Below, one piece after another: positions 1 to 64,000 of a stretch of DNA of 64,000 nucleotides. Source of the stretch: Gemmatimonadota bacterium (GTDB lineage Bacteria > Gemmatimonadota > Gemmatimonadetes > Gemmatimonadales > GWC2-71-9); assembly GCA_041500125.1 (NCBI GenBank), contig JBGQLP010000006.1, forward strand, positions 1,452 through 65,451, in the 5' to 3' direction. The position numbers and the translations under genes are program-made. How positions within the stretch are numbered: the first letter of the stretch is position 1; each line of letters opens with the position of its first letter. The notes under the pieces were generated by a model, which saw only the letters and a program-made list of their open reading frames with translations, did not search any database and was not told where the DNA came from.

Positions 1-2
1 AG

Positions 3-1457
3 CGGATGCGGGGCGACGCGGTCCGGCTGGAGATCGCCGAGGCGGCCGATGAGCAGTTCGTGCAGCTATTGGTCAACGCCCTCGATCTCGACTCGAGAGA
101 CGTGTATCGGGTCGCTGGCCCAGTGGACCTCACCGTCTGCGCGGCGCTGCATCGGCTGGAGGGCTTCAGCGCCCTGAAAGACGAGCCATTGGTGCCCCGA
201 GTGCCGCCCGCGTTCAGCTCGGCAGACGACGTGTTCGATCTCATCCGGGGTCAGGATGTCCTGGTGCATCATCCGTATGAGTCGTTCGGATGCGTGGTGG
301 ATTTCATCGAGCGGGCGGCGGATGATCCCCAGGTCCTGGCCATCAAGCAGACGCTGTACCGCACCAGCGGCGCCAGCCCGATCATCCGAGCGTTAGAGCG
401 AGCCGCCCATAATGGCAAGCAGGTGACGGCGCTGGTCGAGCTCAGGGCCCGGTTCGACGAGCAGAACAACATCGTCTGGGCCCGGTCGCTGGAGCGGGCC
501 GGCGTGCACGTGGTCTACGGCGTGGTGGGACTCAAGACCCACTGCAAGGCATCGTTGGTGGTGCGGCGGGAAGCCGATGGCATTCGGCGCTACGTTCACC
601 TTTCCACCGGGAACTACAACCCCACTACCGCCAGGATCTACACCGACCTCGGTCTCTTCACGGCCAACCCGGATTTCGGGGAAGACGTGAGCGAGCTGTT
701 CAATCTCCTCACCGGATATTCGCAGGGCCGTCGTTGGCGTAAGCTCATGGTCGCGCCGCTCGGCTTGCGGGAGCAGGTGGTGGAGCTGATCGACCGGGAA
801 GGACGGAATGCGCAAGAAGGCCGGCCTTCGCGGATCATCGTCAAGATGAACGCATTGGTCGAGCCCACCGTCATCGATGCCCTCTACCGCGCTTCTAGTG
901 CTGGAGTAAGCATCGAGCTCGTCATCCGGGGAACCTGCTGCCTTCGGCCCGGTATATCTGGACTGTCGGAGACGATTCGGGTAACCAGCGTGGTAGACAA
1001 GTTCCTGGAGCACAGCCGGGTCTTCTACTTCGAGAACGGAGGCGACCCGGAAGTCCTGCTCGGAAGCGCGGACTGGATGCCCCGAAATTTCTTCCGCCGG
1101 ATCGAGGTCATGTTCCCGGTCGAAGACTCCCGGCTCAAGAGCCGGCTCACTGGCGAAATCTTCCAGGTCGTGTTGAACGACAACGTCAAGGCGCGGCAGC
1201 TCAATTCCGACGGGACCTATAGCCGCCTCGTGCCGGCCGAGGGTGAGATTGGCGTCCGGTCCCAGACCATCTTTCAGAGTCTGGCGCGGGAGTCTGCTCG
1301 CGAAGCCGGTGAGTCCGCGTTCCGCTTGGTGCCTATTCTAGGCCCATTGGATGCCGTCAGCGTCGAAGGCGACTCGAGCAATGGCAACGACTCGGCGAAG
1401 CCCTCGAAACCCCCGCGAGTGCGGTCCCGTAACCGCAAGACGCCGTCGCCGGCATGA
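3..1457 (+). CDS. ppk1: Polyphosphate kinase 1, 5'-truncated by the window edge
   Basis: Motifs LVHHPYESF, AIKQTLYRTS, ELRARFDE, GLKTHCK, HLSTGNYN, VDKFLEHSRVFYF, GSADWMPRNFFRRIE. The frame is open from the window edge. Confidence 0.96.
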   Translation, partial: RMRGDAVRLEIAEAADEQFVQLLVNALDLDSRDVYRVAGPVDLTVCAALHRLEGFSALKDEPLVPRVPPAFSSADDVFDLIRGQDVLVHHPYESFGCVVDFIERAADDPQVLAIKQTLYRTSGASPIIRALERAAHNGKQVTALVELRARFDEQNNIVWARSLERAGVHVVYGVVGLKTHCKASLVVRREADGIRRYVHLSTGNYNPTTARIYTDLGLFTANPDFGEDVSELFNLLTGYSQGRRWRKLMVAPLGLREQVVELIDREGRNAQEGRPSRIIVKMNALVEPTVIDALYRASSAGVSIELVIRGTCCLRPGISGLSETIRVTSVVDKFLEHSRVFYFENGGDPEVLLGSADWMPRNFFRRIEVMFPVEDSRLKSRLTGEIFQVVLNDNVKARQLNSDGTYSRLVPAEGEIGVRSQTIFQSLARESAREAGESAFRLVPILGPLDAVSVEGDSSNGNDSAKPSKPPRVRSRNRKTPSPA

Positions 1458-1954
1458 AGCTGGTGATCATCCGGCATGGGCCGGCCGGAGATCGCGCCGA
1501 GTGGGAAGCTGAGGGACGCGACGACCGCCTGCGGCCGCTCACCTCGGAAGGCAAGAAGGAGATGCGGCGGGTGGCCAAGGGGTTGGCGACGCTGCTGTCC
1601 CGGATTGACATGCTGGCCACCAGCCCGCTGGTTCGAGCGGTCCAGACCGCGGAGATCGTTGCGTCCCGGTATGAGTGCGAGACGGTGACGGTGGAGGCTC
1701 TCGCTCCGGGGCATGATCCCGAACAGGTGGTGAAATGGCTCCGCAGCCAGCGGGGTGACACCATTGCCATCGTCGGCCACGAGCCCGACCTGAGCACATT
1801 GGGGTGCTATCTGCTGGCCGGGGAGCCGTCGTCGTTTCTGACCTTAAAGAAGAGTGGCGCGTGTCTGCTCGAGCTGAACGAGCCACCGGTTCCCGGCAAC
1901 GCCACGTTGGAGTGGCTGCTGATCCCTCGCGTGCTGAAGCGACTGGCGGAGTAG
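1454..1954 (+). CDS. sixA: Phosphohistidine phosphatase SixA (histidine phosphatase family)
   Basis: IIRHG, RPLT, SPLVRAVQTA and IVGHEPDL motifs; ATGA overlap with ppk1. Confidence 0.9.
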   Translation: MKLVIIRHGPAGDRAEWEAEGRDDRLRPLTSEGKKEMRRVAKGLATLLSRIDMLATSPLVRAVQTAEIVASRYECETVTVEALAPGHDPEQVVKWLRSQRGDTIAIVGHEPDLSTLGCYLLAGEPSSFLTLKKSGACLLELNEPPVPGNATLEWLLIPRVLKRLAE

Positions 1955-1955
1955 C

Positions 1956-3032
1956 ATGAGCGTGCGACTCCCCTCCGATCTGCTGCGGCGGTCGGCCGAA
2001 GAAGGCTCCCGGCTCGTGGCCTTGACGTACCTCGATGAGATCGGTTTGGCCGACCGGCGTCTGGCCGATCCCCAGGATTCGGAGGCTCTGCACGATTTCC
2101 GAGTGGGTCTCCGCCGGCTGCGCAGCTGCACCCGTGCCTATCGCTCCCAGCTCAAGGGCAGCGTGACCAAGAAGCTGCGGCGTCGGCTGCGAGATCTGAC
2201 GCTTGCCACCAATCCGGGCCGTGATATCGAGGTGCAGTTGGAGTGGTTGCACCGGCAGGTCACGCGGCTTGGGCCGGGTGAAACCGAGGGCATGGCCTGG
2301 TTGATTGGACGGCTGGAAGGCCGGAGATACGAGAGCATCGACCAGGTAACCGCTGAAATCGGCCGGCGATTCCTCAAGACGGCCGGCAAGCTCCGACCCC
2401 GACTGGGGACATTTCAGATGGAGGTGAGGACCGGCAGGGAACCAAAGCCGGCATCCTTCGGCGAGGTGACCGGTCAGCTGGTCCAGGGCATTGCCGGAGA
2501 GCTGTCTGAGTGCTTGGAGGCGGTGGGAAGTCCGGAGCAGGTCTCCGAAGCCCACTCGGCTCGGATTCGGGCCAAACGGCTACGCTATCTGCTGGAGCCG
2601 CTGTCCCGGCGGGTGGCCGGAGCCAAGACGCTCGTGGGACGGCTGAAGCAGCTTCAGGACCTGCTGGGTCAGGTTCACGACATGCAGGTCATCATCCAGG
2701 AAATCGAATCGTCGCTGACCGCGCTCTCCAGAGGCGCTCCTGACCGGCCGCTTGCAGCTAAGCCCGGGCTGGAGGCACTCCGCCATCTGGCAAGTGAGGA
2801 AGCTGGAGTTTCGTTCGCCAGATTCCAGGCCGATTGGAGCCACGATCGGGCAGCCCGGTTTCTGTCCCGAACTGATGAATTGGGCCGGACATTGGCTGGA
2901 AGCATGCCGGCCGAGGGCGAGTCCAGCCCGACGAGGACGGTAATGCGGGAGGGAAACGGAAAACCCGTGTCGAACGGACAGAGTTCAAGCCACGGGTCAC
3001 CGGCATATTCGCAGAGCGTCGCTGCGAGATGA
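1956..3032 (+). CDS. CHAD-domain protein (polyphosphate-binding family)
   Basis: EALHDFRVGLRRLRS, HSARIRAKRLRYLLE and LQDLLGQVHD; follows ppk1-sixA. Confidence 0.9.
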   Translation: MSVRLPSDLLRRSAEEGSRLVALTYLDEIGLADRRLADPQDSEALHDFRVGLRRLRSCTRAYRSQLKGSVTKKLRRRLRDLTLATNPGRDIEVQLEWLHRQVTRLGPGETEGMAWLIGRLEGRRYESIDQVTAEIGRRFLKTAGKLRPRLGTFQMEVRTGREPKPASFGEVTGQLVQGIAGELSECLEAVGSPEQVSEAHSARIRAKRLRYLLEPLSRRVAGAKTLVGRLKQLQDLLGQVHDMQVIIQEIESSLTALSRGAPDRPLAAKPGLEALRHLASEEAGVSFARFQADWSHDRAARFLSRTDELGRTLAGSMPAEGESSPTRTVMREGNGKPVSNGQSSSHGSPAYSQSVAAR

Positions 3033-3035
3033 TGC

Positions 3036-3551
3036 TTATCTCTCGGCTTCGCCTTCCCCGACGGCAGCGGCAGCTTCGTTGATGCCCGACTCACCCAGCT
3101 CGGTGAGCTTTCTGTCGGCCGCTTCCTCTTCTTCGAGAGTCTGCTGTAACAGCTGCTCGGCCTGGGAGTAGCCCAGGAGCTGGGCGTAGGTACGGAGACA
3201 GCCATAGGCGGCAATCTCGTAGTGCTCCACCCGCTGAGCGGAGGCGATCAGCGCGGCGTCGATCACGGCCGGCTCACCATCCTCCTCCAGCACCTCTTTA
3301 CCTTCCTCCAGCAGCCCTTCCATGCCTTTGCACTTCTTGCCCCTGGCGGCCTGACCCAGCTCCCGGAAAATTCTCTCCAGCCGCTGGACCTGCCCCTCGG
3401 TCTCCTTCAAGTGCTTGGTAAAGGCCTGCTTAAGTTCGGGCGACTCTGCCGTCTTGGCCATCTTGGGCAGCGCCCGCAGAATCTGCTTCTCAGCGTTATA
3501 GACGTCCTTGAGCTCTTCGAGAAAGAGCTTCTCCAGTGAATCAAGACTCAT
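3036..3551 (-). CDS. yciF: Ferritin-like DUF892 / YciE-YciF stress protein
   Basis: LKDVYNAEKQILRALPKMA, HLKETEGQVQRLE, CKGMEGL and AQRVEHYEIAAYG. Confidence 0.92.
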   Translation of the reverse strand: MSLDSLEKLFLEELKDVYNAEKQILRALPKMAKTAESPELKQAFTKHLKETEGQVQRLERIFRELGQAARGKKCKGMEGLLEEGKEVLEEDGEPAVIDAALIASAQRVEHYEIAAYGCLRTYAQLLGYSQAEQLLQQTLEEEEAADRKLTELGESGINEAAAAVGEGEAER

Positions 3552-4525
3552 GTCGCACTCCTGGGATCATTGCCCGACCTCTTGGCCGCATCCTTCGCCT
3601 CGTTCTTCACCCGCCGGGCCGACTCTTTCACCTGCTGCTTGACCGTCTGTCCGGCCTGCTGCACCGCTTCCTTCATTTCGGGCGTGTGCTGCTCGATCTC
3701 AGCCTTCACCGTCTCCTTGACCTCGCGTCCAGCTTCGACCGCGGCATCCTTCACCCGGTCGGCAGTCTGCTCCGCCCGGTCCACCAGCTTGTCGCGCGCC
3801 GGGCCCATGAGGTCGTCTTCCCGCTGGGTGCCGGGCAGCAGTAGTCCGAGTGCCAGTCCCACCACTGCGGCCCCGATGGCGACGGCAAGGGGATTTTCCT
3901 CGGCCTGATGCTGCAGGTTGGTCTTGATCCGCCGGGTCTGGACCCGCGCCTGGCCACCGAGCTCGCCGATCTTTTCTCCCGCCCGATCCTTGAGCTCGCC
4001 GGCCCGGTCAGCAACGCCGCTGGCTGCTTCGCTCACACTGTCCTTCGCTTCGCTGACGGCACTGCCGACCCGTCCTCTGATCCCCGTGCCACTCTGCCGG
4101 CCCTCACCCTGACGCCGCTCGGGCCCGGTGTAGGCGTAGCGAGCCATCCGGTCTCCGGAGAATTCGCTGCGCGAGCGCTGAGTCAGCAGCCAGGTGACCC
4201 CAGCCCCGACGGCGATTACCGGCAAGGGGTTCTCCCGAATGACCTCCACCAGGCGGGACCCGGTACGCCGAGCCTGCTCGCCGACGTTGGAGACCGCGCC
4301 GTGAGCCGCGTCCTTGATGGCGGTCTTGGCCTCTTCCTTCAGGTTTTGTGGACTGAGCCGGTTGCCCAGCTCGTCGATCTCCCGGCTCAAACGGGTGCGA
4401 GTCTGCTCGATCTCCCGCTCGATCTGTTCGGGACTCTTGTCACCCCGGGCGCCTACCTCGGAACCAACTTCCTGGGCCGACGGCTCATAGGCGAGCCCGC
4501 GATTCTGCTGTTCGTACTCACTCAT
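3548..4525 (-). CDS. DUF3618-domain membrane-associated stress protein
   Basis: N-terminal PEQIEREIEQTRTRLSREIDEL, two ENPL-hydrophobic segments and an Ala/Lys/Glu-rich tail. Start taken at the ATG overlapping the upstream stop. Confidence 0.8.
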   Translation of the reverse strand: MSEYEQQNRGLAYEPSAQEVGSEVGARGDKSPEQIEREIEQTRTRLSREIDELGNRLSPQNLKEEAKTAIKDAAHGAVSNVGEQARRTGSRLVEVIRENPLPVIAVGAGVTWLLTQRSRSEFSGDRMARYAYTGPERRQGEGRQSGTGIRGRVGSAVSEAKDSVSEAASGVADRAGELKDRAGEKIGELGGQARVQTRRIKTNLQHQAEENPLAVAIGAAVVGLALGLLLPGTQREDDLMGPARDKLVDRAEQTADRVKDAAVEAGREVKETVKAEIEQHTPEMKEAVQQAGQTVKQQVKESARRVKNEAKDAAKRSGNDPRSAT

Positions 4526-4941
4526 GACCGTTGCTCCTTTGCCCATTGAACGTCCTCTTTGATGGACTGGACGTCGTCTTTGATGTTTTCGACGGTTCGG
4601 CGGGGGGCGATATCCACCCGCTTCAGCTCATTCAATCCGCGCTTGAGCATGAGGTAGCCGGCAACGGCCAGCACGACCCCAACGATCAGCGCGGAAACCG
4701 CGAGCGAGATATTCGCCAGGTCGTGCAGTGCCAGGATCAGCGCCGCTACCAGGGCCAGCCCTCCCACATAGGCCACGAACCCTCCCGCCGCTACCGAGAT
4801 CAGGTTGGCAGTGAAGCGGGAAAGTTTTTCGCTGATCTCGCTCCGGGCCAGCTGGATCTCCTGGCGAACCAGGAGGGTCACATCCTGGCTGAGCTGGCCA
4901 AACAGCTCGCCGATGCTGCGCTCCTGCCTAAGCTCCGGCAT
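4522..4941 (-). CDS. Phage-holin-like family membrane protein (non-phage stress-cluster type)
   Basis: RSIGELFGQLSQDVTLLVRQEIQLARSE, two TM helices and PRRTVENIKDD; GGAGG RBS before ATG 4941. Confidence 0.85.
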   Translation of the reverse strand: MPELRQERSIGELFGQLSQDVTLLVRQEIQLARSEISEKLSRFTANLISVAAGGFVAYVGGLALVAALILALHDLANISLAVSALIVGVVLAVAGYLMLKRGLNELKRVDIAPRRTVENIKDDVQSIKEDVQWAKEQRS

Positions 4942-5449
4942 AACCGCCTCCCCGGGATCCCTGGCCCGAGAACGGCTGGTCGTAGCCGGTATAGCCGAAC
5001 CGGCGTTCACTGTCCCGACCCTGACCGATACGCCGAGCGCCCTGACCCCGCCCTGAGCTCTTGAGGAAGCGGGCGCCGATCAGACCAAGCACAAGGGCGC
5101 CACCGAGCATGAGCGCCGGCTGTCGGCGAGCCAGGTTTTCCAGATCCTGCTTCATGGCCCGAGCGTCCTTCGTCCGCAGGTAGTTCGCCAGCTGGTCCAC
5201 CTGGCGGGCTACGGTCGCGGTCAGTCCCGCGATCCGTTGCTGGTCCTCGGAGCGGAGATGCTCGGTAGTACGGCGCAGCGCGTCCGCCACGGTGCCGAAC
5301 TGGTCGGCGATCTGACTCTTGCTCTCCCCCAGGCTGGAGGAGGCTCGGTCCCGGGCTTGCTGGAACGTCTTCTTGGTCTGGTCCACCACCTGATCCTTCA
5401 CCTCCCGGATCTGTTCCCGGGCGCTGGATTGGGCATTTGCCATCGTCAT
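4928..5449 (-). CDS. Hypothetical helical stress-cluster protein with C-terminal membrane anchor
   Basis: AGGAG RBS; coiled N-terminus, then ARRQPALMLGGALVLGLIGARFLKSS; first gene of the operon. Confidence 0.75.
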   Translation of the reverse strand: MTMANAQSSAREQIREVKDQVVDQTKKTFQQARDRASSSLGESKSQIADQFGTVADALRRTTEHLRSEDQQRIAGLTATVARQVDQLANYLRTKDARAMKQDLENLARRQPALMLGGALVLGLIGARFLKSSGRGQGARRIGQGRDSERRFGYTGYDQPFSGQGSRGGGYAGA

Positions 5450-5600
5450 CGTTCACTCCTTTGATCTGACCGTTCGCTACTATCCCTCCAGCCGCCGTGT
5501 TCCGGCGGACCTGAGCGATCATGATATTGCCGGTCTGGTCGAAACCGGCGAAATCGGCATGAGCCGCTTGAACGCACCCACAAGAAGCGATGGGATCACG

Positions 5601-5623
5601 TGTGATGCGGTGTCACAGATCAC
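5601..5623. promoter_or_regulatory. Possible operator: TGTGA-N7-TCACA overlapping GTGAT-N12-ATCAC
   Basis: Nested inverted repeats about 150 nt upstream of the stress operon. The spacer is one base longer than the CRP consensus. Confidence 0.25.
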
Positions 5624-5653
5624 GATTTGCTCGCTTTGCTCGGTCGCGACTAC

Positions 5654-5696
5654 AAAAGAACTGGGGCCCAAGGTCACAATCGACCTTGGGCCCCAG
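5654..5696 (-). terminator. Intrinsic terminator
   Basis: Perfect 15-bp stem CTGGGGCCCAAGGTC/GACCTTGGGCCCCAG, 6-nt loop, followed by TTCTTTT on the minus strand. Confidence 0.8.
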
Positions 5697-5735
5697 ACCT
5701 GACTTGGTCCGGAGTTGCCGGACCATACTCACCAG

Positions 5736-6083
5736 CTAGCGAGGACGACCGCGCGGTGACATTCTGTCCACTTCGAATTCACTCATCCGATCGGCGTCGA
5801 CATCGTGCTGACCGGTAATGCGGTGCCAGGCGTCGCGGACGGCACTCTTCATGCTTTCCCAGGTGCTGCCGGCGCCACGTCTTCCCTCGAACTTTTCCCA
5901 TCCGGACTTCAGGTCGGACTCTACCTCATCCCACTCGCGACCCATGTGATGCTGACCCGACTCGAACCCGTACTGATAGGCCGGACGAAAGTCATCGTAG
6001 TTGCGGCCGGTGGCGTAAGGCCTCGAGCTGAAATTGTTGCGCCACCAATTGTCCTCATCGTTCCAGGTTCTATTCTGCGTCAT
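5736..6083 (-). CDS. Conserved hypothetical Trp-rich small protein
   Basis: AAGGAGG RBS before ATG 6083; WWRNNFSSRPY...RPAYQYG...WDEVESDLKSGWE...VRDAWHR. Confidence 0.75.
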   Translation of the reverse strand: MTQNRTWNDEDNWWRNNFSSRPYATGRNYDDFRPAYQYGFESGQHHMGREWDEVESDLKSGWEKFEGRRGAGSTWESMKSAVRDAWHRITGQHDVDADRMSEFEVDRMSPRGRPR

Positions 6084-6167
6084 TCTTTCCTCCTTGGGAT
6101 CGGTGTCTACTTCCAAGGACCCGTAGAGTAGCAATGACGGTTTGAGAAGGTCGTGATCCTCGTCACG

Positions 6168-6884
6168 TCACGAAGGGTCAGCGAGGATCTGTTTCAGCTC
6201 TTGCGCCGCTGCTGGCCCGGTCGGACTCCCCTCCTCGTGCTTGAGGAAGACGTAAGCCTCGCTCCATGGCTGGCCCCGAATCCGCTTGCCCCATTGCTCC
6301 AGCGTGGAAACGTCATAGGACGACCGGCGCAGCCGGAGATAACCCCACGATGCCGTGGGCACGAGCGGCGACCCGGCTCCCTCGGCGTCATCCTCGTCAA
6401 CGGCTACGAGGGCGACGTCCCGGCCCCGGAGCAGCTGATACACCTCGTCATCGAACCAGGTAGGGTGGCGAAACTCCATCGCAGCCGGCCAGCGGCGGGG
6501 GAGCCGTCCCAGAAACTTCTGCAGCCGATTCAGGTCCTTCTTGAGTGTCGGAGGCAACTGAAAGAGGGTTGGACCCAGGCGCTCTCCCAGAGGATTCACC
6601 GCTCGAAGGAAGTAATCCAGCGAGCCGTCCTCGTCAGCCAGACGAGCGTTGTGAGTGATCCGCCTGGAGGCCTTGAGTACGAACCGGAACTGGTCCGGTA
6701 CCTGCTCTGCCCAGCTCGTCAAGACCCGCTCGTTCGGAATCCGATAGAACGAGTTGTTGACTTCCACGGTGGGGAACCGGGCGGCGTAGAAACGAAGCAT
6801 CTCCTCCGCCGGAAACTTCTCTGGGTAGAAGCTTCCTTTCCATTCTTTGTACGACCAGCCGCTGGTGCCGACGAGGATTCTCAG
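6168..6884 (-). CDS. DUF72-domain protein (probable CTG start)
   Basis: The conserved N-terminus RILVGTSGWSYKEWKGSFYP lies upstream of the track ATG and is preceded by an in-frame stop; also TVEVNNSFYRIP, KASRRITH, LFQLPP, EFRHPTW and YLRLR. Confidence 0.9.
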   Translation of the reverse strand: MRILVGTSGWSYKEWKGSFYPEKFPAEEMLRFYAARFPTVEVNNSFYRIPNERVLTSWAEQVPDQFRFVLKASRRITHNARLADEDGSLDYFLRAVNPLGERLGPTLFQLPPTLKKDLNRLQKFLGRLPRRWPAAMEFRHPTWFDDEVYQLLRGRDVALVAVDEDDAEGAGSPLVPTASWGYLRLRRSSYDVSTLEQWGKRIRGQPWSEAYVFLKHEEGSPTGPAAAQELKQILADPS

Positions 6885-7714
6885 ACTTCCCTACTCAACT
6901 GCTGATAGGACCTGAGATGGCGAAGGGCCGCCGACCGTCGGCCCATCTGCTCGTAGAGCCGAGCCAGGTTGAAATGCGCGTCGGCAAACTCGGGGTCGTC
7001 TCGGAGAACCCGGCGGTAGGCCTCGATGGCAGCGCCCCACTCACCCAGCTCCTCGAGCGCGGTGCCCAGATTGAAGGCCGCGGTGGGATCCATCCTGCCG
7101 GCCTCCAGCGAGCGGCGATAGTGATCGGCGGCCTCTGCGGTTCGTCCGGCCAGCTGAAGCAAGCGGCCCAGATTGACGTGGGCTTCGGTGAGTTCGGGCT
7201 CAAGAGCCAACGCCTTCGCGTAAGCGCTGCAGGCCTCCTCCGGAGCAGCGGCCTCGAGGTCGACGCCGAGATCGAACCATTCGGAGGCGGTCAACGCCGC
7301 AGTGGCCTGGCGAGCCGACCGGACAATCCTGCGCGCCACGGGACCGGCGCGCCGGGTGAGCTCGCGGACGGGGAAGTCGATCTGGAGCTGTCCGGATTCA
7401 GGGTTCCACGCTGTCCCCTCATCTCGCACCATCACTCGATGCCCCTCGGCAGTGATCCGGAGCTCACTGAGTGAGTGGCCTATCGGCAACAGTCGGGCGA
7501 GCCCCTGGAGTGCACTCCGGATCCGGCGGGGCGGTACCCGGGCCTGTGCCAGCTCGCGCGCAGTACGGAGGAGAACGAGATCCTGGAAGGAGAAGCGGTA
7601 GCCGTTGTGGGGCCCGCGGTCCGGGGTGAGGAATCCGGCCCGTGCCTGGGAGCGGACCTGGGGCTCGGACAGACCCAGCAGTCTGGCGACGTCGCGGGTC
7701 GAGTACGACTTCAT
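6881..7714 (-). CDS. MerR-type HTH plus tetratricopeptide-repeat protein
   Basis: YSTRDVARLLGLSEPQVR...YRFSFQDLVLLR; C-terminal TPRs (EAHVNLGRLL, TAAFNLGTALEELG, DAHFNLARLYE). Confidence 0.85.
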   Translation of the reverse strand: MKSYSTRDVARLLGLSEPQVRSQARAGFLTPDRGPHNGYRFSFQDLVLLRTARELAQARVPPRRIRSALQGLARLLPIGHSLSELRITAEGHRVMVRDEGTAWNPESGQLQIDFPVRELTRRAGPVARRIVRSARQATAALTASEWFDLGVDLEAAAPEEACSAYAKALALEPELTEAHVNLGRLLQLAGRTAEAADHYRRSLEAGRMDPTAAFNLGTALEELGEWGAAIEAYRRVLRDDPEFADAHFNLARLYEQMGRRSAALRHLRSYQQLSREV

Positions 7715-7756
7715 GAACTAAACAATGTACTACGGTGGGCGGGATGTCACCGCCTT

Positions 7757-8626
7757 CTACCCTCGTCCGCCGGCCTTCCGTTTCTTGGGGGCGGCGTCGG
7801 CTTCGTCCGCCTTGGCTCCGACCCGCTTGGCCGGCTTCTTCTCTTCAGTGCTGGTGCCCCGCTTGGCCAGGCTCGCTTTGAGCGCGTCCATCAGGTCGAT
7901 GATCTTGGTTTCCGTTGGAGCGGCTTCGGATGTGATCTCCTGGCCTTCCACTTTGTTCTGGATGGCTTCGAGCACCCGGTCCCGAACCGTGTCGTGGTAG
8001 TTCTCCGGCCGGAACTCGTCGGTCGCGGTTTGCTCGATCAGCTGCCGTGCCAGGGCCAGCTCGGCCTCCTTGACCGGCGTCTCCGGATGAGGCACCTCCG
8101 CCGCCGGCCGCAGCTCGGCAGCGTAGTGCAGCTGCTCCATGACCAGCACCCCGTCCAGCGGGCGCACCAAGACCAGATGCTGTTTGCCTCGGGCAGAGTA
8201 CTGGCCCAGCGCGGCACGGCCGGTGTCCTTCAACGCCTCGCCCAGTAACCGGTAGGCCCGATCGCCCCCCTTGTCGGGGCCGAGGTAATACACTTTCTCC
8301 AGATAGATCCGGTCGACCGCCGCGAGCGGCACGAATTCCACGATATCGATCGAGTTGGTGGCCTTCTCGTCGAGGGCCTTGATCTCTTCCGGCGTGAACA
8401 GCACGAACTGGCCTTTGGCGAATTCGTATCCCTTGGCAATGTCGTCCTTTTCGACCACCCCGCCTTCTTTGGGGCAGATGTATTGCTGCTTCAGCCGGGT
8501 GCCGCAGGCCTTATGCACCATGTTGAAACTGACCGTGGCGGACGATTCGCTGGCGGAGTAGAGAGACACCGGGACTGAGACCAGCCCGAACGAGATGGTT
8601 GCGGTTCCAATTGGACGTGGCGGCAT
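7757..8626 (-). CDS. ku: NHEJ DNA end-binding protein Ku
   Basis: TISFGLVSVPVSLYSA, KGYEFAKGQFV, IDIVEFVP, IYLEKVYYLGP, KIIDLMDALKASL and a basic tail. Confidence 0.96.
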   Translation of the reverse strand: MPPRPIGTATISFGLVSVPVSLYSASESSATVSFNMVHKACGTRLKQQYICPKEGGVVEKDDIAKGYEFAKGQFVLFTPEEIKALDEKATNSIDIVEFVPLAAVDRIYLEKVYYLGPDKGGDRAYRLLGEALKDTGRAALGQYSARGKQHLVLVRPLDGVLVMEQLHYAAELRPAAEVPHPETPVKEAELALARQLIEQTATDEFRPENYHDTVRDRVLEAIQNKVEGQEITSEAAPTETKIIDLMDALKASLAKRGTSTEEKKPAKRVGAKADEADAAPKKRKAGGRG

Positions 8627-8843
8627 ATGGTCCCATATATCCCGCAAATTGGAAGCCCGCAAGGACGGAGCCGTCCTCTGAGCACGGAACCATTTGCATG
8701 CCATTTGGTTGCTGGTTTGAGCCGGGACGGACCTGTCGCGCCGGCGCCTCACGCATCGCGCGGCTGGTCTTTCATTTCGTATAGTTTCATCGGGAGACCG
8801 ACGTCCTCTTTTCTCCGGCCGGATTCAGCGGCACTTTCCAGTC

Positions 8844-11414
8844 ATGCCTCCCCACAAGCCGGATCCTCTCGCCGAGTACCGGACGAAGCGCGCGCTCGAG
8901 CGCACCCCCGAGCCTGCAGGCGCTGTGGCCAACGAGAGCGCGGCGGCCGGCGGGCTGTTTGTGGTACACAAGCACGCGGCCCGGCGGCTCCATTTCGATC
9001 TCCGGCTGGAAATGGACGGCGTGCTCCGTTCCTGGGCGGTACCCAAAGGGCCTTCGTACGACACTGCGGATAAGCGCCTCGCGGTCCAGGTGGAGGATCA
9101 TCCCTTGGAGTACGGCGACTTCGAGGGCCTGATTCCGGAGGGGAACTACGGTGCCGGCGCCGTGATCGTATGGGATCGGGGCCGTTGGGTGCCGCTGGAA
9201 GATCCGGTCGAGGGACTTGCCAAGGGCAAGCTTCTGTTCGAGCTCCACGGGCTCAAGCTTCATGGTCGGTGGACTCTGGTAAAGCTCAAGAAAAGCGAGA
9301 AGGAATGGCTGTTCATCAAGGAGCGCGACGCCTACGCCACCTCCTCCGGCGCCATGCCGCCGGAGGAATCGGTGCTGTCCGGCCTGACGGTGGAGGATCT
9401 GAAAGCCGGCCGGACTCCGGTCGAGGGCATCCGGACCGAGCTGGCCAGCCTGGGTGCACCGAGGAAGGAAGTGAAGCCGGACACCGTGCAGCTCATGCTG
9501 GCCGAGCCGAGAGACCGTGCCTTCTCCGGGGCGGGGTGGCTATTCGAGCTCAAGCTCGATGGGTACCGGGTCTTGGCAGCGCGGGACGGCGCTCCCCGTC
9601 TCCTTTCTCGCAACGGCAATGACTTGTCCGCCACCTTCCCGGAGATAATCCGAGCGATCCGGGCGCTGCCGCTGGAGCGGTTGCTCCTCGATGGTGAGGT
9701 GGTGGCGCTCGACGAAAGTGGACGGCCCAGCTTCCAGCGGCTTCAGCAGCGGGGCCAGCTCCGCCGCCCGCTCGATATTCGCCACGCGGCGGTACAATAT
9801 CCGGTGACCTTCTTTGCCTTCGACCTTCTCGCCTTCGAGGATTTCGACCTGCGCCATCTCCCCCTTTCCACTCGGAAGGCGTTGCTCAAGCGGCTGCTTC
9901 CTTCGGCGGGGCTGATCCGCTATCTCGATCACTTCGAACAGGACGGGGAGGTGCTCTACGAGCAGATCCAGAAGCTCGGCTTGGAGGGGATCGTGGCCAA
10001 ACGGGCCGATTCGCCTTATCGGGCTGGCCGGTCAGCGGTCTGGCTCAAGATCCGCACCCGGCAGACGGATGATTTCGTGGTGGTTGGGTTCAGCGCCCCC
10101 AAGGGCAGTCGAAGCGGCTTCGGGGCGTTGTATCTGGGACAGTACGTGGACGGGGCGCTGACTTACACCGGCCGGGCCGGGAGCGGCTTCAGCGATGGCC
10201 AACTGACCCAGGTCCGGGCAATGCTCGAAGATTTGCGCCGATCCGATGCACCGTGCGCTGGACCCCTTCCCAAGGACAAGGAGACCAGTTGGGTAGAGCC
10301 GAGCCTCGTGTGCGAAGTGGAATACACCGAGTGGACTGAGGAGGGGTTGCTCCGCCAGCCGGTATTTCTCCGGTTTCGCGAGGACAAGAGACCGGAGGAG
10401 TGCGTGGGGGAATTGGCGCGGAGGGTAAGCGGGGAGGCGGGGAAACAGGGAAGCGCGAAAGCCAGCGAGTCGTCAGAGCAGTCGGACGATGGAGTCAAAG
10501 CACCTGGGCCGAAGCCCCGGGCCATTCCCCAGTCGATCGCTTATACCAATCTTCAGAAAGTATTCTGGCCCGACGATGGCTACACCAAGGGCGACCTAAT
10601 CGAATACTACCGGACCATTGCGCCTTGGATCCTCCCTTACCTAGCCGATCGTCCCGTGGTGCTCACTCGCTACCCCGACGGGATCGCTGGAAAGTCGTTC
10701 TTCCAGAAGGACGCACCCGGCTTCGTTCCTGACTGGATCCGCACCGAGCGGATGTGGAGCGAACAGGCCGAACGGGAGATCGATTACTTCGTGTGCGACG
10801 ACGAGGCCTCGCTGCTCTACCTAATCAATATGGGTACCATCCCGCTTCATGTCTGGGCCAGTCGCACCTCGAGCCTGGACCATCCCGATTGGTGCGTGCT
10901 CGATATCGATCCCAAGGAGGCGCCGTTCAGCGACGTGGTCCGGGTCGCCCAGGCCGCCCACCAGCTCTGCGAAGAGATCGGGCTTCCCAACATGGTGAAG
11001 AGCAGCGGCTCGTCCGGGCTTCATGTTCTGATCCCGCTCGGCGGCCAATGCCGCTATGCGGAGGCTCGCAGCCTGGGGGAGCTGCTGGCCCGCGTGATTT
11101 CCACTGAGCTGCCCGACCTCTCGACGCTGACCCGGCAGGTGTCTCGCCGTGGCGGCAAGGTGTATATCGACTATCTCCAAATAGGGGCAGGGCGCCTCAT
11201 CGTTGCTCCCTTCAGCGTGCGACCGCTCCCCGGCGCACCGGTCTCCACCCCGCTCCGGTGGAGCGAGGTGAATGAGAAACTCGACATTCGGAGCTTCACC
11301 ATCCGCAACATGGCGGCCCGCATGCAGAAGCTGAAACGAGATCCGCTCCGGGACGTGCTGAAGCTGAGCCCCGACCTGGGCGGAGCCTTGGAGCGTTTGA
11401 GCGCAAGGCTATGA
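8844..11414 (+). CDS. ligD: DNA ligase D (phosphoesterase-ligase-polymerase)
   Basis: PE domain HAARRLHFDLRLE/SWAVPKG/EDHPLEY; ligase KLDGYR, EGIVAKR, WLKIR; polymerase LDIDP, SGSSGLHV, APFSVRP. Confidence 0.97.
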   Translation: MPPHKPDPLAEYRTKRALERTPEPAGAVANESAAAGGLFVVHKHAARRLHFDLRLEMDGVLRSWAVPKGPSYDTADKRLAVQVEDHPLEYGDFEGLIPEGNYGAGAVIVWDRGRWVPLEDPVEGLAKGKLLFELHGLKLHGRWTLVKLKKSEKEWLFIKERDAYATSSGAMPPEESVLSGLTVEDLKAGRTPVEGIRTELASLGAPRKEVKPDTVQLMLAEPRDRAFSGAGWLFELKLDGYRVLAARDGAPRLLSRNGNDLSATFPEIIRAIRALPLERLLLDGEVVALDESGRPSFQRLQQRGQLRRPLDIRHAAVQYPVTFFAFDLLAFEDFDLRHLPLSTRKALLKRLLPSAGLIRYLDHFEQDGEVLYEQIQKLGLEGIVAKRADSPYRAGRSAVWLKIRTRQTDDFVVVGFSAPKGSRSGFGALYLGQYVDGALTYTGRAGSGFSDGQLTQVRAMLEDLRRSDAPCAGPLPKDKETSWVEPSLVCEVEYTEWTEEGLLRQPVFLRFREDKRPEECVGELARRVSGEAGKQGSAKASESSEQSDDGVKAPGPKPRAIPQSIAYTNLQKVFWPDDGYTKGDLIEYYRTIAPWILPYLADRPVVLTRYPDGIAGKSFFQKDAPGFVPDWIRTERMWSEQAEREIDYFVCDDEASLLYLINMGTIPLHVWASRTSSLDHPDWCVLDIDPKEAPFSDVVRVAQAAHQLCEEIGLPNMVKSSGSSGLHVLIPLGGQCRYAEARSLGELLARVISTELPDLSTLTRQVSRRGGKVYIDYLQIGAGRLIVAPFSVRPLPGAPVSTPLRWSEVNEKLDIRSFTIRNMAARMQKLKRDPLRDVLKLSPDLGGALERLSARL
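10421..10452 (+). repeat. 4 x 8-nt G-rich degenerate tandem repeat inside the ligD interdomain linker
   Basis: GAGGGTAA GCGGGGAG GCGGGGAA ACAGGGAA; four runs of at least G3 with 4-5 nt loops. Confidence 0.6.
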
Positions 11415-12106
11415 CTAGCGCCACCGATCTTCAGCTGCATATGAGTGACGGCATCGGGCAAGTGTCAGCCTTGCTGCTTCTGCCTCCCGACTCGTGGCTG
11501 CTCTACATCCTGGCACATGGAGCCGGTGCCGGGATGCGCCACCGATTCCTGGAGTCGGCCTCGGCGGCGCTGGCGGAACGGGGCATTGCCACTCTTCGCT
11601 ACCAGTTTCCCTATATGGAGGCAGGCAGACGCCACCCGGATCCGCCCCACGTCTCGCAGGCCACAGTCCGCACGGCGGCTGAGAAGACTGCTGAAGTGGC
11701 CCCAGGCTTGCCCCTGGTCGCCGGCGGCAAGTCCTTCGGTGGACGCATGACCTCGGCGGCGGCGGCGGCCAGCCCATTGCCCGGGGTCAGAGGGTTGGTC
11801 TTCCTGGGATTCCCGCTGCACCCCCCGGGACAGCCGGGCACCAGCCGAGCCGACCACCTCGATCGAGTGGATATCCCGATGCTCTTTCTCCAGGGTACTC
11901 GTGACGAGTTCGCCCGAGTCGATCTCATCACGGATGTGTGTGAAGGATTGGAGCCCAACGCCACTTTGCACCTGGTGGACGACGGAGACCATTCCTTCGG
12001 CGTGCCCAAGCGCTCGGGCCGCACGCCGGGGGAGGTGCTCACCGAGCTTACCGACACGATAGAGCAGTGGTCCCGCGCCCTGGTGGCCCGGCCGGTTCGG
12101 GCATGA
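11411..12106 (+). CDS. Alpha/beta hydrolase (dienelactone-hydrolase-like)
   Basis: LAHGAGAGM, GGKSFGGR nucleophile elbow, LGFPLHPPG, QGTRD and GDHSF; ATGA overlap with ligD. Confidence 0.9.
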   Translation: MTSATDLQLHMSDGIGQVSALLLLPPDSWLLYILAHGAGAGMRHRFLESASAALAERGIATLRYQFPYMEAGRRHPDPPHVSQATVRTAAEKTAEVAPGLPLVAGGKSFGGRMTSAAAAASPLPGVRGLVFLGFPLHPPGQPGTSRADHLDRVDIPMLFLQGTRDEFARVDLITDVCEGLEPNATLHLVDDGDHSFGVPKRSGRTPGEVLTELTDTIEQWSRALVARPVRA

Positions 12107-15033
12107 GCTTCGAGCTCACCCCGCAACAGCTCAGGGCCATCGAAGCGCCGCTCGGCCCGGTTCTGGTCATCGCCGGACCGGGTGCCGGCAAGACCCATTG
12201 TCTCATCTGTCGGATCCAACACCTGATCGATCGGCACGACATTGCTCCCCGGCGCATTCTGGCGGTCACCTTCACCAACAAGGCCGCGGAGGAGATCGCC
12301 ACCCGGTTGCACGAGGCCCGCGGCCCAGCCGCGGTGGAGGTCACGCGGGGGACGCTTCACGCCATCTGCCTCGCAGTCTTGCGCGATTACGCCGAGCGCT
12401 GCGGACTTCGACCTGGCTTCGGGGTCGCGGACGAGGATTACCAACGGGCGGTGCTCAAGCGCCTTCGTATCCCGGAGAGGCGACGAACCCAGGTTCTGGG
12501 GCACTTCGCTCTGCACCGGTTGCAGGGCCGTCCCCTGGGCGAGCGCGGGAGCGAGCTCTTTGCCCGATACCAGGAACGGCTGCGGGCCCGGAACCTGGCC
12601 GACTTCGACGATCTCGTCGCGCTGACGGAACGGTTGATTCGCACCGACCCGGCGGCAGCGGCGGAGCTCCGGTCCCGCTGGGATTACATCCTGGTCGATG
12701 AGTTCCAGGACTTGAGTCCGGTCCAGTACGGTATCGTCCGCCGGCTGGCGGAGGGGCACCGGAATCTCTTCGGCGTGGGAGATGATGAGCAGTCCATTTT
12801 CTCCTGGGCCGGCTCGGATCCGCAGATCATCCACAAATTCCAGGACGACTTCGGACTGGCCGAGCCCATCGTGCTCGATCGGAACTGCCGGTGTTCGATC
12901 CAGATCTTTGAGACCGCAAAGCGGCTGATCGCCCGAAACCCCAGGCTGTTCGAGAAGCGCATCGATGCTACCCGGGAGTCGGCATTTGACGTCACCGTGC
13001 ATGCTTTCACGAGTGAGGAAGATGAGGCCGATTGGCTCATCGCAGACCTCATGGCCGATCGGACCTCCTCAGGGTTCGATTGGGGAGATTGCGCCATTCT
13101 GTACCGATCCCACCGAGTGGGGCGGAAACTCGAGGAGCGGCTGGTCTGCGCCGGGATTCCTTGCCGGCTGGCTCAGGGGCACTCGCTGGGGGATGACAAG
13201 ATCGTTGGCTGGGTGATCGCGTCGCTCCAAGTGATTCGCGATCCCAGCGATGCCGTCTTGGTGGAAGCGTTGGCGGAGCGGGCCCTGCCCCCGGTGTTGC
13301 GACAGGAAGTGCGGAAGGTCTCCTCCCGGGACAAGGACCTGCTCGCCAACCTCCGTGCCTTTGCCGCTGTCCGCCAGCGGGGTGATGCCGAAGGCAGGCG
13401 GGTGTGGCGACTCATCTATCACCTCGAAAACCTGAGAGGAATGGCGCGCTCGCACCAATCGCTCTCGGGCCTGGTGGACGAGCTTCTCGCCCGGCCCATT
13501 GGCGCCGGACGCAATCCGCTGGAGGAGCACCACGATGATTTGAGCGAGCCCTCTGCCTATCCCGGAGCGGCCGCGCTGGCCCGACGCCTGGTTCAGGCTG
13601 TGGCCTCGGGCGCTCGGGTGTGGATCGAGCCACGGAGTGGCGCCGAAATTCCGCTCGTGGCAATGCTCCGCGGTGCCGGAGTATCCAACGCCCAGCGACT
13701 CGGCGGGGATGACTCGCCTGCCGCGGACGATGTGGTGCTGCGGGCAGGGGATGGCCCCAATGGTGGGCGGCCGATCCGCGTTTTCAAGGCGCTGCAACTG
13801 ACGCAGACCGGGAACTTGAAGAACGACTTCGACGATTTCGTCGCCTTCGATCTGGAGACCAGCGATTTCGACAGCAGCTCATGCGAGATCGTGGAGATCG
13901 CCGCGGTACGGGTGCGAGATAAGGTCGTGGTGGCTGGTTTTCAGAGCCTGGTTGCGTGCACACGCCCGATTTCGGCGGCCGCCACCGCCGTGCACGGCTA
14001 CACCGACGACGATGTGGCCGCGGCGCCCTCAATGTCAGAGGTGTGGGCCCGCTTCCGCGAGTTTGTCGGGACTGACATCCTGGTGGCCCATAACGGCCAG
14101 GAGTTCGATGTGCCGGTCCTCCGGCGAGTGTGCGCCGGCTTTGAGGGGTTGGAGGAGCTGGTCTTTTACGACACGCTTCCGCTGGCCCGGTCACTGGTTG
14201 ATGGAAGCGTGAAGCTCGAGACGCTGGCTCAGAAGTTCAATGTGGAAGTCGGCAGGGCCCATCACGCTTATGATGACGCCTTCATGCTTGCGGGAGTGGT
14301 GCCCGCGCTGAGCGAGCTGAGGATCCGCAGGGCGCGCAAGATTGCGCTGGTGCATCTGCTCGACTATCTCGGCCTGGCCTTGGCTCTGGACCAGACCGCG
14401 ACGCCGGAAAACGAGGAAGTGCTGCTTCGGGAGATCACTCGGCCTTACACCCTGGGAAGGTACAGCGATTGTCTCGAGCACTATGCCGCAGAGGCAGCAG
14501 GGGGAGACCCCGATCTCGAAGAGGTAATCGCCCGCTTGGGCGGACGGCCGCTCATGGATCGTTTGCGAGCTGAACGCTCCGTGGCGGAGCGCTATCCGGC
14601 GGCGGTAGAACGGCTCCGGATGCTGATCCAGGCGAGCGGGGGAGAGACAGTGGCGCAGCAGATCGACGATATGCTATGCCGGGTGGCTCTTTCCACCAGC
14701 GCGGGTGTAGAGACCGATCCCCACCGGGTCAACTTGCTCACGCTCCACTCCACCAAGGGATTGGAGTTCTCCCGGGTGTACATCGCAGGGGTCGAAAACC
14801 AGCAGTTGCCTGGGTGGAAGGCCCTTGAGGAAGATGTTGAGGATGAGATACAAGAGGCGAGGCGTCTGCTCTACGTGGGGATGACCCGGGCCAGGGACAG
14901 ACTGGTGCTCACGAGGGCCGAGCGCCGGTTCGGCTTCCCCTCTGGGGGGAGCCTGTTCCTGACCGAGATCGGCCTCGTGGCTCGGGTTGCTGGCACACCT
15001 CCTGCACAGGAGGCCCAGGTCGTCTCCAAGTAG
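12103..15033 (+). CDS. UvrD/Rep-family helicase with an internal DEDDh 3'-5' exonuclease domain
   Basis: Helicase motifs AGPGAGKT, TFTNKAA, VDEFQD, GDDEQSIFSW, TLHSTKGLEF, RRLLYVGMTRAR; exonuclease motifs FDLETS, AHNGQEFD, HHAYDDA lie between the N- and C-terminal helicase motifs. Confidence 0.92.
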   Translation: MSFELTPQQLRAIEAPLGPVLVIAGPGAGKTHCLICRIQHLIDRHDIAPRRILAVTFTNKAAEEIATRLHEARGPAAVEVTRGTLHAICLAVLRDYAERCGLRPGFGVADEDYQRAVLKRLRIPERRRTQVLGHFALHRLQGRPLGERGSELFARYQERLRARNLADFDDLVALTERLIRTDPAAAAELRSRWDYILVDEFQDLSPVQYGIVRRLAEGHRNLFGVGDDEQSIFSWAGSDPQIIHKFQDDFGLAEPIVLDRNCRCSIQIFETAKRLIARNPRLFEKRIDATRESAFDVTVHAFTSEEDEADWLIADLMADRTSSGFDWGDCAILYRSHRVGRKLEERLVCAGIPCRLAQGHSLGDDKIVGWVIASLQVIRDPSDAVLVEALAERALPPVLRQEVRKVSSRDKDLLANLRAFAAVRQRGDAEGRRVWRLIYHLENLRGMARSHQSLSGLVDELLARPIGAGRNPLEEHHDDLSEPSAYPGAAALARRLVQAVASGARVWIEPRSGAEIPLVAMLRGAGVSNAQRLGGDDSPAADDVVLRAGDGPNGGRPIRVFKALQLTQTGNLKNDFDDFVAFDLETSDFDSSSCEIVEIAAVRVRDKVVVAGFQSLVACTRPISAAATAVHGYTDDDVAAAPSMSEVWARFREFVGTDILVAHNGQEFDVPVLRRVCAGFEGLEELVFYDTLPLARSLVDGSVKLETLAQKFNVEVGRAHHAYDDAFMLAGVVPALSELRIRRARKIALVHLLDYLGLALALDQTATPENEEVLLREITRPYTLGRYSDCLEHYAAEAAGGDPDLEEVIARLGGRPLMDRLRAERSVAERYPAAVERLRMLIQASGGETVAQQIDDMLCRVALSTSAGVETDPHRVNLLTLHSTKGLEFSRVYIAGVENQQLPGWKALEEDVEDEIQEARRLLYVGMTRARDRLVLTRAERRFGFPSGGSLFLTEIGLVARVAGTPPAQEAQVVSK

Positions 15034-15040
15034 GTGACCA

Positions 15041-15652
15041 ATGAAGCTCGTCGTGTGCGCCCTGTCACTTCTCGCCGGCCTCCCGAGCCTGATGTCTGCG
15101 CAGATCAGCTTCGCTTTTCCGCGACTCCAAGGCCAGACGGTTCGCGCCACTCTCGGCCCAATCGCCGTGGTTGCCACCTTGAGTGGACACCGCGTGAGCG
15201 TTGGCCCTGCCCGCGCTCCTCGCCGCACAGCGACTGGGCGGGCCCGCCTCGGCTCCGCCGCGAGTGCCAGGGCGGCCCGGGTGCTCGCCACCGCTAATCG
15301 CTACGTAGGGACCGGCTATCGCTATGGCGGTGGCAGCCCGGTTGCCGGGTTCGATTGCTCGGGGTTTGTGCAGTACGTCTTCGAGCGGAATGGCGTCCAC
15401 CTACCTCGCACCTCCCGACTCCAGGCCTCGGCGGGCAGCCCTGGGCCGCTCGACATCGCGTCTCTAGCGCCCGGGGACCTGCTCCTGTTTGCGAGCCGGG
15501 GTACCCAGATCAACCACGTGGCTATCTACGTCGGCGGCAATCGCATCCTCCATTCGACGGCCGGCGCCGGTGGAGTGGTCTACGACGACCTGTCCACCCC
15601 TCGCGGGAAGTGGTACCTGGCCCGGCACGTCGTCTCTCGGCGTGTCCTTTGA
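15041..15652 (+). CDS. NlpC/P60 (C40) cell-wall peptidase
   Basis: Signal peptide; YRYGG...GFDCSGFVQYVF, LPRTSRLQ, GDLLLF, HVAIYVG and LHS. Confidence 0.92.
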   Translation: MKLVVCALSLLAGLPSLMSAQISFAFPRLQGQTVRATLGPIAVVATLSGHRVSVGPARAPRRTATGRARLGSAASARAARVLATANRYVGTGYRYGGGSPVAGFDCSGFVQYVFERNGVHLPRTSRLQASAGSPGPLDIASLAPGDLLLFASRGTQINHVAIYVGGNRILHSTAGAGGVVYDDLSTPRGKWYLARHVVSRRVL

Positions 15653-15740
15653 GAGGGTCACCCCCCGCGCTTCTTCTCCCCTCCACGGTATCCCCATAGA
15701 TTGACTCGGTCGCCGCACCCATCCCACGGAGCCTTCCAGC

Positions 15741-16301
15741 ATGTCCCGCATCGCGCCCCTCGACACCGAAGCCGCGCCCGCAGATGCGCGAGCCGCAGCC
15801 GAGACTCACGTCCGGACTCACGCCCGGATGACCAACATGAAGCGGACGTTGCTCCACTCACTTCCGGCGTTCAACGCATTGATGGAATGGTATCCACTCC
15901 GGGACACCGTGCAGCCGTTCCTGGGCGAGCGGCTTACCACCCTCTTCTCTCACGCCATCTCGGCGGAGACCGACTGTCTGATCTGCTCCACCTTCTTCCG
16001 CCGGATGCTGATTCAGACCGGCGAAAACCCCGAGCGCCTCAGATTGGATGATCGGGAGGCCGCGGTCCTGGAGTTCGGGCGCGCGCTCGCGGTGTCGCCC
16101 TTCAAGGTGTCCGACGAGGTGTACCAAAAGCTCGAGCGACACTTCGACCCGACCCAAATCGTGGCGCTGACTGCGTTCGGTGCCCTGATGGTGGCCACCA
16201 ACGTGGTCAACAACGCGCTCGAGGTGGACTTGGACGAGTACCTCCAGCCGTACCGGAAGGGAGTACGGGAGAGCGCGACTGCCGGAGGCAACCGGACCTG
16301 A
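15741..16301 (+). CDS. AhpD/carboxymuconolactone-decarboxylase-like protein
   Basis: CLIC (CxxC); SDEVYQKLERHFDPTQIVALTAFGALMVATNVVNNAL tail. Confidence 0.75.
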   Translation: MSRIAPLDTEAAPADARAAAETHVRTHARMTNMKRTLLHSLPAFNALMEWYPLRDTVQPFLGERLTTLFSHAISAETDCLICSTFFRRMLIQTGENPERLRLDDREAAVLEFGRALAVSPFKVSDEVYQKLERHFDPTQIVALTAFGALMVATNVVNNALEVDLDEYLQPYRKGVRESATAGGNRT

Positions 16302-17104
16302 TGGCTGAGTTCGCCGGCAAGGTTGCCTTCATCACGGGTGCGGCCCACGGGCAGGGCAGGGCGACCGCACTAGCGTTCGCGCGCGAGGGGGCGCGGATAG
16401 TGGGGTTCGATCTGGCCCGCCCGCTGAGCTACCCCGGGTACGAGATGGGTTCCCCGGATGAGCTGGAGTCGCTCGCGGCCGCTTGCCGCGCGCTGGGGAC
16501 GGAGTGCCTCACCTTCACCGGCGATGTGCGTGACGACGCGGCGGTCACCCGGGCGGTGGACGCCTCGGTCTCCCGGTTCGGACGGATCGACATCCTGTTC
16601 AATAACGCCGGCATCTGCGCCTACGGCCTGGCTCACGAGCTCACCGAGGAAGCCTGGGATGCGATGCTGGACATCAATCTGAAGGGAGCCTGGCTGGTCG
16701 CCCGGCGGGTGATTCCGGTCATGATGAGGCAGCGATCGGGCGTCATCATCAACAACTCCTCGATTGCGGGGCTTCGCGGCATGGGGCGCCTCAGCCACTA
16801 CGCCGCGTCCAAGTGGGGGCTCACCGGACTGACCAAGTCATGGGCCATCGAGCTGGCGCCCTACGGCATCCGGGTCAACTCCGTCCATCCCACTGGGGTG
16901 AACACACCGATGAACGACGGGCTCGCCGCACTGGAAGGTCTTACTCCGCGAGAAGTCGCCGAGCGCTCGGCCGGGAACCTGCTGCCAGTGCCCTGGATTG
17001 AGCCGGAGGATGTGGCCAATGCCGTGCTATACCTTGCCTCTGACCGGGCCCGCTTTGTAACGGGGGCGCCGCTGGTGATCGATGCCGGGCTACTCAGCCG
17101 GTGA
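16301..17104 (+). CDS. SDR oxidoreductase resembling the mycofactocin-coupled SDR subfamily
   Basis: TGAAHGQG, extra loop DLARPLSYPGYEMGSPDEL, NNAG, YAASK and VNSVHPTGVNTPM. Confidence 0.88.
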   Translation: MAEFAGKVAFITGAAHGQGRATALAFAREGARIVGFDLARPLSYPGYEMGSPDELESLAAACRALGTECLTFTGDVRDDAAVTRAVDASVSRFGRIDILFNNAGICAYGLAHELTEEAWDAMLDINLKGAWLVARRVIPVMMRQRSGVIINNSSIAGLRGMGRLSHYAASKWGLTGLTKSWAIELAPYGIRVNSVHPTGVNTPMNDGLAALEGLTPREVAERSAGNLLPVPWIEPEDVANAVLYLASDRARFVTGAPLVIDAGLLSR

Positions 17105-17152
17105 GTGGCGCTATGCCGGACATGATCCGCTCAATTGCGAGGAGGTGTCACC

Positions 17153-17545
17153 ATGTCAGCTGACAGCAATAAGGCTATGATCCGCCGCTATATCGAGTCG
17201 TTTAGCGGAAAGCCGAAGGACGAGGACGCGCTTCGCCGGTTCGTCGCCGACGCCAAGCTTCGGGAGCACATCGGGATGTTCGAGGCCGCGTTCCCCCGGT
17301 ACGAGCTATCCGCCGACGACCTGATCGCCGAAGGCGACAAAGTAGTGCTTCGCGCCACCTTCCACGGCACGCATCGGGGTGATCTCATGGGGGTTGCTCC
17401 GACGGGAAAATCGGTCACCCTGCCGTTGATCATCGTCTATCGGATTGCCGACGGCAAGATCGCGGACCACTGGCTCGCAGTGGACCGGATGGAGTTGATG
17501 CGGCAGCTCGGCGTGCTTCCGGCTCCGACCGCGGGGGCCCACTAG
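17153..17545 (+). CDS. SnoaL-like ester cyclase (NTF2 fold)
   Basis: DLIAEGDKVVLRATFHGTHRGDLMGVAPTGK; GGAGG RBS. Confidence 0.9.
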   Translation: MSADSNKAMIRRYIESFSGKPKDEDALRRFVADAKLREHIGMFEAAFPRYELSADDLIAEGDKVVLRATFHGTHRGDLMGVAPTGKSVTLPLIIVYRIADGKIADHWLAVDRMELMRQLGVLPAPTAGAH

Positions 17546-17667
17546 GGCCCGGTTTCTCGCGACCCGCCGACCGGCAGGTTAAGTTGCCCAGGCTGTCTGT
17601 TCGCCGATGATGCCGTATTAGCGGTGATGCCGTACCCGCGCCGGAGAGTGCGGGGCTTGAGGAAACA

Positions 17668-18084
17668 ATGTTCGTCACGATACGCAGGTACAGCCCGAAG
17701 AACGGAGCCATCACCAAGGCCTCTATGGAGCTCCTACGCCGACAGATACACGACGAGTTCATCCCCGTCGTTCAGCGGGTTCAGGGGTTTCGCGGCTACT
17801 ACGTCTTGAACGTAGACACCCGGGAGCTTTTGACGTTGAGCTTCTGCGATACGCTCGACGGCTCGGCGGAGACCGCTCGCTGTGCCGCAGAGTACACCCT
17901 TCGGAACCCCCTGATTTACGAGCTGGGACGCCCGGAAACCATCGAAGGCGAGGTGCTCACGGCGGCCGAAGTGGGAAGCAGTACGGGTCCCAGCCAGGGG
18001 AACGGCGGAAACGCCGCGGCGGCGGCCCTCGCCTTGTGGTTCGAGGAGTCACGGACTATGCTTCTCACTGCGTCGGAGCGGTGA
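17668..18084 (+). CDS. Hypothetical ABM-like dimeric alpha/beta-barrel protein
   Basis: MFVTIRRY...FIPVVQRVQGFRGYYVL pattern; GAGG RBS. Confidence 0.6.
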   Translation: MFVTIRRYSPKNGAITKASMELLRRQIHDEFIPVVQRVQGFRGYYVLNVDTRELLTLSFCDTLDGSAETARCAAEYTLRNPLIYELGRPETIEGEVLTAAEVGSSTGPSQGNGGNAAAAALALWFEESRTMLLTASER

Positions 18085-18165
18085 TGCGTCCGATATCCGA
18101 GCGATCATGGGGGCTGGCACTGGCGCCGGCCCCCTGTGCTTTCATCTCGCCATGAGGGCTCCAGG

Positions 18166-18366
18166 ATGACCGAGGTCAAGCTGAATGATGAAGACAGCTT
18201 GGAACGCGCACTTAAACTTTTCAAGCGAAAGCTTCAGAAATCCGGACTCTTCGGTGAGCTGCGCAGACGGCGGCACTACGTCAAGCCGAGTGAGGCCCGT
18301 GCCATCAAGACGGCAGCGGCACTCCGGCGGAAACGGAAGAAGAAGGTGACTACCGACACCTGGTGA
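18166..18366 (+). CDS. rpsU: 30S ribosomal protein S21
   Basis: SLERALKLFKRKLQKSGLFGELRRRRHYVKPSE. Confidence 0.92.
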   Translation: MTEVKLNDEDSLERALKLFKRKLQKSGLFGELRRRRHYVKPSEARAIKTAAALRRKRKKKVTTDTW

Positions 18367-18405
18367 TCGGCAGGGCGCTTATCGCCAGCTACCTCACTAG
18401 GCAGC

Positions 18406-18444
18406 AAAAAAAGATCCGGAGCCTTACCAGGCTCCGGATCTCTT
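18406..18444. terminator. Terminator between convergent rpsU and DUF1097 genes
   Basis: 12-bp perfect stem AGATCCGGAGCC/GGCTCCGGATCT with an A-tract on the left (a U-tract on the minus strand). Confidence 0.8.
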
Positions 18445-18460
18445 GCGTTATGGATCCGCG

Positions 18461-18946
18461 CTACGCGGCGCGGCGGGCGCTCCGTCCCATGGTGCCGGCC
18501 AGCAGCTCGGACACATAACCGAACACGGCCCCGGCGACCAGCGCGATGATGGTCTTGATCCAAGGATGGGGGAAGGCGGCGCCGGCTCCCACCACCACAC
18601 TGACTGCGGTTGCTGCTCCCAGGAAGGCTCCAGGAATGAATGAGAGCGCCGGGATCTTGGCCTGCAGCACCATGAACAGCGCGGCCACCCCTACGCAGAC
18701 CGAAAGGATAGGCACGCTCCCGCCCAGACTCTTTGCCGCGTACAGCGCCAGAAATGCCCAGACTACACCGGACAGGTTGGAAGCGATGGTCTTACTGAGC
18801 CCCGCGGTCTTCCCGCCTGCGGCGAAAAAGCAGCCCCATGCCACAATACCCGCCCAGACCGGAAGTGCAGCTACCGCGAGGGCGATGTAGGTCCACACCG
18901 CGATCAGGATGCCGATACTAATAGCCAACGCGACGAGCACGTCCAT
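18461..18946 (-). CDS. DUF1097 family membrane protein
   Basis: VWAGIVAWGCFFAAGG, SNLSGVVWA and FIPGAFLGAATA; multi-TM. Confidence 0.82.
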   Translation of the reverse strand: MDVLVALAISIGILIAVWTYIALAVAALPVWAGIVAWGCFFAAGGKTAGLSKTIASNLSGVVWAFLALYAAKSLGGSVPILSVCVGVAALFMVLQAKIPALSFIPGAFLGAATAVSVVVGAGAAFPHPWIKTIIALVAGAVFGYVSELLAGTMGRSARRAA

Positions 18947-19107
18947 GTGCCACCTCCGGCGGAAGAAGACTGCAACACCTTTCCGCGCCACCGAAAGGGC
19001 GCCGCGGAAAGACAAAGGAGGTCAAGTCACAAGGAGAGACGGCAAGAGCGCCGAAGTCGCTAGGCTACAGCTTCTTCCCCAACCCGTCAAGGCCTCGCGC
19101 CCGCGGT

Positions 19108-20895
19108 CTAGCGCTTCTCCACGTCGGCGCGGAGCCGCAGCAACGCGTCTTCGGTCGCGATCAGCTCCCCGCGCGCCTCGTTGAGCTGCTGCTGTTGGCT
19201 CTGCACGAAGCGACGGTAGGGCGCGATTGCTTCGTTGATCCGAACGGTGGATTGCTCCAGCTCGAGATGCACCTGACGGGTGAGCGCATCCTTCAGCCGG
19301 GCTCGGAGCTGGGCGATCCGGCGCTGGAGGTCGCGCTGGGCTTGCCGCCGTTTCCGGGGGAGAATGTAGAAGCCGCCGACCGCGAGCGCGGTGGCGAGGA
19401 GAATCCCGGTCAGGTCGGCGGCGGCCCCCGTGACTACGGTCACCACGATTGTCCCCAGGCCGATCGCCCCGGCCTCGGCCAGCGCCGTCGTCGCGAAGGC
19501 CCCCTGAATCTCGTTCGCGATGGTGCGCGACTCGGCTTCCCGATTGTAGCTGCCGACCACTTCACGGGATATTCGGCCGATCGAATCCAGCAGTGCCTGA
19601 CGGTTGTAGCTGAAGCTCGGACCGACATCGCCGATCATCCCTTCCCGGTGCCGGGTGAGCTGGCGGCGCTCGATGTAGCCGCTGATGTCCTGCCAGAGCT
19701 TGAGGTTCCGCTCCACGATCCAGTCGATGACCCGGGCAACCTCCTCCTCCATCTGTCGGGTCGTATCCCCGATCACCTCCCGCTCGAATGCCCGCTTCAC
19801 TCCCTCGCTGTCCATAAGACTCTTGATCCGGCCGATGCGAATGGTCTCCTCGAAGAAACGCTGCCCTCGTCCCTCCATATCGCTCAGCAACACATCCAGC
19901 CGAGCCAACCGGGGCTCGAACTCCCGCAGCATATCCTGCTGGAAGAGTGCTAGCTGCTGGTCGATGTTTTGTAGCGCCTCGATGTCCTGCGCCAGCAGTT
20001 TCAGTCGCTCGAAGGTGGCGTCCTTGTACTTGGATGCCAGGCGGAGCCCGACGTTGAGGGGATTGAGCAGCTTGAGCCGTACCCGCTCCTCCTGGTCCAA
20101 GGTGTTGAGCAGATAATCCTCGACCTCGCCGAAGCCACTTCGTTCCCACCGGTCTACTTCTCCGTTCGTTCCGCTCTTTCCACCCTTCTCCCGCGCGGCG
20201 ATGGCCTCCCGCGCCGACACGGCGAAGACCCGGGGGCTTTCCGTCAGCAGTCCGGCCGCGTTTTCCTCGACGTAGCGGAGCACCTCATCCCGCTCTGCCG
20301 GCCGCGTCAAAATGTCGATCTTGTTGACGATGAAGACGATCTTCTTGCCCCACTCGCGGATCTGCTCGAGGAATGCCCGCTCGCTCTCGGTGAAAGGCCG
20401 GTCAGCGGAGGTGACGAACAACACCAGATCTGACCGGGGGATGAAGTCGCGGGTCAGCTCCTCATGGCGGCGGATAATGGCATTGGTACCCGGCGTGTCC
20501 ACGATGTTGATCTCTCGCAGGACCTCTGCGGGATGGGTTCGCTCCAAGAGGTAGGCCTCCCGCAGCTGTTCGGTCACTCCGGCTCCATGGCGCAGAATGT
20601 TGATGCGGTCGGTGGTCGGGGTGACCCCTTCGGGCAAGACTCGCTCGCCGAGGAGGGCATTGATGAAGCTGGACTTTCCCGAATTGAACTCACCCGCGAT
20701 CACCAGCAAGAAGAGACCGGTGAGCTGCTCCCGAGCCTCCTGGAACCGGCGCAGGTCGTCGGTGGCTACGTCGGATCCGAATCGCTCCAACGCTGTCGCG
20801 AGCCGCTCCAGCAGCTCCTGCTCCCGGGCGCGCAGCTCCTGCTCCCCCTTGGACAGGATTCCCTTCCGGGCCAGTAGCTTGCCGATGACGGTCAC
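19108..20895 (-). CDS. Bacterial dynamin-like GTPase
   Basis: GEFNSGKSS, VTPTT, VDTPGTN and VNKID; helical stalk with paired TM/paddle segment; GTG start with GGAGG. Confidence 0.9.
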   Translation of the reverse strand: MTVIGKLLARKGILSKGEQELRAREQELLERLATALERFGSDVATDDLRRFQEAREQLTGLFLLVIAGEFNSGKSSFINALLGERVLPEGVTPTTDRINILRHGAGVTEQLREAYLLERTHPAEVLREINIVDTPGTNAIIRRHEELTRDFIPRSDLVLFVTSADRPFTESERAFLEQIREWGKKIVFIVNKIDILTRPAERDEVLRYVEENAAGLLTESPRVFAVSAREAIAAREKGGKSGTNGEVDRWERSGFGEVEDYLLNTLDQEERVRLKLLNPLNVGLRLASKYKDATFERLKLLAQDIEALQNIDQQLALFQQDMLREFEPRLARLDVLLSDMEGRGQRFFEETIRIGRIKSLMDSEGVKRAFEREVIGDTTRQMEEEVARVIDWIVERNLKLWQDISGYIERRQLTRHREGMIGDVGPSFSYNRQALLDSIGRISREVVGSYNREAESRTIANEIQGAFATTALAEAGAIGLGTIVVTVVTGAAADLTGILLATALAVGGFYILPRKRRQAQRDLQRRIAQLRARLKDALTRQVHLELEQSTVRINEAIAPYRRFVQSQQQQLNEARGELIATEDALLRLRADVEKR

Positions 20896-20977
20896 GGCAC
20901 CTCCCCCAGCAGTTTTCCGGCGGCTATCTCCGGCACTATGGTGCAGCCGGAAGAGGCGTCGGGTAAGCCCCCTGGCA

Positions 20978-21715
20978 TCAGGCGGATGGGTGAGCCCGGC
21001 GGGCCTCACGGGCGGTGGATTCTGACTGCGCAGGATGAAGCTTCAGGTACCGGGCTACGGCCCTGAGATCGGAGAAGAACTGACGCCTCGCTTCATCCCG
21101 AGAGTCGGCTGGAGCTCGCAGTACCGCCGATGGATGCATCGTTGCGAAGAGTGCTTGGGCCAAATCCGACGGGATCGGCTTTCCCCGATGCTGGGTCACC
21201 CTGAATTCTTTGCCCAGCAGCGCCTGGGCCGCGGTGGCGCCCAGCGCGACGATCGCCTTCGGCTTGACCAAACGAATTTCCTCCATCAGCCAGGGCTTGC
21301 AGGCACGCACCTGAGCGGGACTCGGCTTCTTGTGCAGCCTGCGGCCCCGCTCGATGAGAACGAATTTGAAGTGCTTGACGGCATTGGTGAGGTAGACTCG
21401 CCTGCGATCGATGCCGGCCTGCTCCAAGCCCGCGTCGAGTAGCTTGCCCGCAGGGCCCACGAAGGGGTGGCCCAGCCGGTCCTCCTGATCGCCAGGCTGC
21501 TCGCCCACCAACATTGCTTCTGCATTGGCGGGCCCTTCCCCGAAGACCGTCTGGGTGGCGTTGATCCACAGGTCGCACCCCCGACACCGGGCGGCGGCCT
21601 CACGTAGCTTGGGCAGCGATGGGTACGGCGGAAGGAAGTCGGCGGCTGATCCGGACGACCTAGTGCCCGCCTTAGTGACTCTTTCGTTACTTAGGTGCAA
21701 TGGTTTAGCTGGCAT
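20978..21715 (-). CDS. udgX: UdgX-type uracil-DNA binding protein (family-4 UDG-like, Fe-S)
   Basis: CRGCDL, VFGEG, GEQPGDQED, PFVGPAG, TNAVKHFKF, R-loop GRRLHKKP, ACKPWL and HPS. Start uncertain. Confidence 0.88.
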   Translation of the reverse strand: MPAKPLHLSNERVTKAGTRSSGSAADFLPPYPSLPKLREAAARCRGCDLWINATQTVFGEGPANAEAMLVGEQPGDQEDRLGHPFVGPAGKLLDAGLEQAGIDRRRVYLTNAVKHFKFVLIERGRRLHKKPSPAQVRACKPWLMEEIRLVKPKAIVALGATAAQALLGKEFRVTQHRGKPIPSDLAQALFATMHPSAVLRAPADSRDEARRQFFSDLRAVARYLKLHPAQSESTAREARRAHPSA

Positions 21716-22031
21716 CTTGATATGCATGCTGTAACAGTATCGGTTTCGCGAGGTCGCCTCATATGTAATCATGGTAGGTAGCAGGACCCGCGGATGAAGT
21801 GGCGCGGGTCACTAGCGGACCGGAATTTGGAAGCGTATGATAGGGTGCGCCGGATGATTCCCAGTCCGTCATTCCAGCACACAATCGAGCCGCATCCCCG
21901 GGGTATGCTCCTTGCGAAACCTCAAGGGGCACCGCGCAACATCATGCGCGAACGTCCGCGGGTTGCCAACGAATCGAGCCTTTGTGCTCCGGCAGGAAGG
22001 CTCTGTACGATCCAGTGTACCGGCGGGACCA

Positions 22032-23159
22032 ATGAACTATCCTATCCATAGCGTTCCCCGCGCCATCGCCACCCTGGGGTGCGTGGCGCTGAGCCTCCAG
22101 GGTTGTGGCGTCCCCACGTCGACGGTCGACCTCACTCCCGGACCCGATCCGATCGAGTTCACGGTAACCCCCAACCCGATGCAATCGGGCGGCTGGGCCG
22201 ACGTCCGGGTGGTCAGCGCCTCCGCCGACAGCATTGCCATCGAGTCGGACAACGGGCTGGACCGCTATTGGAACACCGGGCCGAAGCTCTCCGTCAGAAT
22301 CGACAGCGACTTTGGTGATAGTGTGCCCCAGATCCAGTATGCCGTGCGGGAACACGGCCGGCTGCTGGACGTGCTCAAGAAGCCGGTAAAGATCGTGGTG
22401 TGCCGACAGAACAGCTGTCGGGAGTATCACCGCGACCTCGCCGTGCAGCTCCCTGAGCGGAACGAGCGCTCCGTCGCCATCACCGGCGGCTGGAGCACTG
22501 AGTTCACCAAGCGGGCGGTGACCAGCAGCAGCAAGGCCGTTTTGCTGAAGGAAGCTCTGAACCATACGGTCTGGAATGTCCAGGCCGAGCTGGCCACGGG
22601 CAGGCTGAGCGCACGGCTGGGAGGATTCTACGGCGCTGATGAGCGGGGTGGGTCACTCGACGTCTCCCGGGAGATCAAGCGCATTGGCGACGGGCTCAGC
22701 TACGGAATCGCAATGCATGTGGCGGCCACCCACGCGGAGTGGCTCCCTACGAACCGAAGCGCAGTCTTGACCAAGGGGACCGCGTACCGAGCCAGCATTG
22801 GCCCCAGCATCATGGTGCGGGGCCTCACTGCCAGCTCTCAGTTAGGGATCTATACCGACGGGAAGGAGACCCTGCAGGAGGTGAGCACCTTCATCTCCCT
22901 GAATGGCGGTCTCACGGAGGTCCGTAACCCGGTCACCGTCACTCTGGAGAAGACCTTCGCGTTTGGGGGGGAGCCGATGATCCCGCGCCGCCGCGATCAG
23001 CTGGAGCGGCTGACGGTCGGCATCGATCTGGTCCGAAATTTTGCCCTGCGGATGGGCATGAGCACCCATCGGAGTGCCTGGCCTACCGAGGGGACGTCCG
23101 ATCTCCGGGCGAGTGAGATCTTTTACACCCTGGGAGGGCAGTACACATTGAGCTGGTAG
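22032..23159 (+). CDS. Hypothetical lipoprotein with a probable C-terminal outer-membrane beta-barrel
   Basis: Lipobox LQGC; alternating amphipathic strands in the C-terminal two-thirds; ends GGQYTLSW. Confidence 0.65.
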   Translation: MNYPIHSVPRAIATLGCVALSLQGCGVPTSTVDLTPGPDPIEFTVTPNPMQSGGWADVRVVSASADSIAIESDNGLDRYWNTGPKLSVRIDSDFGDSVPQIQYAVREHGRLLDVLKKPVKIVVCRQNSCREYHRDLAVQLPERNERSVAITGGWSTEFTKRAVTSSSKAVLLKEALNHTVWNVQAELATGRLSARLGGFYGADERGGSLDVSREIKRIGDGLSYGIAMHVAATHAEWLPTNRSAVLTKGTAYRASIGPSIMVRGLTASSQLGIYTDGKETLQEVSTFISLNGGLTEVRNPVTVTLEKTFAFGGEPMIPRRRDQLERLTVGIDLVRNFALRMGMSTHRSAWPTEGTSDLRASEIFYTLGGQYTLSW

Positions 23160-23208
23160 GGGACCAGGAGCGGGCGGTCACAGCGTTCGGGCAGGTCTTG
23201 TGGGGCTA

Positions 23209-23243
23209 GGGGGTCGGAAGCTCGAACCGGGCTTTCGGCCCCC
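23209..23243 (+). terminator. Strong RNA hairpin without a U-tract
   Basis: 15-bp stem in which all three non-Watson-Crick pairs are G.U on the + strand. Confidence 0.45.
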
Positions 23244-23415
23244 GCTGCGTTGGTGCAGCCTGCGACCCGGCGAACGTCTCAGGCAGTATAAGGGCGTGAT
23301 CCCAACCACCCGGACGCACACCCGGGAACCAGTCGGGTGGCCTGTATGTTAGCAGTAGCGGGTGAATTAGCTCAATCGGGCTCGGTCACGGGTACACATC
23401 GGACGGGGGCAGCAA

Positions 23416-24306
23416 GTGGCAGGTACCAAGAAGACAAGGCGGCGCTCAGCCCGCCCAGCGGCCCTGGCTCGGGCGGTTGACGAGGGCCGGGAAAGCCTGG
23501 ATTTCTACCTCAAGGAGATCAGCCGAATTCCCCTCCTGAAGGTGGAGGAGGAGACAGCTCTGGCCCGGCGCGCCTTTAAGGGTGACGTCGAGGCTCAGGA
23601 GAAGCTCGCTCGGCACAACGTGCGGTTCGTCGTTTCCGTGGCCAAGAAGTTCCAGAATCGCGGGGTGCCGCTCATGGATCTGATTGGCGAGGGGAATGTC
23701 GGGCTCATGACCGCCGCGCGGAAGTTCGATCCGGATCGGGGGGTCAAGTTCATCTCCTACGCCGTATGGTGGATTCGTCAGGCGATCCAGGCTGCCATCG
23801 CACGTCATGGCCGGCCGGTGCGCCTGCCACTCAACCGCACCGCAGACCTGACCCGGCTCGGACGAGTGACGACGCTCCTTACCGAGCGGCTGGGCAGGTT
23901 ACCCACTACCGAAGAGCTGGTGACGGCCACCGGCCTTACGCCGGAGGCCGTGCGCTCCCTCGGCGCGCTCCACATTGAGGCCCTGCGGCTGGACCAGCCC
24001 ATCAGGGAAGGGGAGGACCGGGGGCGCCTGGAGCGGTTCGTGCCGCTGACCCAGGAAGGCACCGACGCTTCCACCCTGGCCAGCAGCCGGACCAGCGATC
24101 TGGAGAACGCTCTCGCGGCACTCCCACCCCGGGACGCCAAGGTGCTGCGGCTCTACTTCGGACTGGACGATGGGAACAGCCGGACGCTCGAGGAGATCGG
24201 CAGGATGTTGGGAGTGACCCGGGAACGGATCCGGCAGCTCCGGGATCGCGCCCTGCGCCAACTCAAGGAAGAGCATGGAGATAAGCTGAGGGAGCTGGCG
24301 GCGTAG
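23416..24306 (+). CDS. Sigma-70 RpoD/SigA-family sigma factor lacking region 1.1
   Basis: LDFYLKEI, NVRFVVSVAKK, DLIGEGNVGL, KFISYAVWWIRQAI, VRLPLN and RTLEEIG...VTRERIRQ. Confidence 0.93.
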   Translation: MAGTKKTRRRSARPAALARAVDEGRESLDFYLKEISRIPLLKVEEETALARRAFKGDVEAQEKLARHNVRFVVSVAKKFQNRGVPLMDLIGEGNVGLMTAARKFDPDRGVKFISYAVWWIRQAIQAAIARHGRPVRLPLNRTADLTRLGRVTTLLTERLGRLPTTEELVTATGLTPEAVRSLGALHIEALRLDQPIREGEDRGRLERFVPLTQEGTDASTLASSRTSDLENALAALPPRDAKVLRLYFGLDDGNSRTLEEIGRMLGVTRERIRQLRDRALRQLKEEHGDKLRELAA

Positions 24307-24339
24307 TCGGGGAAAAAGTCTGCGAACAGCAGTCAAGTC

Positions 24340-24377
24340 AAAGGCGTCAAAGGGTCTAGGCTCTTTGACGCCGTTTC
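24340..24377. terminator. Bidirectional terminator between the sigma factor and alaX
   Basis: 10-bp perfect stem GGCGTCAAAG/CTTTGACGCC flanked by AAA and GTTT. Confidence 0.65.
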
Positions 24378-24384
24378 TTCGACC

Positions 24385-25548
24385 TCATCCCGAGATCGAC
24401 GCCATCACCTGCTCCAACTGCTGCCTGCTTGCCACTGTCCCCTGGGCCAACCTGGCAGAGCCACCTCCGCGGCCACCGACCGACGTCAGAAGCCCCTTCA
24501 GCACCGCTGCCGCGTCTACCCCCGAATCCGGGGAAGTGGCCAGCACCAAGCCCGGCGGTCTCGCTGCGGCGCCCACAAAGATCACCCTAGGCATCGAGGT
24601 GAAGGCCTGGGCGACTCCCCGAAGTCCCTCCAACGATCCCTGCTCCTCTAGCAGCACCACTCTACGGATGCCGGTAGCGTCGGGTGGGGCGCCGAGATAG
24701 AGTTCCCGCGCCCGGTAGGCGTCCAGCTTGCTTTCCAGGTCGCGGCGGGCGGCACTCGCTTCCTTGATCTCGCCCCGCAGACTGTTGATCAATCCCGGAA
24801 GCTCCTCCGGCGAGGCAGAAAAGTCGCCGGCAAGACGGGTGAGCAGCGCATGCTCGGCGCGCGCCCGGCGAATGGATCGTGCTCCGCAGAGAAATTCGAC
24901 TCGGGTACCCTTGCGCACCCGTTCGACTTTTCCCATCAGAACAGGCCCGACCTCACCGGTTGCCCGTACGTGCGTTCCACCGCATGCGCTTCGGTCGAGG
25001 TTTCGGATGGTGACCACCCTGAGGGTACCGGTGCGCTCGGACGGTCTGCGCAGACCGGTGACCGCTCCAGCGTCCTCGAAGCTCACCTCAACCGGCCGAT
25101 TTTCCACCACGATTTGATTGGACCGCTCTTCCGCTTTTCCTACCTGGTCAGGGGTCAGGGTGGGGCCGTCCAGATCAATCGTCGAGCTCTCCTCCCCAAA
25201 GTGGACGCCCACGGTTGCGTAACCGTAAAGGTCGCTCACAACCGCAGAGAGAAGATGTTGTCCGGTATGTTGTTGCATGTGGTCGAACCGGCGGGGCCAG
25301 TCTACCTGCCCCACGGCCTCGCTGCCGGTGACCGGCTGGGCCAGCAGATGCGCAATGCGTTCGCCCTCATCCACCACATCGGTGACCTCGATACCGTTCA
25401 GCCTTCCGGTATCGTGTGGCTGTCCCCCCGAGGTTGGATAGAAGGCAGTTCGATCCAGGTAGGCCCGGCGGCCATTATCGGCCTGCTCGACAATGGCGGC
25501 CTTGAAGTCGCGCAGGTAAGAATCGGCATGGTAGAGTCGTTCGGTCAC
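24385..25548 (-). CDS. alaX: AlaX-type alanyl-tRNA editing protein with DHHA1 domain
   Basis: TAFYPTSGGQPHDTG, HMQQHTGQHLLSA (HxxxH), ACGGTHV (CxxxH) and GGRGGGS. Confidence 0.9.
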   Translation of the reverse strand: MTERLYHADSYLRDFKAAIVEQADNGRRAYLDRTAFYPTSGGQPHDTGRLNGIEVTDVVDEGERIAHLLAQPVTGSEAVGQVDWPRRFDHMQQHTGQHLLSAVVSDLYGYATVGVHFGEESSTIDLDGPTLTPDQVGKAEERSNQIVVENRPVEVSFEDAGAVTGLRRPSERTGTLRVVTIRNLDRSACGGTHVRATGEVGPVLMGKVERVRKGTRVEFLCGARSIRRARAEHALLTRLAGDFSASPEELPGLINSLRGEIKEASAARRDLESKLDAYRARELYLGAPPDATGIRRVVLLEEQGSLEGLRGVAQAFTSMPRVIFVGAAARPPGLVLATSPDSGVDAAAVLKGLLTSVGGRGGGSARLAQGTVASRQQLEQVMASISG

Positions 25549-25629
25549 CCTTCCCCCTCTCGACAGTTCGATCCCCGCACCGGATGGCAAGGTTCGCCAA
25601 GCGGCCGGAAGAAGGAAGCAGCACCCTTC

Positions 25630-26148
25630 TTAAGTAATGCGAATGGGGGTCGGGATCGGTATGGTGAGCCGGGTCAGGACCTGGCGCTGCATCTCGGTTG
25701 CGAGGTCCAGCACGGCCGACAGCTGGGTGACCAGATCGTGCAACTCGGAAGGGTCGAGGGCCGGATCGCCCCCGAGCGCCCTTGCCTGCTCCTCCAGCAT
25801 GACGAAGCCCGCGTGGGCAAAGGCCATCCGTTCCCAGAGCGGGAGGATCTGCTCGAGTTGGGCGGTCGATAAGGCGGCCGTCGTATTCTCGAAGTCCCGT
25901 TCCAATGGCGCGATCAGATGGGCCAGTTGCTGTGCCAGCACCCGGGCCCGTTCCGAGTCGACCGACGGCAGAGTGTCAGTTGTTGCAGCGATTGCGGCAG
26001 CCCACTGCTGGAGATCACCGTACTCCTGGCCCAGGGTTGCCAGCGCGGCGCGGCTGGAATCTTCGCGGAGAGGCACCGCTCCGGTGCCGAAGCTGACCAG
26101 GTTGAGAATCAGGCTCGTGAGCCCGGCCACGATCAAGGTGCGCCGCAC
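25630..26148 (-). CDS. Hypothetical secreted alpha-helical protein
   Basis: AAGGAG RBS, GTG start, N-terminal signal-like segment. Confidence 0.65.
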   Translation of the reverse strand: MRRTLIVAGLTSLILNLVSFGTGAVPLREDSSRAALATLGQEYGDLQQWAAAIAATTDTLPSVDSERARVLAQQLAHLIAPLERDFENTTAALSTAQLEQILPLWERMAFAHAGFVMLEEQARALGGDPALDPSELHDLVTQLSAVLDLATEMQRQVLTRLTIPIPTPIRIT

Positions 26149-26286
26149 AAGAAGCTCTCCTTAAAACGGATCCGCCGCAATGAAAGACCGCGGCCTCTTC
26201 CGATAATGTGCCTCCAATTTGGGTGAGGGGATAGAGCCCGTCTGTGATGTCCGCTACCGGCTGCGCTCATCCAAGGAAAGGGAGAA

Positions 26287-27306
26287 TCAGGCGGAGTTGC
26301 TGCCCCAGCCGCGGAGCGCCCGCACGTAGTCATGCAGCACCAAGAATTTCTCGAACAGGATGACCCCTTTGCGCTTGCGTCCGAACTCACCGAAGAGGTC
26401 GCGCAGCCGCCCCCGGCGAGTGACGTAGAACCGAAAGGTCTCGGCAAAATCTTCCTGGGGGTGCTTGGCGGCGTACGCGCTGACGAAATTGGAAGGTGCG
26501 ATGGCGATTCGGCGGCGCTGGAAGTAGACCCAGGTGTTGTCCATCCCCCGATAGGCCTTGTCCACCTCACCGAAGGCGCGGCGGAATTGCCGGCTGCGGG
26601 TCCACTCCCAATGATGGTAGAGAAAGCTGTGTCCCAGCTCATGGGTGATGAGTCCGACCAGCATGGTCCAGGGAATCTCATCCCGCCGGCGCTTCCCCAC
26701 CACATAGCGCTGCTCGATCTCGACCATGTCGGGGTACTTGGGATCGACTCCTGACACGCCGGGGCGCAGGAGAATGCGATAGTCCCAATCCTTGATCCGG
26801 GAGACGAGAAGCAGGCGGCGGACCCGGGTGAGGGCCCGAGGAATGAGATCGCGCCCGGTGGAGTCCCCACCACACCAGGGGCAGAAATTCATCAGGTCGT
26901 CCACTCCCCGAGCGCAGTGGGGGCACTCCCCCTCGAAGAATCTGTCCTCGTTCCAACTCTGGGTCCGGCTGCACCAGGGGCAGTGCCGCATCGGATACTG
27001 CACTCCACCGCCACAGCCCCAGTCACAGCGCGCATCCATCCGAAACCCCCTCGGCGCCTTCAGAGGTTCATCGCTGGAATAGCCTTCCTCGTGAATGTTT
27101 GCTCCACACCAGGGGCAGCAGGCAAATTTGTCGGACACCGCCCAGCCGCACTTGTAGCACTCCGCACCGGTAAGCCCGCCGAAGTCGCGCCACCGGTGCG
27201 CTCGTCCACAGTCGGAGCAGTATCCACGGTAGCGCTGCACCCATTCCCCGCAGACGCACCGCGCCCTTCGGGGCCAGGCCCGGACCCGTCGCCTACGCGC
27301 GCTCAT
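26287..27306 (-). CDS. Putative zinc metallopeptidase with N-terminal multiple zinc ribbons
   Basis: CxC, CSDC, CYKC, CPWC x3, CDWGC and CPHC; HELGH; YAAKHPQEDFAETF. Confidence 0.82.
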   Translation of the reverse strand: MSARRRRVRAWPRRARCVCGEWVQRYRGYCSDCGRAHRWRDFGGLTGAECYKCGWAVSDKFACCPWCGANIHEEGYSSDEPLKAPRGFRMDARCDWGCGGGVQYPMRHCPWCSRTQSWNEDRFFEGECPHCARGVDDLMNFCPWCGGDSTGRDLIPRALTRVRRLLLVSRIKDWDYRILLRPGVSGVDPKYPDMVEIEQRYVVGKRRRDEIPWTMLVGLITHELGHSFLYHHWEWTRSRQFRRAFGEVDKAYRGMDNTWVYFQRRRIAIAPSNFVSAYAAKHPQEDFAETFRFYVTRRGRLRDLFGEFGRKRKGVILFEKFLVLHDYVRALRGWGSNSA

Positions 27307-28330
27307 ACCGGGCCACCGCCGCGTCGACGATGCGCTGGATAAAATCCGTGTACTCCATGCCGGCTTTGGCGGCCGAGTTGGCCATGTCGTGCCCATAGCT
27401 TATGAAGGGGTTCGCGTTTGCTTCCAGGACCCACACCTGGCCGTCGGCAGCGAGCCGGAGGTCCAGTCTGCCATAGTCCCGCAGCCACAGAGCTCGATAC
27501 GCCGTGCGGCAGGTTTCCACGATGCGCTCTCGCACCGCCTTGGCTATGGGTCGCGCCAAGACGTTTCGGATCCCTCTTCTCTCCCGGTACGACTCGTCCC
27601 ACTTGGCGAATTGCGTAGCGATGCGCTCCTCGGGCTTGGACCTGCGCTTATCGAACACCATCTCCGTAATCGGGAGTACCTGGAGGGCGTCGTCATTCCC
27701 GATGATGCTGACATAGAGCTCCCGGCCGTCAACGAACTCCTCGGCAATGGCGCCTTGGCCAAATCGCTGATGAATGAAGGAGACCCGATCGGCCAGGGCG
27801 TCGACGTCCTGTACCACCGAGGCCTGGGATATTCCCGCGGAAGCATCGGCTTGCAGCGGCTTGACTATGAGTGGAAAGGCGAGGGCAGGTGGGCTGGTGA
27901 CCTCCTCGTGCAATCGGTAGCTGACGAATCCCGGCACCGGAACCCCAAAGTAGGCCAAGATTTTCTTGCTGATGGCCTTGTTGCGGGTCACCTGGAGTCC
28001 CAGCGGCGGCGCGCCAGTGTAGCGGTGCCCCTCCGCCTCCAGCAGGCCCGGCAGCAGATACTCCAACGACTCGTCGCCGCTGAACGCCTCCGCGCCATTG
28101 AAGACGAGGTCCGGACGCCATTCACTCAGATGGCGTACCAGGTACTCGAGGTCGTCCCTCACACCGAGGAGCCGTACCTCGTGTCCCCGTTCGCGCAGGG
28201 CATGGGCAATCTGGTATTCCATCTCGGGCTCGTTCGCCTTCCAGGCGGCAACCTCCAACTCCATTTGCCGCTCGTGGTCGGGATGATCCCAACCCGAGTA
28301 TGGAGTGTCAAAAACGACGGCGACGCGCAT
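27293..28330 (-). CDS. D-Ala-D-Ala-ligase-like ATP-grasp enzyme (non-canonical)
   Basis: YTGA...NKAISKKIL, PLIVKP, EEFVDGRE, GRLDLRL and EANANP; lacks the Ddl GGxSxEHxVS N-terminus. Confidence 0.88.
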   Translation of the reverse strand: MRVAVVFDTPYSGWDHPDHERQMELEVAAWKANEPEMEYQIAHALRERGHEVRLLGVRDDLEYLVRHLSEWRPDLVFNGAEAFSGDESLEYLLPGLLEAEGHRYTGAPPLGLQVTRNKAISKKILAYFGVPVPGFVSYRLHEEVTSPPALAFPLIVKPLQADASAGISQASVVQDVDALADRVSFIHQRFGQGAIAEEFVDGRELYVSIIGNDDALQVLPITEMVFDKRRSKPEERIATQFAKWDESYRERRGIRNVLARPIAKAVRERIVETCRTAYRALWLRDYGRLDLRLAADGQVWVLEANANPFISYGHDMANSAAKAGMEYTDFIQRIVDAAVARYERA

Positions 28331-28554
28331 AATCTGTATCAAAATCCCGGGTGCAGACACGTAATGCCAGGTCGCTGCTCATCTTGCGGCCCCAAAAAGG
28401 GCATCGCGAAATGCCCGGAAGATATCCCGGGTCAAAAGCTGCAAGTAGTTGTAATGCAACCGCATGGCCCATGGCTTACCGATTGCTCCTGTTTTCCAGC
28501 GTCTGGGCCCCCGTTTCCTGCTGGTAAACCCGCTGACTGGAATCGAGCCGCCGA

Positions 28555-30069
28555 ATGCGTCGACGTCTGTACCGGACGCTGGTACTCACCTCTCTGAGCG
28601 GCTTCATCCCCGCAAGCCACGCTGCTGCCCAGGAACTGACCTCCCATGAACTGGCAGGGGTGGATGATTGGTACCGGCGGACCCTGGGACGCACTGGAGA
28701 CGGTGAGTGGGGCGTGGCCATCGGCACCATGGATGGCCGAGTCTTGTGGAGCCTGAACCCCGAGCTGGAACTCATTCCGGCATCGACCGCCAAACTGTTC
28801 ACGGTCGGGTTCAGTCGCGCGCGCGCCGGTGGGGGAGCCAGAATCTCCACCCGGGTGATCGGCAGAGGCAGTCTCGATTCGGCGACTGGACGTTGGCAGG
28901 GGGGCTGGCAGCTCGAGCTTGGAGGCGATCCTACGCTGGATCGCCCCGGCCGCGCCGGACCCACGCTTCGAGAGCTGGCCCGCCAGCTTCGTGACCGGGG
29001 CGTGCGCACTCTCGAGGGTCCCCTGACGCTCACCAGCCGGACCGGACCGGCCGCCTCACGCTACCCAGCGGTATGGTCGGCGGAGTTTGCGGGACAGCTC
29101 TACGCGCCGCCGGTGGGGCCGGTCACACTGCATGAGAATACCATCTCCCTCACGTACCGCCCTGGTGCGGACGTCGGCTCGCCGCTCACCCTGGTCTCAG
29201 CCTATCCCGCTGGAGTCGAACGCCTGGTCCGGATGAGCGCCACCACGGTGGGCGGAAGCCGCCGGCGGCTGACCCTGACTCCTGAATCGGACGGCGGCTG
29301 GACTCTCGCCGGAAGCCTCGGCATCTCCTCCCGGGCCGTGGGGATCTCGGCCGTGGCCCATGAGCCCGTGAGCGTCCTCGCGTATGCCTGGGCGGCGGCG
29401 CTGGACCGCGCGGGCATTAAATGGATCAACCGAAATGCCCCGCCGCCGGCGTGGCCGGGGCTCCCGGCGGTCCTGGCCAAGGTGGAGTCCGCCCCCTTCG
29501 ACAGCGTCGCGGTCGAGATCAACCGGCGGAGCCTGAATATCGGCGCCGAGTTGGTGCTCCAATGGGCCGCGGCGAGCCAGACAGCGGGTCCGGCGATGCT
29601 CACACAGCACGTTCGGGAGGTCGTCGGTCCACGAGCCCAGGTGCGCCTGGTTGACGGCAGCGGACTGAGCGAGCTCGATCGGGTCAGCCCGCTGACCCAG
29701 ATGCTCTACCTCGCCCGCTATCCCCAGAGGCGCGGTGCCGAGCGCTTCCCGCTGTTGCTCCCGGCAAACGGAATTGGCACCCTGCGCAGTCTGCGGGGCG
29801 GCATGGCTAAGGGCGTGGTACATGCCAAGACCGGTACTCTCGACCACGTCGCCACTTTGGCCGGTTACCTGGGCCGTCCCGACGGAGTCCTGGTGCTCTC
29901 GCTGATGTACAACGGCCGGCGGATCCACGCAGCGCGAGCGGCCCAATGGGAGCTCTTCCGTTTGCTCGGCGCCGAAGGGGTCAATCTGAGCGGCGCGCTC
30001 GATACCCACATGGGTGGTAGCACCGACCTGGATGAGGAAGCGGCGGACTCAGCCACCGTCGATCGCTAG
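28555..30069 (+). CDS. dacB: D-Ala-D-Ala carboxypeptidase/endopeptidase (PBP4, peptidase S13)
   Basis: PASTAK (SxxK), SLN (SxN), DGSGLS, KTGTL; signal peptide. Confidence 0.88.
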   Translation: MRRRLYRTLVLTSLSGFIPASHAAAQELTSHELAGVDDWYRRTLGRTGDGEWGVAIGTMDGRVLWSLNPELELIPASTAKLFTVGFSRARAGGGARISTRVIGRGSLDSATGRWQGGWQLELGGDPTLDRPGRAGPTLRELARQLRDRGVRTLEGPLTLTSRTGPAASRYPAVWSAEFAGQLYAPPVGPVTLHENTISLTYRPGADVGSPLTLVSAYPAGVERLVRMSATTVGGSRRRLTLTPESDGGWTLAGSLGISSRAVGISAVAHEPVSVLAYAWAAALDRAGIKWINRNAPPPAWPGLPAVLAKVESAPFDSVAVEINRRSLNIGAELVLQWAAASQTAGPAMLTQHVREVVGPRAQVRLVDGSGLSELDRVSPLTQMLYLARYPQRRGAERFPLLLPANGIGTLRSLRGGMAKGVVHAKTGTLDHVATLAGYLGRPDGVLVLSLMYNGRRIHAARAAQWELFRLLGAEGVNLSGALDTHMGGSTDLDEEAADSATVDR

Positions 30070-31539
30070 CTCTCGCAGCCTCTGGAGCAGGCGCACCATA
30101 GCCCAGGTGTCCTGCTTGCAGTAGGCGAGCAGTGACTCCCGGATGACGCTTCGCTCCTGTGGGTCCATCGGCTCCCCGAATAGCAACTGCACCAGCTCCC
30201 TGCTCGCCGCCCGACCTTCCGCCACCTCCATCCCGCTGTACCCCATCGCAGGCACCAGAGCAGGCAACACCTGCTTCAAGCTGAAGCCTCCATCAAAGGA
30301 CGGATGGTACACATGGTCTCTCACGACGGGGAGCAGATCGACCAGCCGGCGCTCGACGTCGGTCAACTCCGGCGCAAGCTGCGGCAAGGCCTCGGCGAGA
30401 CGCCGAAGACAGTCGGCTTCAAAGCCGGCGTTATAGCTGACGATGGTGCGGGCACCAGCGCAGGCCTCGACCAGGAAACGGGTGAATTCCAAGCGAGGAT
30501 CACCAGGTCCTTCTGCGAGCCACTCGATGTGACGATGACCGATACCATCTTCCAGGTGGCAGCTGAGCTGAACCGGAACCGGGCAGTAGGGACCGCAGCC
30601 GGCCCAACGCGGAATCGCTGGCGACACCGTCTCGAAGTCCAGAAACGCGAGCGGGCCAACGAAGGCGGCAAGGGCTGAGGCCAGGTCGGCTTCAACCTGC
30701 ATCCGCCCGGTCCGAACTGCAGCCACCTGCCGGGTGGCGACCGTGTTCAAGGGCAGATCCTCGGGCAGGTCCATGATGGAGCGCCATCCCTTCGCTGCCC
30801 ATTCCTTCAGCTTCGCTCCTGCCCGGTACATGGTGCTGAGGTCGTAGGGAGGCGATGGGGTCCAGCAGCGATCCCAGAAGGGGCATCGTTCGGGGGACGA
30901 GCAGTGGTCGCCGGTGCTCTTCTCGGGCAGTGGTCCATGAAGCATGGAGAGCTGCGCCCTGGCCTCGGCGGCAATCCCGTGCTCCAGCGCCACCACCCGC
31001 TCGGTGACATTCTCCCGCAGGAACAGATTGGAAAGGTCCGGAAACCGGCACTCACGATTCAGGTGCATGATCTCAACCCGCCGGAGACCCACCCCACTGC
31101 GGCGAAGCACGTGTGCCTGGATGGCCGCATCGAACAGTTGTTTCTCCTTTACATCCAGGCTCGAAATGACATCGATCAGGGTCCACCCGTCGCTGCCGCG
31201 CTCCAGGATGTCTACCTGGACGACGATGCCGTCGCGCGCAAAGGTGCCGTCGTAAAGGACGGCCACCCCGCTCGCCATCGCTGCGCCGGTCGCGTCGACT
31301 CGCCCAGCCGTGGCCTGGTGCCGGAAACTGATCAGCTGTCCCCCGGGCACGTAATCCCGAGCCAGGATCCCAACCTGCCGGCCCCCCTGCATGACGGCGC
31401 GGACATTCTGGTCGGGTATCAGCTCTCCGGCCTCCGGATCATGAACCCGCCACCACAGCTGCTTGTGACACTGCACGCCGGCGAGAAACTCGCGCTTGGT
31501 GAGAGAACGCGGCCCGGGTGTTGCTGTAGGATGCGCCAC
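30049..31539 (-). CDS. DUF2779-domain protein (RecB/Cas4-like N-domain plus RNase H-like exonuclease domain)
   Basis: LTKREFLAGVQCHKQLW; C-x5-C-x5-C; LDFET, YNAGFE, FSLKQVLP and YCKQDT. Confidence 0.85.
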   Translation of the reverse strand: MAHPTATPGPRSLTKREFLAGVQCHKQLWWRVHDPEAGELIPDQNVRAVMQGGRQVGILARDYVPGGQLISFRHQATAGRVDATGAAMASGVAVLYDGTFARDGIVVQVDILERGSDGWTLIDVISSLDVKEKQLFDAAIQAHVLRRSGVGLRRVEIMHLNRECRFPDLSNLFLRENVTERVVALEHGIAAEARAQLSMLHGPLPEKSTGDHCSSPERCPFWDRCWTPSPPYDLSTMYRAGAKLKEWAAKGWRSIMDLPEDLPLNTVATRQVAAVRTGRMQVEADLASALAAFVGPLAFLDFETVSPAIPRWAGCGPYCPVPVQLSCHLEDGIGHRHIEWLAEGPGDPRLEFTRFLVEACAGARTIVSYNAGFEADCLRRLAEALPQLAPELTDVERRLVDLLPVVRDHVYHPSFDGGFSLKQVLPALVPAMGYSGMEVAEGRAASRELVQLLFGEPMDPQERSVIRESLLAYCKQDTWAMVRLLQRLRELAIDGG

Positions 31540-31626
31540 GATCTACGACCCCTGGTGCAGTGGTCTTGAAGCCCCCATTATCTCTGGCCTCCTGCGGTGT
31601 GGGCTCAGCATATACTCGGAGTAAGT

Positions 31627-31887
31627 ATGGATTCGACGGCCCGCCAGGCCCGATTGAAGCCGGAATTCGCTGAGCTTTATCCCCCCCTGACCCCCGACGT
31701 CTGGGAGCCGGCTGCCGAAATCGGCGCCCGCGTGTTGCTCTGGCAGCTGCAGCAGCAGGGAACCGCGGCCTTGGGGAGCCGGCTCCTGGACACGCGGCAC
31801 TTCGAGTTTCGAGGCGGCTGGAGCCGTGGGGTGGAAACCGACTTGCGGACCCGGGTCAGCGATCCGGCCTTCAACGGGCCGGTGTGA
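31627..31887 (+). CDS. Small hypothetical protein
   Basis: GGAG RBS; ARLKPEFAELYPPL...HFEFRGG; occupies the gap between DUF2779 and the phospholipase D gene. Confidence 0.65.
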   Translation: MDSTARQARLKPEFAELYPPLTPDVWEPAAEIGARVLLWQLQQQGTAALGSRLLDTRHFEFRGGWSRGVETDLRTRVSDPAFNGPV

Positions 31888-31909
31888 AGGCAGCAGCGAA
31901 TAGCCTTCT

Positions 31910-33211
31910 TCAATACTGCTCGATCAAGGCCTTGGCGCAGCTCTCCAGCCCGCGCTGAAAGATCGAGCGTTTTCGCCATTCTTCCAGCTGGATCTCCCGT
32001 GAACGCGCGAGATCCGCAATGACTCCTTCCTCGATCGATCGGGCAAAGTCCGGGTCTCCAATCCCCAGGACATTCTCCTCGTTCAGCTCCATGCTCCGCT
32101 CGTCCAGATTGGCCGACCCGACAATCGACCAGACCCCGTCTATGACGGCGGTCTTGGCGTGCATCATGGAGGGCTGGTATTCGAAGATCCGTACGCCGGC
32201 CGCCAACAGCTCCTCATAATAGCTTCGACCCGCCGCCTGGACCGGCACGGCATCGGTATGGTTTCCGGGAACCAGGACTCTCACGTCGACCCCAGCTCGG
32301 GCCCGATCGACCACCGCATCGCGGAGCCGTTGATCGGGTATGAAATAGGAATTGCAGATCCAGAGACGGCGGCGGGCGTTGATGAAGCTGACCCAGAAGA
32401 GAAGCCGGATAGGTTGTAAGGCGTCCGAGGGAGAGCTGACCACGGACAGGGCACAAGGCCCCGACCCCCGTTCAACCGGGGGAAAGAATCGGGGGCCGGC
32501 GATGACCTCGCCGGTGCAGTAGACCCAGTTGGTGGCGAACGCAGACTGGATTCCGGCGACCATGGGACCGGTCACCCGGGTCATGCTGTCGCGCCACTCG
32601 TGGGGGTTGGTGACGTTGCCTTTCCATTTCTTCGAGACGGCGGCACCGCCGGTGAAGCCGACCTTGCCGTCGATGACGATGGCTCGCCGGTGCGACCGCC
32701 GGTAGAACCGCACCAGATTGCGCAGGCTCGGGGGGCGAAACCGGCTGACGGTCACCCCAGCCTGACGCAGTTCCTCCCGATAGCGCTTCTTCAACTTCGC
32801 GGCGCCAAAGCCGTCCAGCAGCAAACGGACTTCCACTCCCGCGCGAGCCCGCTCCTTGAAGGCATCGATGAACTGGCGGCCGATTTCGTCCGGCTCGAAG
32901 ATGTAGACGTCGAAATTGACCGAATCCTCCGCTTCTCGGATTGCCTTCAGCATTGCGGAATAGAAGGCCTCGCCGTTCTGAAGCAGGGTGACCTTGCCAC
33001 CCTGGAAGATCGGACTGTTCAGGAAGGACGAGGTCCACTCGACGAACTCAGTCGACCCCGGATCGGCTTTGAAGCCGACGGAGAAATCGTCGCTGGGCCA
33101 GTCGGGCAGGAAGAGAGCTCCGATAACCGACACGATGGCGATCACGCCGGTTACCATGAGGGTCCAGCCCCACCAGGGCAGATCGGTCCCGAAGCCCAGC
33201 AATTCGCTCAC
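31910..33211 (-). CDS. cls: Cardiolipin synthase / phospholipase D
   Basis: RSHRRAIVIDG (HKD variant, K to R), WRDS, NSYFIPD and MHAKTAVIDG...GSANLD; N-terminal TM. Confidence 0.88.
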   Translation of the reverse strand: MSELLGFGTDLPWWGWTLMVTGVIAIVSVIGALFLPDWPSDDFSVGFKADPGSTEFVEWTSSFLNSPIFQGGKVTLLQNGEAFYSAMLKAIREAEDSVNFDVYIFEPDEIGRQFIDAFKERARAGVEVRLLLDGFGAAKLKKRYREELRQAGVTVSRFRPPSLRNLVRFYRRSHRRAIVIDGKVGFTGGAAVSKKWKGNVTNPHEWRDSMTRVTGPMVAGIQSAFATNWVYCTGEVIAGPRFFPPVERGSGPCALSVVSSPSDALQPIRLLFWVSFINARRRLWICNSYFIPDQRLRDAVVDRARAGVDVRVLVPGNHTDAVPVQAAGRSYYEELLAAGVRIFEYQPSMMHAKTAVIDGVWSIVGSANLDERSMELNEENVLGIGDPDFARSIEEGVIADLARSREIQLEEWRKRSIFQRGLESCAKALIEQY

Positions 33212-34194
33212 TGAGTGTCTCCATCGAGGGGAGATAGTTCGATCCGAGCGAGCAGCGGGTGATGGTCGGAGCCAAAGACCCGCGGCCCCCGATCCCGGGG
33301 ATGCTCGTCCAGCCGGTGGACCCGGGCCTTGCCAATGACGCGCGTGCGGTCGCGGACGAGAAGATAGTCGAGCACCAGACGAGGCAAGGCGTGAAAGGTG
33401 TGCCGCCAGGCCGGTGCGGACGGCGGCACCCCGAGGGTGAAGCCGGCTTGGCCCAGAAGCTTCCAGGCCCGTTCGTACCGGCCGCGTCCCAGGTTCAGGT
33501 CTGCGCCGAGGATCACAGTGTCATCGGGTATGGAGGTAAGAAGATGCCGGGTCTGAAGGGCGCGACCGGTCGCACCCAGCCAGCGGTGCCCGGGCGGACC
33601 TCGCGGGTCCAGATGAGCGCTCACCAAGCGGACCTTCCGGCCCCCCAGCGTAATGACTGCCGAGACGGCGACTCGGCGCTGGAGTACCAGCGGCAGCTCG
33701 GTGGCATGGGCCTCCTCCAGCGGCAAGGTCGAGAGGATGGCGTTCCCCCGGTCGCTTTGCAGTGCACCGTTTCTCATGGATGGGGCGTACCGGAGGGCGA
33801 GACCCAGCCCCTGGGCTGTCTCGACTACATCTTCCTGGGCCTTCAGCTGCGCCACCAGCACCCGGCCGGCCCGACCCGCTGAAATCGGAGGGACCGTGGA
33901 GTCGCTGCGGTAGGCCTCTTGAATGAGGACGACGAGGGGTGACTCGGGATCGGCGCCCTGCTCGGCAAAGTCACCTTCTCGGATACGGGAGATGACTTCC
34001 CGCAGCCTTCCCCGGCCGATCCAGACGTTCCAGCTCAAGACCACCAGGCTGCGGTGAGGCGCACGCTCTGATGCCGCAGTCGGCCGGACCAGATCGAGGG
34101 CGACGGGGGTGCCGACGTTACGCCGCCACCGCTCGAGCCGGAGCCGCTCATCATCGTGGTGAGGAGTGAGTCGGAAGTCGGCTGGACTGGCCAA
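33208..34194 (-). CDS. Endonuclease/exonuclease/phosphatase (EEP) family protein
   Basis: LSWNV, LIQE, GNAILS, SAHLD, GADLN, LDY and SDHHP. Confidence 0.88.
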   Translation of the reverse strand: MASPADFRLTPHHDDERLRLERWRRNVGTPVALDLVRPTAASERAPHRSLVVLSWNVWIGRGRLREVISRIREGDFAEQGADPESPLVVLIQEAYRSDSTVPPISAGRAGRVLVAQLKAQEDVVETAQGLGLALRYAPSMRNGALQSDRGNAILSTLPLEEAHATELPLVLQRRVAVSAVITLGGRKVRLVSAHLDPRGPPGHRWLGATGRALQTRHLLTSIPDDTVILGADLNLGRGRYERAWKLLGQAGFTLGVPPSAPAWRHTFHALPRLVLDYLLVRDRTRVIGKARVHRLDEHPRDRGPRVFGSDHHPLLARIELSPLDGDTQ

Positions 34195-34197
34195 TCG

Positions 34198-34569
34198 CTA
34201 CCGCGCCACCTTGATCTGGTTGTAGACCTCGCGCACGCCGGAGACTGAAGTAACCAGGTCCTCAGTCAGCCAGCGGGCGTCCCGACTCTCGACCGTCCCG
34301 CTGAGCGTGACCTCGCCACCCTCGACGTGCACCTCCACTTCACTGGCGTCCAGATCCGCATTGTTGCTGAGCAGATCCCAGATCTCTTCCCGGATCTTGT
34401 CATCGGACCGCCGCTGAAAGCGAGGGCCGGTGCCTGGCTGAGAGCTTCCCGGCGTGCGCCGCTCGAGCCTGCCCGGGCCTTCACCCCAGCCTTTGCCGCC
34501 CGCAGGCTCCAGCCCGCCTTGCCCACTCGCCCCCGATGGGCCACCAGGGCCTTTCCTCCGCATCACCAC
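34198..34569 (-). CDS. BON-domain protein
   Basis: RSDDKIREEI...VEVHVEGGEVTLSGTV...VSGVREVYNQI. Confidence 0.88.
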   Translation of the reverse strand: MVMRRKGPGGPSGASGQGGLEPAGGKGWGEGPGRLERRTPGSSQPGTGPRFQRRSDDKIREEIWDLLSNNADLDASEVEVHVEGGEVTLSGTVESRDARWLTEDLVTSVSGVREVYNQIKVAR

Positions 34570-34776
34570 CGCGGTTCCTCACCTTCTCCTGGAGAGAAGC
34601 TGCGCCGTGCTGCTACCAGGCCGGTCTCCCGCGAAGGTAGAGGCTGCGGCCGAGCAGCAGATGTGACTCGGGTCACCCCACCCCGAGCGGGTCTTGGGCC
34701 CTGGTGTATTTTCCTGCTTTGCCGGCGCGAATCAAGCCCGGCTTCCTATCCGCCAGCTACCCGGAGCTCCGACCCA

Positions 34777-35334
34777 ATGAAGGCAACCGACATCCGCCGC
34801 GGCCACGTGATCTTCTTCGAGGGCCAGCCCTGCCGGGTCATGGAGTTCACCCACCGGACTCCCGGCAACCTCCGCGCCTTCGTCCAGGCACGAATGCGCA
34901 ATCTGAACAGCGGATCAACCTTCGAGCACCGATTCAGCGCGACGGAGTTCGTGGAGGAGGCCCGTCTCGACACCAAGCAACTTCAGGTGCTTTATCGCGA
35001 CGCCAACGGGGTCCATGTTATGGATGGAGAAACCTACGATCAGTATACCCTCGATTCCGAGATCGTCGGAGACCAGGGACAATGGCTGGAGCCGGGAATG
35101 AACTTCCAGACCGAGTGGCTCAATGGCCGGCCCATCGCCATCGAGTTGCCCGCCGTGGCGGAGCTGGAGGTCGTGGAGACCGCGCCCGTCATGAAGACCG
35201 CTACCAAGACGGCCAGCACCAAGCCGGCAAAGCTGAGCAACGGGGTGATGATCCAGGTCCCTGAGTTCATCAGCGAAGGCGAGCGGGTGCGGGTGAACCC
35301 CCGCGATGGCGTATACCTCGAGCGAGCCAAATAG
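34777..35334 (+). CDS. efp: Translation elongation factor P (Asn at the conserved tip)
   Basis: DIRRGHVI, HRTPGNLRAFVQ, ELEVVETAP, TKPAKLSNG, VPEFISEGERVRVN and YLERA. Confidence 0.92.
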   Translation: MKATDIRRGHVIFFEGQPCRVMEFTHRTPGNLRAFVQARMRNLNSGSTFEHRFSATEFVEEARLDTKQLQVLYRDANGVHVMDGETYDQYTLDSEIVGDQGQWLEPGMNFQTEWLNGRPIAIELPAVAELEVVETAPVMKTATKTASTKPAKLSNGVMIQVPEFISEGERVRVNPRDGVYLERAK

Positions 35335-35390
35335 CGTCTCCACTCTCCGGATCGCGGATACCAAAGGGGCCAGGTTTCCTCCGGCTGGCC

Positions 35391-35966
35391 ATGGCCGGCG
35401 AAGCCGGACTTCTCCTCCTGGCCTGGGCCCTGGCCCGTTGGGCGGGCATCTCGCCGCTGGAGGAAATCCGGCCCAGCATACACGCGTTCCTCTGGGGCGT
35501 GGCAGCCTCCCTGCCACTCGGCCTCGGCCTCGCCTGGATGCTCACCACCGGCTGGTCCCCCATTCGCCGTCTGGTTGCGCTGGTCACCGAGCAGATCGGC
35601 CCTGCAACGGCGGGGTGTTCGGTGGCCGAGTTGGCGCTTCTGGCGCTGGCTGCTGGAGTGAGCGAAGAGATCCTCTTTCGCGGTGTGGTGCAGACAGGAC
35701 TGGCTCGTGCGGTTCCCGTCTGGCTGGCGCTCATGGCTGCAAGCGCGGCGTTCGGCCTGGTCCACTTTGCCAGTCGGGCCTACGCAGCCGTGGCCGGAAT
35801 TATGGGCGTCTATCTGGGAACTCTGTTCCTCGTCCAGGGGAGCTTGCTGGCTCCCATCGTCACCCACACCTTGTACGACTTCGTGGCCCTGGTGTACCTC
35901 GCCCGCCGGCCCGGCGGCATGAACCTCTCGTTGTCGATCGCAACCCATCTCCCCTCGCGGGACTAG
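35391..35966 (+). CDS. CPBP family intramembrane glutamic endopeptidase
   Basis: EEILFRG, FGLVH and HTLYD; multi-TM. Confidence 0.88.
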   Translation: MAGEAGLLLLAWALARWAGISPLEEIRPSIHAFLWGVAASLPLGLGLAWMLTTGWSPIRRLVALVTEQIGPATAGCSVAELALLALAAGVSEEILFRGVVQTGLARAVPVWLALMAASAAFGLVHFASRAYAAVAGIMGVYLGTLFLVQGSLLAPIVTHTLYDFVALVYLARRPGGMNLSLSIATHLPSRD

Positions 35967-35975
35967 ATTCGCTCT

Positions 35976-36542
35976 ATGGATGCCATCACCGCCATTACCC
36001 AGCGAACCTCGGTGCGACGGTTTCGTCCCGACCCCGTCCCCCGCGAGATCGTGCAGCGGCTGCTTGATTGTGCGGTACGCGCCCCCAATCACAAGCTGAC
36101 CGAACCCTGGCGTTTCAGCGTGATGACCGGCGGAGCCAGAGACCGGTTCGCGGACATCCGCGCTGGGCACCGGCTCAAGCGCTTTGCCGATCCTTCCAGC
36201 GCCGAGGCCCTGGCCGCCGCGGACAAGGTGCGGCAGGAGTCGCGGGCAACGCCGGCCTATGTTGCTGTGATGGGAGCGCAGAACCCGGATGAGATCACCC
36301 GGGAGGAGGACTACGCCGCGACCATGATGGCGATCGCCAACTTCATGATCGCGGCTCAGTCGCTCGGTCTGGGAACCTATCTCAAGACCGGCGGAGTGAT
36401 GCGCGATCCAGGTCTGCTGAAGCTGGCCCGGGTTCCCGAGAACTTCCGGGTAGTCGGGATCATCTCGTTGGGCTACCCGGCCGAGGACGAGCCACCGCGG
36501 CGGCGGAAATCGGCGGCAGACCTCACTCAGTGGGTCGAGTAG
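35976..36542 (+). CDS. Nitroreductase family protein
   Basis: QRTSVRRF, APNHKLTEPWRF, AQSLGLGT and SLGYP. Confidence 0.92.
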   Translation: MDAITAITQRTSVRRFRPDPVPREIVQRLLDCAVRAPNHKLTEPWRFSVMTGGARDRFADIRAGHRLKRFADPSSAEALAAADKVRQESRATPAYVAVMGAQNPDEITREEDYAATMMAIANFMIAAQSLGLGTYLKTGGVMRDPGLLKLARVPENFRVVGIISLGYPAEDEPPRRRKSAADLTQWVE

Positions 36543-36545
36543 CCC

Positions 36546-37286
36546 TCAGCGCTGGATTGCCAGCAACTCCCGAAGAGTCATCGCATCCCGAAGAGCAAAC
36601 CCTTCCCAGTCGTTGTTGAAATAGATGTATTCGTCTTTCCCGACGCTGCTCAGGGCCCGCACCCGCGCTGCCCAGGTCTTTAGCTCCTCGGTCGTGAATC
36701 CGCCCCGGGGCTCACTGCCCCGATGCATGCGGAGGTAGGTGAAGGCCGCCGTAGTGATCCGGTCAGGGTGGAGACCACCGCCTACCGGTATGCAGAGGGC
36801 TACCTCGTGTTCTGCCAGGAGCCGGTAAACCTCGTTGGTCTGCCAGCTAGGATGTCGGAACTCCAGCACCCAGTGCTGCCCGGACGAGAGCAAGGGGAGG
36901 AATTCCGCGAGACGAGGGATGTCGAGCTGCTGGCTGGGCGGAAGTTGGAACAGGATGGGACCCAGCTTGGGGCCCAGATGACCGGCGCGATCCATGAACG
37001 AGGCAACTTCATCGGCGACATTGCGGAGTCGTTTGACATGCGTGATGTACCGGCTGGCCTTTACCGCGAACTGGAAATCGTCGGGGGTGGTCTCCCGCCA
37101 CCGGCTGAACATCTCGGCGGTGGGCAGGCGGTAGAAGGGGTTGTTCAGCTCGACGGTCGCAAATCGGCTGGCGTAAAACGCCAGCTCCTCGCGGACCGGG
37201 AGCCTGGGCGGGTAGAACACGCCTTTGCGCCAGTGCCGGTACACGTAGCCCGACGTGCCGATCCAAATCTTGCCCGTCCCGGCCAT
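36546..37286 (-). CDS. DUF72-domain protein (second paralog)
   Basis: IGTSGY..RHW..VFYP, TVELNNPFY, KASRYITH, LFQLPP, YLRMH and YFNND. Confidence 0.93.
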   Translation of the reverse strand: MAGTGKIWIGTSGYVYRHWRKGVFYPPRLPVREELAFYASRFATVELNNPFYRLPTAEMFSRWRETTPDDFQFAVKASRYITHVKRLRNVADEVASFMDRAGHLGPKLGPILFQLPPSQQLDIPRLAEFLPLLSSGQHWVLEFRHPSWQTNEVYRLLAEHEVALCIPVGGGLHPDRITTAAFTYLRMHRGSEPRGGFTTEELKTWAARVRALSSVGKDEYIYFNNDWEGFALRDAMTLRELLAIQR

Positions 37287-37489
37287 GCGGCAATATACCG
37301 TTGCAGCCGCAGGAGTTCGGGAGTAAACTTGCGAGCCTCTCCAGCGGCCGGTCGAGCCAGGTGAGACAAATCACCGCACCAGGACCCGGAGGGTGACAGG
37401 GTAGGGGGCTCGACGCCATGGGCGTTGCCTGGACGGAAGCTCAAGCGGCCGAAGCGAAGACGGATATTTACATCTTTTCGGAGGGGTCA

Positions 37490-37696
37490 ATGAGGACAGC
37501 ACTCACAGCATTGGCGCTGTTCGCCGTTGCCGCATGCAGCGATCGCGGCAGGGAAACGGGCCGGGTCAGCGGGTCGGCCGATACGAGCGTCACCACCAGG
37601 ACGGCGCAGGACACCACCATCGTCACCAGCGACACCACGGTGCGGGTGGACACGACCAAGAAGGAAGGGGACGTCAAGCGGGATTCGGCAAAGTAG
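37490..37696 (+). CDS. Small Thr/Asp-rich lipoprotein
   Basis: GGAGG RBS; lipobox VAAC; repeated DTT. Confidence 0.7.
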   Translation: MRTALTALALFAVAACSDRGRETGRVSGSADTSVTTRTAQDTTIVTSDTTVRVDTTKKEGDVKRDSAK

Positions 37697-37811
37697 TAGT
37701 CACCTTCCCGGGCGGGTTGCTCACTCGGTGATCCGCCCGCCGGCGCCGGCAAGACCGGCGCCGGGCAGGTTGTCTCGCAAGACTCCTCACGAAAGGCAGA
37801 CCGTCCCCATC

Positions 37812-38507
37812 GTGCCCTCACAGCGCACCGCGCAGCTCCTGCTCTTCGGCCGCAACTTTATCAAGCATCCCAAGATGCTCGGGAGTCTTATCCCCAGCTC
37901 CCGCTTCCTGGTGAACCATGTACTGGCGGAAGTGGATTGGGCCAGCGCGCGGGTGTTTCTCGAGTACGGGCCCGGCGTGGGTACCTTTACCACCGAAATT
38001 CTCCGCCGGATGCGGCCGGACGCGTTGCTGATCGCTATGGAGACCAACGCCGATTTCGTGCGGTTTCTCCGGCGGCGAGTGCACGACGATCGGCTCCATG
38101 TGATCCACGGATCGGCGGCCGATGCGGACGCCGCGCTGCGCCAGCTGGCCCTGACCCACGCCGACTACGTCATCTCCGGCATTCCCTACACCACGATGCC
38201 CCCGGAACTGCGCGACGTCATTCTCCGGAAGACCCATTCGGTCCTGGATCCCAACGGCGCGTTCCTGGTCTATCAGTTCACCCGCACGGTGCTACCCTAC
38301 CTCCAGCAGGTGTTCGCTTCGGTCTATCAGGATTTCGAGCCGCTCAACGTGATGCCGGCCCGGCTGTTCTACTGCCGGCACCACGTCGGGAGCGCAACGG
38401 CGGATGGCAACGGAGCGGGCGCTAACGGTTCTGGGCGACGGAAGTTTCTGCAGCCCGCGGCGCCTGGGCCGACTGGGAATGCCAAGTCTCCTCGATCGTC
38501 CGGCTGA
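37812..38507 (+). CDS. Phospholipid N-methyltransferase-like (PmtA-type) SAM methyltransferase
   Basis: PKMLGSLIPSS, LEYGPGVGTFT, VISGIP and FLVYQF. Start uncertain. Confidence 0.78.
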   Translation: MPSQRTAQLLLFGRNFIKHPKMLGSLIPSSRFLVNHVLAEVDWASARVFLEYGPGVGTFTTEILRRMRPDALLIAMETNADFVRFLRRRVHDDRLHVIHGSAADADAALRQLALTHADYVISGIPYTTMPPELRDVILRKTHSVLDPNGAFLVYQFTRTVLPYLQQVFASVYQDFEPLNVMPARLFYCRHHVGSATADGNGAGANGSGRRKFLQPAAPGPTGNAKSPRSSG

Positions 38508-39030
38508 TCTCGGGCAGGACATCCTCGCGGACCAGCAAGCCATCCTCCCGCAAGAAGCGGATCACCGCGCCAGGTATGACGTTATGGAGCAGGGTGACAG
38601 TCTGCGCGTAATCGGCAAAGTGCTGCCGTGCCAGGTCGGCCACCTCCCGATCTTCCAACGTAGCTGCCGTGGTGTAGAGCATGACGTAGCCAATGGTGGC
38701 CAGGCTGAAGGCGGTATAGTCGTCCCGCAGATTCTTGGGCAGTCCCTCGTTGCGCACCAGATCGATCGCCGCCGCCCCAAGGCCGAGCAAGGCGGATCCC
38801 GCGCGCTTGATGGCATCGGTCGGGCCCCGGGCATTCCGCCGCTCGCTCAAGCTCCGGAGGTCGGAGATGTGGTGCTCGACCTTGCGAAGCACCTGCTTCA
38901 GGTCGCGGGTGACTTCTGGGTAGTCCTCCAGGTCTTCCAACTGGCCCCGCAAGGACTTCTCCATGTGCTCCTCCAGCGACAGCATGTCGGTGACATAGCT
39001 GTTGATCGCTTCTTCCCGATTGCGTCCCAC
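38422..39030 (-). CDS. Ferritin-like (DUF892-related) protein
   Basis: GTG start with GGAGG; YVTDMLSLEEH...HH...LRDDYTAFSLATIGYVMLYTTA. Only the 3' part of track ORF 38422-40092 looks real. Confidence 0.75.
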   Translation of the reverse strand: MGRNREEAINSYVTDMLSLEEHMEKSLRGQLEDLEDYPEVTRDLKQVLRKVEHHISDLRSLSERRNARGPTDAIKRAGSALLGLGAAAIDLVRNEGLPKNLRDDYTAFSLATIGYVMLYTTAATLEDREVADLARQHFADYAQTVTLLHNVIPGAVIRFLREDGLLVREDVLPEISRTIEETWHSQSAQAPRAAETSVAQNR

Positions 39031-39177
39031 GTTAACCTCCAAGCAATGAATGTCGGCCGACCAGGCGGTCGGTCTCGCGGTGTGATCGCCGGCTTTGTAC
39101 TGGTCGCATAGGATTAAACCCATGACCCGCCGGGGTCTGTGCCGACGGTCACCGCGGTCTCGCTCAGGAGAGTCTCG

Positions 39178-40065
39178 TTGGCTCGGTTTCTTGGCGCCCA
39201 CACGGTGGCGAACGGCGGCATCAGCATGGCCGCGATGCGAGCGGGGAACGCCGGTATGACCGCGCTGCAGATCTTCACCGCGCCGCCGCAGTACTACGGC
39301 GATAAAGCCACCATGCGGCCCGATCGGGTACAGCGGTTTCGCTCGGCCCTGGAACGCGCGAACATCAGGCCCGATCACGTCGTGGTGCACGCAGCCTACG
39401 TCCTGAACACCGCGACCGAGGACGAGATCAAATCCGCCCGGGCGCGAGCCGGTCTCCGAAAAGAGCTGGAACGGTCGACGGCACTGGGCGTCGGCAGCGT
39501 CTGCTTTCATCCCGGCGCGGCGACCAGCGGCAATCGCGAGGCCGCAGCCGAGCGGGTTGCCCGAGCCATCACCGAGGCGCTGGAGGCCGTGGAAGGCAGC
39601 ACCCGGCTGCTGGTGGAGAACACGGCGGGGGCCGGCACGACACTGGGTCGCACCGCTCAGGAGGTGGGAGCAATCCTCCAAGCTGTCCCCCAACGGCTGC
39701 GCCATCGCACCGGGTACGGCCTGGACACCTGCCATCTGTTTTCGTCCGGGCACGACATCAGCAAGTCCGCCGATCAGCTCACCCGGATCCTGGATGAATT
39801 CCAAGCCGCTGCCGGGAGTCCGCCCTCCTTCTTTCACCTGAATGACAGCGAGGGAGGACTGGGCTCCAACAAGGACCGGCACGTACTCATCGGAGAAGGC
39901 CGGGTGGGGAGCGAAGCATTCGGCTGGCTGCTTCAGGACCAGCGAGCGGAGGACATCCCGCTCATCCTGGAGACCCCCCAGCAGAACTATGATATCGCAG
40001 ACGACGATCCCTCTCCCGATCTCTATGACTTGGCCATGATGAAGTTGCTTGGCTCGATGATGTAG
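39178..40065 (+). CDS. nfo: Endonuclease IV
   Basis: LGAH, VHAAYVLN, FHPG, LVENTAG, LDTCHLF, HLNDS, DRH..IGEG and ILETP; TTG start with AGGAG. Confidence 0.93.
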   Translation: MARFLGAHTVANGGISMAAMRAGNAGMTALQIFTAPPQYYGDKATMRPDRVQRFRSALERANIRPDHVVVHAAYVLNTATEDEIKSARARAGLRKELERSTALGVGSVCFHPGAATSGNREAAAERVARAITEALEAVEGSTRLLVENTAGAGTTLGRTAQEVGAILQAVPQRLRHRTGYGLDTCHLFSSGHDISKSADQLTRILDEFQAAAGSPPSFFHLNDSEGGLGSNKDRHVLIGEGRVGSEAFGWLLQDQRAEDIPLILETPQQNYDIADDDPSPDLYDLAMMKLLGSMM

Positions 40066-40208
40066 CCCGCCCCCCTTCTCGCAGATCCGCACCGGCCGCC
40101 TTCAGCGCCGAGGCGTCCCCACGCCGAACTACCCGTATCGATACCATACGCTTCGAAGGCAACTCGTTTCAGGGCAGTGCCTGAGCGGCTAGTCAATTTT
40201 CTATACAG

Positions 40209-41009
40209 ATGGTGTGCCCGGTTCTTGCGTACCTCAGCGCTCGCGATCCCCCAGGTATCTCGGGAAAGGAGCCGGTCATTCCCGCTTCGGTCAGAGCCGT
40301 ACTGCTACAGCCGTTCTCCCGGCCCAGCCGGCCGTTCCTGACCTCGTTGGCCGCGGCCGGGATGGTGGGTGCACTGCTGCTGACTCCCGCCGGACACCTG
40401 GAGACTCCGCCGTTGAGCACCATAGCGGCCGGGCGGCCGGCCGGTTTGCCCGGCGGTCAACCGATGGCCGCGCCGGTAGACAGCACCACCCTTGAGAAAG
40501 AGGTCGTAGCGCGCTACGACCATCTGCCACTCGCCCAGATTCTTCGCCGCACCGCGAACGCCGAGATCGCCAACCGCGTCGCCCGGGCGTTAGTCAAGGA
40601 AGCCCGGGAGCTCCAGCTCTCGCCCAGTCTGCTCGCCGGCGTGCTCCTGACCGAGAACTCGCGGTTGGAACCGGAGACGGTGAGCAATCGTGGCGCGGTG
40701 GGATTGATGCAAGTGATGCGGTTTCACGCCGGCGTATTCGACTGCGATTCCGACGACCTGCTTCAGGTCGAAGCCAACATCTGCCATGGCGCCCGGGTCT
40801 TCGCGGGGTACCTGAAGCGAACCAAGGACGTGCGCTCCGCCCTGCTGCGGTACAACGGCTGTGTCAGGAGCAGAAGCACGCAAACCTGCAGGCGGTATCC
40901 GGCGAAAGTGCTGCAGCAGGCCGACCGAATCCGGCATCAGCTGCTTCTGTATCTTCCTCCGGAGAAGCTCAAGGCTGCTCTCGCCAGCTCGTCCCAGACC
41001 GAAAGCTGA
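40209..41009 (+). CDS. Lytic transglycosylase (SLT domain)
   Basis: VLLTENS, GAVGLMQVM, NICHGA and ALLRYNG. Start uncertain. Confidence 0.85.
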   Translation: MVCPVLAYLSARDPPGISGKEPVIPASVRAVLLQPFSRPSRPFLTSLAAAGMVGALLLTPAGHLETPPLSTIAAGRPAGLPGGQPMAAPVDSTTLEKEVVARYDHLPLAQILRRTANAEIANRVARALVKEARELQLSPSLLAGVLLTENSRLEPETVSNRGAVGLMQVMRFHAGVFDCDSDDLLQVEANICHGARVFAGYLKRTKDVRSALLRYNGCVRSRSTQTCRRYPAKVLQQADRIRHQLLLYLPPEKLKAALASSSQTES

Positions 41010-41054
41010 CGTTTCCGAAACCTCACCGGCTGGGGATTGGAACGTGCTGCCACG

Positions 41055-41083
41055 AAAACGGCCCCCGACGGGGGGCCGTTTTT
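41055..41083. terminator. Bidirectional intrinsic terminator
   Basis: AAAACGGCCCCC/GGGGGCCGTTTT between convergent genes. Confidence 0.85.
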
Positions 41084-41109
41084 ATTGCTCCTGAAAAAAC
41101 CCGGCTGAG

Positions 41110-41733
41110 TCAGCTTGCCTGTGGGGCCTCGTCCGCCGACGCTGAGCCTGCCCGGGTCTCGGAGCGGGCCTCGCGGGTGCCCGAACGGCCGGCACCGGTG
41201 CCGCCGCGCTGGAATCGATCCCACTGGTCGGTGGCCCTGCGCTTGACGTCGGACGCCGCCTCCTGAACCCGGGAACGCACGGGTGCGGCGCGATCGCTAG
41301 TCAGGAAATAGGTGGCTGCCAGGCCCGCGGCAATTGCCAGGATGGGGCCGACCGGGCTCGAGTGATCCTTTTCTCTGAAATCGAGATCGCGGAGCCGACC
41401 CTTGGCCTTTTCCCAGCGCTCTTCCACATCCTCCCACTCGTCCTCGGCATTCTCTCGCAGCTTGGCCAGCCGCTCCTTGGCGCGTTTCCGCGCCTTGCCG
41501 CTGACCTTCTCGACATCTTCCAAACCTTCACCCACCTCCTCACCCAACGCGGCGAGCCGTTTCAAGAGGACCCTGCGGGTCTTGCTCCCCGGCTGAGGGG
41601 CGGTAAGCAGACCGATGCCGACGCCGAGTAGGGTGGCTAGAAGAAGAGAGCCGCTGCCGGCGCCTTCCCGGCCACTCCGAGCCGTGGACCAGGAGTCGAT
41701 CTGATCGTCGACCCCGCGCTGCTGTGTGATCAT
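41110..41733 (-). CDS. YtxH-domain protein with two hydrophobic anchors
   Basis: LLGVGIGLLTAPQPGSKTR; second anchor ILAIAAGLAATYFL; GGAGG RBS. Confidence 0.8.
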   Translation of the reverse strand: MITQQRGVDDQIDSWSTARSGREGAGSGSLLLATLLGVGIGLLTAPQPGSKTRRVLLKRLAALGEEVGEGLEDVEKVSGKARKRAKERLAKLRENAEDEWEDVEERWEKAKGRLRDLDFREKDHSSPVGPILAIAAGLAATYFLTSDRAAPVRSRVQEAASDVKRRATDQWDRFQRGGTGAGRSGTREARSETRAGSASADEAPQAS

Positions 41734-42142
41734 GAAACCTCCAATCGCCGCCGGGCAGAGGGGCGAACTTCGATTGAGTTGGGCACTGCCGGGGTTCCGG
41801 ACCTGCCAGCCCGGAACGGGACCTTTGGCAACTCTAATCAAAAGATCAGAGGAAGGAAACATCTTGCATTACACAATCTGCGGTCGAAAAACGCACCTCA
41901 CACTTTTGACAGCAGGGACGGTCGGAGCGGCTCGAACCGCCGAGGCGGGCGAGAGCGGCAGCCGGCCGGATGAGCCCAACGTGCTTTGTCACATGCGCTT
42001 AGGGAAGAAGTCCAAGCCCCCTGCAGCCTTTCAGGCGGGAGACCTGGCGGCTCAGCACGGAACTGGCACCCGTACGACCACCCCGCGCTTACCAGAGCTC
42101 CCGGCTACCGGCCAGGGCTCGAGACACTGCCGAGTGTGTTGG

Positions 42143-43336
42143 ATGTATCTCGTCGAGTTGAGACCTGGGAAGGAAGAGCTCTACCGGTCGAGCGATGAAC
42201 TCGCCCTGGCCATTCGTAGCGGCGACGTCGACGCGCGCTCCCGGGTTTACCACCGGGCAACCGCCAAGTGGATCTCGATCACGCTCCACCCCCAGTACAA
42301 GGCGATCATGGCAGCGGCGAAGGAAGACCCGGCCCGCCAGGCGCGACGGGGCTGGGGCATCCTCGGCGGCGCCACCGCAGCTGAACCTCCCTCTTCCGAT
42401 GGCTCGGTCTCCAACGGGAACCTGCTGCACCGCTGGCGTCGACCGCTGGCGCTCGGGCTCTCCGGGGTGCTGCTCATGTCGGGGGTCAAGCTCGCCTTCT
42501 CGGGACCGCGGCCACCGTGGGCCGGCCAGGCCCGAACGGCGGCTATGAGTGTAAGGTCGGAGCGGACGGTGAGGCCGGCCAGGACGGAAGAGGTGGGGCG
42601 GACGGTGCAGGTGTCGCTGGCCAGCACGAATGCAGCAGACCCAGAGCAGCCGGCGACTGTCCGGGAGATCGCCCGGGTGCTGCCGAGAGCCCCGAGGCTG
42701 CGCTCGGTCGCTTTGGGTGATGCGCTGACATCGGGCTCAGCCGGGGCTCGCGTCGATGCCAACTCGCTCGAGGGACTATCTGCCCGTTACGGCGCGGCCC
42801 ACGATGCAGCGTGGACTCGCCTGGAAACCGGAATGCGGGTGGCGCGGCTGGGACAGCTCTTTGCAGCCTCCCGGCTGAATCCTCATGGCGGGGTTACCGA
42901 TACCCGACTGAGCCTGGCGGGAGCAGCCAACTTCATTCGCGTCTTCCGGGAGCAGCAGGCCACGATCGAGACGGCTTACCAGGATTCGGTCACCGTGCTC
43001 GCCAAACAGTATGGGTGGGCGCCGGCCAAAGTGAGGCAGTGGTATTCCCGGACGCCTCGGAAGGAGGCGCCCACGCTGGAGCTACTCAGCGGATCGTTGC
43101 TGGCCAGCATCGACAGCATTCTCGGTGTTCTGGATGCCCAGGCGGGTGCTTACAAGATCAGAGGGACGGCCATCGCATTCGAGGATCCCAGCGCGGGGCA
43201 AGCGTACGGCCTATTGCGGCGCCGGATCAAGGAGCAGATCGATGCCGCAGTGAGTGCCGGTGCTGCCACGTCACCCGGCGCGACCCGTCTCTTGCTTCAG
43301 GCCATCGGGACCTCGACCCTACCGCGGGAGACCTGA
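42143..43336 (+). CDS. Hypothetical single-pass membrane protein
   Basis: Small N-terminal domain, TM LALGLSGVLLMSG, helical C-domain. Start inferred at MYLVEL. Confidence 0.6.
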   Translation: MYLVELRPGKEELYRSSDELALAIRSGDVDARSRVYHRATAKWISITLHPQYKAIMAAAKEDPARQARRGWGILGGATAAEPPSSDGSVSNGNLLHRWRRPLALGLSGVLLMSGVKLAFSGPRPPWAGQARTAAMSVRSERTVRPARTEEVGRTVQVSLASTNAADPEQPATVREIARVLPRAPRLRSVALGDALTSGSAGARVDANSLEGLSARYGAAHDAAWTRLETGMRVARLGQLFAASRLNPHGGVTDTRLSLAGAANFIRVFREQQATIETAYQDSVTVLAKQYGWAPAKVRQWYSRTPRKEAPTLELLSGSLLASIDSILGVLDAQAGAYKIRGTAIAFEDPSAGQAYGLLRRRIKEQIDAAVSAGAATSPGATRLLLQAIGTSTLPRET

Positions 43337-44113
43337 GGCGACGAGATCGTCTCGCAGGATTCGTCCCGGGATGTCAGCCATCGCCCGCTCGGCCAGCGCC
43401 AGCTCGCCTCGGGCGATGAGCGTATCCAGGGCTTCACGGGGTGAGACTCCCGACCGACGGGGGCCGTGGTGATCGGTGGCCAGAACGTCCACCAGGCCCG
43501 AGCCGATCATTTCCCAGGCGAGACGCTCCGATCGTGGGCTGGACCCGCGATAGTGCCCCGTGAGGCTTCCCACGTTCACCTGCAATAGCGCGCCAAGCTC
43601 CTGCCAGGTGCGCATGACCTCGATGGCATCGTGGCCGGGGAGGTAGTGGTAGCGCTCCGCATGCGCGATCACGACCTGGCGGCCGGCATCGAGAACCGAG
43701 CGGATGACATCGTTGTGATTGCCCTGGAGCTCGAACCCGAACTCGACCAGCAGAAACCTGCCGGGCAATCCGACATCGGCGCGGCGCGCCACCCGATTGG
43801 CGCTACCGGCGTCCGGCGCCAGGATTTCCTGCCCCAGCCATAACGAGGGGAGATCGGTTCGGTCCCTGCAGGCCGCCACCAGCCCGTCAAAGGCGCGGCG
43901 GTGGAGATCGAGCTCCCGTTGGATGGCCGCGTCGCTGTCGAGATAGGGAACGAGGAGGTGGGGAGTGGTGACCACAGCACGCACGCCCTCACGGTACAGG
44001 CCCGAGAGCGCCTGGATGGATTCGGCCACGGTTCTGGTGCCATCGTCCACCCCGGGAACCAGATGGCTATGCAGATCTACTATGGCGATAGCCGGATCGG
44101 TGACATCGGTCAT
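43319..44113 (-). CDS. CpsB/CapC-family PHP tyrosine phosphatase
   Basis: DLHSHLVPGVDDG, TTPH, AHAERY, QVNVGSL and ATDHH. Confidence 0.92.
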   Translation of the reverse strand: MTDVTDPAIAIVDLHSHLVPGVDDGTRTVAESIQALSGLYREGVRAVVTTPHLLVPYLDSDAAIQRELDLHRRAFDGLVAACRDRTDLPSLWLGQEILAPDAGSANRVARRADVGLPGRFLLVEFGFELQGNHNDVIRSVLDAGRQVVIAHAERYHYLPGHDAIEVMRTWQELGALLQVNVGSLTGHYRGSSPRSERLAWEMIGSGLVDVLATDHHGPRRSGVSPREALDTLIARGELALAERAMADIPGRILRDDLVASGLPR

Positions 44114-44261
44114 GACCTGAGTCTAAGGCAACGATCGGGCCATTCGTAGCCGCCCCGCCCTTCCGCTCGGCCCCGATCCTCCCGGCTGGCCAAGGCGAGG
44201 GGCCGGAACTTCATTTAGTGTTCACTCGCCAGTCGCCCACACCACCCCCAGCGGAGCCGCC

Positions 44262-45497
44262 GTGAATACCGCCCGCCGTACCCATGGTTTTCGGGAGTCG
44301 GTCATTCGGGGAATGACCCGCCTCGCCCGGGAGTATGGCTCGATTAACCTGGCACAGGGCTTCCCCAACTTTCCCGCGCCCGAGCTGCTGAAGGATGCGG
44401 CGGCCCGAGCGATTCACGACGATATCAATCAGTACGCCATCACCTGGGGAGCCCAGCGGCTGCGCGACGCGATCGCGGCGAAGTACCACGAGTGGTACCA
44501 GCTGGAGATGGATCCGGAGCGGGAGATCACCGTCACCTGCGGGGCAACGGAGGCGATGATCTCGACCCTCCTGGCCATCGTCAATCCGGGCGACGAGGTG
44601 ATCGTCTTCGAGCCGTTTTACGAGAATTACGGACCCGATACCATTCTGGCCGACGCCAGGCCGGTGTACGTACCCCTGGAGCCGGGGACGCCGCTGGACC
44701 TGGACCGGCTCGCCTCGGCATTCACCTCCCGGACCCGGGCCATCATCGTCAACACCCCCAGCAATCCCGCGGGCCGGGTGCTCACTCGGACCGAGCTGGG
44801 GGCCATCCGCGACCTTTGCATCCGGCACGACGCGCTGGCGGTGACAGACGAGATCTACGAGCACATCCGATTTCAGGGAGACCATGTCCCCATCGCGACG
44901 TTGCCCGACATGCGGAACCGAACCATCACCATCAGCGGGGCCTCGAAGACTTTCAGCGTCACCGGGTGGCGAATCGGCTGGATCCTGGCGCCGGCGGAGC
45001 TCACCGACGCCATCCGCAAGGTTCATGATTTCCTCACGGTAGGAGCTCCCGCCCCGCTACAGGAAGGGGTTGCGGTAGCGCTGAGGGAATTGCGCCCGTC
45101 GTTTTACCACGACCTCGCGGAAGGGTACAAGGCGCGACGGGACCTGCTGTATTCCGCGTTGATAGACGCGGGGTTCAGCTGCACGCCGCCCGAGGGAGCC
45201 TACTACATCCTCTCCGACTTCTCCCGGCTGGTCCTCCCGGGCGCGGGAGCGCCGATGTCGGATACCGAATTCGCGGTGTGGCTTTCCCGGGAGGTCGGGG
45301 TGACGCCGGTTCCGGGATCGAGCTTCTTTCGCGACGGGGGTGGCGGGCGCGGATTGGTTCGCTTCGTCTTCTGTAAGACCGACGACATTCTCTTGGAAGC
45401 GGCCCGGCGACTACGGACGCTGTCGTCGGGCTCCTCCGCGTCTGAGGCCACCAAGCGCGGCCGGGAGGCGTCGGCGCGCAGCGGTCTCCAGCGATGA
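44262..45497 (+). CDS. Class I/II PLP aminotransferase (YbdL-like)
   Basis: INLAQGFP, NTPSNPAG, DEIYEH, SKTFSVTGWRIG and RFVFCK. Confidence 0.93.
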   Translation: MNTARRTHGFRESVIRGMTRLAREYGSINLAQGFPNFPAPELLKDAAARAIHDDINQYAITWGAQRLRDAIAAKYHEWYQLEMDPEREITVTCGATEAMISTLLAIVNPGDEVIVFEPFYENYGPDTILADARPVYVPLEPGTPLDLDRLASAFTSRTRAIIVNTPSNPAGRVLTRTELGAIRDLCIRHDALAVTDEIYEHIRFQGDHVPIATLPDMRNRTITISGASKTFSVTGWRIGWILAPAELTDAIRKVHDFLTVGAPAPLQEGVAVALRELRPSFYHDLAEGYKARRDLLYSALIDAGFSCTPPEGAYYILSDFSRLVLPGAGAPMSDTEFAVWLSREVGVTPVPGSSFFRDGGGGRGLVRFVFCKTDDILLEAARRLRTLSSGSSASEATKRGREASARSGLQR

Positions 45498-46306
45498 GTA
45501 CGGAAGGATCCCGCGCCCCAGTTGAGGGGACCCGCCCGCTGGCCGTGGTGACCGGCGCTTCCGCGGGGATCGGCAAGGAATTCTGCGAGCGGCTCGCGGC
45601 TCGAGGATACGATCTCATCGTGATAGCCCGAGATGGAAATCGGCTGGAGGCTTTGAGGCAGGACCTCGAGCAGCGACACGGTATCGCGGTGGAGGTTTTC
45701 CCCGCTGATCTCACAATCGATACGGACGTGAGTCTGGTGGCCGAACGACTCACCCGGTCACCGCAGCTCGCCTTGCTGGTGAATAACGCCGGCTTCGGGA
45801 CCCGGGGAACCCTGGCCGATGCCAGTCCCGCGCTCCAGGAGGCGATGCTGCGGCTGCACACGGTCGCCCCACTGCGTCTCTCTCAAGCCGCCCTCCCCGT
45901 GCTGCTGAAAAATGGCAAGGGAGCCATCGTCAATGTCTCTTCCGTGGCCTCCTTCCTCTACTCCCCAGGCAACGTGAACTACTGCGCCACCAAGGCCTAT
46001 CTCACCACCTTCAGTGAGGGGTTGGCGGCGGAGCTCACCGGCACGGGTATCAAGGTCCAGGCGCTTTGTCCCGGCTTTACTCGCTCGGAATTTCATCAGC
46101 GGATGGAAGCCGACATGCGCGAGTTGCCCCGGGGAATGTGGCTCTCCGCCGCTCGGGTGGTCGAGACCTCGCTCCGGAGCCTTGAACGCGGAGGCCCGGT
46201 GATCTGCATACCGGGTCTGCGCTACAAAGTGATGGTGTTCTTGCTTCGCCACCTGCCTCGCCGGCTCCTCCGCTTGCAGTCCGCCCTCCGGCCCTCCCGG
46301 ATGTGA
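45494..46306 (+). CDS. SDR family oxidoreductase
   Basis: TGASAGIG, VNNAGFG, NVSS, YCATK and LCPGFT. Confidence 0.93.
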   Translation: MSTEGSRAPVEGTRPLAVVTGASAGIGKEFCERLAARGYDLIVIARDGNRLEALRQDLEQRHGIAVEVFPADLTIDTDVSLVAERLTRSPQLALLVNNAGFGTRGTLADASPALQEAMLRLHTVAPLRLSQAALPVLLKNGKGAIVNVSSVASFLYSPGNVNYCATKAYLTTFSEGLAAELTGTGIKVQALCPGFTRSEFHQRMEADMRELPRGMWLSAARVVETSLRSLERGGPVICIPGLRYKVMVFLLRHLPRRLLRLQSALRPSRM

Positions 46307-46396
46307 GCCAGGTCCTTTCCCGACCCAAATTATGGAGGTAACGTCATCTTAGTTGTTGCGCTTAAAGGAGCAATCTCTACCAGCAGGATCGGTCCT

Positions 46397-46843
46397 ATGC
46401 GCATCTTCTCTCCTCCCCAACTGCTTTGCCTCATCCTGACCGCCACGGCGGCCGGCTGCGGGGCCGGCGACCTGACGCTGCCGGCCGACGGATCGCCGGC
46501 CAATCTGAAAGCGGTGTCCGGAAGCGGCCAGCAAGGCACCGTCGGGACTCGACTGCCCGATCCCCTGGTCGTTCGCCTGACCGACGGGGCTGGCCGGCAG
46601 GTGCCTAGGGTCCCCGTCGAATTCCGGTTCCAGAGCGATGTACCCGGAGCCCAGTTCGAGCCCTCGGTAGTGGCCACCGACGACACTGGGTTCGCCTCGG
46701 TCCAGGTGGTTCTCGGCACCACTGCCGGGTCTCAAACGATCGAGGCGGCCGTGGGCGCCAGCCCATCGCCGGGCCTGCTCGCCACCTTCGGAGTCACTGC
46801 CGTGGCACCGCAGAAGGGCCGCGGCCATGGCCACGGCAATTAG
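46397..46843 (+). CDS. Ig-like (Big_1-type) domain lipoprotein
   Basis: Lipobox AAGC; SGSGQQGTVG..LPDPLVVRLTD..G..V..VPVEF, TDDTG.ASV..VLGT.AG. Confidence 0.78.
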   Translation: MRIFSPPQLLCLILTATAAGCGAGDLTLPADGSPANLKAVSGSGQQGTVGTRLPDPLVVRLTDGAGRQVPRVPVEFRFQSDVPGAQFEPSVVATDDTGFASVQVVLGTTAGSQTIEAAVGASPSPGLLATFGVTAVAPQKGRGHGHGN

Positions 46844-47076
46844 AACGACTGAGTGCAACGATTTGCACGGCTGCCAATCCCAAGGCCGTTAGGTTAACGT
46901 AGAATCTCGCTGGCGAATCCGAACTCACTGCCGATGTTTTCCCGCCCTCCGGCCGATACTTCTCCGGAGGGCTAATGCCGAGCGCGGCCCCCCGCGGTGC
47001 GACAGCTTGTGTCTGCGTCGCCGCGGGTCGCCGGCCGGCTGCAAGTGAGTCACCATCTGTTCGAGCGGAGGATCGC

Positions 47077-47973
47077 ATGCGGTACGCGGGGCTGATAGTG
47101 ATGCTGGCGGTTCTCACCGGCGGCTGCGACCGGAGTCGGGGGGAGCTGACGAAAGCGCTGGCCGAGTCCAGGGCAGCCGAGGCGCAGAAGGACAGCCTGC
47201 TGACGGAAGTGCTCGAGACCACTCAATTCGTGAGCGATCTCAACAGCGAATTGGCCAAGGCGAAGGCCGTATCGGTGGCCTCGGATGGTTCCGACCCCGG
47301 GCTCCCGGGAGCCAAGCAGGACCGGGTGGAGCGCCAGGCAACCCTGGAACGTATCCAGTCGGTCATTGCCCGCCTCAATGAAAGCGAGACCCGGCTGATC
47401 GCGACCGAGAACCGGGCCAAGAATGCCAAGATCCGGAATGCACGGTTGCTGGCGCAGATCTCCACCTACAAGCAGACCATCGAGGATCTGAAGACCGCCG
47501 CCGAACAGCAGCGGGCCGAGAACGAGGCGATCATCGCGGACCAGAGAAACCAGATCGCGACGCTGTCTGGCGAGGTCGACAATCTCAACGTGACGGCAGC
47601 GTCACTCCGGGACACCGTCGTCCACCTGACGGCCTACAAGAACCGGGTCTACTACGCGGTGGGAACCAAGGACGAGCTGATCAAGAACGGGGTGGTAATC
47701 AGGGAGGGCTCGAAGTTCCTGTTCTTCGGCGGGACTCGGTTGGAGCCGGCGCGGAAGCCCAACCTCGATGCGTTCACCATGATCGACAAGACCCAGACGC
47801 TTTCCATTTCGCTGCCGCGCACGGACAAGAAATACAAGATCGTATCGCGGCAAAGCCCGGAATACCTGATGGGTGAGGTGACGGAAAAGGGGGAGGTGAA
47901 GGGCGTGGTGGAGATTGCCTCGCCGGAGGAGTTCTGGTCGGCCTCGAAGTTTCTGATTTTGGTGCAGAACTAG
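47077..47973 (+). CDS. Coiled-coil lipoprotein resembling the Bacteroidota Cbp1-like family
   Basis: Lipobox TGGC; long heptad region; C-domain NRVYYAVGTKDELIKNGVV...FTMID. Confidence 0.7.
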   Translation: MRYAGLIVMLAVLTGGCDRSRGELTKALAESRAAEAQKDSLLTEVLETTQFVSDLNSELAKAKAVSVASDGSDPGLPGAKQDRVERQATLERIQSVIARLNESETRLIATENRAKNAKIRNARLLAQISTYKQTIEDLKTAAEQQRAENEAIIADQRNQIATLSGEVDNLNVTAASLRDTVVHLTAYKNRVYYAVGTKDELIKNGVVIREGSKFLFFGGTRLEPARKPNLDAFTMIDKTQTLSISLPRTDKKYKIVSRQSPEYLMGEVTEKGEVKGVVEIASPEEFWSASKFLILVQN

Positions 47974-48093
47974 GCGGGTAAGCGGGTAGGCGGGGAAGCG
48001 GGACAAGGAAAACCGTAAGAACAGAGACCTTCCGTCTGCAACGGAGGGTCTCTGTGTTATGAGCAACCCCGCCTTTTCGCTTCCCCTGACGCC
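47974..48093. repeat. Composite element: 4 x 8-nt GCGGG(T/G/A)(A/C)(A/G) array, 15-bp hairpin, inverted degenerate array
   Basis: GCGGGTAA GCGGGTAG GCGGGGAA GCGGGACA; CCCCGCCT (48067-74) and CGCTTCCCC (48078-86) are reverse complements of the array. Confidence 0.6.
48021..48058 (+). terminator. Terminator-like hairpin
   Basis: 15-bp stem ACAGAGACCTTCCGT/ACGGAGGGTCTCTGT with one G.U. Confidence 0.7.
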
Positions 48094-48107
48094 ATTTTAT
48101 GCACCTA

Positions 48108-48123
48108 TGTGACGGGCATCACG
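48108..48123. promoter_or_regulatory. CRP/FNR-family-like site
   Basis: TGTGA-cgggca-TCACG (one mismatch to TGTGA-N6-TCACA) in an AT-richer intergenic region. Confidence 0.35.
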
Positions 48124-48294
48124 TTGCAGGCAAGGGGTTTACGAACAAATTTGTCAACATCCTCTACATTTGTTGGAGATTCGGGAGATGCTGACCCGCG
48201 CGTGGAGTGATCCGCAACACAGGCTGAGACTGGACCAGGGGAGATATTCATGCCACAGATTCTTAACTCATACAGATTCCTCAAGGAGGGTCAT

Positions 48295-48534
48295 GTGCGG
48301 AAGGTCACGCTGGCCGTAGCAATCGCTGCGCTTTGGACGTTGAGCGCATGCAAGAAGACCGGAGAAGGGCAGTACGAAGTGCAGAAGCCGGTGATCGGAA
48401 CCGAGACGGACACGGTTCATACGCCGACGATAGAGACTGGGACCGTCAAGGACACGATTAACGTCCCGACCGTCAAGACGGAAAAGAAGGAAGTCACGCT
48501 GCCGAAGGTCGAAGTCAAGAAGGCGAAGCCGTAG
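48295..48534 (+). CDS. Small Thr/Lys-rich lipoprotein
   Basis: AAGGAGG RBS, GTG start, lipobox LSAC. Confidence 0.75.
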   Translation: MRKVTLAVAIAALWTLSACKKTGEGQYEVQKPVIGTETDTVHTPTIETGTVKDTINVPTVKTEKKEVTLPKVEVKKAKP

Positions 48535-48636
48535 TTCGCTGACTTAGAAGTCCCGCGATATATTTGCGCCTGCCCGCGGGGTTCATTCCTTCCCGCGGGG
48601 CTCTACTCTCACACGCTCATACGTTTCGGAGTTCTT

Positions 48637-49944
48637 ATGACGCGGCTGACCTCGCGGCTTGCCGTGACGGCGTTCGCGGCTGTGTTCTTCGCGCAGGCAG
48701 TTACCGCCCAAGCAGTGACGGTCATCCGTGCGGGGCGCCTGGTCGATGTCGAGCGGGGCCAGGTCCGCCGGGATCAGCTCCTGCTGGTAAAGGGTGAGCG
48801 GATAGAAGCTATCCGTCCGGGTTCAGACAAAGTGCCGGCTGACGCCCGGGTGATCGATCTCTCTCGCTACACCGTGCTTCCCGGTCTGATCGACTGCCAC
48901 ACCCATCTCATCGGCGACGCCACGGCTGCCGACGTGCTTCAACCCCTGGAGCGGTCCGAGGCTCAGGAGGCCTTCAGCGGGGTGAGCAATGCTCGGGCAA
49001 CTTTGCTGGCCGGATTCACCACCGTGCGGGATGTGGGCACCTACCGGGCGTTCGTGGATGTGGCGTTACGTGATGCCATCAACAGTGGCACCGTCATCGG
49101 ACCACGTATGAAGGTGGCCGGTGCGTACGTCACCGTCGCCACCGGCGGAGGCGAGCTGGTCGGCGCCGCCCCCGACGTGACGCTCCCGGCTGCTTTTCGA
49201 TTCGGGGTGGCCAACTCGGCCGATCAGGTTCGCGAGCGGGTTCGGGCGATACTCAACGGCGGAGCCGACTTCATCAAGGTCATCGCCACCGGCGCGGTCT
49301 TCACCCGGGGGACCAAGCCGGGCGTCTCCGAATTCACCGAGGAGCAGATCCGGGCAGCGGTGGAGCAGGCCGCCGAGTATGGGACGTTCGTCGCCGCCCA
49401 CGCGCATGGGGCGGAGGGGATCAAGCGGGCGGTGCGGGCCGGGGTGCGCTCCATCGAGCACGGATCACTGATGGACGACGAAGCCATCGCCCTTATGAAG
49501 CAACGGGGGACCTGGCTGGTGGCAGATATCTGGAATGGCGACTACACCGACAGCGTGGGCCGGGAGCAGAAGTGGCCCGCGGATATCCTGCAGAAGAACA
49601 CCGAGACCACCGAGCTCCAGCGGGCCGGCTTTCGCAAGGCGGTGGCCCAAGGCGTCAAGATCGCCTATGGGACTGACAGCGGGATCTATCCCCACGGGCT
49701 CAACGCGATGCAGCTGCCCTACATGGTCAAGTACGGCATGACGCCGATGCAGGCCATCCAGGCGGCCACGATATCGGCTGCCGATCTGATGCAGTGGAAG
49801 GATAGCGTGGGCTCGCTCTCGCCAGGGAAATACGCCGTCATTATCGCGGTCGAAGGCGACGCGCTGGCCGATCTCAAAAGCTTCATGAAAGTGGGATTCG
49901 TGATGAAGGGCGGGACAGTGTACAAGAGTCCGTCATGGAGGTAA
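48637..49944 (+). CDS. Secreted metal-dependent amidohydrolase (Xaa-Pro dipeptidase-like)
   Basis: PGLIDCHTH, GFTTVRDVG, IKVIATG, AHAHG, SIEHG and YGTDSG. Confidence 0.92.
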   Translation: MTRLTSRLAVTAFAAVFFAQAVTAQAVTVIRAGRLVDVERGQVRRDQLLLVKGERIEAIRPGSDKVPADARVIDLSRYTVLPGLIDCHTHLIGDATAADVLQPLERSEAQEAFSGVSNARATLLAGFTTVRDVGTYRAFVDVALRDAINSGTVIGPRMKVAGAYVTVATGGGELVGAAPDVTLPAAFRFGVANSADQVRERVRAILNGGADFIKVIATGAVFTRGTKPGVSEFTEEQIRAAVEQAAEYGTFVAAHAHGAEGIKRAVRAGVRSIEHGSLMDDEAIALMKQRGTWLVADIWNGDYTDSVGREQKWPADILQKNTETTELQRAGFRKAVAQGVKIAYGTDSGIYPHGLNAMQLPYMVKYGMTPMQAIQAATISAADLMQWKDSVGSLSPGKYAVIIAVEGDALADLKSFMKVGFVMKGGTVYKSPSWR

Positions 49945-49950
49945 GTAGAT

Positions 49951-52002
49951 GTGATCCGTAACCGTGTCTACTTGGGGCTAGTTCTGATCGGGCTGTCGGC
50001 CGGAACAGCCGTGGGGCAGAGTGGTTCCCGAAAGATCACCCTCGACGATCTCTACCGCCTCCGCGAGGTCAGTAGCCCGGAGATCTCTCCCGAAGGCGAA
50101 TGGGTGGCGTACACGGTCTCGGTGCCCGACACCTCCAAGGACAAGTCGGACAGCGATGTCTGGATGACCAGCTGGGATGGTCGGCGCAGCGTGCGGCTCA
50201 CGACGAGCACGACCAGCGAGCACACGCCGCGATGGAGCCCCGACGGCCGATACCTCGCTTTTCTCTCCAGCCGGGAGGATGCCCGCGAGGTCGATCAAGT
50301 CTGGTTGCTGAACCGGACCGGCGGGGAGGCCGAAAAGGTCACTGATCTTCCGGGCGGTGTCTCGGACTACGCCTGGTCCCCAGACAGCAAGCGCTTGGCG
50401 CTCATCGCCCCCGATCCCGATCCGGACTCGGCCACCGTCACTCCCGACACCAGCCAGCGAACCCACCCTCCGATCGTCATCGACCGCTTCCAGTTCAAAG
50501 CCGATGAGACGGGATATCTCGGCAGGCGGCGGGACCATCTCTACCTCTTCGACTTGGCCGCCCGGAAGGCGCTACTGCTGACGCCGGGGGAATACAACGA
50601 GGAGGCGCCGGCCTGGTCGCCTGATGGCAAGAGCATCGCCTTTGTCAGCAAGCGTCGTCCGGAGTTCGACCGAACCGCCAATTGGGACCTATACGTCGTG
50701 GAGACGATTCCGGGCGCCACTCCCCGGCAGCTCACCACCTTCGAGGGGCCGGACAATGACCCCGATTGGGGAGGGCGGCCCCCCTCCTGGAGCCCGGACG
50801 GCAAGTCCATCGCCTACGTCCAAGGCGGACCGCTCAAGCTGCTCTACTACGCTGGACAGAAGGTCGCCGTGGTCCCCTCAGGCGGTGGTCCGGCCCGCGT
50901 GCTCACGGCGGCGCTGGACCGGAACCCGCTCTCGCCCACGCTCTCGAGTGACGGGGCATCGGTACTGTTCCTGCTCGAGGACGATCGGGTGACTCACCTT
51001 GCCCGGGTGCCGGTCTCCGGCGGACCGGTGGAGCGGTTGGTGGAGGGAAGGCGGGTCATCAGCGATTTCTCGGCCGGTCCGCGGGGCAAGATCGCGGTGC
51101 TCGCGAGCGCGCCTGCGCAACCGGCGGAGATCTTCGCGGTGGAGGGGAACCGGCTACGCCAGATCACCGGGCAGAACGACAAATGGCTCTCGGAGGTCCG
51201 CCTCGCACCGGTGGAAGAGATCGGCTTCAAGAGCAAGGATGGGACCGATATCCACGGCTTCATGGTCAAGCCCATCGACTACCGTCCGGGTCAGCGGTAT
51301 CCCACGATCCTCCGGATCCATGGGGGTCCGGTCTGGCAGTTCTATAACGACTTTGCCAACTTCGACTGGCAGCTCCTGGCCGCCAACGGCTATGTGGTCG
51401 TGGCAGCGAATCCTCGTGGCAGCTCTGGGCGGGGCGAGAAGTTCTCGACGGCCATCTGGGCCGACTGGGGGAACAAGGACGGGCAAGACGTGCTCGCCGC
51501 GGTGGATTTTGCGGTCGCGCAGGGGATAGCGGATCCCAATCGGTTGGGAGTCGGGGGCTGGAGCTACGGCGGTATCCTCACCGACCAAGTCATAACGCGC
51601 GATCAGCGCTTCAAGGCGGCCATCAGCGGCGCGGGCCTCGCCAATGCTCTGGCCGGGTACGGTACCGATCAGTATGTCCGCGAATACGAGGCCGAGCTGG
51701 GCACCCCCTGGCAGAACACCGCGGCCTACCTGAGGGTCTCGTATCCCTTCCTCCATGCCGACCGGATCGTGACTCCGACGCTGTTCCTCTGCGGGGAGAA
51801 GGACTTCAACGTCCCCCTGCTCAACTCCGAGCAGATGTACCAGGCGCTGAGGAGTCTCGGACGGGAGACCCAGCTGGTCATCTATCCGGGGGAGTACCAT
51901 GACATCCGAAAGCCGAGCTATCGGCGCGACCGGCTGCAGCGATACGTCGACTGGTATGACCGCCACCTCAAGACTCAGCCGGGCGACGCGGCGACTCATT
52001 GA
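49951..52002 (+). CDS. S9 family peptidase (beta-propeller plus catalytic domain)
   Basis: WSPDG repeats, IHGGP, NPRGSSGRG, GWSYG, GEKD and YPGEYH. Confidence 0.94.
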   Translation: MIRNRVYLGLVLIGLSAGTAVGQSGSRKITLDDLYRLREVSSPEISPEGEWVAYTVSVPDTSKDKSDSDVWMTSWDGRRSVRLTTSTTSEHTPRWSPDGRYLAFLSSREDAREVDQVWLLNRTGGEAEKVTDLPGGVSDYAWSPDSKRLALIAPDPDPDSATVTPDTSQRTHPPIVIDRFQFKADETGYLGRRRDHLYLFDLAARKALLLTPGEYNEEAPAWSPDGKSIAFVSKRRPEFDRTANWDLYVVETIPGATPRQLTTFEGPDNDPDWGGRPPSWSPDGKSIAYVQGGPLKLLYYAGQKVAVVPSGGGPARVLTAALDRNPLSPTLSSDGASVLFLLEDDRVTHLARVPVSGGPVERLVEGRRVISDFSAGPRGKIAVLASAPAQPAEIFAVEGNRLRQITGQNDKWLSEVRLAPVEEIGFKSKDGTDIHGFMVKPIDYRPGQRYPTILRIHGGPVWQFYNDFANFDWQLLAANGYVVVAANPRGSSGRGEKFSTAIWADWGNKDGQDVLAAVDFAVAQGIADPNRLGVGGWSYGGILTDQVITRDQRFKAAISGAGLANALAGYGTDQYVREYEAELGTPWQNTAAYLRVSYPFLHADRIVTPTLFLCGEKDFNVPLLNSEQMYQALRSLGRETQLVIYPGEYHDIRKPSYRRDRLQRYVDWYDRHLKTQPGDAATH

Positions 52003-52387
52003 CGCCCCGCGGAGATCAGCCCTTACCGCTCTCCTGGTCCTATGCTCGGTCAGCTGTGCCGGACATTCGGGGAAATCGAGTGCCCCTCCACCCGAAGCAC
52101 CTAGCGAGATCGTGCTGGTGGTGGAGAACCATCACTGGAACGACGTGGTGGTGTCGGTACTGCATGACGGGGTGGTGGACCGGGTGGGACTCGCAACCGC
52201 GGTGACGACATCGACCTTTGTTCTTCCCAGCCGCCGACTCGGGACGTCAGGCATCATCCGGCTCCGGGGGCACGCAGTCGGAGCTCCGGACGACCACACC
52301 ACCGACGCCATTCCGGTTCAGCCGGGACAAGAAATCCAGTGGACGCTGGAGAGCGATCTGGCGCGCTCCAGCGTCGCGGTTCACTGA
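51998..52387 (+). CDS. Uncharacterised lipoprotein (paralog of 57315-57701); start ambiguous
   Basis: Lipobox VSC; ENHHWND...PGQEIQWTLESDL..SS. No ATG near the signal peptide; options are ATT 51998 or ATG 51956. Confidence 0.7.
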   Translation: MDAPRRSALTALLVLCSVSCAGHSGKSSAPPPEAPSEIVLVVENHHWNDVVVSVLHDGVVDRVGLATAVTTSTFVLPSRRLGTSGIIRLRGHAVGAPDDHTTDAIPVQPGQEIQWTLESDLARSSVAVH

Positions 52388-52388
52388 A

Positions 52389-53750
52389 TCACGGACAGGG
52401 GTTGGGGTCGTTCCAGTTCTGCAGCGGCCCGCCATCGGGAATGCTGGGGTTCGCATTGCGCTCGCTCAGCGGATAGGCCAAGCGCGCCGGGATGGACGTC
52501 GATCCGGATGCCGGGGTCAGGGCCGGAAGACAAGTTCTCCGGTAATCGCTCCAGACCTCGGGGTTCTGGAACAGTCGGATGTACTTCTCGGTCATGATGG
52601 CCTGGAGCAAGGCGGCACCGCCGACTCCGCCGCCGATCGGACCCAGGCCGGCATCGGCACGAACCGCATTCAGGCTGGTGCGGGCGGTGCCATCGTCGCC
52701 CGTCCGGTTGGCAGCTTCCGCCATGATGAGCTGGTTCTCGGCCCAAGTTGCCAGGGGCTGGCGGAAGCTAGGGTCGAGATGGATTGAGCTCAGTGATGAG
52801 GGGGAAGCCCCGACATCGACATCATCACCCGGGTTGGCGCCGACGAAATTGCCGGCGCCATTGGGCCCGAAGTACTCGCTCAGCCGAGGATCGGCGGTGC
52901 TTTGCAGAAGATCCACCAAAGCTTTCCCGGCGGACAGATAATCCGGCCATGAGGTAGTAAACTGGGCGTAGAGGTTGGTCTCGGTGGAGGCGCTACTATG
53001 GTAGGCCAGATAATCGCCCGACGGGTCCGCAATGCCGTTTGCGGCCGCCGCCAGTGCCGCTGCATACGCCGGAACTCCGAGGAGTTCGGCAGTATGCAGG
53101 TAGTATCGAGCCTTGAGGGTGTTGGCTAACGCCGTCCATTTTGCCAGATCTCCGCCATAGACCAGATCCTCACCGCCGGGTGGATGAGCACCTGGACTAC
53201 TCGCGTTCAGCGACGCGATCGCCTCATCGAGCTTGGACTCCAATGCGGCGTAGACCTGCTGCTGCGGATCCAGGACAGGCGCCGCCACCGTGGAGTCGGC
53301 CGCCTGGGAATAGGGTACATCGCCCCAGACATCAGCCGCGGTTCCGACCAGCCAGGCCTCGAGTACCTTGGCCACGCCGGCATAGGCGGAATCGTTGGTA
53401 GCGAGCGCCTGACGCTGGAGGAGACGGAGATCGACCAGACCGCCGTTATCGTAGACGTTGTACCAGGAGAAGATATAGTCGTCGTCGCCGACGATGTATT
53501 TCCCGAGGCTATTGTACTGCAGCCGGGTGCCGGCGCACTGCTGCATCCAGATGCAGATGGTACGCCCCAAATGGCCTTCGAGGAAAAACGCCAGGTCGGT
53601 CTGGGACGCGACCAGCAGATTAGCGTTGGTGGCGGTGACCGGACGATTCGGGTTGTCGGAGAGCTTGGGGCCGGTGAGAAAATCCCCACAGCCGCAGAGT
53701 CCCAGGCCGGCCCCGAGAGTGAGCAGCGCCGTCGTGAAACGGTTGCGCAT
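52389..53750 (-). CDS. susD: SusD/RagB family lipoprotein
   Basis: Lipobox LCGC; DNPNRP, WGDVPYSQA, DLVYGGD..KW..LANTLKARY, IMTEKY, WSDYRRT and PARLAYP. Confidence 0.92.
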   Translation of the reverse strand: MRNRFTTALLTLGAGLGLCGCGDFLTGPKLSDNPNRPVTATNANLLVASQTDLAFFLEGHLGRTICIWMQQCAGTRLQYNSLGKYIVGDDDYIFSWYNVYDNGGLVDLRLLQRQALATNDSAYAGVAKVLEAWLVGTAADVWGDVPYSQAADSTVAAPVLDPQQQVYAALESKLDEAIASLNASSPGAHPPGGEDLVYGGDLAKWTALANTLKARYYLHTAELLGVPAYAAALAAAANGIADPSGDYLAYHSSASTETNLYAQFTTSWPDYLSAGKALVDLLQSTADPRLSEYFGPNGAGNFVGANPGDDVDVGASPSSLSSIHLDPSFRQPLATWAENQLIMAEAANRTGDDGTARTSLNAVRADAGLGPIGGGVGGAALLQAIMTEKYIRLFQNPEVWSDYRRTCLPALTPASGSTSIPARLAYPLSERNANPSIPDGGPLQNWNDPNPCP

Positions 53751-53779
53751 GGCAGAAACCTCGAGTGATCGGGTGGGCA

Positions 53780-56700
53780 TCAGCGGTTCATGGTGACGGA
53801 GAATACGAACGACCGCGTCTGGGGATTGTTGAACCAGTCGATTCCCCGGGCACCGGTATCGGCGCCGGACAGGCTAGTCTCCGGGTCGGCGCCGGTATAA
53901 GGTGTCCAGACCGCCAGATTGCGGCCGGCAACCCGGAGGTCCATGCTGCTGAGCCCCAGCGCCCGACTCACGAAGCCACCCGTCAGGGTATAGCCCACCG
54001 AGACCTCGCGCAGCTTCACAAAGCTGGCGCTCTCGTAAAATGGCTGGCCCAGAAAGGTGAAGGTGCTGTAGTAATTCTGGAACCAGTTCTGGTCCAGCAC
54101 CGCACTGGTTCCCACCCCGGGTCCCGCCACCGCGCCCTTCAAGAAGTCCTGACCGAAGACGACTGACTTGCCACGGAGGTCGCCCGATTCCTTCGACGTG
54201 CCGATAGCGTTGAGCGCACCCCGGGTGCCGTTGTAGACCAGGCCGCCGTGGCGGATGTCGAGCAGACCGGACACCGAGATTTTGCCGAACCGGAGGCCGC
54301 TGCGGATCGACCCGGTCCACTTGGGGTTGGGATCGCCGATGATGCGGCTGTTCGGATCGAGCAGGGGATAGCCGGCACCGGCGCCGGCATCGAGGCCGGT
54401 ATTGGAGTAATTGCCATCGTTGATGAACAGGGCCTGCTTGCTGTTTGCGTCGGCCCCGCAGAGGGCGTCCACGCTTACCTCATTGGAGGCCGGGTCCAGA
54501 ACGGTGATGCCTCGACCGCAGCGTATGTAGTCGTAGTCCCTGAAAGCCCCCACCGGCTGGCCTACTTCGGCCACCGAGATGGCAAACCCGCCTACGCCCC
54601 CATAGTTCACGAACTGAGCGCCGGCCAGACTGACCACCCGATTCCGATTGGTGGAGAACAGGAAGCCGAGATCCCAGGAGAAGTCGCGCTTGGTGATCGG
54701 GCGGAGGTTGAGCGACCACTCGGTGCCGGCATTGCGAATTTCGGCGCCATTGCTCGCGGCGTTGATGAATCCGGTGGTCGCGGGCACCGGCAGGGTCAGG
54801 ATCACATCCTTTGAGGTGCGCCGGTACCAGGTGAAGCTCAGGTCGGCCACGTCATTGAAGAGCCCGAGGTCGGTGCCCAGCTCCAGCTCACGGGTCCGTT
54901 CCGGCTTGAGCTGAGTGGCGCGAGTCGTATCGCTGAAGAGCCCGCCGAATCCGTTCTGGGAAGCGGTCAACGTTGCCCCCCACCCGTCCTGGAACGTTCC
55001 ACCGCTCAGGAAGCTGAACACGGTCAGGTACGGATTGGGCTGCGTCCCCACCTCCCCATATGCCGCGCGGAGTTTACCGTAGGTGAGCTTACCACCCAGG
55101 TCTCCGGTTTGCCGGGTGAATTCCCAGGCGACACTTCCACTGGGATACCAGCTGCGGAGCTTGTCCTGGGCGAAGGTCGAGGCGCCGTCATAGCGCACGC
55201 CGGCCTTGAGGAAGAGCTGGTCGGAGATGTCGAGCGTGGCCTGTCCGAAGTAGCCTTCGATCCGGACCTTGGTCTCGTTGTCGATCGGGGGAAGCTGACT
55301 TGCGGTGTTAGTGAGGGTGAAAGGCTCAGGGGCGAGCAGGGCGTTGCCCACCCCGCCGATCTCACGCAGGCTGCGGGTATTGAGATTCTGACCCAGGGTG
55401 ATCGATCCAGCCAGACTCTGGCCCAGCTTGTACGTGGCGGTACCGGTCAGATTGTGATCCACCTGCTGGTTCACGATGTTGACCTTGACTACCTGGCCCA
55501 GGATGCTCGGAGTATTGGATGAGGTTTGAGGTTGTCCCTGCAGCCGGTCATCGCCCGAATAGTCGATGCCCAAGGTGTAGTTGAAGCGGAGCCATCCGAC
55601 CGGCACATAATCGAGGCTCACGTTGCCAAATACCCGGTCGGCAATGGCGGTGCTGACCGGCACGTTGGCACTGAAAAACGGGTTGTCATAGCCGCGGGTA
55701 CTGTCGGAGGACGAGGCCGACGGATTGGGGAACCGGTACGAGCGGTGCATCCCGGTCGCCGGGTCGAGATAGATCCGATTGTCAAATTCGGGCGGGGTAC
55801 GCCAAGACCCCAGCGTCAGAGCGCTGAAGTTGCTTCCCTTCTGGACAAACCGGCCATCGCTGTTGGAGTAGGCAACATTACCCCCAATGGTGAAGTTGTC
55901 TCTCACCCGCTGAGAGCCCTTCAAGCGAAAGGAGTAGCGTTTATAGGCGTTTTGCGGCCCCACAAATGTGCCGTCTTGGTTGGTGTAGGAACCGGACAGG
56001 TAGAACAGGGTGCGATCATTTCCGCCGGCAATGGTGAGAGTGTTGTCGGTCGCAACGCCGGTGGTGAACATCTCTCGTGCGTGGTCGAACGTCGCAGTGC
56101 CAGCAGCGAGTGCCGGTCCCCAACTATCGCCGGTGCCGCCACAATCGGTCGCCCCGCCGAGCACACAGGTCTCGGCAGTAGGGACACCAAGGGTGTCCGC
56201 GTCGCCCTGGCCGTAGATCCGCTGGAGGGCGGGAAACCGGTGGACATCATTCACCGACAGCGAGGAGCTGAGCGAGTAGGTGGTGGGTCCCGCGTGCCCC
56301 CGCTTCGTGGTAATGAGGATGACGCCCTGCCCGGCACGCGCACCGTAGAGGGAGCCGGCCGCCGCGCCCTTGAGGATCTCGACCGACTCGATGTCGGCTG
56401 GATTGAGGTCCGAGGCGCGGTTGGACGAGGCGGTGCCCTGTTGACCGCCGAAGCCGGTGCCGTCAAACGTCGTCGTGGTTACGGTGGAGTTGTCGATGGG
56501 GACTCCATCCACCACAAACAGCGGTTCGCCGGTACTCCCCAGTGTGTTGGCTCCCCGAATCCGTATCGACGTCGAGGCTCCAGGGTCGCCCGAGGTGGAG
56601 GTCACCTCCACATTCGGCGCCTTGGCGGACAGCGCAGTCACAATGTTGGTCTCGTTGCTCCGGTTGATGAGCGATGAGTCGACACTGTTCCGCACACTGC

Positions 56701-57088
56701 CGAGCTTCTCCACCTCGGAGACGGTGCCCGCGCCGGTGACCACGATTTCTCCCAACTGGAGCGGATTGGCGGCAAGACCGAAGTCCTGGACCACTCCACC
56801 GGGGGAAATCGTGATCTCGGCGGTCTGCGGCTTGAACCCGATCGCTCTTACCATGAGCGTCGCCGGCTGCCCCTCCTGATCGGCCGGCACCAGCAGCCCA
56901 TAACTGCCGTCGGGCCGCGAGGTGGTGCTGACGCGCAGGGAAGGGATGGAAACGGTGGCTCCGGCAAGCGGTGCGCCCTCTTCGCTCTTCACATGTCCGG
57001 TGACGGTGACGGGCTGTTGGGCCACGCCGGAGCTTGCCAGTCCGACGAGAGCGATGACGGCAATCAGAATCTGACGACGGTTGAGCAC
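53780..57088 (-). CDS. susC: SusC/RagA family TonB-linked outer-membrane protein
   Basis: CarboxypepD-like N-domain, EIVVTG, SGDPGAS..IRIRG, PLFVVDGVP, DIESVEILKGAAA.SLYGARA..GVILITTK, LKPERT.E and PQTRSF. Confidence 0.95.
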   Translation of the reverse strand: MLNRRQILIAVIALVGLASSGVAQQPVTVTGHVKSEEGAPLAGATVSIPSLRVSTTSRPDGSYGLLVPADQEGQPATLMVRAIGFKPQTAEITISPGGVVQDFGLAANPLQLGEIVVTGAGTVSEVEKLGSVRNSVDSSLINRSNETNIVTALSAKAPNVEVTSTSGDPGASTSIRIRGANTLGSTGEPLFVVDGVPIDNSTVTTTTFDGTGFGGQQGTASSNRASDLNPADIESVEILKGAAAGSLYGARAGQGVILITTKRGHAGPTTYSLSSSLSVNDVHRFPALQRIYGQGDADTLGVPTAETCVLGGATDCGGTGDSWGPALAAGTATFDHAREMFTTGVATDNTLTIAGGNDRTLFYLSGSYTNQDGTFVGPQNAYKRYSFRLKGSQRVRDNFTIGGNVAYSNSDGRFVQKGSNFSALTLGSWRTPPEFDNRIYLDPATGMHRSYRFPNPSASSSDSTRGYDNPFFSANVPVSTAIADRVFGNVSLDYVPVGWLRFNYTLGIDYSGDDRLQGQPQTSSNTPSILGQVVKVNIVNQQVDHNLTGTATYKLGQSLAGSITLGQNLNTRSLREIGGVGNALLAPEPFTLTNTASQLPPIDNETKVRIEGYFGQATLDISDQLFLKAGVRYDGASTFAQDKLRSWYPSGSVAWEFTRQTGDLGGKLTYGKLRAAYGEVGTQPNPYLTVFSFLSGGTFQDGWGATLTASQNGFGGLFSDTTRATQLKPERTRELELGTDLGLFNDVADLSFTWYRRTSKDVILTLPVPATTGFINAASNGAEIRNAGTEWSLNLRPITKRDFSWDLGFLFSTNRNRVVSLAGAQFVNYGGVGGFAISVAEVGQPVGAFRDYDYIRCGRGITVLDPASNEVSVDALCGADANSKQALFINDGNYSNTGLDAGAGAGYPLLDPNSRIIGDPNPKWTGSIRSGLRFGKISVSGLLDIRHGGLVYNGTRGALNAIGTSKESGDLRGKSVVFGQDFLKGAVAGPGVGTSAVLDQNWFQNYYSTFTFLGQPFYESASFVKLREVSVGYTLTGGFVSRALGLSSMDLRVAGRNLAVWTPYTGADPETSLSGADTGARGIDWFNNPQTRSFVFSVTMNR

Positions 57089-57314
57089 GATTCGTTCTCC
57101 ATACCTGGCTGGGAACGTGCTAGGTCCTTCGGGGCGGTAACCGATGGATGTTTCGAATTGTCACAAGGGATGCGGCGCGACCGTACTCCTTCATGGGCCG
57201 CGGTCTCGCAGATTGTACGGCGTCTACCTGGAGGCGTCAATAGAGTGAGCACGTGCCTATTTGAGCGGGCGGCCCGGCAGGTATCTTGTCTACAGGCGCT
57301 TTCGAGGTAAGCCT

Positions 57315-57701
57315 ATGCGCGCCCTTCGCCTCGCGCTCGCTTTCGTGCTCATAGCCACCTGCCCTGGCTGCGGTCTCCTCTCGTCCCGCCATACTGATCG
57401 TTCAGACCCGGCAGCACGGGGTCTGGTCATGGTTTCGGTCGAGAGTCACAACTGGAATGACATCACGGTCTATCTCATGGCCGGCGGCCTTCCGCAGCGG
57501 CTAGGGATGGTCACCGCGTTGAGTAGCGCCACTTTTGACTTTCCGTCTCATCGGCTCAACACCAGCGGTGGTGTGCGGCTGCGAGCTCTTCCCGTCGCCG
57601 GGCGACCGTTCACCAGCGAGACGATTCTGGTGATGCCGGGTCAGGTCATCACCTGGACGCTGGAGAATGACCTGAATACCTCCAGCTTCTCAGTGTACTG
57701 A
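57315..57701 (+). CDS. Uncharacterised lipoprotein (paralog of 51998-52387)
   Basis: Lipobox PGC; ESHNWND...PGQVITWTLENDL..SS. Confidence 0.78.
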   Translation: MRALRLALAFVLIATCPGCGLLSSRHTDRSDPAARGLVMVSVESHNWNDITVYLMAGGLPQRLGMVTALSSATFDFPSHRLNTSGGVRLRALPVAGRPFTSETILVMPGQVITWTLENDLNTSSFSVY

Positions 57702-57725
57702 CGTCCTGACAGCGCTTTCCCGCTA

Positions 57726-57801
57726 TTGACACCTTTCCTCTTTCCGCGCACGTTTGCCGGGGCTGCCTCCGGCGCCCCTGTTTCCTTCCTCTCTCTATAA
57801 T
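57726..57801 (+). promoter_or_regulatory. Promoter region with TTGACA (57726-31) and TATAAT (57796-801)
   Basis: Both perfect hexamers are present but too far apart to be one promoter; a pyrimidine tract lies between them. Confidence 0.3.
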
Positions 57802-57878
57802 CCGCACACCGGTACGCCCGAGCTGGCGTACCCTGGTCTCGCACCGGGTGACGGTTGGCCGCTCGCATCGAGGTTTAC

Positions 57879-58337
57879 ATGCATCTGACTCGTTTGCTTC
57901 GCGTTGGCGTCATTATCGCCGCTAATCTCGTCGCCACAGCAGTGGTTGCGCAGGAAAGCCAGCTCAGCGGTCGGGTGACCGACGAGCGCACTGGCGACGG
58001 GATCGCTGGCACGCGAGTGCTGTTGACGGGCACGCTCGGCATTCTGAACGCCTTACGAGCCGGCGCTGGGCTCGCGGACACGACCGACCCGGGGACCCCG
58101 GCAGGGCGAGTCGATCTGCTGTTTCGGGAGCGGGCGTTCTGGTTGTTCGCCACCGGGCACCGATTGGGTGACCTGCGCCGGCTGGTACGTCAGTATGGCC
58201 GTGCGGCGGACGCGGTGTTTCCCAGCGGGCTCTACTTCAAGGGCGGGCTGACGTACGGCCCCGGGGTGAACCTGCCCCTCCCTGCCACCGAGACGAACAA
58301 CCCCAAGGTGACCGGGTGCCTCGACCGAAACGCGTGA
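57879..58337 (+). pseudogene. In-frame chimera of a SusC-type N-terminus and a SusD-type C-terminus (deletion scar or misassembly)
   Basis: Signal peptide plus SGRVTDERTGDGIAGTRVLLTGT, joined near 58032-58040 to LNALRA...LFRERAFWLFATGHRLGDLRRLVRQY...CLDRNA. Confidence 0.8.
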
Positions 58338-58359
58338 AGTCCACTCCAAAGGAGGTCCT

Positions 58360-61137
58360 ATGATACGACCCGTCGTCCGGATGATCCTGGGCCTCCTGCT
58401 GCTGCTCCCGGCAACACTCGCGGCTCAGACCGGCACTCTACGCGGGAGCGTCGCGGACAGCAGCCGCACCCCGCTTGCTAACGTCTCTGTCATCGTCGAG
58501 GGGACCGGGCTCAGGGCCACGTCCGGCGCCGGGGGAGAGTACGTAATCCGGGGGGTGCCGGCAGGAACCCGCATGGTGCGTGCCCGTCTCATCGGCTTCC
58601 AGGCTGCCAGTGCGTCCGTCACGGTGGTGGCGGGAGACGTGGTGCGTCAGGATTTCACCCTCGGTCGCAGCGCCGTGGAGTTGGCTCCCATCGACGTGGT
58701 CGTAGGTAGCCGCGCCCGGCACACTGCAGCCGAGGAACTTGCGGTCCCGGTAGACGTCTACACCTCTCAGGACATCCAGGAGCAGGGCACCACCGAAACC
58801 AGCCAGGTCCTCGCGACGCTCTCGCCGTCGGTGAACTTTCCCCACCAGACGGTGACCGACGCGAACGATATCGTGCGCCCGTTCACGATGCGTGGCCTCT
58901 CTCCCGACCACACGCTGGTGCTGGTGAATGGCTGGCGCCGCCATCAGACGGCACTGCTCAATACCTTCCCGCTCGGGTCCCCGGCGGGGTCCAGTGGTGT
59001 CGATCTCAACGCCATCCCCGGAAGTGCCATCGAGCGAATCGAAGTGCTACGGGATGGCGCCTCCTCTCAGTACGGCTCCGACGCAATCGCGGGTGTGGTC
59101 AACATCGTGATGAAGGAGGGGCAGTTCTCGCCCTTCGTGAATACCAGTGCCGGACGATACTTTACCGGCAAGTACCCGGACGACGGCACCACGGCGGACG
59201 TGAACGGTGGGGTGGGCATCAAGCTGGGGCGGGGCTCTCTGGGACTCTTCGGCGAGTTCCAGAACCGCGAGCCTACCAACCGTGCATTTCCGGACGGCAC
59301 TCTGCAGGATCTGAACGGCATCACCGACGTCGTCGACACGGTCACCGGCCGAATCATCCAGAAGCGCAACGGAGTCCCTCAACCGGTCAATCACCTCGGC
59401 GATGGCCTCGAGCGGGATTTACTGTCGTTCGCTAACCTTCGGATGCCGCTGACCGCGAGCGGAGCCACCGAGTTTTACGCCTTCGGCGGCTTCAGCAACC
59501 GAGTCGGCACCGGCAATGGTTACTACCGCAAGCCCCTCAACAACCGTAACTGGCCGACGATCTACCCCAATGGGTTCCTGCCGGAATTCCGTCCCAATGT
59601 GAACGACTTCTCGGGTGCGGTTGGAATCCGCAGCAACCTTTCAGGATGGTCCGCTGACCTTGGGGCTATCTACGGCAAAAACACCTTCGATTACCGGTTG
59701 CGCAACACCCTCAACCCGTCGCTGGGCCCCTGCCTGGTTACCGCCTGTGCACCGGGTGCGGACGGCGTCCTCGGCACTGCCGACGACCCGGGTATTCCTA
59801 ACCAGACCAGCTTCGACGCCGGCGGCCTGAGACGCGGGGAGTTCCTCGTAGGCCTCAACCTGGCCAAGCCGATCAGCCTCGGCCTGCCGAACCCCGTCAG
59901 CGTAGCCTTTGGCGGAGTATATCGTCGGGAGACGTACAAGATCGTTGCGGGCGAGACGGCCTCCTGGATCAACGGTGGTCACTTATCCCAGGACAGCGTG
60001 GCCACTCCCGGAGATCTTGCGCCCGCGGGCTCATCGGTCTTCTCCGGCTTCTCCCCTTCCGACGCCAGCGACAACTCACGGAACAACGTGGGTGCCTATC
60101 TCGACCTCGAGTCGAACCTCACCCAACAAGTGCTCTTGAACATCGCCGGCCGCTACGAGCACTACAGCGACTTTGGCTCACGGGTTACCGGCAAGGCGGC
60201 GGTCCGGGTTCAGCCGAGCAAGCAGCTGGTCATCCGCGGCGCGGCCAGCACCGGCTTCCGTGCTCCTGGGCTGGCGCAGAGCTGGTTCAGCCACGTCACT
60301 ACGAACTTCATTGCAGGCAGCCTGGTCGAGGTGGGCAATTTCCCGGTGACCAACCGGGCATCGCGGATCTTCGGAGCCCAGCCCCTGAGAGACGAGACAT
60401 CGGTAAACCTCAGTGGCGGCGTGGTGTTTTCCCCAATGGACAACTTCACGCTCGCGGTGGACGTCTTCCACATCAAGATCAACCATCGCATTCTGCTCGG
60501 CGCCACCTACGACGCGGGCGACAGCGTGGTCGCTCGGATCCTGGCCGATTCCGGGTTGACCGCGATCGGTGCTGTGCAGTTCCCTACCAACGCACTGGAC
60601 ACCAAGACCAACGGTATCGACCTGACCGGGGATCTCCGACTTCCCGTGGGGAATGGCACGCTGGACCTCAATGCCGGTGTCAACTACACCAAGAATACGA
60701 TCGCTCGTGTGGGAGGCCTCCCGCCGATCCTGCAGGGCACCGGGACAAGCTTCACCGGCGCTCTCGACCTGCTGACGACGCTGGCCATCACCAGGGAGCG
60801 TCCAGACTGGCGGGGTACCCTAACGGCAAACTGGTCTCTCGGTCGCTTCCACGCGCTGGGACGCGGGAACTACTATGGCTCGGGAAGGTCAGCCGAATTC
60901 GGCGGTGTTGTTGGAGAGACGTTTGTCGGCAAGACTCTGTTCGATGCCGAGGTGGGATACCGCTTTAACCAGGTCAATCTCTCGATCGGGGCCAAGAACC
61001 TGTTCGACACATATCCGTCCAGGATGCTCGATCTCGACAACAACAACAATTGGACTTTCCCCTGGGCGGTGACCTCGCCCTTCGGCTACAACGGCCGGTA
61101 TCTCTACGTCAGATCGGAGATGCAGCTGGGTCAATAG
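58360..61137 (+). CDS. TonB-dependent receptor with CarboxypepD-like N-domain
   Basis: VVVGSR, PVDV, RGLSPDHTLVLVNG.RRH, AIERIEVLRDGASSQYGSDAIAGVVNI and GAKNLFDTYP. Confidence 0.94.
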   Translation: MIRPVVRMILGLLLLLPATLAAQTGTLRGSVADSSRTPLANVSVIVEGTGLRATSGAGGEYVIRGVPAGTRMVRARLIGFQAASASVTVVAGDVVRQDFTLGRSAVELAPIDVVVGSRARHTAAEELAVPVDVYTSQDIQEQGTTETSQVLATLSPSVNFPHQTVTDANDIVRPFTMRGLSPDHTLVLVNGWRRHQTALLNTFPLGSPAGSSGVDLNAIPGSAIERIEVLRDGASSQYGSDAIAGVVNIVMKEGQFSPFVNTSAGRYFTGKYPDDGTTADVNGGVGIKLGRGSLGLFGEFQNREPTNRAFPDGTLQDLNGITDVVDTVTGRIIQKRNGVPQPVNHLGDGLERDLLSFANLRMPLTASGATEFYAFGGFSNRVGTGNGYYRKPLNNRNWPTIYPNGFLPEFRPNVNDFSGAVGIRSNLSGWSADLGAIYGKNTFDYRLRNTLNPSLGPCLVTACAPGADGVLGTADDPGIPNQTSFDAGGLRRGEFLVGLNLAKPISLGLPNPVSVAFGGVYRRETYKIVAGETASWINGGHLSQDSVATPGDLAPAGSSVFSGFSPSDASDNSRNNVGAYLDLESNLTQQVLLNIAGRYEHYSDFGSRVTGKAAVRVQPSKQLVIRGAASTGFRAPGLAQSWFSHVTTNFIAGSLVEVGNFPVTNRASRIFGAQPLRDETSVNLSGGVVFSPMDNFTLAVDVFHIKINHRILLGATYDAGDSVVARILADSGLTAIGAVQFPTNALDTKTNGIDLTGDLRLPVGNGTLDLNAGVNYTKNTIARVGGLPPILQGTGTSFTGALDLLTTLAITRERPDWRGTLTANWSLGRFHALGRGNYYGSGRSAEFGGVVGETFVGKTLFDAEVGYRFNQVNLSIGAKNLFDTYPSRMLDLDNNNNWTFPWAVTSPFGYNGRYLYVRSEMQLGQ

Positions 61138-61150
61138 CCCAATTCCTGCC

Positions 61151-61176
61151 TAGCGCCGTCGCTCCGGGCGGCGCTA
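61151..61176 (+). terminator. Hairpin after the TonB receptor gene
   Basis: TAGCGCCGTC/GGCGGCGCTA stem with weak U content. Confidence 0.4.
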
Positions 61177-61203
61177 AGATACGCCTTCTTCTATCAGGCG
61201 ATC

Positions 61204-62808
61204 ATGTCGGCGTCCTACGATCTCATCGTTATCGGCGGCGGTCACAACGGTCTCGTGACCGCCGCCTATGCCGCCCGTGCCGGCGTCAAAGTGCTGGTGC
61301 TGGAGCGGCGGGAGGTGCTCGGGGGGGCCTGCGTCACCGAGGAGCTCTGGCCCGGATTCAAGGTCTCGACCGCCGCGTACGTCAACAGCCTGCTGCGACC
61401 CGAAATCATCCGCGACCTAGAGCTCAAGCGGCACGGGTTCAAGATGCTGCCGCGCAACCCATCCTCGTTCACGCCCTTCCCCGACGGTCGCTCGCTGCTG
61501 TTGGGACCCAACAAGGCGCAGACCCACAAGGAGGTCGCCAAATTCTCGGCCAAAGATGCCGACGCGTTGCCCAAGTACGAGCGCATGCTGGAGCGCGTTG
61601 CCGCGTTCATCGAGCCGACGCTGACCCAGACCCCGCCCAACCCGTGGTCCTTCCGTCCAGGCAACCTGATGAAACTCGCAAGGCTCGGCCTGAGTTTCGC
61701 GCGGCTCGGGACCGATGGCCAGAAGGCGGTTGAGATCCTGACCGGTGCGGCGACCCCGATCCTCGACCGCTGGTTCGAGTCGGAGCAGCTCAAGGTCACC
61801 CTGGCAACGGATGCGATCATCGGCGCGATGGCCTCGCCCTCGATGCCCGGTACCGCCTACGTGCTGTTCCATCATGTGATGGGCGAGTGCCACGGGATCC
61901 GTGGTGTGTGGGGCTACGTGCGTGGGGGGATGGGTGGCATCAGCAATGCAATTGCTTCAGCCGCGCAGGAAAGCGGCGCCGAGATCCGCACCGGCGCGGA
62001 GGTCAGTCGGATTCTGGTCAAAGGGGGCGAGGCAGCGGGCGTGGCGCTCAAGGACGGCACCGAGATTCGAGCCCGCCGGGTGGCATCGGGAGCCGACGCC
62101 CACGTGACCTTCCTCAAACTGCTGAATGCCGCCGACCTCCCGCCCGAGTTCGTCGAGGCAGTGAGGAACATCGATTACAGCAGCGCCAGTCTCAAGATCA
62201 ACATCTCGCTGAGTGAGCTCCCGGATTTCAAGGCTCTTCCGGGGACCGAGCCCGGGCCCCAACATCGCGGCACCATTCATATCTCTCCCACCATGGAGTA
62301 CATCGAGCGGGCGTACGACAATGCCAAGTACGGCTGCCCCTCGGAGTATCCCATCATCGAGGCGACCATACCCTCAGTGCTGGATGATTCGCTGGCACCT
62401 CCCGGCAAACATGTCATGTCGATGTTCACCCAGTATTTCCCCTACAAGCTGGCACCGGGGCTCTCGCTTCAGGAGGAGAAGGAGAAGTACGCGGAGCGCT
62501 GCTTCGACCTCATGAACGAGTATGCCCCGAACTTCAGGCGATCGGTGCTTGGACGGCAGGTGCTTTCCCCGGTCGATCTGGAGCGGCGGTTCGGGCTTAC
62601 CGGGGGGAACATCATGCAAGGCGCTATGTCATTGAGCAGCCTCTCGTTCATGCGCCCGGTGCCGGGGTATGCCAACTATCGTACCCCGATCCGGGGCCTG
62701 TATTTGTGCGGGGCCGCCACTCATCCTGGTGGCGGGGTGATGGGCGCCTGCGGCTACAACGCCTCTCGTGAAATTCTTCGGGACATGCGCCGCAAAGCCT
62801 CCCACTGA
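61204..62808 (+). CDS. Phytoene-dehydrogenase-like FAD/NAD(P) oxidoreductase
   Basis: IGGGHNGL..A, LERREVLGGA, GGMGG, GLTGGNIMQG and GLYLCGAATHPGGGVMG. Confidence 0.92.
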   Translation: MSASYDLIVIGGGHNGLVTAAYAARAGVKVLVLERREVLGGACVTEELWPGFKVSTAAYVNSLLRPEIIRDLELKRHGFKMLPRNPSSFTPFPDGRSLLLGPNKAQTHKEVAKFSAKDADALPKYERMLERVAAFIEPTLTQTPPNPWSFRPGNLMKLARLGLSFARLGTDGQKAVEILTGAATPILDRWFESEQLKVTLATDAIIGAMASPSMPGTAYVLFHHVMGECHGIRGVWGYVRGGMGGISNAIASAAQESGAEIRTGAEVSRILVKGGEAAGVALKDGTEIRARRVASGADAHVTFLKLLNAADLPPEFVEAVRNIDYSSASLKINISLSELPDFKALPGTEPGPQHRGTIHISPTMEYIERAYDNAKYGCPSEYPIIEATIPSVLDDSLAPPGKHVMSMFTQYFPYKLAPGLSLQEEKEKYAERCFDLMNEYAPNFRRSVLGRQVLSPVDLERRFGLTGGNIMQGAMSLSSLSFMRPVPGYANYRTPIRGLYLCGAATHPGGGVMGACGYNASREILRDMRRKASH

Positions 62809-63134
62809 TGCCCCGGCACCAGCTCACGGTCAGCAATGGCATGGCCCGGCTGCCCGGCCCGGAAGGCGAACGGTTCGTCGAGTTGTTCCGGCACGGGACT
62901 CTGAGTGTCGAGCTGTATGCGCCGCGGGGCCGCGACCCCCAATCGCCGCACACCCGAGATGAGGTGTATGCCGTGGTCCAGGGCAGGGGCCAGTTTCGGA
63001 ACGGCCCGGAACGACATCGCTTCGGACCGGGTGACGTTCTCTTCGTTGCGGCGGGAGTCGAGCATCGGTTCGAGGAATTCACCGATGACCTGGTAGTCTG
63101 GGTGTTCTTCTACGGGCCGGAGGGCGGGGAGTAA
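62808..63134 (+). CDS. Cupin domain protein
   Basis: QSPHTRDEVYAVVQG...GDVLFVAAGVEHRF; TGATG overlap. Confidence 0.9.
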   Translation: MPRHQLTVSNGMARLPGPEGERFVELFRHGTLSVELYAPRGRDPQSPHTRDEVYAVVQGRGQFRNGPERHRFGPGDVLFVAAGVEHRFEEFTDDLVVWVFFYGPEGGE

Positions 63135-63138
63135 GGCG

Positions 63139-64000
63139 ATGATGGAACGGACCCTCCACCGGGACTTTTACTTCTCGGACGAGATTTTCCGCCGGGAGGC
63201 CGAGAGCATCTTCTTCCGGGAGTGGTTCTGCGCCGGCCGAGAAGAGGATTGGCCCAATTCCGGGGATTACCACGCGCTCGATATTCTGGGTGAGAGCGTG
63301 CTGGTGGTGCGTACCCGGGAGGGAAGACTCGCCGCGCACTACAACGTGTGTCGCCACCGGGGCTCCCGGCTGGTGCCGGAGGGCGCGCGAGGCAGCTTCA
63401 CCGGTGCCATTCGCTGCCCGTACCACTCCTGGACCTATGCGCTGGACGGCAGCCTCCGGGCCGCCCCCTTTCTCGACGAGGAATCCGGTTTCAGCCGGGC
63501 GGACCTCGGTCTCTACCCGGTGGGCCTCGAGAGCTGGGGCGGGTTCGTTTTCCTGAATCTCACCCCGGCCGAGACGTCCGCACCGGGCCACAGCCTCTTC
63601 GCCCAGCTCGGTCCGGTGCCGGAGCGGCTCCAACGTTACCCCCTCGCTGAGTTACGCTCGGCTCGGCGAATCGGCTATGAGGTGGACGCCAACTGGAAGG
63701 TCATGCTGGAGAACTACAACGAGTGTTATCACTGCGGGCCGGTGCACCCGGAGCTGTGCCGCCTGGTGCCGGCCTTCAAACAGGGCGGGGGATCGGAGCT
63801 CGACTGGGATCGCGGGATTCCCCATCGCGACGGGGCCTGGACCTTCACCGAGACCGGCACCAGCAACCGTCGCCCCTTCAATGGGCTCAACGAGGACGAG
63901 CGGGTCCGCCACAAGGGCGAGCTGATCTACCCCAACCTCATGATCAGTCTCTCCGCCGATCACGTCACCGCATACACTGTCTGGCCTCGCGATCCGGGAC
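63139..64000 (+). CDS. Rieske non-heme iron oxygenase alpha subunit (GbcA/choline-monooxygenase-like), 3'-truncated by the window edge
   Basis: Absent from the ORF track because it has no stop in the window. Translated by hand: NVCRHRG, RCPYHSWTY and NWKVMLENYNECYHCGPVHPEL. Confidence 0.93.
   Translation, partial: MMERTLHRDFYFSDEIFRREAESIFFREWFCAGREEDWPNSGDYHALDILGESVLVVRTREGRLAAHYNVCRHRGSRLVPEGARGSFTGAIRCPYHSWTYALDGSLRAAPFLDEESGFSRADLGLYPVGLESWGGFVFLNLTPAETSAPGHSLFAQLGPVPERLQRYPLAELRSARRIGYEVDANWKVMLENYNECYHCGPVHPELCRLVPAFKQGGGSELDWDRGIPHRDGAWTFTETGTSNRRPFNGLNEDERVRHKGELIYPNLMISLSADHVTAYTVWPRDPG

Follow-up and report, generated by a model that had tools for sequence, protein, structure and literature searches.

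Accounts of bacterial end joining usually present it as a pathway of two proteins, Ku and LigD, and to our knowledge the enzyme responsible for trimming non-ligatable DNA 3' ends in it has yet to be identified. The window analysed here, a 64,000-nt stretch of DNA from a member of the order Gemmatimonadales living in soil or sediment, carries downstream of ligD a gene for a 976-aa UvrD-type helicase with a nested DEDDh exonuclease (hereafter HelExo), which raises the question of whether this protein takes part in end joining. Here, we show that HelExo has a conserved genomic association with ku and ligD, and we lean towards the view that it assists end joining by trimming 3' ends, in a role so far uncharacterised and functionally analogous to the eukaryotic WRN-Ku partnership.

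The locus consists of two diverging strings of genes. On the minus strand, ku (7757..8626) is followed by a gene for a MerR-type HTH/TPR protein (6881..7714) and by a DUF72 gene (6168..6800), whereas the opposite, plus-strand string runs from ligD of the PE-ligase-polymerase type (8844..11414) through a PF20408 serine hydrolase gene (11411..12106) to HelExo (12103..15033). A sequence-only reading of the same DNA had described ligD, the hydrolase and the UvrD gene with two ATGA overlaps between them, and an NlpC/P60 gene 7 nt past the helicase. The ORFs were found where it had placed them, the ligD/hydrolase and hydrolase/helicase overlaps were read directly in the sequence (11411-11414 and 12103-12106, respectively), and a gap of 7 nt separates the helicase stop TAG (15031-15033) from the NlpC/P60 ATG at 15041. 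In this arrangement, ligD is translationally coupled to the hydrolase and HelExo genes, as is ku to the MerR/TPR and DUF72 genes, and the gene overlaps by themselves suggest that ligD, the hydrolase and HelExo may be co-transcribed. The divergent ku/ligD intergenic region (8627..8843, no strand assigned) is the presumed promoter site; an alignment with five relatives revealed no conserved motif in it, and no sigma-70-like site was scored there. An enlarged non-homologous end-joining (NHEJ) locus is the best explanation of this arrangement.

The Ku protein matched Pfam Ku (169.6 bits) and TIGR02772 (286.7 bits vs a cutoff of 150) and ends in a Lys-rich C-terminal tail. Although the ORF extends up to the GTG at 8752, alignment with homologues begins only at the Met at 8626, which makes the latter most likely the start. 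The MerR/TPR gene (Pfam MerR_1 and many TPR families), directly downstream of ku, is also found downstream of ku in loci L003, L006, L010 and L124, and the last gene of the string encodes a DUF72 protein (Pfam DUF72, E 1e-55) that resembles TM1631 (PDB 1vpq) and adjoins ku in approximately 15 related loci. LigD contains all three of its defining domains (Pfam LigD_N, DNA_ligase_A_M/C and LigD_Prim-Pol), namely PE (aa 42-147, nt 8967-9284), ATP-dependent ligase (aa 226-515, nt 9519-10388), with the KxDG motif present as KLDG at K237, and Prim-Pol (aa 581-834, nt 10584-11345), with DID687 present. Among the NCBIfam models, the whole-protein TIGR02776 scored 547 bits vs a cutoff of 373, and TIGR02777, TIGR02779 and TIGR02778 each passed their cutoffs.

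The hydrolase (Abhydrolase_11, PF20408; 176.1 bits vs a Pfam cutoff of 27) has a GKSFG nucleophile motif, with Asp and His at the usual alpha/beta-hydrolase positions of a triad that was assigned by eye. LigD was found in 77 of the 78 hydrolase-bearing genomes, and in most Gemmatimonadota genomes possessing the hydrolase its gene lies directly downstream of ligD, an arrangement more widespread than the HelExo linkage. This candidate trails ligD across a bacterial class, and a homologue also occurs on Sinorhizobium meliloti pSymB, approximately 1.2 kb downstream of ligD-ku. We suggest that the enzyme probably either clears ends of an ester- or protein-linked block or acts as a modifier of a partner. 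The NlpC/P60 peptidase gene (15041..15652, plus strand; Pfam NLPC_P60), whose product has a hydrophobic, signal-peptide-like N-terminus (MKLVVCALSLLAG), was downstream of the helicase in 4 of 40 loci, those of the four closest relatives only, and is an incidental neighbour outside the conserved set.

HelExo, for which ortholog N-termini favour the ATG at 12103 as the start, matched Pfam UvrD-helicase at aa 5-250 (222.7 bits) and UvrD_C up to aa 939 (119.9 bits). SF1A motifs I (GxGKT), Ia, II (DExx), III, IV, V and VI are all kept, as seen in AGPGAGKT (24-31), TFTNKAA (56-62), VDEFQD (198-203), VGDDEQSI (225-232), N261/R263, TLHSTKGLEFS (880-890) and YVGMTRA (924-930). Across 23 orthologues (43-76% identical), 36 of 54 SF1 motif positions are invariant, the others being 90% conserved or conservatively substituted. 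The best PDB folds for the AF2 model (pLDDT 81) were PcrA, UvrD, Rep and UvrD1, with a pTM of 0.55 for the full model that leaves it uncertain how motor and exonuclease are placed relative to each other, and HelExo scored under the NCBIfam equivalog cutoffs for pcrA (346.9 vs 911), rep (320.9 vs 951) and uvrD (281 vs 1144). Pfam did not find the C-terminal PcrA/UvrD Tudor domain (PF21196), which binds RNA polymerase, in HelExo, whereas a separate canonical UvrD in the genome carries it at aa 709-755; the presence of this second protein indicates that HelExo is not the housekeeping UvrD. UvrD-type ATP-driven motors as a family are predicted to move 3'-to-5' on single-stranded DNA, and HelExo, as a motor of this type, would be expected to share that polarity.

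HelExo departs from the canonical 1A/1B/2A/2B layout, in which 2B measures approximately 170 aa. Alignments of PDB helicases break off at aa ~390-414 and restart at ~847, and a 470-aa insert module (aa ~400-870; 13300..14712, plus strand) replaces the 2B domain, comprising in order a helical bundle, a small alpha/beta unit, the DEDDh exonuclease and a second helical bundle. In isolation the insert is predicted as one compact unit (pLDDT 87.5, pTM 0.83), with PDB fold matches confined to its exonuclease part of approximately 170 aa. This DnaQ/PolC-type 3'-5' exonuclease domain (aa 580-735; 13840..14307, plus strand) matched RNase_T at aa 580-732 (87.1 bits vs a Pfam cutoff of 24) and has Exo I DxE (D583/E585), Exo II D (D669) and Exo III HxxxxD (H720/D725). 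The sequence-only reading had described an apparently intact DEDDh domain between the N- and C-terminal helicase motifs; its intactness is borne out by the five residues, invariant in 23 orthologues, and its position is correct, although the domain is not simply placed between the motifs but sits inside the larger module at 2B. Structurally, the exonuclease is similar to Pol III epsilon (2gui, 2ido; TM-score 0.80-0.82, rmsd 2.5-2.9). Further matches were ExoX, TREX and the DinG exonuclease of S. aureus, the last of which ranked first among the folds matched by the insert. Judged by its motifs, it appears catalytically intact and is predicted to have Mg-dependent 3'-5' activity. The 2B domain is the regulatory switch of UvrD-family motors (PMC13238157, PMC13646824), making a nuclease housed there of interest for helicase mechanics, and our searches of the literature and of curated family libraries found no description of this helicase-exonuclease architecture.

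We surveyed 151 Gemmatimonadota genomes for the co-occurrence and linkage of these genes. HelExo was present in 54 of them, all of which have LigD, and in 0 of the 50 LigD-less genomes (Fisher p = 4e-13, with no phylogenetic correction for shared ancestry), while LigD was found in 47 of the 97 genomes that lack HelExo. Approximately 18 of the 54 HelExo genes have ligD or ku no more than 10 kb away, vs approximately 0.3 expected by chance, and the linked loci show at least four gene orders. The linkage to ligD, which could have been unique to this genome, recurs as the ligD-hydrolase-helicase order in 4 of 10 other genomes of the genus, as a helicase-exonuclease directly after ligD with the hydrolase absent in a fifth, and, in other genera and another family, as differing gene orders that place ku or ligD at most 10 kb from the gene. 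Across 40 loci, no genes recurred beside HelExo other than those for LigD, Ku, DUF72 and Abhydrolase_11. The restriction of HelExo to LigD genomes, together with linkage across genera, is evidence for a role linked to end joining. It is conceivable that the adjacency reflects chance or operon hitch-hiking, or that HelExo is a GajB-like anti-phage helicase, with no link to end joining in any of these cases. PADLOC returned strong GajB matches to the helicase part, and NlpC/P60 shows that unrelated genes can enter the string, but the GajB matches are confined to the generic UvrD core, no GajA or other defence partner lies nearby, the hydrolase has no PADLOC match, and the observed linkage far exceeds the chance expectation; we consider this explanation highly improbable.

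Other features of the distribution point away from an exclusive tie to end joining. Approximately 60% of the phylum's HelExo genes lie away from ku/ligD, with no recurrent neighbours among these unlinked loci. Furthermore, five distant relatives of the same architecture (31-38% identity) sit in housekeeping contexts (e.g., gatCAB or cell-division genes) where ku and ligD are absent up to 10 kb away, so the fusion is older than its end-joining link and can exist without it; in the tree, the helicase-exonuclease fusions all fall in a single clade whose age exceeds that of the Gemmatimonadota link. Within the Gemmatimonadota HelExo clade, ku/ligD linkage is scattered (at least seven changes) and, on this tree, appears either old or repeatedly regained. 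These observations would fit a general DNA-damage or replication-stress enzyme acting on stalled forks, flaps or R-loops, with a role like that of the exonuclease-bearing DinG of Bacillota, whose S. aureus member heads the insert's fold matches; its position in the end-joining locus would then reflect shared stationary-phase or desiccation regulation rather than a step of end joining. No RecB/AddA homologue was found in the host genome (estimated 99% complete), and the lack of such an enzyme makes a broader break-processing role possible. However, a general stress role does not readily account for the confinement of HelExo to LigD genomes, for recurrent neighbours that are all end-joining genes or for a ku/ligD linkage that survived several rearrangements, and we regard it as possible but rather unlikely. 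The earlier proposal of a dedicated NHEJ end-resection enzyme thus stands in part: the end-joining link is supported by both co-occurrence and linkage, whereas, with most orthologues unlinked and distant members lacking nearby ku/ligD, "dedicated" and "end-resection" are qualities that we can still only infer.

If HelExo is, as we favour, an accessory that trims 3' ends for joining, its motor might engage a 3' tail or frayed end at a Ku-bound break and open a few base pairs, whereupon the DnaQ-type 3'-5' exonuclease around which the 2B domain was rebuilt would strip mismatched, damaged or non-complementary 3' nucleotides that the LigD phosphoesterase cannot clear, leaving the LigD polymerase and ligase to fill and seal. 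Alternatively, HelExo could carry out break resection ahead of homologous recombination or microhomology-mediated joining in a host without RecBCD/AddAB, competing with Ku/LigD or offering another route, and not helping it. The absence of RecB/AddA homologues and a helicase-plus-nuclease logic like that of RecB, AddA and AdnAB, which were lower-ranked fold matches, are in line with such a role; on the other hand, DEDDh exonucleases as a family degrade the 3' strand that recombination needs, HelExo has no PD-(D/E)xK nuclease domain, and it is missing from all LigD-less genomes even though resection is needed there too, making resection quite unlikely. Returning to end trimming, the clustered hydrolase and HelExo are probably unstudied helpers of the end-joining pathway, and the locus thereby yields two candidates for testing, a serine hydrolase and a helicase in which a proofreading-type exonuclease is nested. 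More tentatively, Gemmatimonadales end joining might be a machine with at least five components (Ku, LigD, a DUF72 end cleaner, the PF20408 hydrolase and HelExo as a convergent WRN counterpart), in which the exonuclease lies in a rotating, autoinhibitory 2B domain, 3'-end capture both trims and gates the motor, and Ku recruits HelExo via a non-Tudor interface.

The resemblance of HelExo to known helicases and helicase-nucleases is in each case partial. Mycobacterial uvrD1 encodes a nucleotide-excision-repair helicase and lies outside the ku/ligD operon. UvrD1 shares with HelExo a UvrD/PcrA-type motor core with all motifs, and its association with Ku/LigD is biochemical, Ku stimulating UvrD1 and binding its C-terminal Tudor domain (bioRxiv 10.1101/2023.09.29.560180), whereas that of HelExo is genomic only. 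This precedent, invoked in the sequence-only reading, is not directly transferable, as HelExo lacks the Ku-binding Tudor domain; in addition, its 2B domain is swapped for the exonuclease module, and the host has a separate canonical UvrD.

Human WRN, with an exonuclease of the DEDDy type, likewise unites a 3'-5' helicase type and a DEDD-superfamily 3'-5' exonuclease on one polypeptide. Ku stimulates the WRN exonuclease (PMC13377182), and WRN, whose N-terminal 3'-5' exonuclease responds to Ku70/80, has been tied to Ku-dependent end joining (PMC13377182, PMC5150655). However, WRN belongs to the SF2 RecQ helicases, its exonuclease is terminal and it has Ku-binding motifs, whereas HelExo nests a DEDDh domain in 2B; its SF1A core of the UvrD type rules out a WRN-type RecQ, the resemblance is functional only, and HelExo is an analogue of WRN, not a homologue.

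DinG, an SF2 helicase of 5'-3' polarity with no end-joining link that we know of, has the exonuclease (PDB 8zef, 9ii8) whose fold comes closest to the HelExo insert. In S. aureus and B. subtilis DinG, the DEDDh, DnaQ-type exonuclease is N-terminal (PMC12345164) rather than nested. RecB, AddA and AdnAB also combine an SF1A motor and a nuclease in one chain, and act at double-strand ends, but they are multi-subunit recombination machines with a C-terminal PD-(D/E)xK nuclease; HelExo gave no Pfam match to this domain, ends 46 aa past motif VI and was rejected as a member of that group.

Finally, the locus shares with canonical two-component NHEJ a divergent ku and PE-ligase-polymerase ligD, both above curated cutoffs, and differs from it in the two extra enzymes coupled to ligD and in the MerR/TPR and DUF72 genes coupled to ku. 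These extra genes recur with ku/ligD across the order Gemmatimonadales, and the clustering of hydrolase and HelExo genes with ku in relatives probably widens a pathway customarily reduced to two proteins.

The gene for HelExo, a 976-aa UvrD/PcrA-type helicase with a nested DEDDh exonuclease, lies in one of two divergent gene strings that occupy 6.1-15.7 kb of the window. The plus-strand string runs from ligD (8844-11414) through a PF20408 ('Abhydrolase_11') serine hydrolase gene (11411-12106) and the HelExo gene (12103-15033) to an NlpC/P60 gene (15041-15652); this order, the two ATGA overlaps and the 7-nt spacer before NlpC/P60, as described in the sequence-only reading, are legible in the sequence. 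The minus-strand string (6168-8626) holds ku (ORF 7757-8752, likely start Met at 8626), then a gene for a MerR-HTH/TPR protein (6881-7714) and then a DUF72 gene (6168-6800; Pfam E 1e-55). LigD is of the three-domain PE-ligase-polymerase type (TIGR02776 547, NCBI curated cutoff 373), with KLDG as its ligase lysine motif. Scans that are weak for this phylum gave no terminator from ligD through NlpC/P60 and, in the divergent region between ku and ligD, nothing resembling a promoter; a search of that intergenic region for a shared operator returned no conserved motif. The sequencing runs containing the locus sequence are DNA metagenomes, with no RNA runs among them. Downstream, the window stretch 15741-17104 carries a 186-aa ORF with weak YciW/peroxidase-related (AhpD-like) matches only. 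An SDR oxidoreductase gene comes next, the two overlapping at 16301 (ATGA type); both are kept 3' of NlpC/P60 in the closest relatives only.

Pfam assigns HelExo a UvrD-helicase domain (aa 5-250), an RNase_T domain (580-732) and a UvrD_C domain extending to 939. In a sequence comparison with the PDB, UvrD, PcrA, Rep and M. tuberculosis UvrD1 align over aa 5 to ~410 and again from ~847, and the intervening region matches PolC, ExoX and DEDDh exonucleases. The earlier suggestion of an intact DEDDh domain is borne out by D583, E585, D669, H720 and D725, which are invariant in 23 orthologues (43-76% identity), as are the key SF1 residues of Walker A, motif II (DE and QD), motif III and motif VI; motif V is mostly invariant in the same set. 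The protein ends 46 residues past motif VI, without a Tudor domain. In the full AlphaFold model (pLDDT 81), whose top PDB folds are PcrA, UvrD, Rep and UvrD1, as expected, a pTM of 0.55 makes the relative placement of domains uncertain. Modelled alone, the insert that replaces the 2B domain (residues 400-870) is predicted to be one compact unit (pLDDT 87.5, pTM 0.83). Only ~170 of its residues are spanned by PDB fold matches, to Pol III epsilon (TM-score 0.80-0.82) and to the S. aureus DinG exonuclease, PolC, ExoX and TREX1/2. The ~300 residues flanking the exonuclease, helical bundles plus a small alpha/beta unit (aa ~400-577 and 746-870; window 13300-13830 and 14340-14712), returned no PDB fold match; with the exonuclease, they are confidently predicted to fold as a single unit. 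HelExo falls below the cutoff of every NCBIfam equivalog, indicating that no curated family covers this architecture, and our literature search returned no description of a UvrD-DEDDh fusion. Here, HelExo is classed as a helicase-nuclease fusion with a probable accessory role in end joining.

The insert, LigD and the hydrolase each served as query against one common set of 151 Gemmatimonadota genomes. HelExo is present in 54 of them, and all 54 contain LigD; LigD matches, counted at E <= 1e-20 with some single-domain paralogues included, occur in 47 of the 97 genomes without HelExo. The 50 genomes devoid of LigD all lack HelExo as well (Fisher p = 4e-13 for co-occurrence, shared ancestry uncorrected). 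The synteny survey, set as a test of uniqueness, showed that the linkage of ligD and HelExo extends beyond this genome: of the 10 other genomes in the genus, 4 repeat the order ligD-hydrolase-HelExo, and in a fifth (G013; L005:5786-11351) HelExo directly follows ligD. The hydrolase gene is absent across that fifth assembly, indicating that it is dispensable for the ligD-HelExo pairing. Outside the genus, in other genera and one other family, twelve more genomes place HelExo no more than 10 kb from ku or ligD, in varied arrangements (e.g., HelExo-hydrolase-DUF72-ku/ligD and ligD/ku-MerR-TPR/HelExo), and several further HelExo genes lie 10-45 kb from ku/ligD. By chance, ~0.3 of the 54 would be expected within 10 kb, and we consider chance adjacency or an anti-phage defence role very improbable; the defence reading was rejected, as the only matches were generic ones to the GajB/UvrD core and partner genes were missing. 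In an all-against-all comparison of 40 loci, the recurrent HelExo neighbours were LigD, Ku, DUF72 and the hydrolase only (14-15 loci each). The NlpC/P60 gene, which recurs in the four closest relatives only among these loci, was considered incidental and rejected as a member of the system.

The hydrolase has a GKSFG nucleophile motif, with Asp and His at the usual triad positions, and its gene bridges ligD and HelExo in the window. It was recovered in 78 of the 151 genomes, 77 of which contain LigD, and is encoded directly 3' of ligD in most, including families without HelExo, and beside HelExo in others. Thus, the hydrolase is a ligD partner more widely conserved than HelExo. On pSymB of Sinorhizobium meliloti Rm41 (L131, 2439-7576), a PF20408 homologue (37% identical) lies ~1.2 kb downstream of ligD-ku, indicating that the link between the hydrolase and end joining also exists in Alphaproteobacteria; end-joining genes were not found near the homologues of Caballeronia and Rhizobium leguminosarum. 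DUF72 adjoins ku in ~15 related loci, which makes it another candidate end-joining accessory. Its product is similar to TM1631 (PDB 1vpq), for which an endonuclease IV-like function has been predicted, and the plus-strand frame antisense to it (6153-6905) had no Pfam match. Our literature search linked neither PF20408 nor DUF72 to LigD.

About 60% of the HelExo genes of the phylum lie away from ku/ligD, and these unlinked loci share no common neighbours. In our tree, the fusions all group in a single clade, separate from canonical UvrD (support 100), within which the Gemmatimonadota orthologues are a nested clade (support 100). Linked and unlinked HelExo genes are intermixed, which takes 7 or more state changes, so the linkage is old or has been regained repeatedly. 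Searching 1.8 billion representative proteins recovered many clusters of 31-38% identity and 990-1150 aa, one of them from Latescibacterota, in which the exonuclease occupies the equivalent place along the protein; ku or ligD was not found within 10 kb of five such distant genes. A genome-contig scan built from the exonuclease alignment of the distant members settled on a pattern corresponding to helicase motif V; its 80 hits were ordinary UvrD/PcrA loci, and no hit extended over the exonuclease. In two genomes of one genus, a stand-alone ATP-dependent-ligase-like gene (L119:8229-9059 and L128:2685-3734; 27-28% identical to the ligase domain of LigD) was observed 2-5 kb from a HelExo gene unlinked to ku/ligD.

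The UvrD-type SF1A helicases of the window's genome, estimated to be 99% complete, are HelExo and a canonical 762-aa UvrD with a Tudor domain (C2:118866-121151). Profiles of recB and addA matched nothing beyond these two, so the genome seems to lack resection machinery of the RecBCD/AddAB type. Given the lack of a RecB/AddA-type enzyme, HelExo may have a wider role at breaks or forks, and this absence favours an account in which it is a general damage or replication-stress helicase-exonuclease sharing regulation with the end-joining genes, which we regard as possible if rather unlikely. That HelExo is a recombination or microhomology resection enzyme seems improbable.

We consider 3' trimming by HelExo at a Ku-bound break, before completion by LigD, to be the most likely mechanism, with slightly better than even confidence. 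HelExo would engage a 3' tail or frayed end at the break, where ATP would power the opening or scanning of a few base pairs; mismatched, damaged or non-complementary 3' nucleotides would be cleared by its exonuclease, and the LigD polymerase and ligase could then finish the repair. The 2B domain, the position occupied by the insert, is a documented autoinhibitory switch (PMC13238157, PMC13646824). Ku requires the Tudor domain of UvrD1 (bioRxiv 10.1101/2023.09.29.560180); the UvrD1 precedent invoked in the sequence-only reading therefore does not transfer mechanically to HelExo, which has no such domain. WRN acting with Ku70/80 is a functional analogue of the proposed role (PMC13377182, PMC5150655), whereas HelExo differs from WRN in being an SF1A motor whose DEDDh domain sits inside the regulatory 2B.

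Follow-up and report, generated by a model that had tools for sequence, protein, structure and literature searches.

The window, by which we mean the whole 64,000 nt stretch of Gemmatimonadota DNA that was analysed, contains two genes on the minus strand, AG1 and ZnR-Mx, that overlap each other and are transcribed away from dacB. The features of the locus are listed in Table 1.

Table 1. Features at the AG1/ZnR-Mx locus (positions in the window)
Feature	Position	Strand	Remarks
AG1, Ddl-like ATP-grasp amide ligase of the Mx-peptidase-associated clade	27293..28330	-	345 aa
ZnR-Mx, predicted cytoplasmic; Arg-rich N-terminus, four predicted Cys4 zinc ribbons, Peptidase_Mx gluzincin domain	26287..27306	-	339 aa
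Four-zinc-ribbon module of ZnR-Mx, residues 17-145	26872..27258	-	16 conserved Cys, eight pairs
Peptidase_Mx catalytic domain, residues 150-339	26290..26859	-	77-sequence alignment and profile matches
HELGH, predicted zinc-binding and catalytic motif, residues 222-226	26629..26643	-	Read directly; invariant
QEDFAE motif, residues 284-289	26440..26457	-	E285, D286, A288 and E289 invariant
14 nt overlap of AG1 stop and ZnR-Mx start (ATGAGCGCGCGTAG)	27293..27306	-	ATG at 27306, TAG at 27295-27293
Divergent intergenic region between AG1 and dacB	28331..28554	.	Genus-conserved blocks, alignment of 10 loci
dacB (Peptidase_S13)	28555-30069	+	Divergent from the pair

AG1 starts with MRVAVVF and has the same length in most of its homologues; ZnR-Mx starts with MSARRRR, a beginning common to all homologues. 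The junction between the genes reads ...cggtATGAGCGCGCGTAGgcg. An earlier note on this DNA had claimed a 14 nt overlap and a divergent dacB, and both are borne out by the sequence. In 74 of the 84 related loci with both genes present, the overlap has this same length. In the remainder it is mostly 4-11 nt, and we attribute three outlier values to miscalled start codons. The 14 nt overlap is consistent with translational coupling of AG1 and ZnR-Mx.

There are several conserved blocks in the intergenic region when 10 loci are aligned: GAGCAATCG..GAGCCA, CGGGCATTTCGCG (28405-28417), CTGGCRTTA and ATCTTGMTAC. Promoter or operator elements of the pair probably lie here. A hairpin followed by a T-run is present at 28399-28416; the T-run is not kept in the relatives in this alignment and there is no Rfam match in the region upstream of AG1, so a riboswitch or leader was rejected. 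No RNA runs containing the locus were found; the runs that contain it are all DNA metagenomes from sediment and soil.

The ligase and the peptidase

AG1 matches Dala_Dala_lig_C (Pfam PF07478) with 89.1 bits against a cut-off of 24, which places it in the ATP-grasp superfamily, and its best PDB matches are Ddl structures (E about 1e-18). It has no Pfam match to RimK (PF08443), and its paralogue on another contig (C54) has a sub-threshold one of 20.6 bits. The scores of AG1 with the NCBIfam Ddl models are below the family cut-offs (NF002378, 110.1 bits, cut-off 243; TIGR01205, 100.3 bits, cut-off 245.65). A separate, true Ddl is encoded in the genome, with 322.7 and 291.3 bits for the same two models, and contains the motifs GGTSTERDV and LHGGRGEDG, neither of which is found in AG1. 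In the tree all Mx-linked ligases fall into one clade separate from true Ddl; AG1 is monophyletic (SH-aLRT 99) and nested in this Mx-linked clade (SH-aLRT 95).

The ATP/Mg and acyl-phosphate residues are all intact in AG1, and 14 catalytic positions are invariant in 46 members of the clade (K118, K157, S164, G166, E197, R203, E204, E223, K243, R288, D290, R292, E303 and N305). The D-Ala binding residues of E. coli DdlB, which we take to be E15 in GGxSxE, H63, the S150/Y216 triad and S281/L282 (literature numbering), are a different matter. AG1 is without the N-terminal GGxSxE motif to which DdlB E15 belongs; an invariant N78 sits at the position of H63 and W244 at that of Y216, and S281/L282 are not retained. 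The equivalent of Ddl R255, R288, is conserved. The earlier note had described a non-canonical ligase with a Ddl-like core and no D-Ala-binding N-terminal motif, and this description holds. On its sequence, AG1 is a non-canonical Ddl-like ATP-grasp enzyme distinct from the housekeeping Ddl, and is predicted to be an active carboxylate-amine ligase with a substrate different from that of Ddl. The same evidence argues against synthesis of D-Ala-D-Ala by AG1.

ZnR-Mx matches Peptidase_Mx (PF15887) with 51.1 bits (cut-off 27) and the double zinc ribbon DZR (PF12773) with 28.3 bits (cut-off 27.3), both above threshold; there are further Pfam matches to DUF7575 and Zn_ribbon_3. The cysteines of the N-terminal module are arranged as C17/C19, C30/C33, C50/C53, C64/C67, C94/C98, C109/C112, C128/C131 and C142/C145. 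Across 21 homologues, and also in distant fusion proteins, these 16 show little or no variation; a 17th cysteine, C63, is variable. The eight pairs fit four predicted Cys4 sites, in agreement with the eight clusters and about four zinc sites of the earlier note. That note had also pointed to HELGH and a downstream ED pair, and both prove to be invariant. In the 77 aligned sequences the invariant residues of the catalytic domain are H222, E223, H226, F245, G246, Y278, A279, H282, P283, E285, D286, A288, E289 and F291, and two Mx subfamilies both keep HELGH and QEDFAE without change. If the HExxH...E gluzincins are a guide, QEDFAE probably supplies the third zinc ligand, a glutamate.

Profile searches with the Mx domain matched PDB entries 4L7A (E=1.6e-5) and 9URD (E=0.0024) and, weakly, the M34 Pro-Pro endopeptidases (E=0.04). 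Structure prediction gave low-confidence models for full ZnR-Mx (pLDDT 54) and for its catalytic domain (pLDDT 61), with no significant Foldseek matches (E >= 0.1); M34-type and Mx1-type proteins consistently rank at the top for the Mx domain model, the M34-type ones at E >= 1. The tree that bears on the origin of the ribbon-Mx catalytic domain lacks resolution in its deep branches. Neither ZnR-Mx nor AG1 has a signal peptide. The two proteins carry opposite charges (+6 to +28 for the peptidase, -9 to -21 for the ligase); this complementarity could equally reflect an acidic substrate.

Conservation of the pair and of the wider cassette

The pair is kept in 73 of 80 close loci. The peptidase is present in 79 of 301 Gemmatimonadota genomes, and 71 of these 79 also encode the orthologous ligase. 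This neighbourhood survey had been proposed in the earlier note, for which lack of conservation, together with D-Ala-D-Ala synthesis by the ligase, would have counted against its reading; the pair is conserved. In the survey the ligase adjoins the peptidase everywhere except in one genus (g27), where the three sampled genomes carry both genes on different contigs. This suggests that the pair requires neither a physical complex nor strict co-translation. There is no genome among the 301 that has an AG1-type ligase but no peptidase, while several lineages without the ligase still carry an intact peptidase with motifs and cysteines conserved; in genus g2 the peptidase has long been retained without any Mx-linked ligase. 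Because the peptidase persists without the ligase and no ligase occurs alone, ZnR-Mx appears to be the primary partner. Its long retention without an Mx-linked ligase suggests, further, that its substrate is not solely the product of the ligase. Most occurrences of the ribbon variant are in one Gemmatimonadales family, within which the pair appears to have been inherited vertically (58-97% identity). These data support an evolutionary coupling of AG1 to the four-zinc-ribbon HExxH peptidase.

The pair occurs in at least three genomic contexts and is the only unit conserved among them; its neighbours are housekeeping-type genes in core-genome synteny. Many close relatives share with the window a dacB that diverges from the pair, and in one subgroup dacB lies on the other side. 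Together with AlaX and a 172-aa gene (hyp172), dacB adjoins the pair only within the genus, and all three are missing from 21 loci of more distant genera. We therefore rejected hyp172 and AlaX as operon members, and also the link to peptidoglycan through dacB that had been offered as an alternative in the earlier note.

The four-ribbon module is also present in other proteins. Distant proteins carry it joined to Prok-JAB, to Peptidase_C39 or to other C-terminal domains, one of which has a weak nucleoside-deoxyribosyltransferase-like match and another of which is of unknown function. There is no ligase near the JAB and C39 fusions where the context is readable. Nor is there one near the distant ribbon-Mx protein P0309 or the ribbon-JAB protein P0422, suggesting that the ribbon module itself needs no ligase. 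The neighbours of P0422 are DndB, SNF2 helicase, Macro, AbiEii and YhcG-like genes. A dynamin-like GTPase gene lies near both the pair in the window and P0309; it shows only genus-level synteny and was treated as coincidence. Since the module is joined to JAB and C39 peptidases as well as to Mx, it is probably a targeting module, a role more likely than that of ligase substrate, which the earlier note had considered for the Cys-rich arm.

Peptidase_Mx proteins without ribbons form a wider family of pairs. Among 80 metagenomic Mx loci, from DNA of 32-71% GC, 70 have a ligase of the AG1 clade immediately downstream of an Mx peptidase that lacks ribbons; in the remaining 10 the sequence ends at or soon after the Mx gene. 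On contig C54 the genome of the window carries a second pair of Mx peptidase and Ddl-like ligase. Mx2 is found in 65 Gemmatimonadales genomes, with its ligase adjacent wherever coordinates were compared, and there are no plasmid-borne relatives. No third gene is conserved in the wider cassette, and no cell-wall gene is a conserved neighbour, in the 80 metagenomic loci. No third conserved ORF of 80-90 aa or more lies beside the pair in these or in 21 Gemmatimonadota loci; a graspetide or other ATP-grasp RiPP cluster was rejected since no conserved precursor-peptide ORF of that size is present.

The general cassette and the pair in the window share the ligase clade, the peptidase core HExxH...YA..HP.EDFAE.F, tight adjacency of the genes, the absence of a third conserved gene and cytoplasmic products. 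They differ in gene order, which is peptidase-ligase in the general cassette, whereas here the ligase comes first with the 14 nt overlap. The general peptidase has about 95 N-terminal residues and a C-terminal helical domain, in place of which ZnR-Mx has the four-zinc-ribbon N-terminal module; ZnR-Mx is also strongly basic and restricted mainly to one Gemmatimonadales family. These comparisons indicate that AG1 and ZnR-Mx represent one lineage's own version of a two-gene cassette with a wide distribution.

Possible function of the pair

Our preferred reading, to which we give a probability of about 0.45, is that the pair is a cytoplasmic cut-and-rejoin (or add-and-remove) system acting on a peptide or protein. 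The ribbon module would dock ZnR-Mx onto a specific cytoplasmic peptide or protein, ZnR-Mx would cleave an amide bond in the docked target, and AG1 would use ATP to re-form or extend the cleaved bond. The 14 nt overlap would allow the two to be translated in a fixed ratio, and the acidic surface of AG1 probably binds the very basic ZnR-Mx. ZnR-Mx most likely acts first or independently, with AG1 working on its product, because the peptidase survives without the ligase and the reverse is never seen. The earlier note had suggested that the two enzymes write and erase a peptide modification. This simple model is a poor fit to a peptidase that outlives its ligase and a ligase that is never alone; we infer instead a cycle of cutting and restoring, which would be formally like the detyrosination and tyrosination of tubulin. 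The nearest functionally known relatives of the Mx domain are endopeptidases that bind extended peptides, which weakly favours a peptide or protein substrate.

A direct bacterial counterpart of the tubulin cycle is improbable as a whole. It would require a compact Cys16 four-zinc-ribbon reader that docks the Mx enzyme onto one or a few cytoplasmic proteins, removal of a terminal residue or short tail that is encoded in the target's gene, and its ATP-driven restoration by the Ddl-derived ligase, so that the terminal residue acts as a reversible switch; the reader would have been combined independently with JAB and C39 for the same kind of target.

The rival that survives best, although we find it doubtful, is small-molecule metabolism. 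AG1 would make a free dipeptide or pseudopeptide (an osmolyte, storage or signalling compound) and the Mx enzyme would hydrolyse that product or a competing dipeptide, following the logic of VanA/VanX or of cyanophycin synthetase/cyanophycinase, with the zinc ribbons structural or regulatory. A small-molecule product is favoured by the closest characterised relatives of AG1 in sequence and structure, Ddl and the Van ligases, which join two small substrates, and R288 and the acyl-phosphate residues are conserved. The general peptidase-ligase cassette has no third gene for a protein substrate or precursor, and another Ddl-like pair in the genome adjoins genes for a lysine 2,3-aminomutase and a GNAT protein, a setting suggestive of small-molecule chemistry. 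However, a ribbon array of 130 residues that is swapped among Mx, JAB and C39 folds is more typical of macromolecular targeting. Retention of the peptidase without an Mx-linked ligase, as in genus g2, also speaks against this rival, as does, weakly, the fact that the nearest characterised relatives of Mx are endopeptidases and not dipeptidases.

A role in conflict or defence, in which the ribbons would sense an invader component and activate the protease as effector, with the ligase as modifier or antidote, is very improbable. The module is joined to varied C-terminal domains, as in defence proteins, and P0422 has the neighbours given above, but no PADLOC model matches AG1 or ZnR-Mx, and the pair lies among housekeeping-type genes in syntenic core-genome contexts, has apparently been inherited vertically with 58-97% identity and is not found on plasmids. 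Least probable is the editing or recycling of peptidoglycan precursors together with the divergent dacB (PBP4), AG1 making an alternative D-Ala-X terminus or re-ligating recycled stem-peptide fragments and the Mx enzyme trimming cytoplasmic muropeptides: AG1 is homologous to Ddl and dacB is divergent in the window and many close relatives, but this adjacency is genus-confined, changes side in one subgroup and is absent from the 21 distant loci, the D-Ala1 pocket residues are lost in AG1, a bona fide Ddl is encoded elsewhere in the genome, and the 80 metagenomic loci have no conserved cell-wall neighbour.

If the cut-and-rejoin reading is true, the annotation of the whole clade as "D-Ala-D-Ala ligase family" is wrong, in bacteria of 32% to 71% GC, and its enzymes would instead work with a zinc peptidase of their own in an ATP-dependent cycle on amide bonds. 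The portable four-zinc-ribbon module could act as a handle for fishing out the substrate, whose identity would define a new reversible bacterial protein or peptide modification or a new small-molecule pathway, and would correct the annotation of thousands of genes. In the literature we found no experimental study of the Mx/ATP-grasp cassette and nothing on Peptidase_Mx (PF15887) in the present sense or on an operon of ATP-grasp, HExxH and zinc-ribbon genes, for both of which an earlier computational mention is possible.

Comparison with known systems

The M34 gluzincins (PPEP-1/Zmp1 and PPEP-3) and the Mx1-type lipoproteins of Bacteroides (4L7A and 9URD) share with ZnR-Mx a compact zincin core of HExxH and a downstream glutamate. 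In contrast with ZnR-Mx, they are secreted or lipoproteins and have neither zinc ribbons nor a ligase partner, and the similarity is too weak for a claim of membership.

AG1 has the fold of Ddl and VanA/B/G (PF07478) and the same ATP/Mg and acyl-phosphate residues, with equivalents of DdlB K97, K144, E180, K215, R255, D257, E270 and N272 all present. It differs from these enzymes in scoring far below their cut-offs, in missing GGxSxE and in belonging to a separate clade that is always Mx-linked. The partner of the ligase differs too, being an M15 dipeptidase in VanA/VanX and here a Peptidase_Mx protein with no M15 or VanY match.

Tubulin tyrosine ligase (TTL) with the detyrosinating carboxypeptidases, RimK/RimB and cyanophycin synthetase (CphA)/cyanophycinase each combine an ATP-grasp amide-forming enzyme with an amide-cutting hydrolase. 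AG1 lies outside the TTL, RimK and CphA families, and ZnR-Mx is not an M14, retropepsin-like or S51 enzyme. The likeness is in the pairing itself, an ATP-grasp amide former with an amide-cutting hydrolase; by analogy with these cycles, the asymmetry seen here, in which only the peptidase occurs alone, would match a peptidase that makes the substrate of its ligase.

The ligase-peptidase gene pair

The ATP-grasp ligase and the ribbon-peptidase of the window are a real, conserved ligase-peptidase pair, for which we found no experimental study in the literature. The 3' end of the ligase gene overlaps the start of the peptidase gene by 14 nt (junction ATGAGCGCGCGTAG), and the peptidase start (MSARRRR...) is the start in all homologues. 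All of the nearest homologues come from metagenome-assembled genomes of Gemmatimonadales. In 73 of 80 related genome loci the ligase gene is immediately upstream of the peptidase gene, and the identical 14-nt overlap occurs in 74 of 84 loci, bearing out the coupling proposed in the earlier note; the two genes are tightly coupled. In distant genera the pair is the sole conserved unit and occupies three or more unrelated syntenic contexts; in one genus (g27) both genes are kept on separate contigs. Both proteins lack a signal peptide and are therefore expected in the cytoplasm.

The blocks in the divergent intergenic region include an invariant CGGGCATTTCGCG (28405-28417) and ATCTTGMTAC just 5' of the start codon; an Rfam search of the region gave no family matches. 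The 172-aa protein has no Pfam or NCBIfam match and its gene is kept within the genus only. A gene for a dynamin-like GTPase is found some 5 kb away from the pair. A dynamin link to the pair fails in other Gemmatimonadota loci and is probably coincidence.

Features of the window and of related loci
Feature	Location	Strand	Description
Dynamin-like GTPase gene	19108-21009	-	
172-aa protein gene	25630-26148	-	138 nt downstream of peptidase; N-terminal hydrophobic segment
Ribbon-peptidase gene	26287-27306	-	339 aa; Pfam Peptidase_Mx (51 bits) and double zinc ribbons
ATP-grasp ligase gene	27293-28330	-	345 aa; Pfam Dala_Dala_lig_C (89 bits)
dacB/ligase intergenic region	28331-28554		Genus-conserved blocks; probably promoter or operator
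dacB (PBP4-type)	28555-30069	divergent from pair	
Second pair (own genome, outside window)	C54:2080-5714	Mx +	Mx peptidase (342 aa) converging on ligase (328 aa)
Lysine 2,3-aminomutase-like cluster (own genome, outside window)	C52:16608-19845	one strand	Overlapping genes: lysine 2,3-aminomutase-like radical SAM, GNAT acetyltransferase, two tandem Ddl-like ATP-grasp
Ribbon-JAB string (metagenome and NCBI contigs)	L139-L141		Conserved: DndB, ParB_N, SNF2 helicase, radical SAM, DUF1232, Macro, DjlA/TerB/DnaJ, YhcG-like nuclease
Distant ribbon-Mx protein P0309	L237:1-4810		Follows three dynamin-like genes; no ligase

The peptidase and its four-ribbon module

The ribbon-peptidase has 16 conserved cysteines arranged as eight pairs, a number sufficient for four predicted Cys4 sites. 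HELGH is at residues 222-226 and QEDFAE at residues 284-289, and the predicted zincin core is intact. Overlapping genes, cysteine pairs, HELGH with a downstream ED motif and a divergent dacB had all been described in the earlier note, and each of these observations was confirmed. Profile searches with the Mx domain (PF15887) matched structures of Bacteroides Mx1-type lipoproteins (4L7A, E=1.6e-5; 9URD, E=0.0024) and, weakly, M34 Pro-Pro endopeptidases (E=0.04). AlphaFold models of the peptidase were poor (pLDDT 54 and 61) and their Foldseek matches were non-significant, with M34-type gluzincins ranked first each time. These results are suggestive only; Mx would belong among the HExxH plus Glu endopeptidases that bind extended peptides. 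Two other proteins, P0373 and P0343, carry Mx joined to a C-terminal part whose resemblance to succinylglutamate-desuccinylase/M14-type carboxypeptidases was judged by eye only; if the likeness is real, each would have two peptidase domains.

Only 214 related clusters were found among the 1.84 billion representative proteins searched. The full-length relatives that fall outside the main family are P0241 (Palauibacterales, 59% identity) and two low-GC proteins (31-32% identity). The four-ribbon module is portable: with its 16 invariant cysteines it occurs in fusions to Prok-JAB, to Peptidase_C39, to a weak nucleoside-deoxyribosyltransferase-like domain and to a domain of unknown function. Its net charge spans -12 to +16 across fusions, so that it is no generic binder of nucleic acids. 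That one module occurs on three unrelated peptidase folds speaks for a role in targeting.

A wider Mx peptidase-ligase cassette

The genome encodes a second pair on contig C54, whose ligase (a Ddl-like ATP-grasp) shares 41% identity with the window ligase and is overlapped by 4 nt by a DUF885 gene (538 aa). Its Mx peptidase lacks zinc ribbons and has the motif HEMGH...HPDEDWAETF. This second Mx peptidase is present in 65 of the 301 sampled Gemmatimonadota genomes, in three Gemmatimonadales families, and adjoins its ligase wherever gene coordinates were compared. Scanning metagenomes with ribbon-less Mx peptidases gave 80 loci (GC 0.32-0.71). At 70 of these the next gene downstream, on the same strand, encodes a ligase with 34-47% identity to that of the window, and the remaining 10 have little or no sequence beyond the Mx gene. 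No third gene is conserved across the metagenome loci. In a tree the Mx-linked ligases all group in a single clade (SH-aLRT 95), distinct from true Ddl and from a Ddl-like paralogue adjoining lysine 2,3-aminomutase and GNAT, and the window subfamily is monophyletic inside it (SH-aLRT 99). Taken together, the second pair, the metagenome loci and the single clade make the window pair one version of a widespread ligase-peptidase cassette, on which a literature search found nothing. The tandem ligases of the C52 cluster fall outside this clade; that cluster may belong to a beta-lysine-derived peptide or osmolyte pathway.

Proposed function and comparison with Ddl

Among 301 sampled Gemmatimonadota genomes, full-length ribbon-peptidase is present in 79 (78 in one family, 1 in another). 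The orthologous ligase (E <= 1e-100) is present in 71, all of which have the peptidase. It is missing from eight peptidase-positive genomes, including all three sampled members of one genus (g2), and several close relatives have a clean ligase deletion that leaves the peptidase adjoining dacB. In the examined ligase-less loci and those of g27, the peptidase keeps all 16 ribbon cysteines, HExxH and EDFAE. This asymmetry suggests that the peptidase has its own substrate and that the ligase is useful only alongside it.

Our tentative reading, to which we give a probability of about 0.45, is that the pair runs a peptide or protein cycle, in which both enzymes would share one cytoplasmic substrate. 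The earlier note raised the possibility that they write and erase a peptide modification. The asymmetry fits cut-and-restore more closely than write-then-erase. Net charges run from +6 to +28 for the peptidase, which is basic throughout, and from -9 to -21 for the acidic ligase; this is compatible with a complex of the two or with an acidic substrate. The pair could instead act in small-molecule dipeptide metabolism, which we consider unlikely. A role in defence is improbable. One ribbon-JAB gene, with no ligase nearby, is situated in a region like a defence island, and the conserved ribbon-JAB string resembles a defence or mobile island. A role in peptidoglycan precursors, suggested previously from dacB, is slightly less probable still and that link did not hold, since dacB, like AlaX and the 172-aa gene, is missing from the pair loci of distant genera.

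The window ligase had been called non-canonical, and this description stands. On the NCBIfam Ddl models, whose cut-offs are 243 and 246 bits, it reaches 110 and 100 bits; a true Ddl, encoded on contig C13 of the same genome, reaches 323 and 291 bits. In an alignment of 46 ligases of the Mx-linked clade, K118, K157, S164, G166, E197, R203, E204, E223, K243, R288, D290, R292, E303 and N305 are invariant and match DdlB's ATP, Mg and acyl-phosphate residues. The core is predicted to be catalytically intact, but the ligase is not a Ddl. The D-Ala features of DdlB are lost: GGxSxE is absent, H63 is replaced by an invariant Asn and Y216 by Trp, and S281/L282 are not kept. With catalytic residues kept and D-Ala features lost, the window ligase has the features expected of an active carboxylate-amine ligase whose substrate differs from that of Ddl.

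Follow-up and report, generated by a model that had tools for sequence, protein, structure and literature searches.

SusC and SusD (RagA and RagB) form outer-membrane nutrient-uptake pairs that are the hallmark of polysaccharide utilisation loci (PULs). A full SusC comprises an N-terminal extension, a plug, a 22-strand barrel and the TIGR04057 signature. During bacterial gene loss, microhomology-mediated deletions leave chimeric ORFs or pseudogene remnants behind. Tandem susCD genes have been reported before in Gemmatimonadetes (PULDB paper, PMC5753385). The stretch of DNA analysed here (64,000 nucleotides as a whole; hereafter the window) contains an intact susC-susD pair and, close to it, a 152-codon ORF that joins the beginning of a susC to the end of a susD. 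We consider it very probable that this ORF is the scar of one recent 3,980-bp microhomology-mediated deletion and that its product is most likely an inert relic. The features of the locus, in window coordinates, are as follows.

52389-57088, minus strand: intact divergent pair of susC (1102 aa; TIGR04056, 518 bits) and susD (463 aa; Pfam SusD-like_2)
57261-57701, plus strand: putative lipoprotein of 146 aa, the left edge of the variable slot, conserved in G008, G023 and L050 (all introduced below)
57702-57878, plus strand: intergenic region and 5' leader that survive from the former susC, with ~95% identity to the sequence ahead of susC in G008
57726-57754, plus strand: putative promoter-like motif TTGACA-N17-CACGTT, read from the sequence
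57870-57873, plus strand: ribosome-binding site GAGG ahead of the ATG of the scar ORF
57879-58337, plus strand: chimeric ORF (susC'-'susD) encoding protein P0001 of 152 aa, with an ATG start and a TGA stop at 58335-58337
57879-58033, plus strand: susC-derived piece, codons 1-52, encoding a signal-peptide-like N-terminus and the first ~25 residues of CarboxypepD_reg
58029-58033, plus strand: microhomology GGCAC at the junction, found in both susC and susD of G008
58034-58337, plus strand: susD-derived piece, the last ~101 codons and the stop, matching the C-terminus of the G008 SusD
58338-58359, plus strand: spacer of 22 nt with the ribosome-binding site AAAGGAGG at 58348-58355, nearly identical in G008
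58360-61137, plus strand: TonB-dependent receptor of 925 aa with Pfam CarboxypepD_reg, Plug and beta-barrel matches

The two-part make-up of P0001 is evident from its comparison with a genome of the same genus, Gemmatimonadales bacterium SMAG_U4280 (contig C60, DASYIX010000060.1; hereafter G008). In protein alignments, residues 1-52 of P0001 are identical to residues 1-52 of the G008 SusC at 43 of 52 positions, and residues 51-152 are identical to residues 359-460 of the G008 SusD at 99 of 102 positions. The N-terminus is built like a signal peptide, in which a basic n-region is followed by VGVIIAANLVATAVV as the hydrophobic stretch and then by AQE. Across the junction the protein reads RVLLTG-T followed by LGILNALRAG, and the junction-spanning peptide is ...VLLTGTLGILNALR... 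A preliminary description of this DNA had proposed a signal peptide and a CarboxypepD-like start followed in one frame by a SusD C-terminus, and the G008 alignments bear this out. An alternative TTG start at 57855 would extend the ORF to a 160-aa version. Pfam detects CarboxypepD_reg (PF13620) at residues 28-50 (profile positions 1-22 of 82; E 0.025; 15.3 bits, below the cut-off of 32.3) and SusD_RagB (PF07980) at residues 55-101 (profile positions 184-233 of 297; E 0.026; 14.6 bits, below the cut-off of 23.1), the two matches abutting one another. Because these matches alone are sub-threshold, it is the comparison with the intact G008 genes that makes the chimera certain. P0001 has no match in NCBIfam, so it is not a member of the SusC/RagA family TIGR04056; it contains no complete CarboxypepD_reg domain (a beta-sandwich of ~82 residues) above the gathering threshold; and in place of a complete SusD fold (a TPR-like helical core of ~450 residues) it keeps only the counterpart of residues 359-460 of 460. 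With 52 of 1019 SusC residues and 102 of 460 SusD residues retained, neither plug nor barrel remains, and four-fifths of the SusD fold is gone. P0001 cannot transport or bind substrate, as it has no plug, barrel or complete ligand-binding fold.

The intact version of the locus was identified by a six-frame search of 41 related genomes. In G008, residues 50-152 of P0001 match the end of a 460-aa frame with 96% identity, whereas residues 1-52 match the start of a frame ~4 kb upstream, the product of which, counted from the aligned ATG, is 1019 aa long. The G008 gene order (162-aa gene, susD, susC encoding 1102 aa, 146-aa gene, the pair of susC encoding 1019 aa and susD encoding 460 aa, TonB-dependent receptor, oxidoreductase) is collinear with that of the window, and both halves of the scar match the ends of adjacent intact genes. 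The genes flanking the pair in G008 compare with their window counterparts as follows.

162-aa gene: position and length as in the window
neighbouring SusD (~462 aa): 88% identical to the window protein
neighbouring SusC (1102 aa): 91% identical to the window protein
146-aa lipoprotein: 88% identical to the window protein
TonB-dependent receptor: 63% identical to the window protein
FAD oxidoreductase: 96% identical to the window protein

The deleted genes were a genuine susC-susD pair, because the 1019-aa G008 SusC matches both TIGR04056 (432 bits against a cut-off of 368) and the TIGR04057 signature, and because its SusD partner matches SusD/RagB structures only. Sequence matches of this SusD are weak (PF07980 with E 0.0046, below the cut-off of that model, and PDB 3jq1 with E 0.0013), and PF07980 is matched by nine of the 12 members of this SusD family. 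Its AlphaFold model, built from a 22-sequence alignment (pLDDT 75.6, pTM 0.81), was compared with the PDB using Foldseek: the top 50 matches were all SusD/RagB proteins, the best being 3jq1_A (E 1.3e-9), and the TM-scores against PDB SusD/RagB structures were 0.5-0.63. The deleted genes resemble described SusC/SusD pairs in that a gene for a SusD-fold lipoprotein follows susC with a 4-nt overlap. They differ in that the SusD proteins of this clade are very divergent in sequence, and the scar ORF itself differs from any such pair in having neither plug nor barrel. The neighbouring pair at 52389-57088 was untouched by the deletion. That intact pair is bracketed by two paralogous small putative lipoproteins of 162 aa (51899-52387) and 146 aa (57261-57701), neither of which belongs to a Pfam family; the 146-aa protein is 73% identical to its counterpart in G023.

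DNA alignment to G008 locates the junction precisely. Homology to susC runs from the upstream intergenic region through 58033, and homology to susD starts at 58029, passes the stop codon and ends ~75 nt inside the following gene; the switch from susC to susD sequence, which the preliminary description had put at about 58035, was thus right to within a few bases. When three independently assembled contigs (X1, X2 and X3, described below) were aligned to the intact G008 locus (L014), there was a single joint only, from 5516 to 9497, which skips 3980 bases and leaves five letters that fit both sides. These five letters, GGCAC, encode a Gly-Thr common to SusC and SusD and sit inside a looser 15-nt similarity (10 of 15 bases). 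The microhomology is deduced from G008 (~93% DNA identity), which is a relative and not the true ancestor. The earlier reading that a multi-kb in-frame deletion had removed most of susC and susD proved correct, and the check suggested with it, aligning the two halves to an intact relative, did reveal microhomology.

Illegitimate recombination at the shared GGCAC would account for the whole event as a single 3,980-bp deletion that took out susC codons 53-1019 and susD codons 1-358. In G008, susC and susD overlap by 4 nt and therefore lie in different frames. Because of this offset, a deletion of 3,980 bp, which is 3n+2, happens to restore one continuous frame; a random joint leaves an open frame in one case out of three. 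In its single clean joint, its five shared nucleotides, its purely internal loss and its intact flanks, the event is like other microhomology-mediated deletions. Nothing essential differs, the only particular being that the joint is in frame across genes of different frames. This is an ordinary gene-loss event, unusually clean and with parallel cases, and it reveals no new mechanism.

The preliminary description had kept misassembly as the alternative, and we weighed it with contigs assembled from eight sediment-metagenome runs from different samples, some of which may be the source sample of the window assembly. Contigs from six of the eight runs cross 58029-58033 without differences at the junction. 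The contigs are listed here by run.

X1: junction-crossing contig of 11.5 kb
X2: junction-crossing contig of 1,992 nt
X3: junction-crossing contig of 748 nt
X4: junction-crossing contig of 742 nt
X6: junction-crossing contig of 357 nt, at ~3x depth
X7: junction-crossing contig of 245 nt
X8: contig that stops 6 nt beyond the junction

In the runs examined, none of the contigs that are at least 95% identical to the window diverges at the junction. Two SNPs, 58038 G>A and 58153 C>T, set the X6 contig apart; therefore, a slightly different strain carries the same deletion. A metagenome assembler might have fused the start of susC to the end of susD while the real genome kept the intact pair, and this deserved consideration, since the source is a metagenome-assembled genome of 155 contigs and paralogous susC and susD genes, which can confuse assemblers, lie close by. 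However, the same junction occurs in independently built contigs from six runs, including the 11.5-kb contig and the SNP-bearing X6. Furthermore, the sequence common to the two sides is a mere 5 nt, well short of the k-mers that any assembler uses, and too little to make a k-mer assembler collapse 4 kb. We regard an artefact as next to impossible, and with the contigs X1, X2, X3, X4, X6 and X7 spanning the junction, the misassembly alternative is ruled out; the spanning that the preliminary description had sought from reads was established here with assembled contigs of six runs. The deletion is fixed in the sampled population as represented by assembled contigs, which drop rare variants, so that a rare intact allele could be missed.

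The window is not the only place where a pair of this kind has collapsed. In Gemmatimonadales bacterium cluster3_bin.52 (JBDTUV010000045.1; L050), the corresponding slot is collapsed at 2968-3459 within a neighbourhood like that of the window: a susC of the 1102-aa type, the 146-aa gene, the remnant and a receptor of the window's type. There, susC extends to about codon 109, so that the whole CarboxypepD_reg domain is kept (Pfam E 2.4e-16), and susD resumes from the 'RERAFW' motif with a frame offset of one base; the remnant contains a stop codon. Another chimera, this one in frame, is the 211-aa protein P0032 (L015 3289-3924; GCA_046725585.1, JBKOYV010000148.1), which runs from a signal peptide through a whole CarboxypepD_reg domain to a SusD C-terminus; its context differs, as ilvD, ilvB and ilvC genes follow and there is no receptor. 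All three cases join the 5' end of a susC to the 3' end of a susD, whereas their junctions differ, and both L050 and P0032 keep the whole CarboxypepD_reg domain that is cut in the window. Judged from these sequences, the L050 collapse is independent of that in the window although it occurred at the same locus, and susCD pairs of this order have been lost repeatedly through large internal deletions. The L050 remnant is out of frame and yet stands directly before the same receptor gene; thus, the locus can persist with a broken frame. In G023 (contig C147), another member of the genus, neither a susCD pair nor a remnant is present between the 146-aa gene and the receptor; the spacer there (L018 2699-2902) is a 200-nt intergenic region with its own TTGACG-N17-TATTTA motif. 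The idea that G023 lost this pair completely gains no support, as the intergenic region aligns unconvincingly with the susC upstream region; the state seen there may be ancestral or derived.

An intact frame with a retained ribosome-binding site and signal peptide could also belong to a genuine small secreted family that combines a SusC N-terminus with a SusD C-terminus and has a function of its own. We consider this highly improbable. A word-indexed protein search gave 468 matches, nearly all of them SusD C-terminal fragments (short contigs and truncated gene calls). A HMMER scan of 1.84 billion representative proteins gave 1,145 matches, and the best 150 of these are overwhelmingly proteins of 430-500 aa that match only query residues ~50-152, at their C-terminus. 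The six-frame search of the 41 related genomes returned nothing for residues 1-152 together apart from the window's own ORF, and neither these relatives nor the two protein databases contain both halves with this junction. Thus, the widespread full-length homologs that, according to the preliminary description, would speak against a deletion are absent from both the word-indexed and the HMMER results. A second in-frame susC'-'susD chimera is known in P0032; however, its junction and context are different, which marks it as an accident of its own that is not homologous to the fusion, and the collapse in L050 is out of frame. All invariant SusD residues of the retained piece are preserved in P0001, which speaks for such a family; on the other hand, in the SusD model the retained 102 residues appear as a few helices and an irregular tail, not as a self-contained domain, and this piece is unlikely to fold alone.

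The reading of P0001 as a deletion scar leaves the question of its product and its age. If made, the protein would be exported, as its N-terminus suggests, and it is probably a non-functional, inert relic. The remnant shows no decay: it has no frameshift, no stop codon and no lost invariant residue, and a by-eye comparison of P0001 with alignment A7 found every family-invariant residue of the retained SusD piece in place. Such absence of decay is also expected under continued constraint. In the N-terminal 52 residues, with L050 as the outgroup, three changes fall on the window lineage and four on that of G008, and two are ambiguous. Because the invariant residues are intact and the N-terminal changes are split about evenly between the two lineages, we infer that the deletion is recent relative to the split from G008 (~7% DNA divergence). 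It would nevertheless predate the divergence of the X6 strain. The two SNPs of the ~3x X6 contig both lie in the remnant and are nonsynonymous, G54S and T92I, the latter at a family-invariant Thr; these two changes give a weak hint of relaxed constraint on the remnant.

The regions on both sides of the scar ORF bear on what the deletion did to the neighbouring genes. That the upstream region and the ribosome-binding site were kept, as stated in the preliminary description, is confirmed by the presence of GAGG and by the identity to G008 given above. Within this region, G008 shares the motif blocks CTATTGACACC and CGCACGTTTGCC with the window, and even the distant L050 retains them amid diverged sequence; the blocks may represent a promoter or operator of the former susC. 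A plus-strand scan for the sigma-70 consensus made no call upstream of the ORF (the motif at 57726-57754 included) or inside the susD remnant, and a comparison of the whole window with Rfam gave no family above threshold, which leaves the leader without a match to a riboswitch or other known RNA. None of the RNA runs that were checked contains this part of the window. Terminator-like sites were called inside the scar ORF at 58115-58134 (plus strand) and 58316-58302 (minus strand), a count that is not above chance.

The receptor gene that follows is now ~480 bp from the old susC upstream region. Because the scan called no promoter-like or terminator-like site in the 22-nt spacer between the scar stop codon and the receptor ATG, the receptor operon is probably transcribed by read-through from the old susC upstream region, across the scar as a 459-nt leader ORF. 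The receptor is not a member of the SusC family (TIGR04056, 46 bits against a cut-off of 368). It is 63% identical to its G008 counterpart (L014 2395-5190, minus strand), whereas the flanking genes are 88-96% identical, and it is 83-84% identical to the receptors of G016, G017, G023 and G011. Because of this difference, and because similarity to G008 stops ~75 nt into the receptor gene, the comparison points to recombination that swapped the body of the receptor in one lineage, and to two long-standing receptor types within the genus. In G016, a homologous susCD pair is divergent from the receptor. The locus is a rearrangement hotspot.

The proximity of the receptor raises the question of whether the deletion was selected. 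The preliminary description tied the intact frame to continued expression of the downstream receptor; the frame is indeed intact, but the supposed purpose is weakened by L050, where the frame is broken. A selective explanation would hold that the deletion was favoured for putting the receptor operon under the susC upstream region, with the in-frame leader avoiding polarity. The receptor does start 22-37 nt after susD or the remnant in the window, G008 and L050, and the spacer without a called site of either kind fits this explanation; in L050, however, the frame is not open, so that polarity avoidance by an open frame is not required, and in G023 the 200-nt intergenic region ahead of the receptor is a different one and contains no remnant. 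The susC upstream motif and the 3' end of susD survive in both independent collapses, but any deletion within two dispensable genes leaves the same flanks, and L050 came from a search that could retrieve only sequences with the 3' end of susD, which is an ascertainment bias. Selected rewiring of this type is, in our judgement, quite unlikely. We also think it unlikely that the collapse is adaptive in a broader sense, whether through a slot that repeatedly sheds susCD, retains the upstream region of susC and the 3' end of susD, and thereby places the receptor/oxidoreductase/Rieske-oxygenase operon under the control of a substrate-responsive susC promoter, the chimera serving as a translated leader, or through a role gained by the exported 152-aa chimera.

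The scar shows a transporter pair disappearing by a single deletion, caught before decay of the remnant. For the biology it says no more than that, of two uptake systems side by side, a soil or sediment Gemmatimonadales species has dropped one. For annotation, this means that short 'hypothetical' ORFs with sub-threshold CarboxypepD_reg and SusD matches can be deletion scars, and such scars should stay uncounted as SusC/SusD genes in PUL predictions.

A protein from bacterium HR33, P0020, was considered as another fusion and rejected, because it represents the C-terminal part of a susD that is split and preceded by an intact susC. At that locus (L016 6961-8363; BEIJ01000002.1), an intact susC encoding 1013 aa is followed by a susD homologue split into pieces of 260 aa and 120 aa, which is either a frameshifted pseudogene or a sequencing error.
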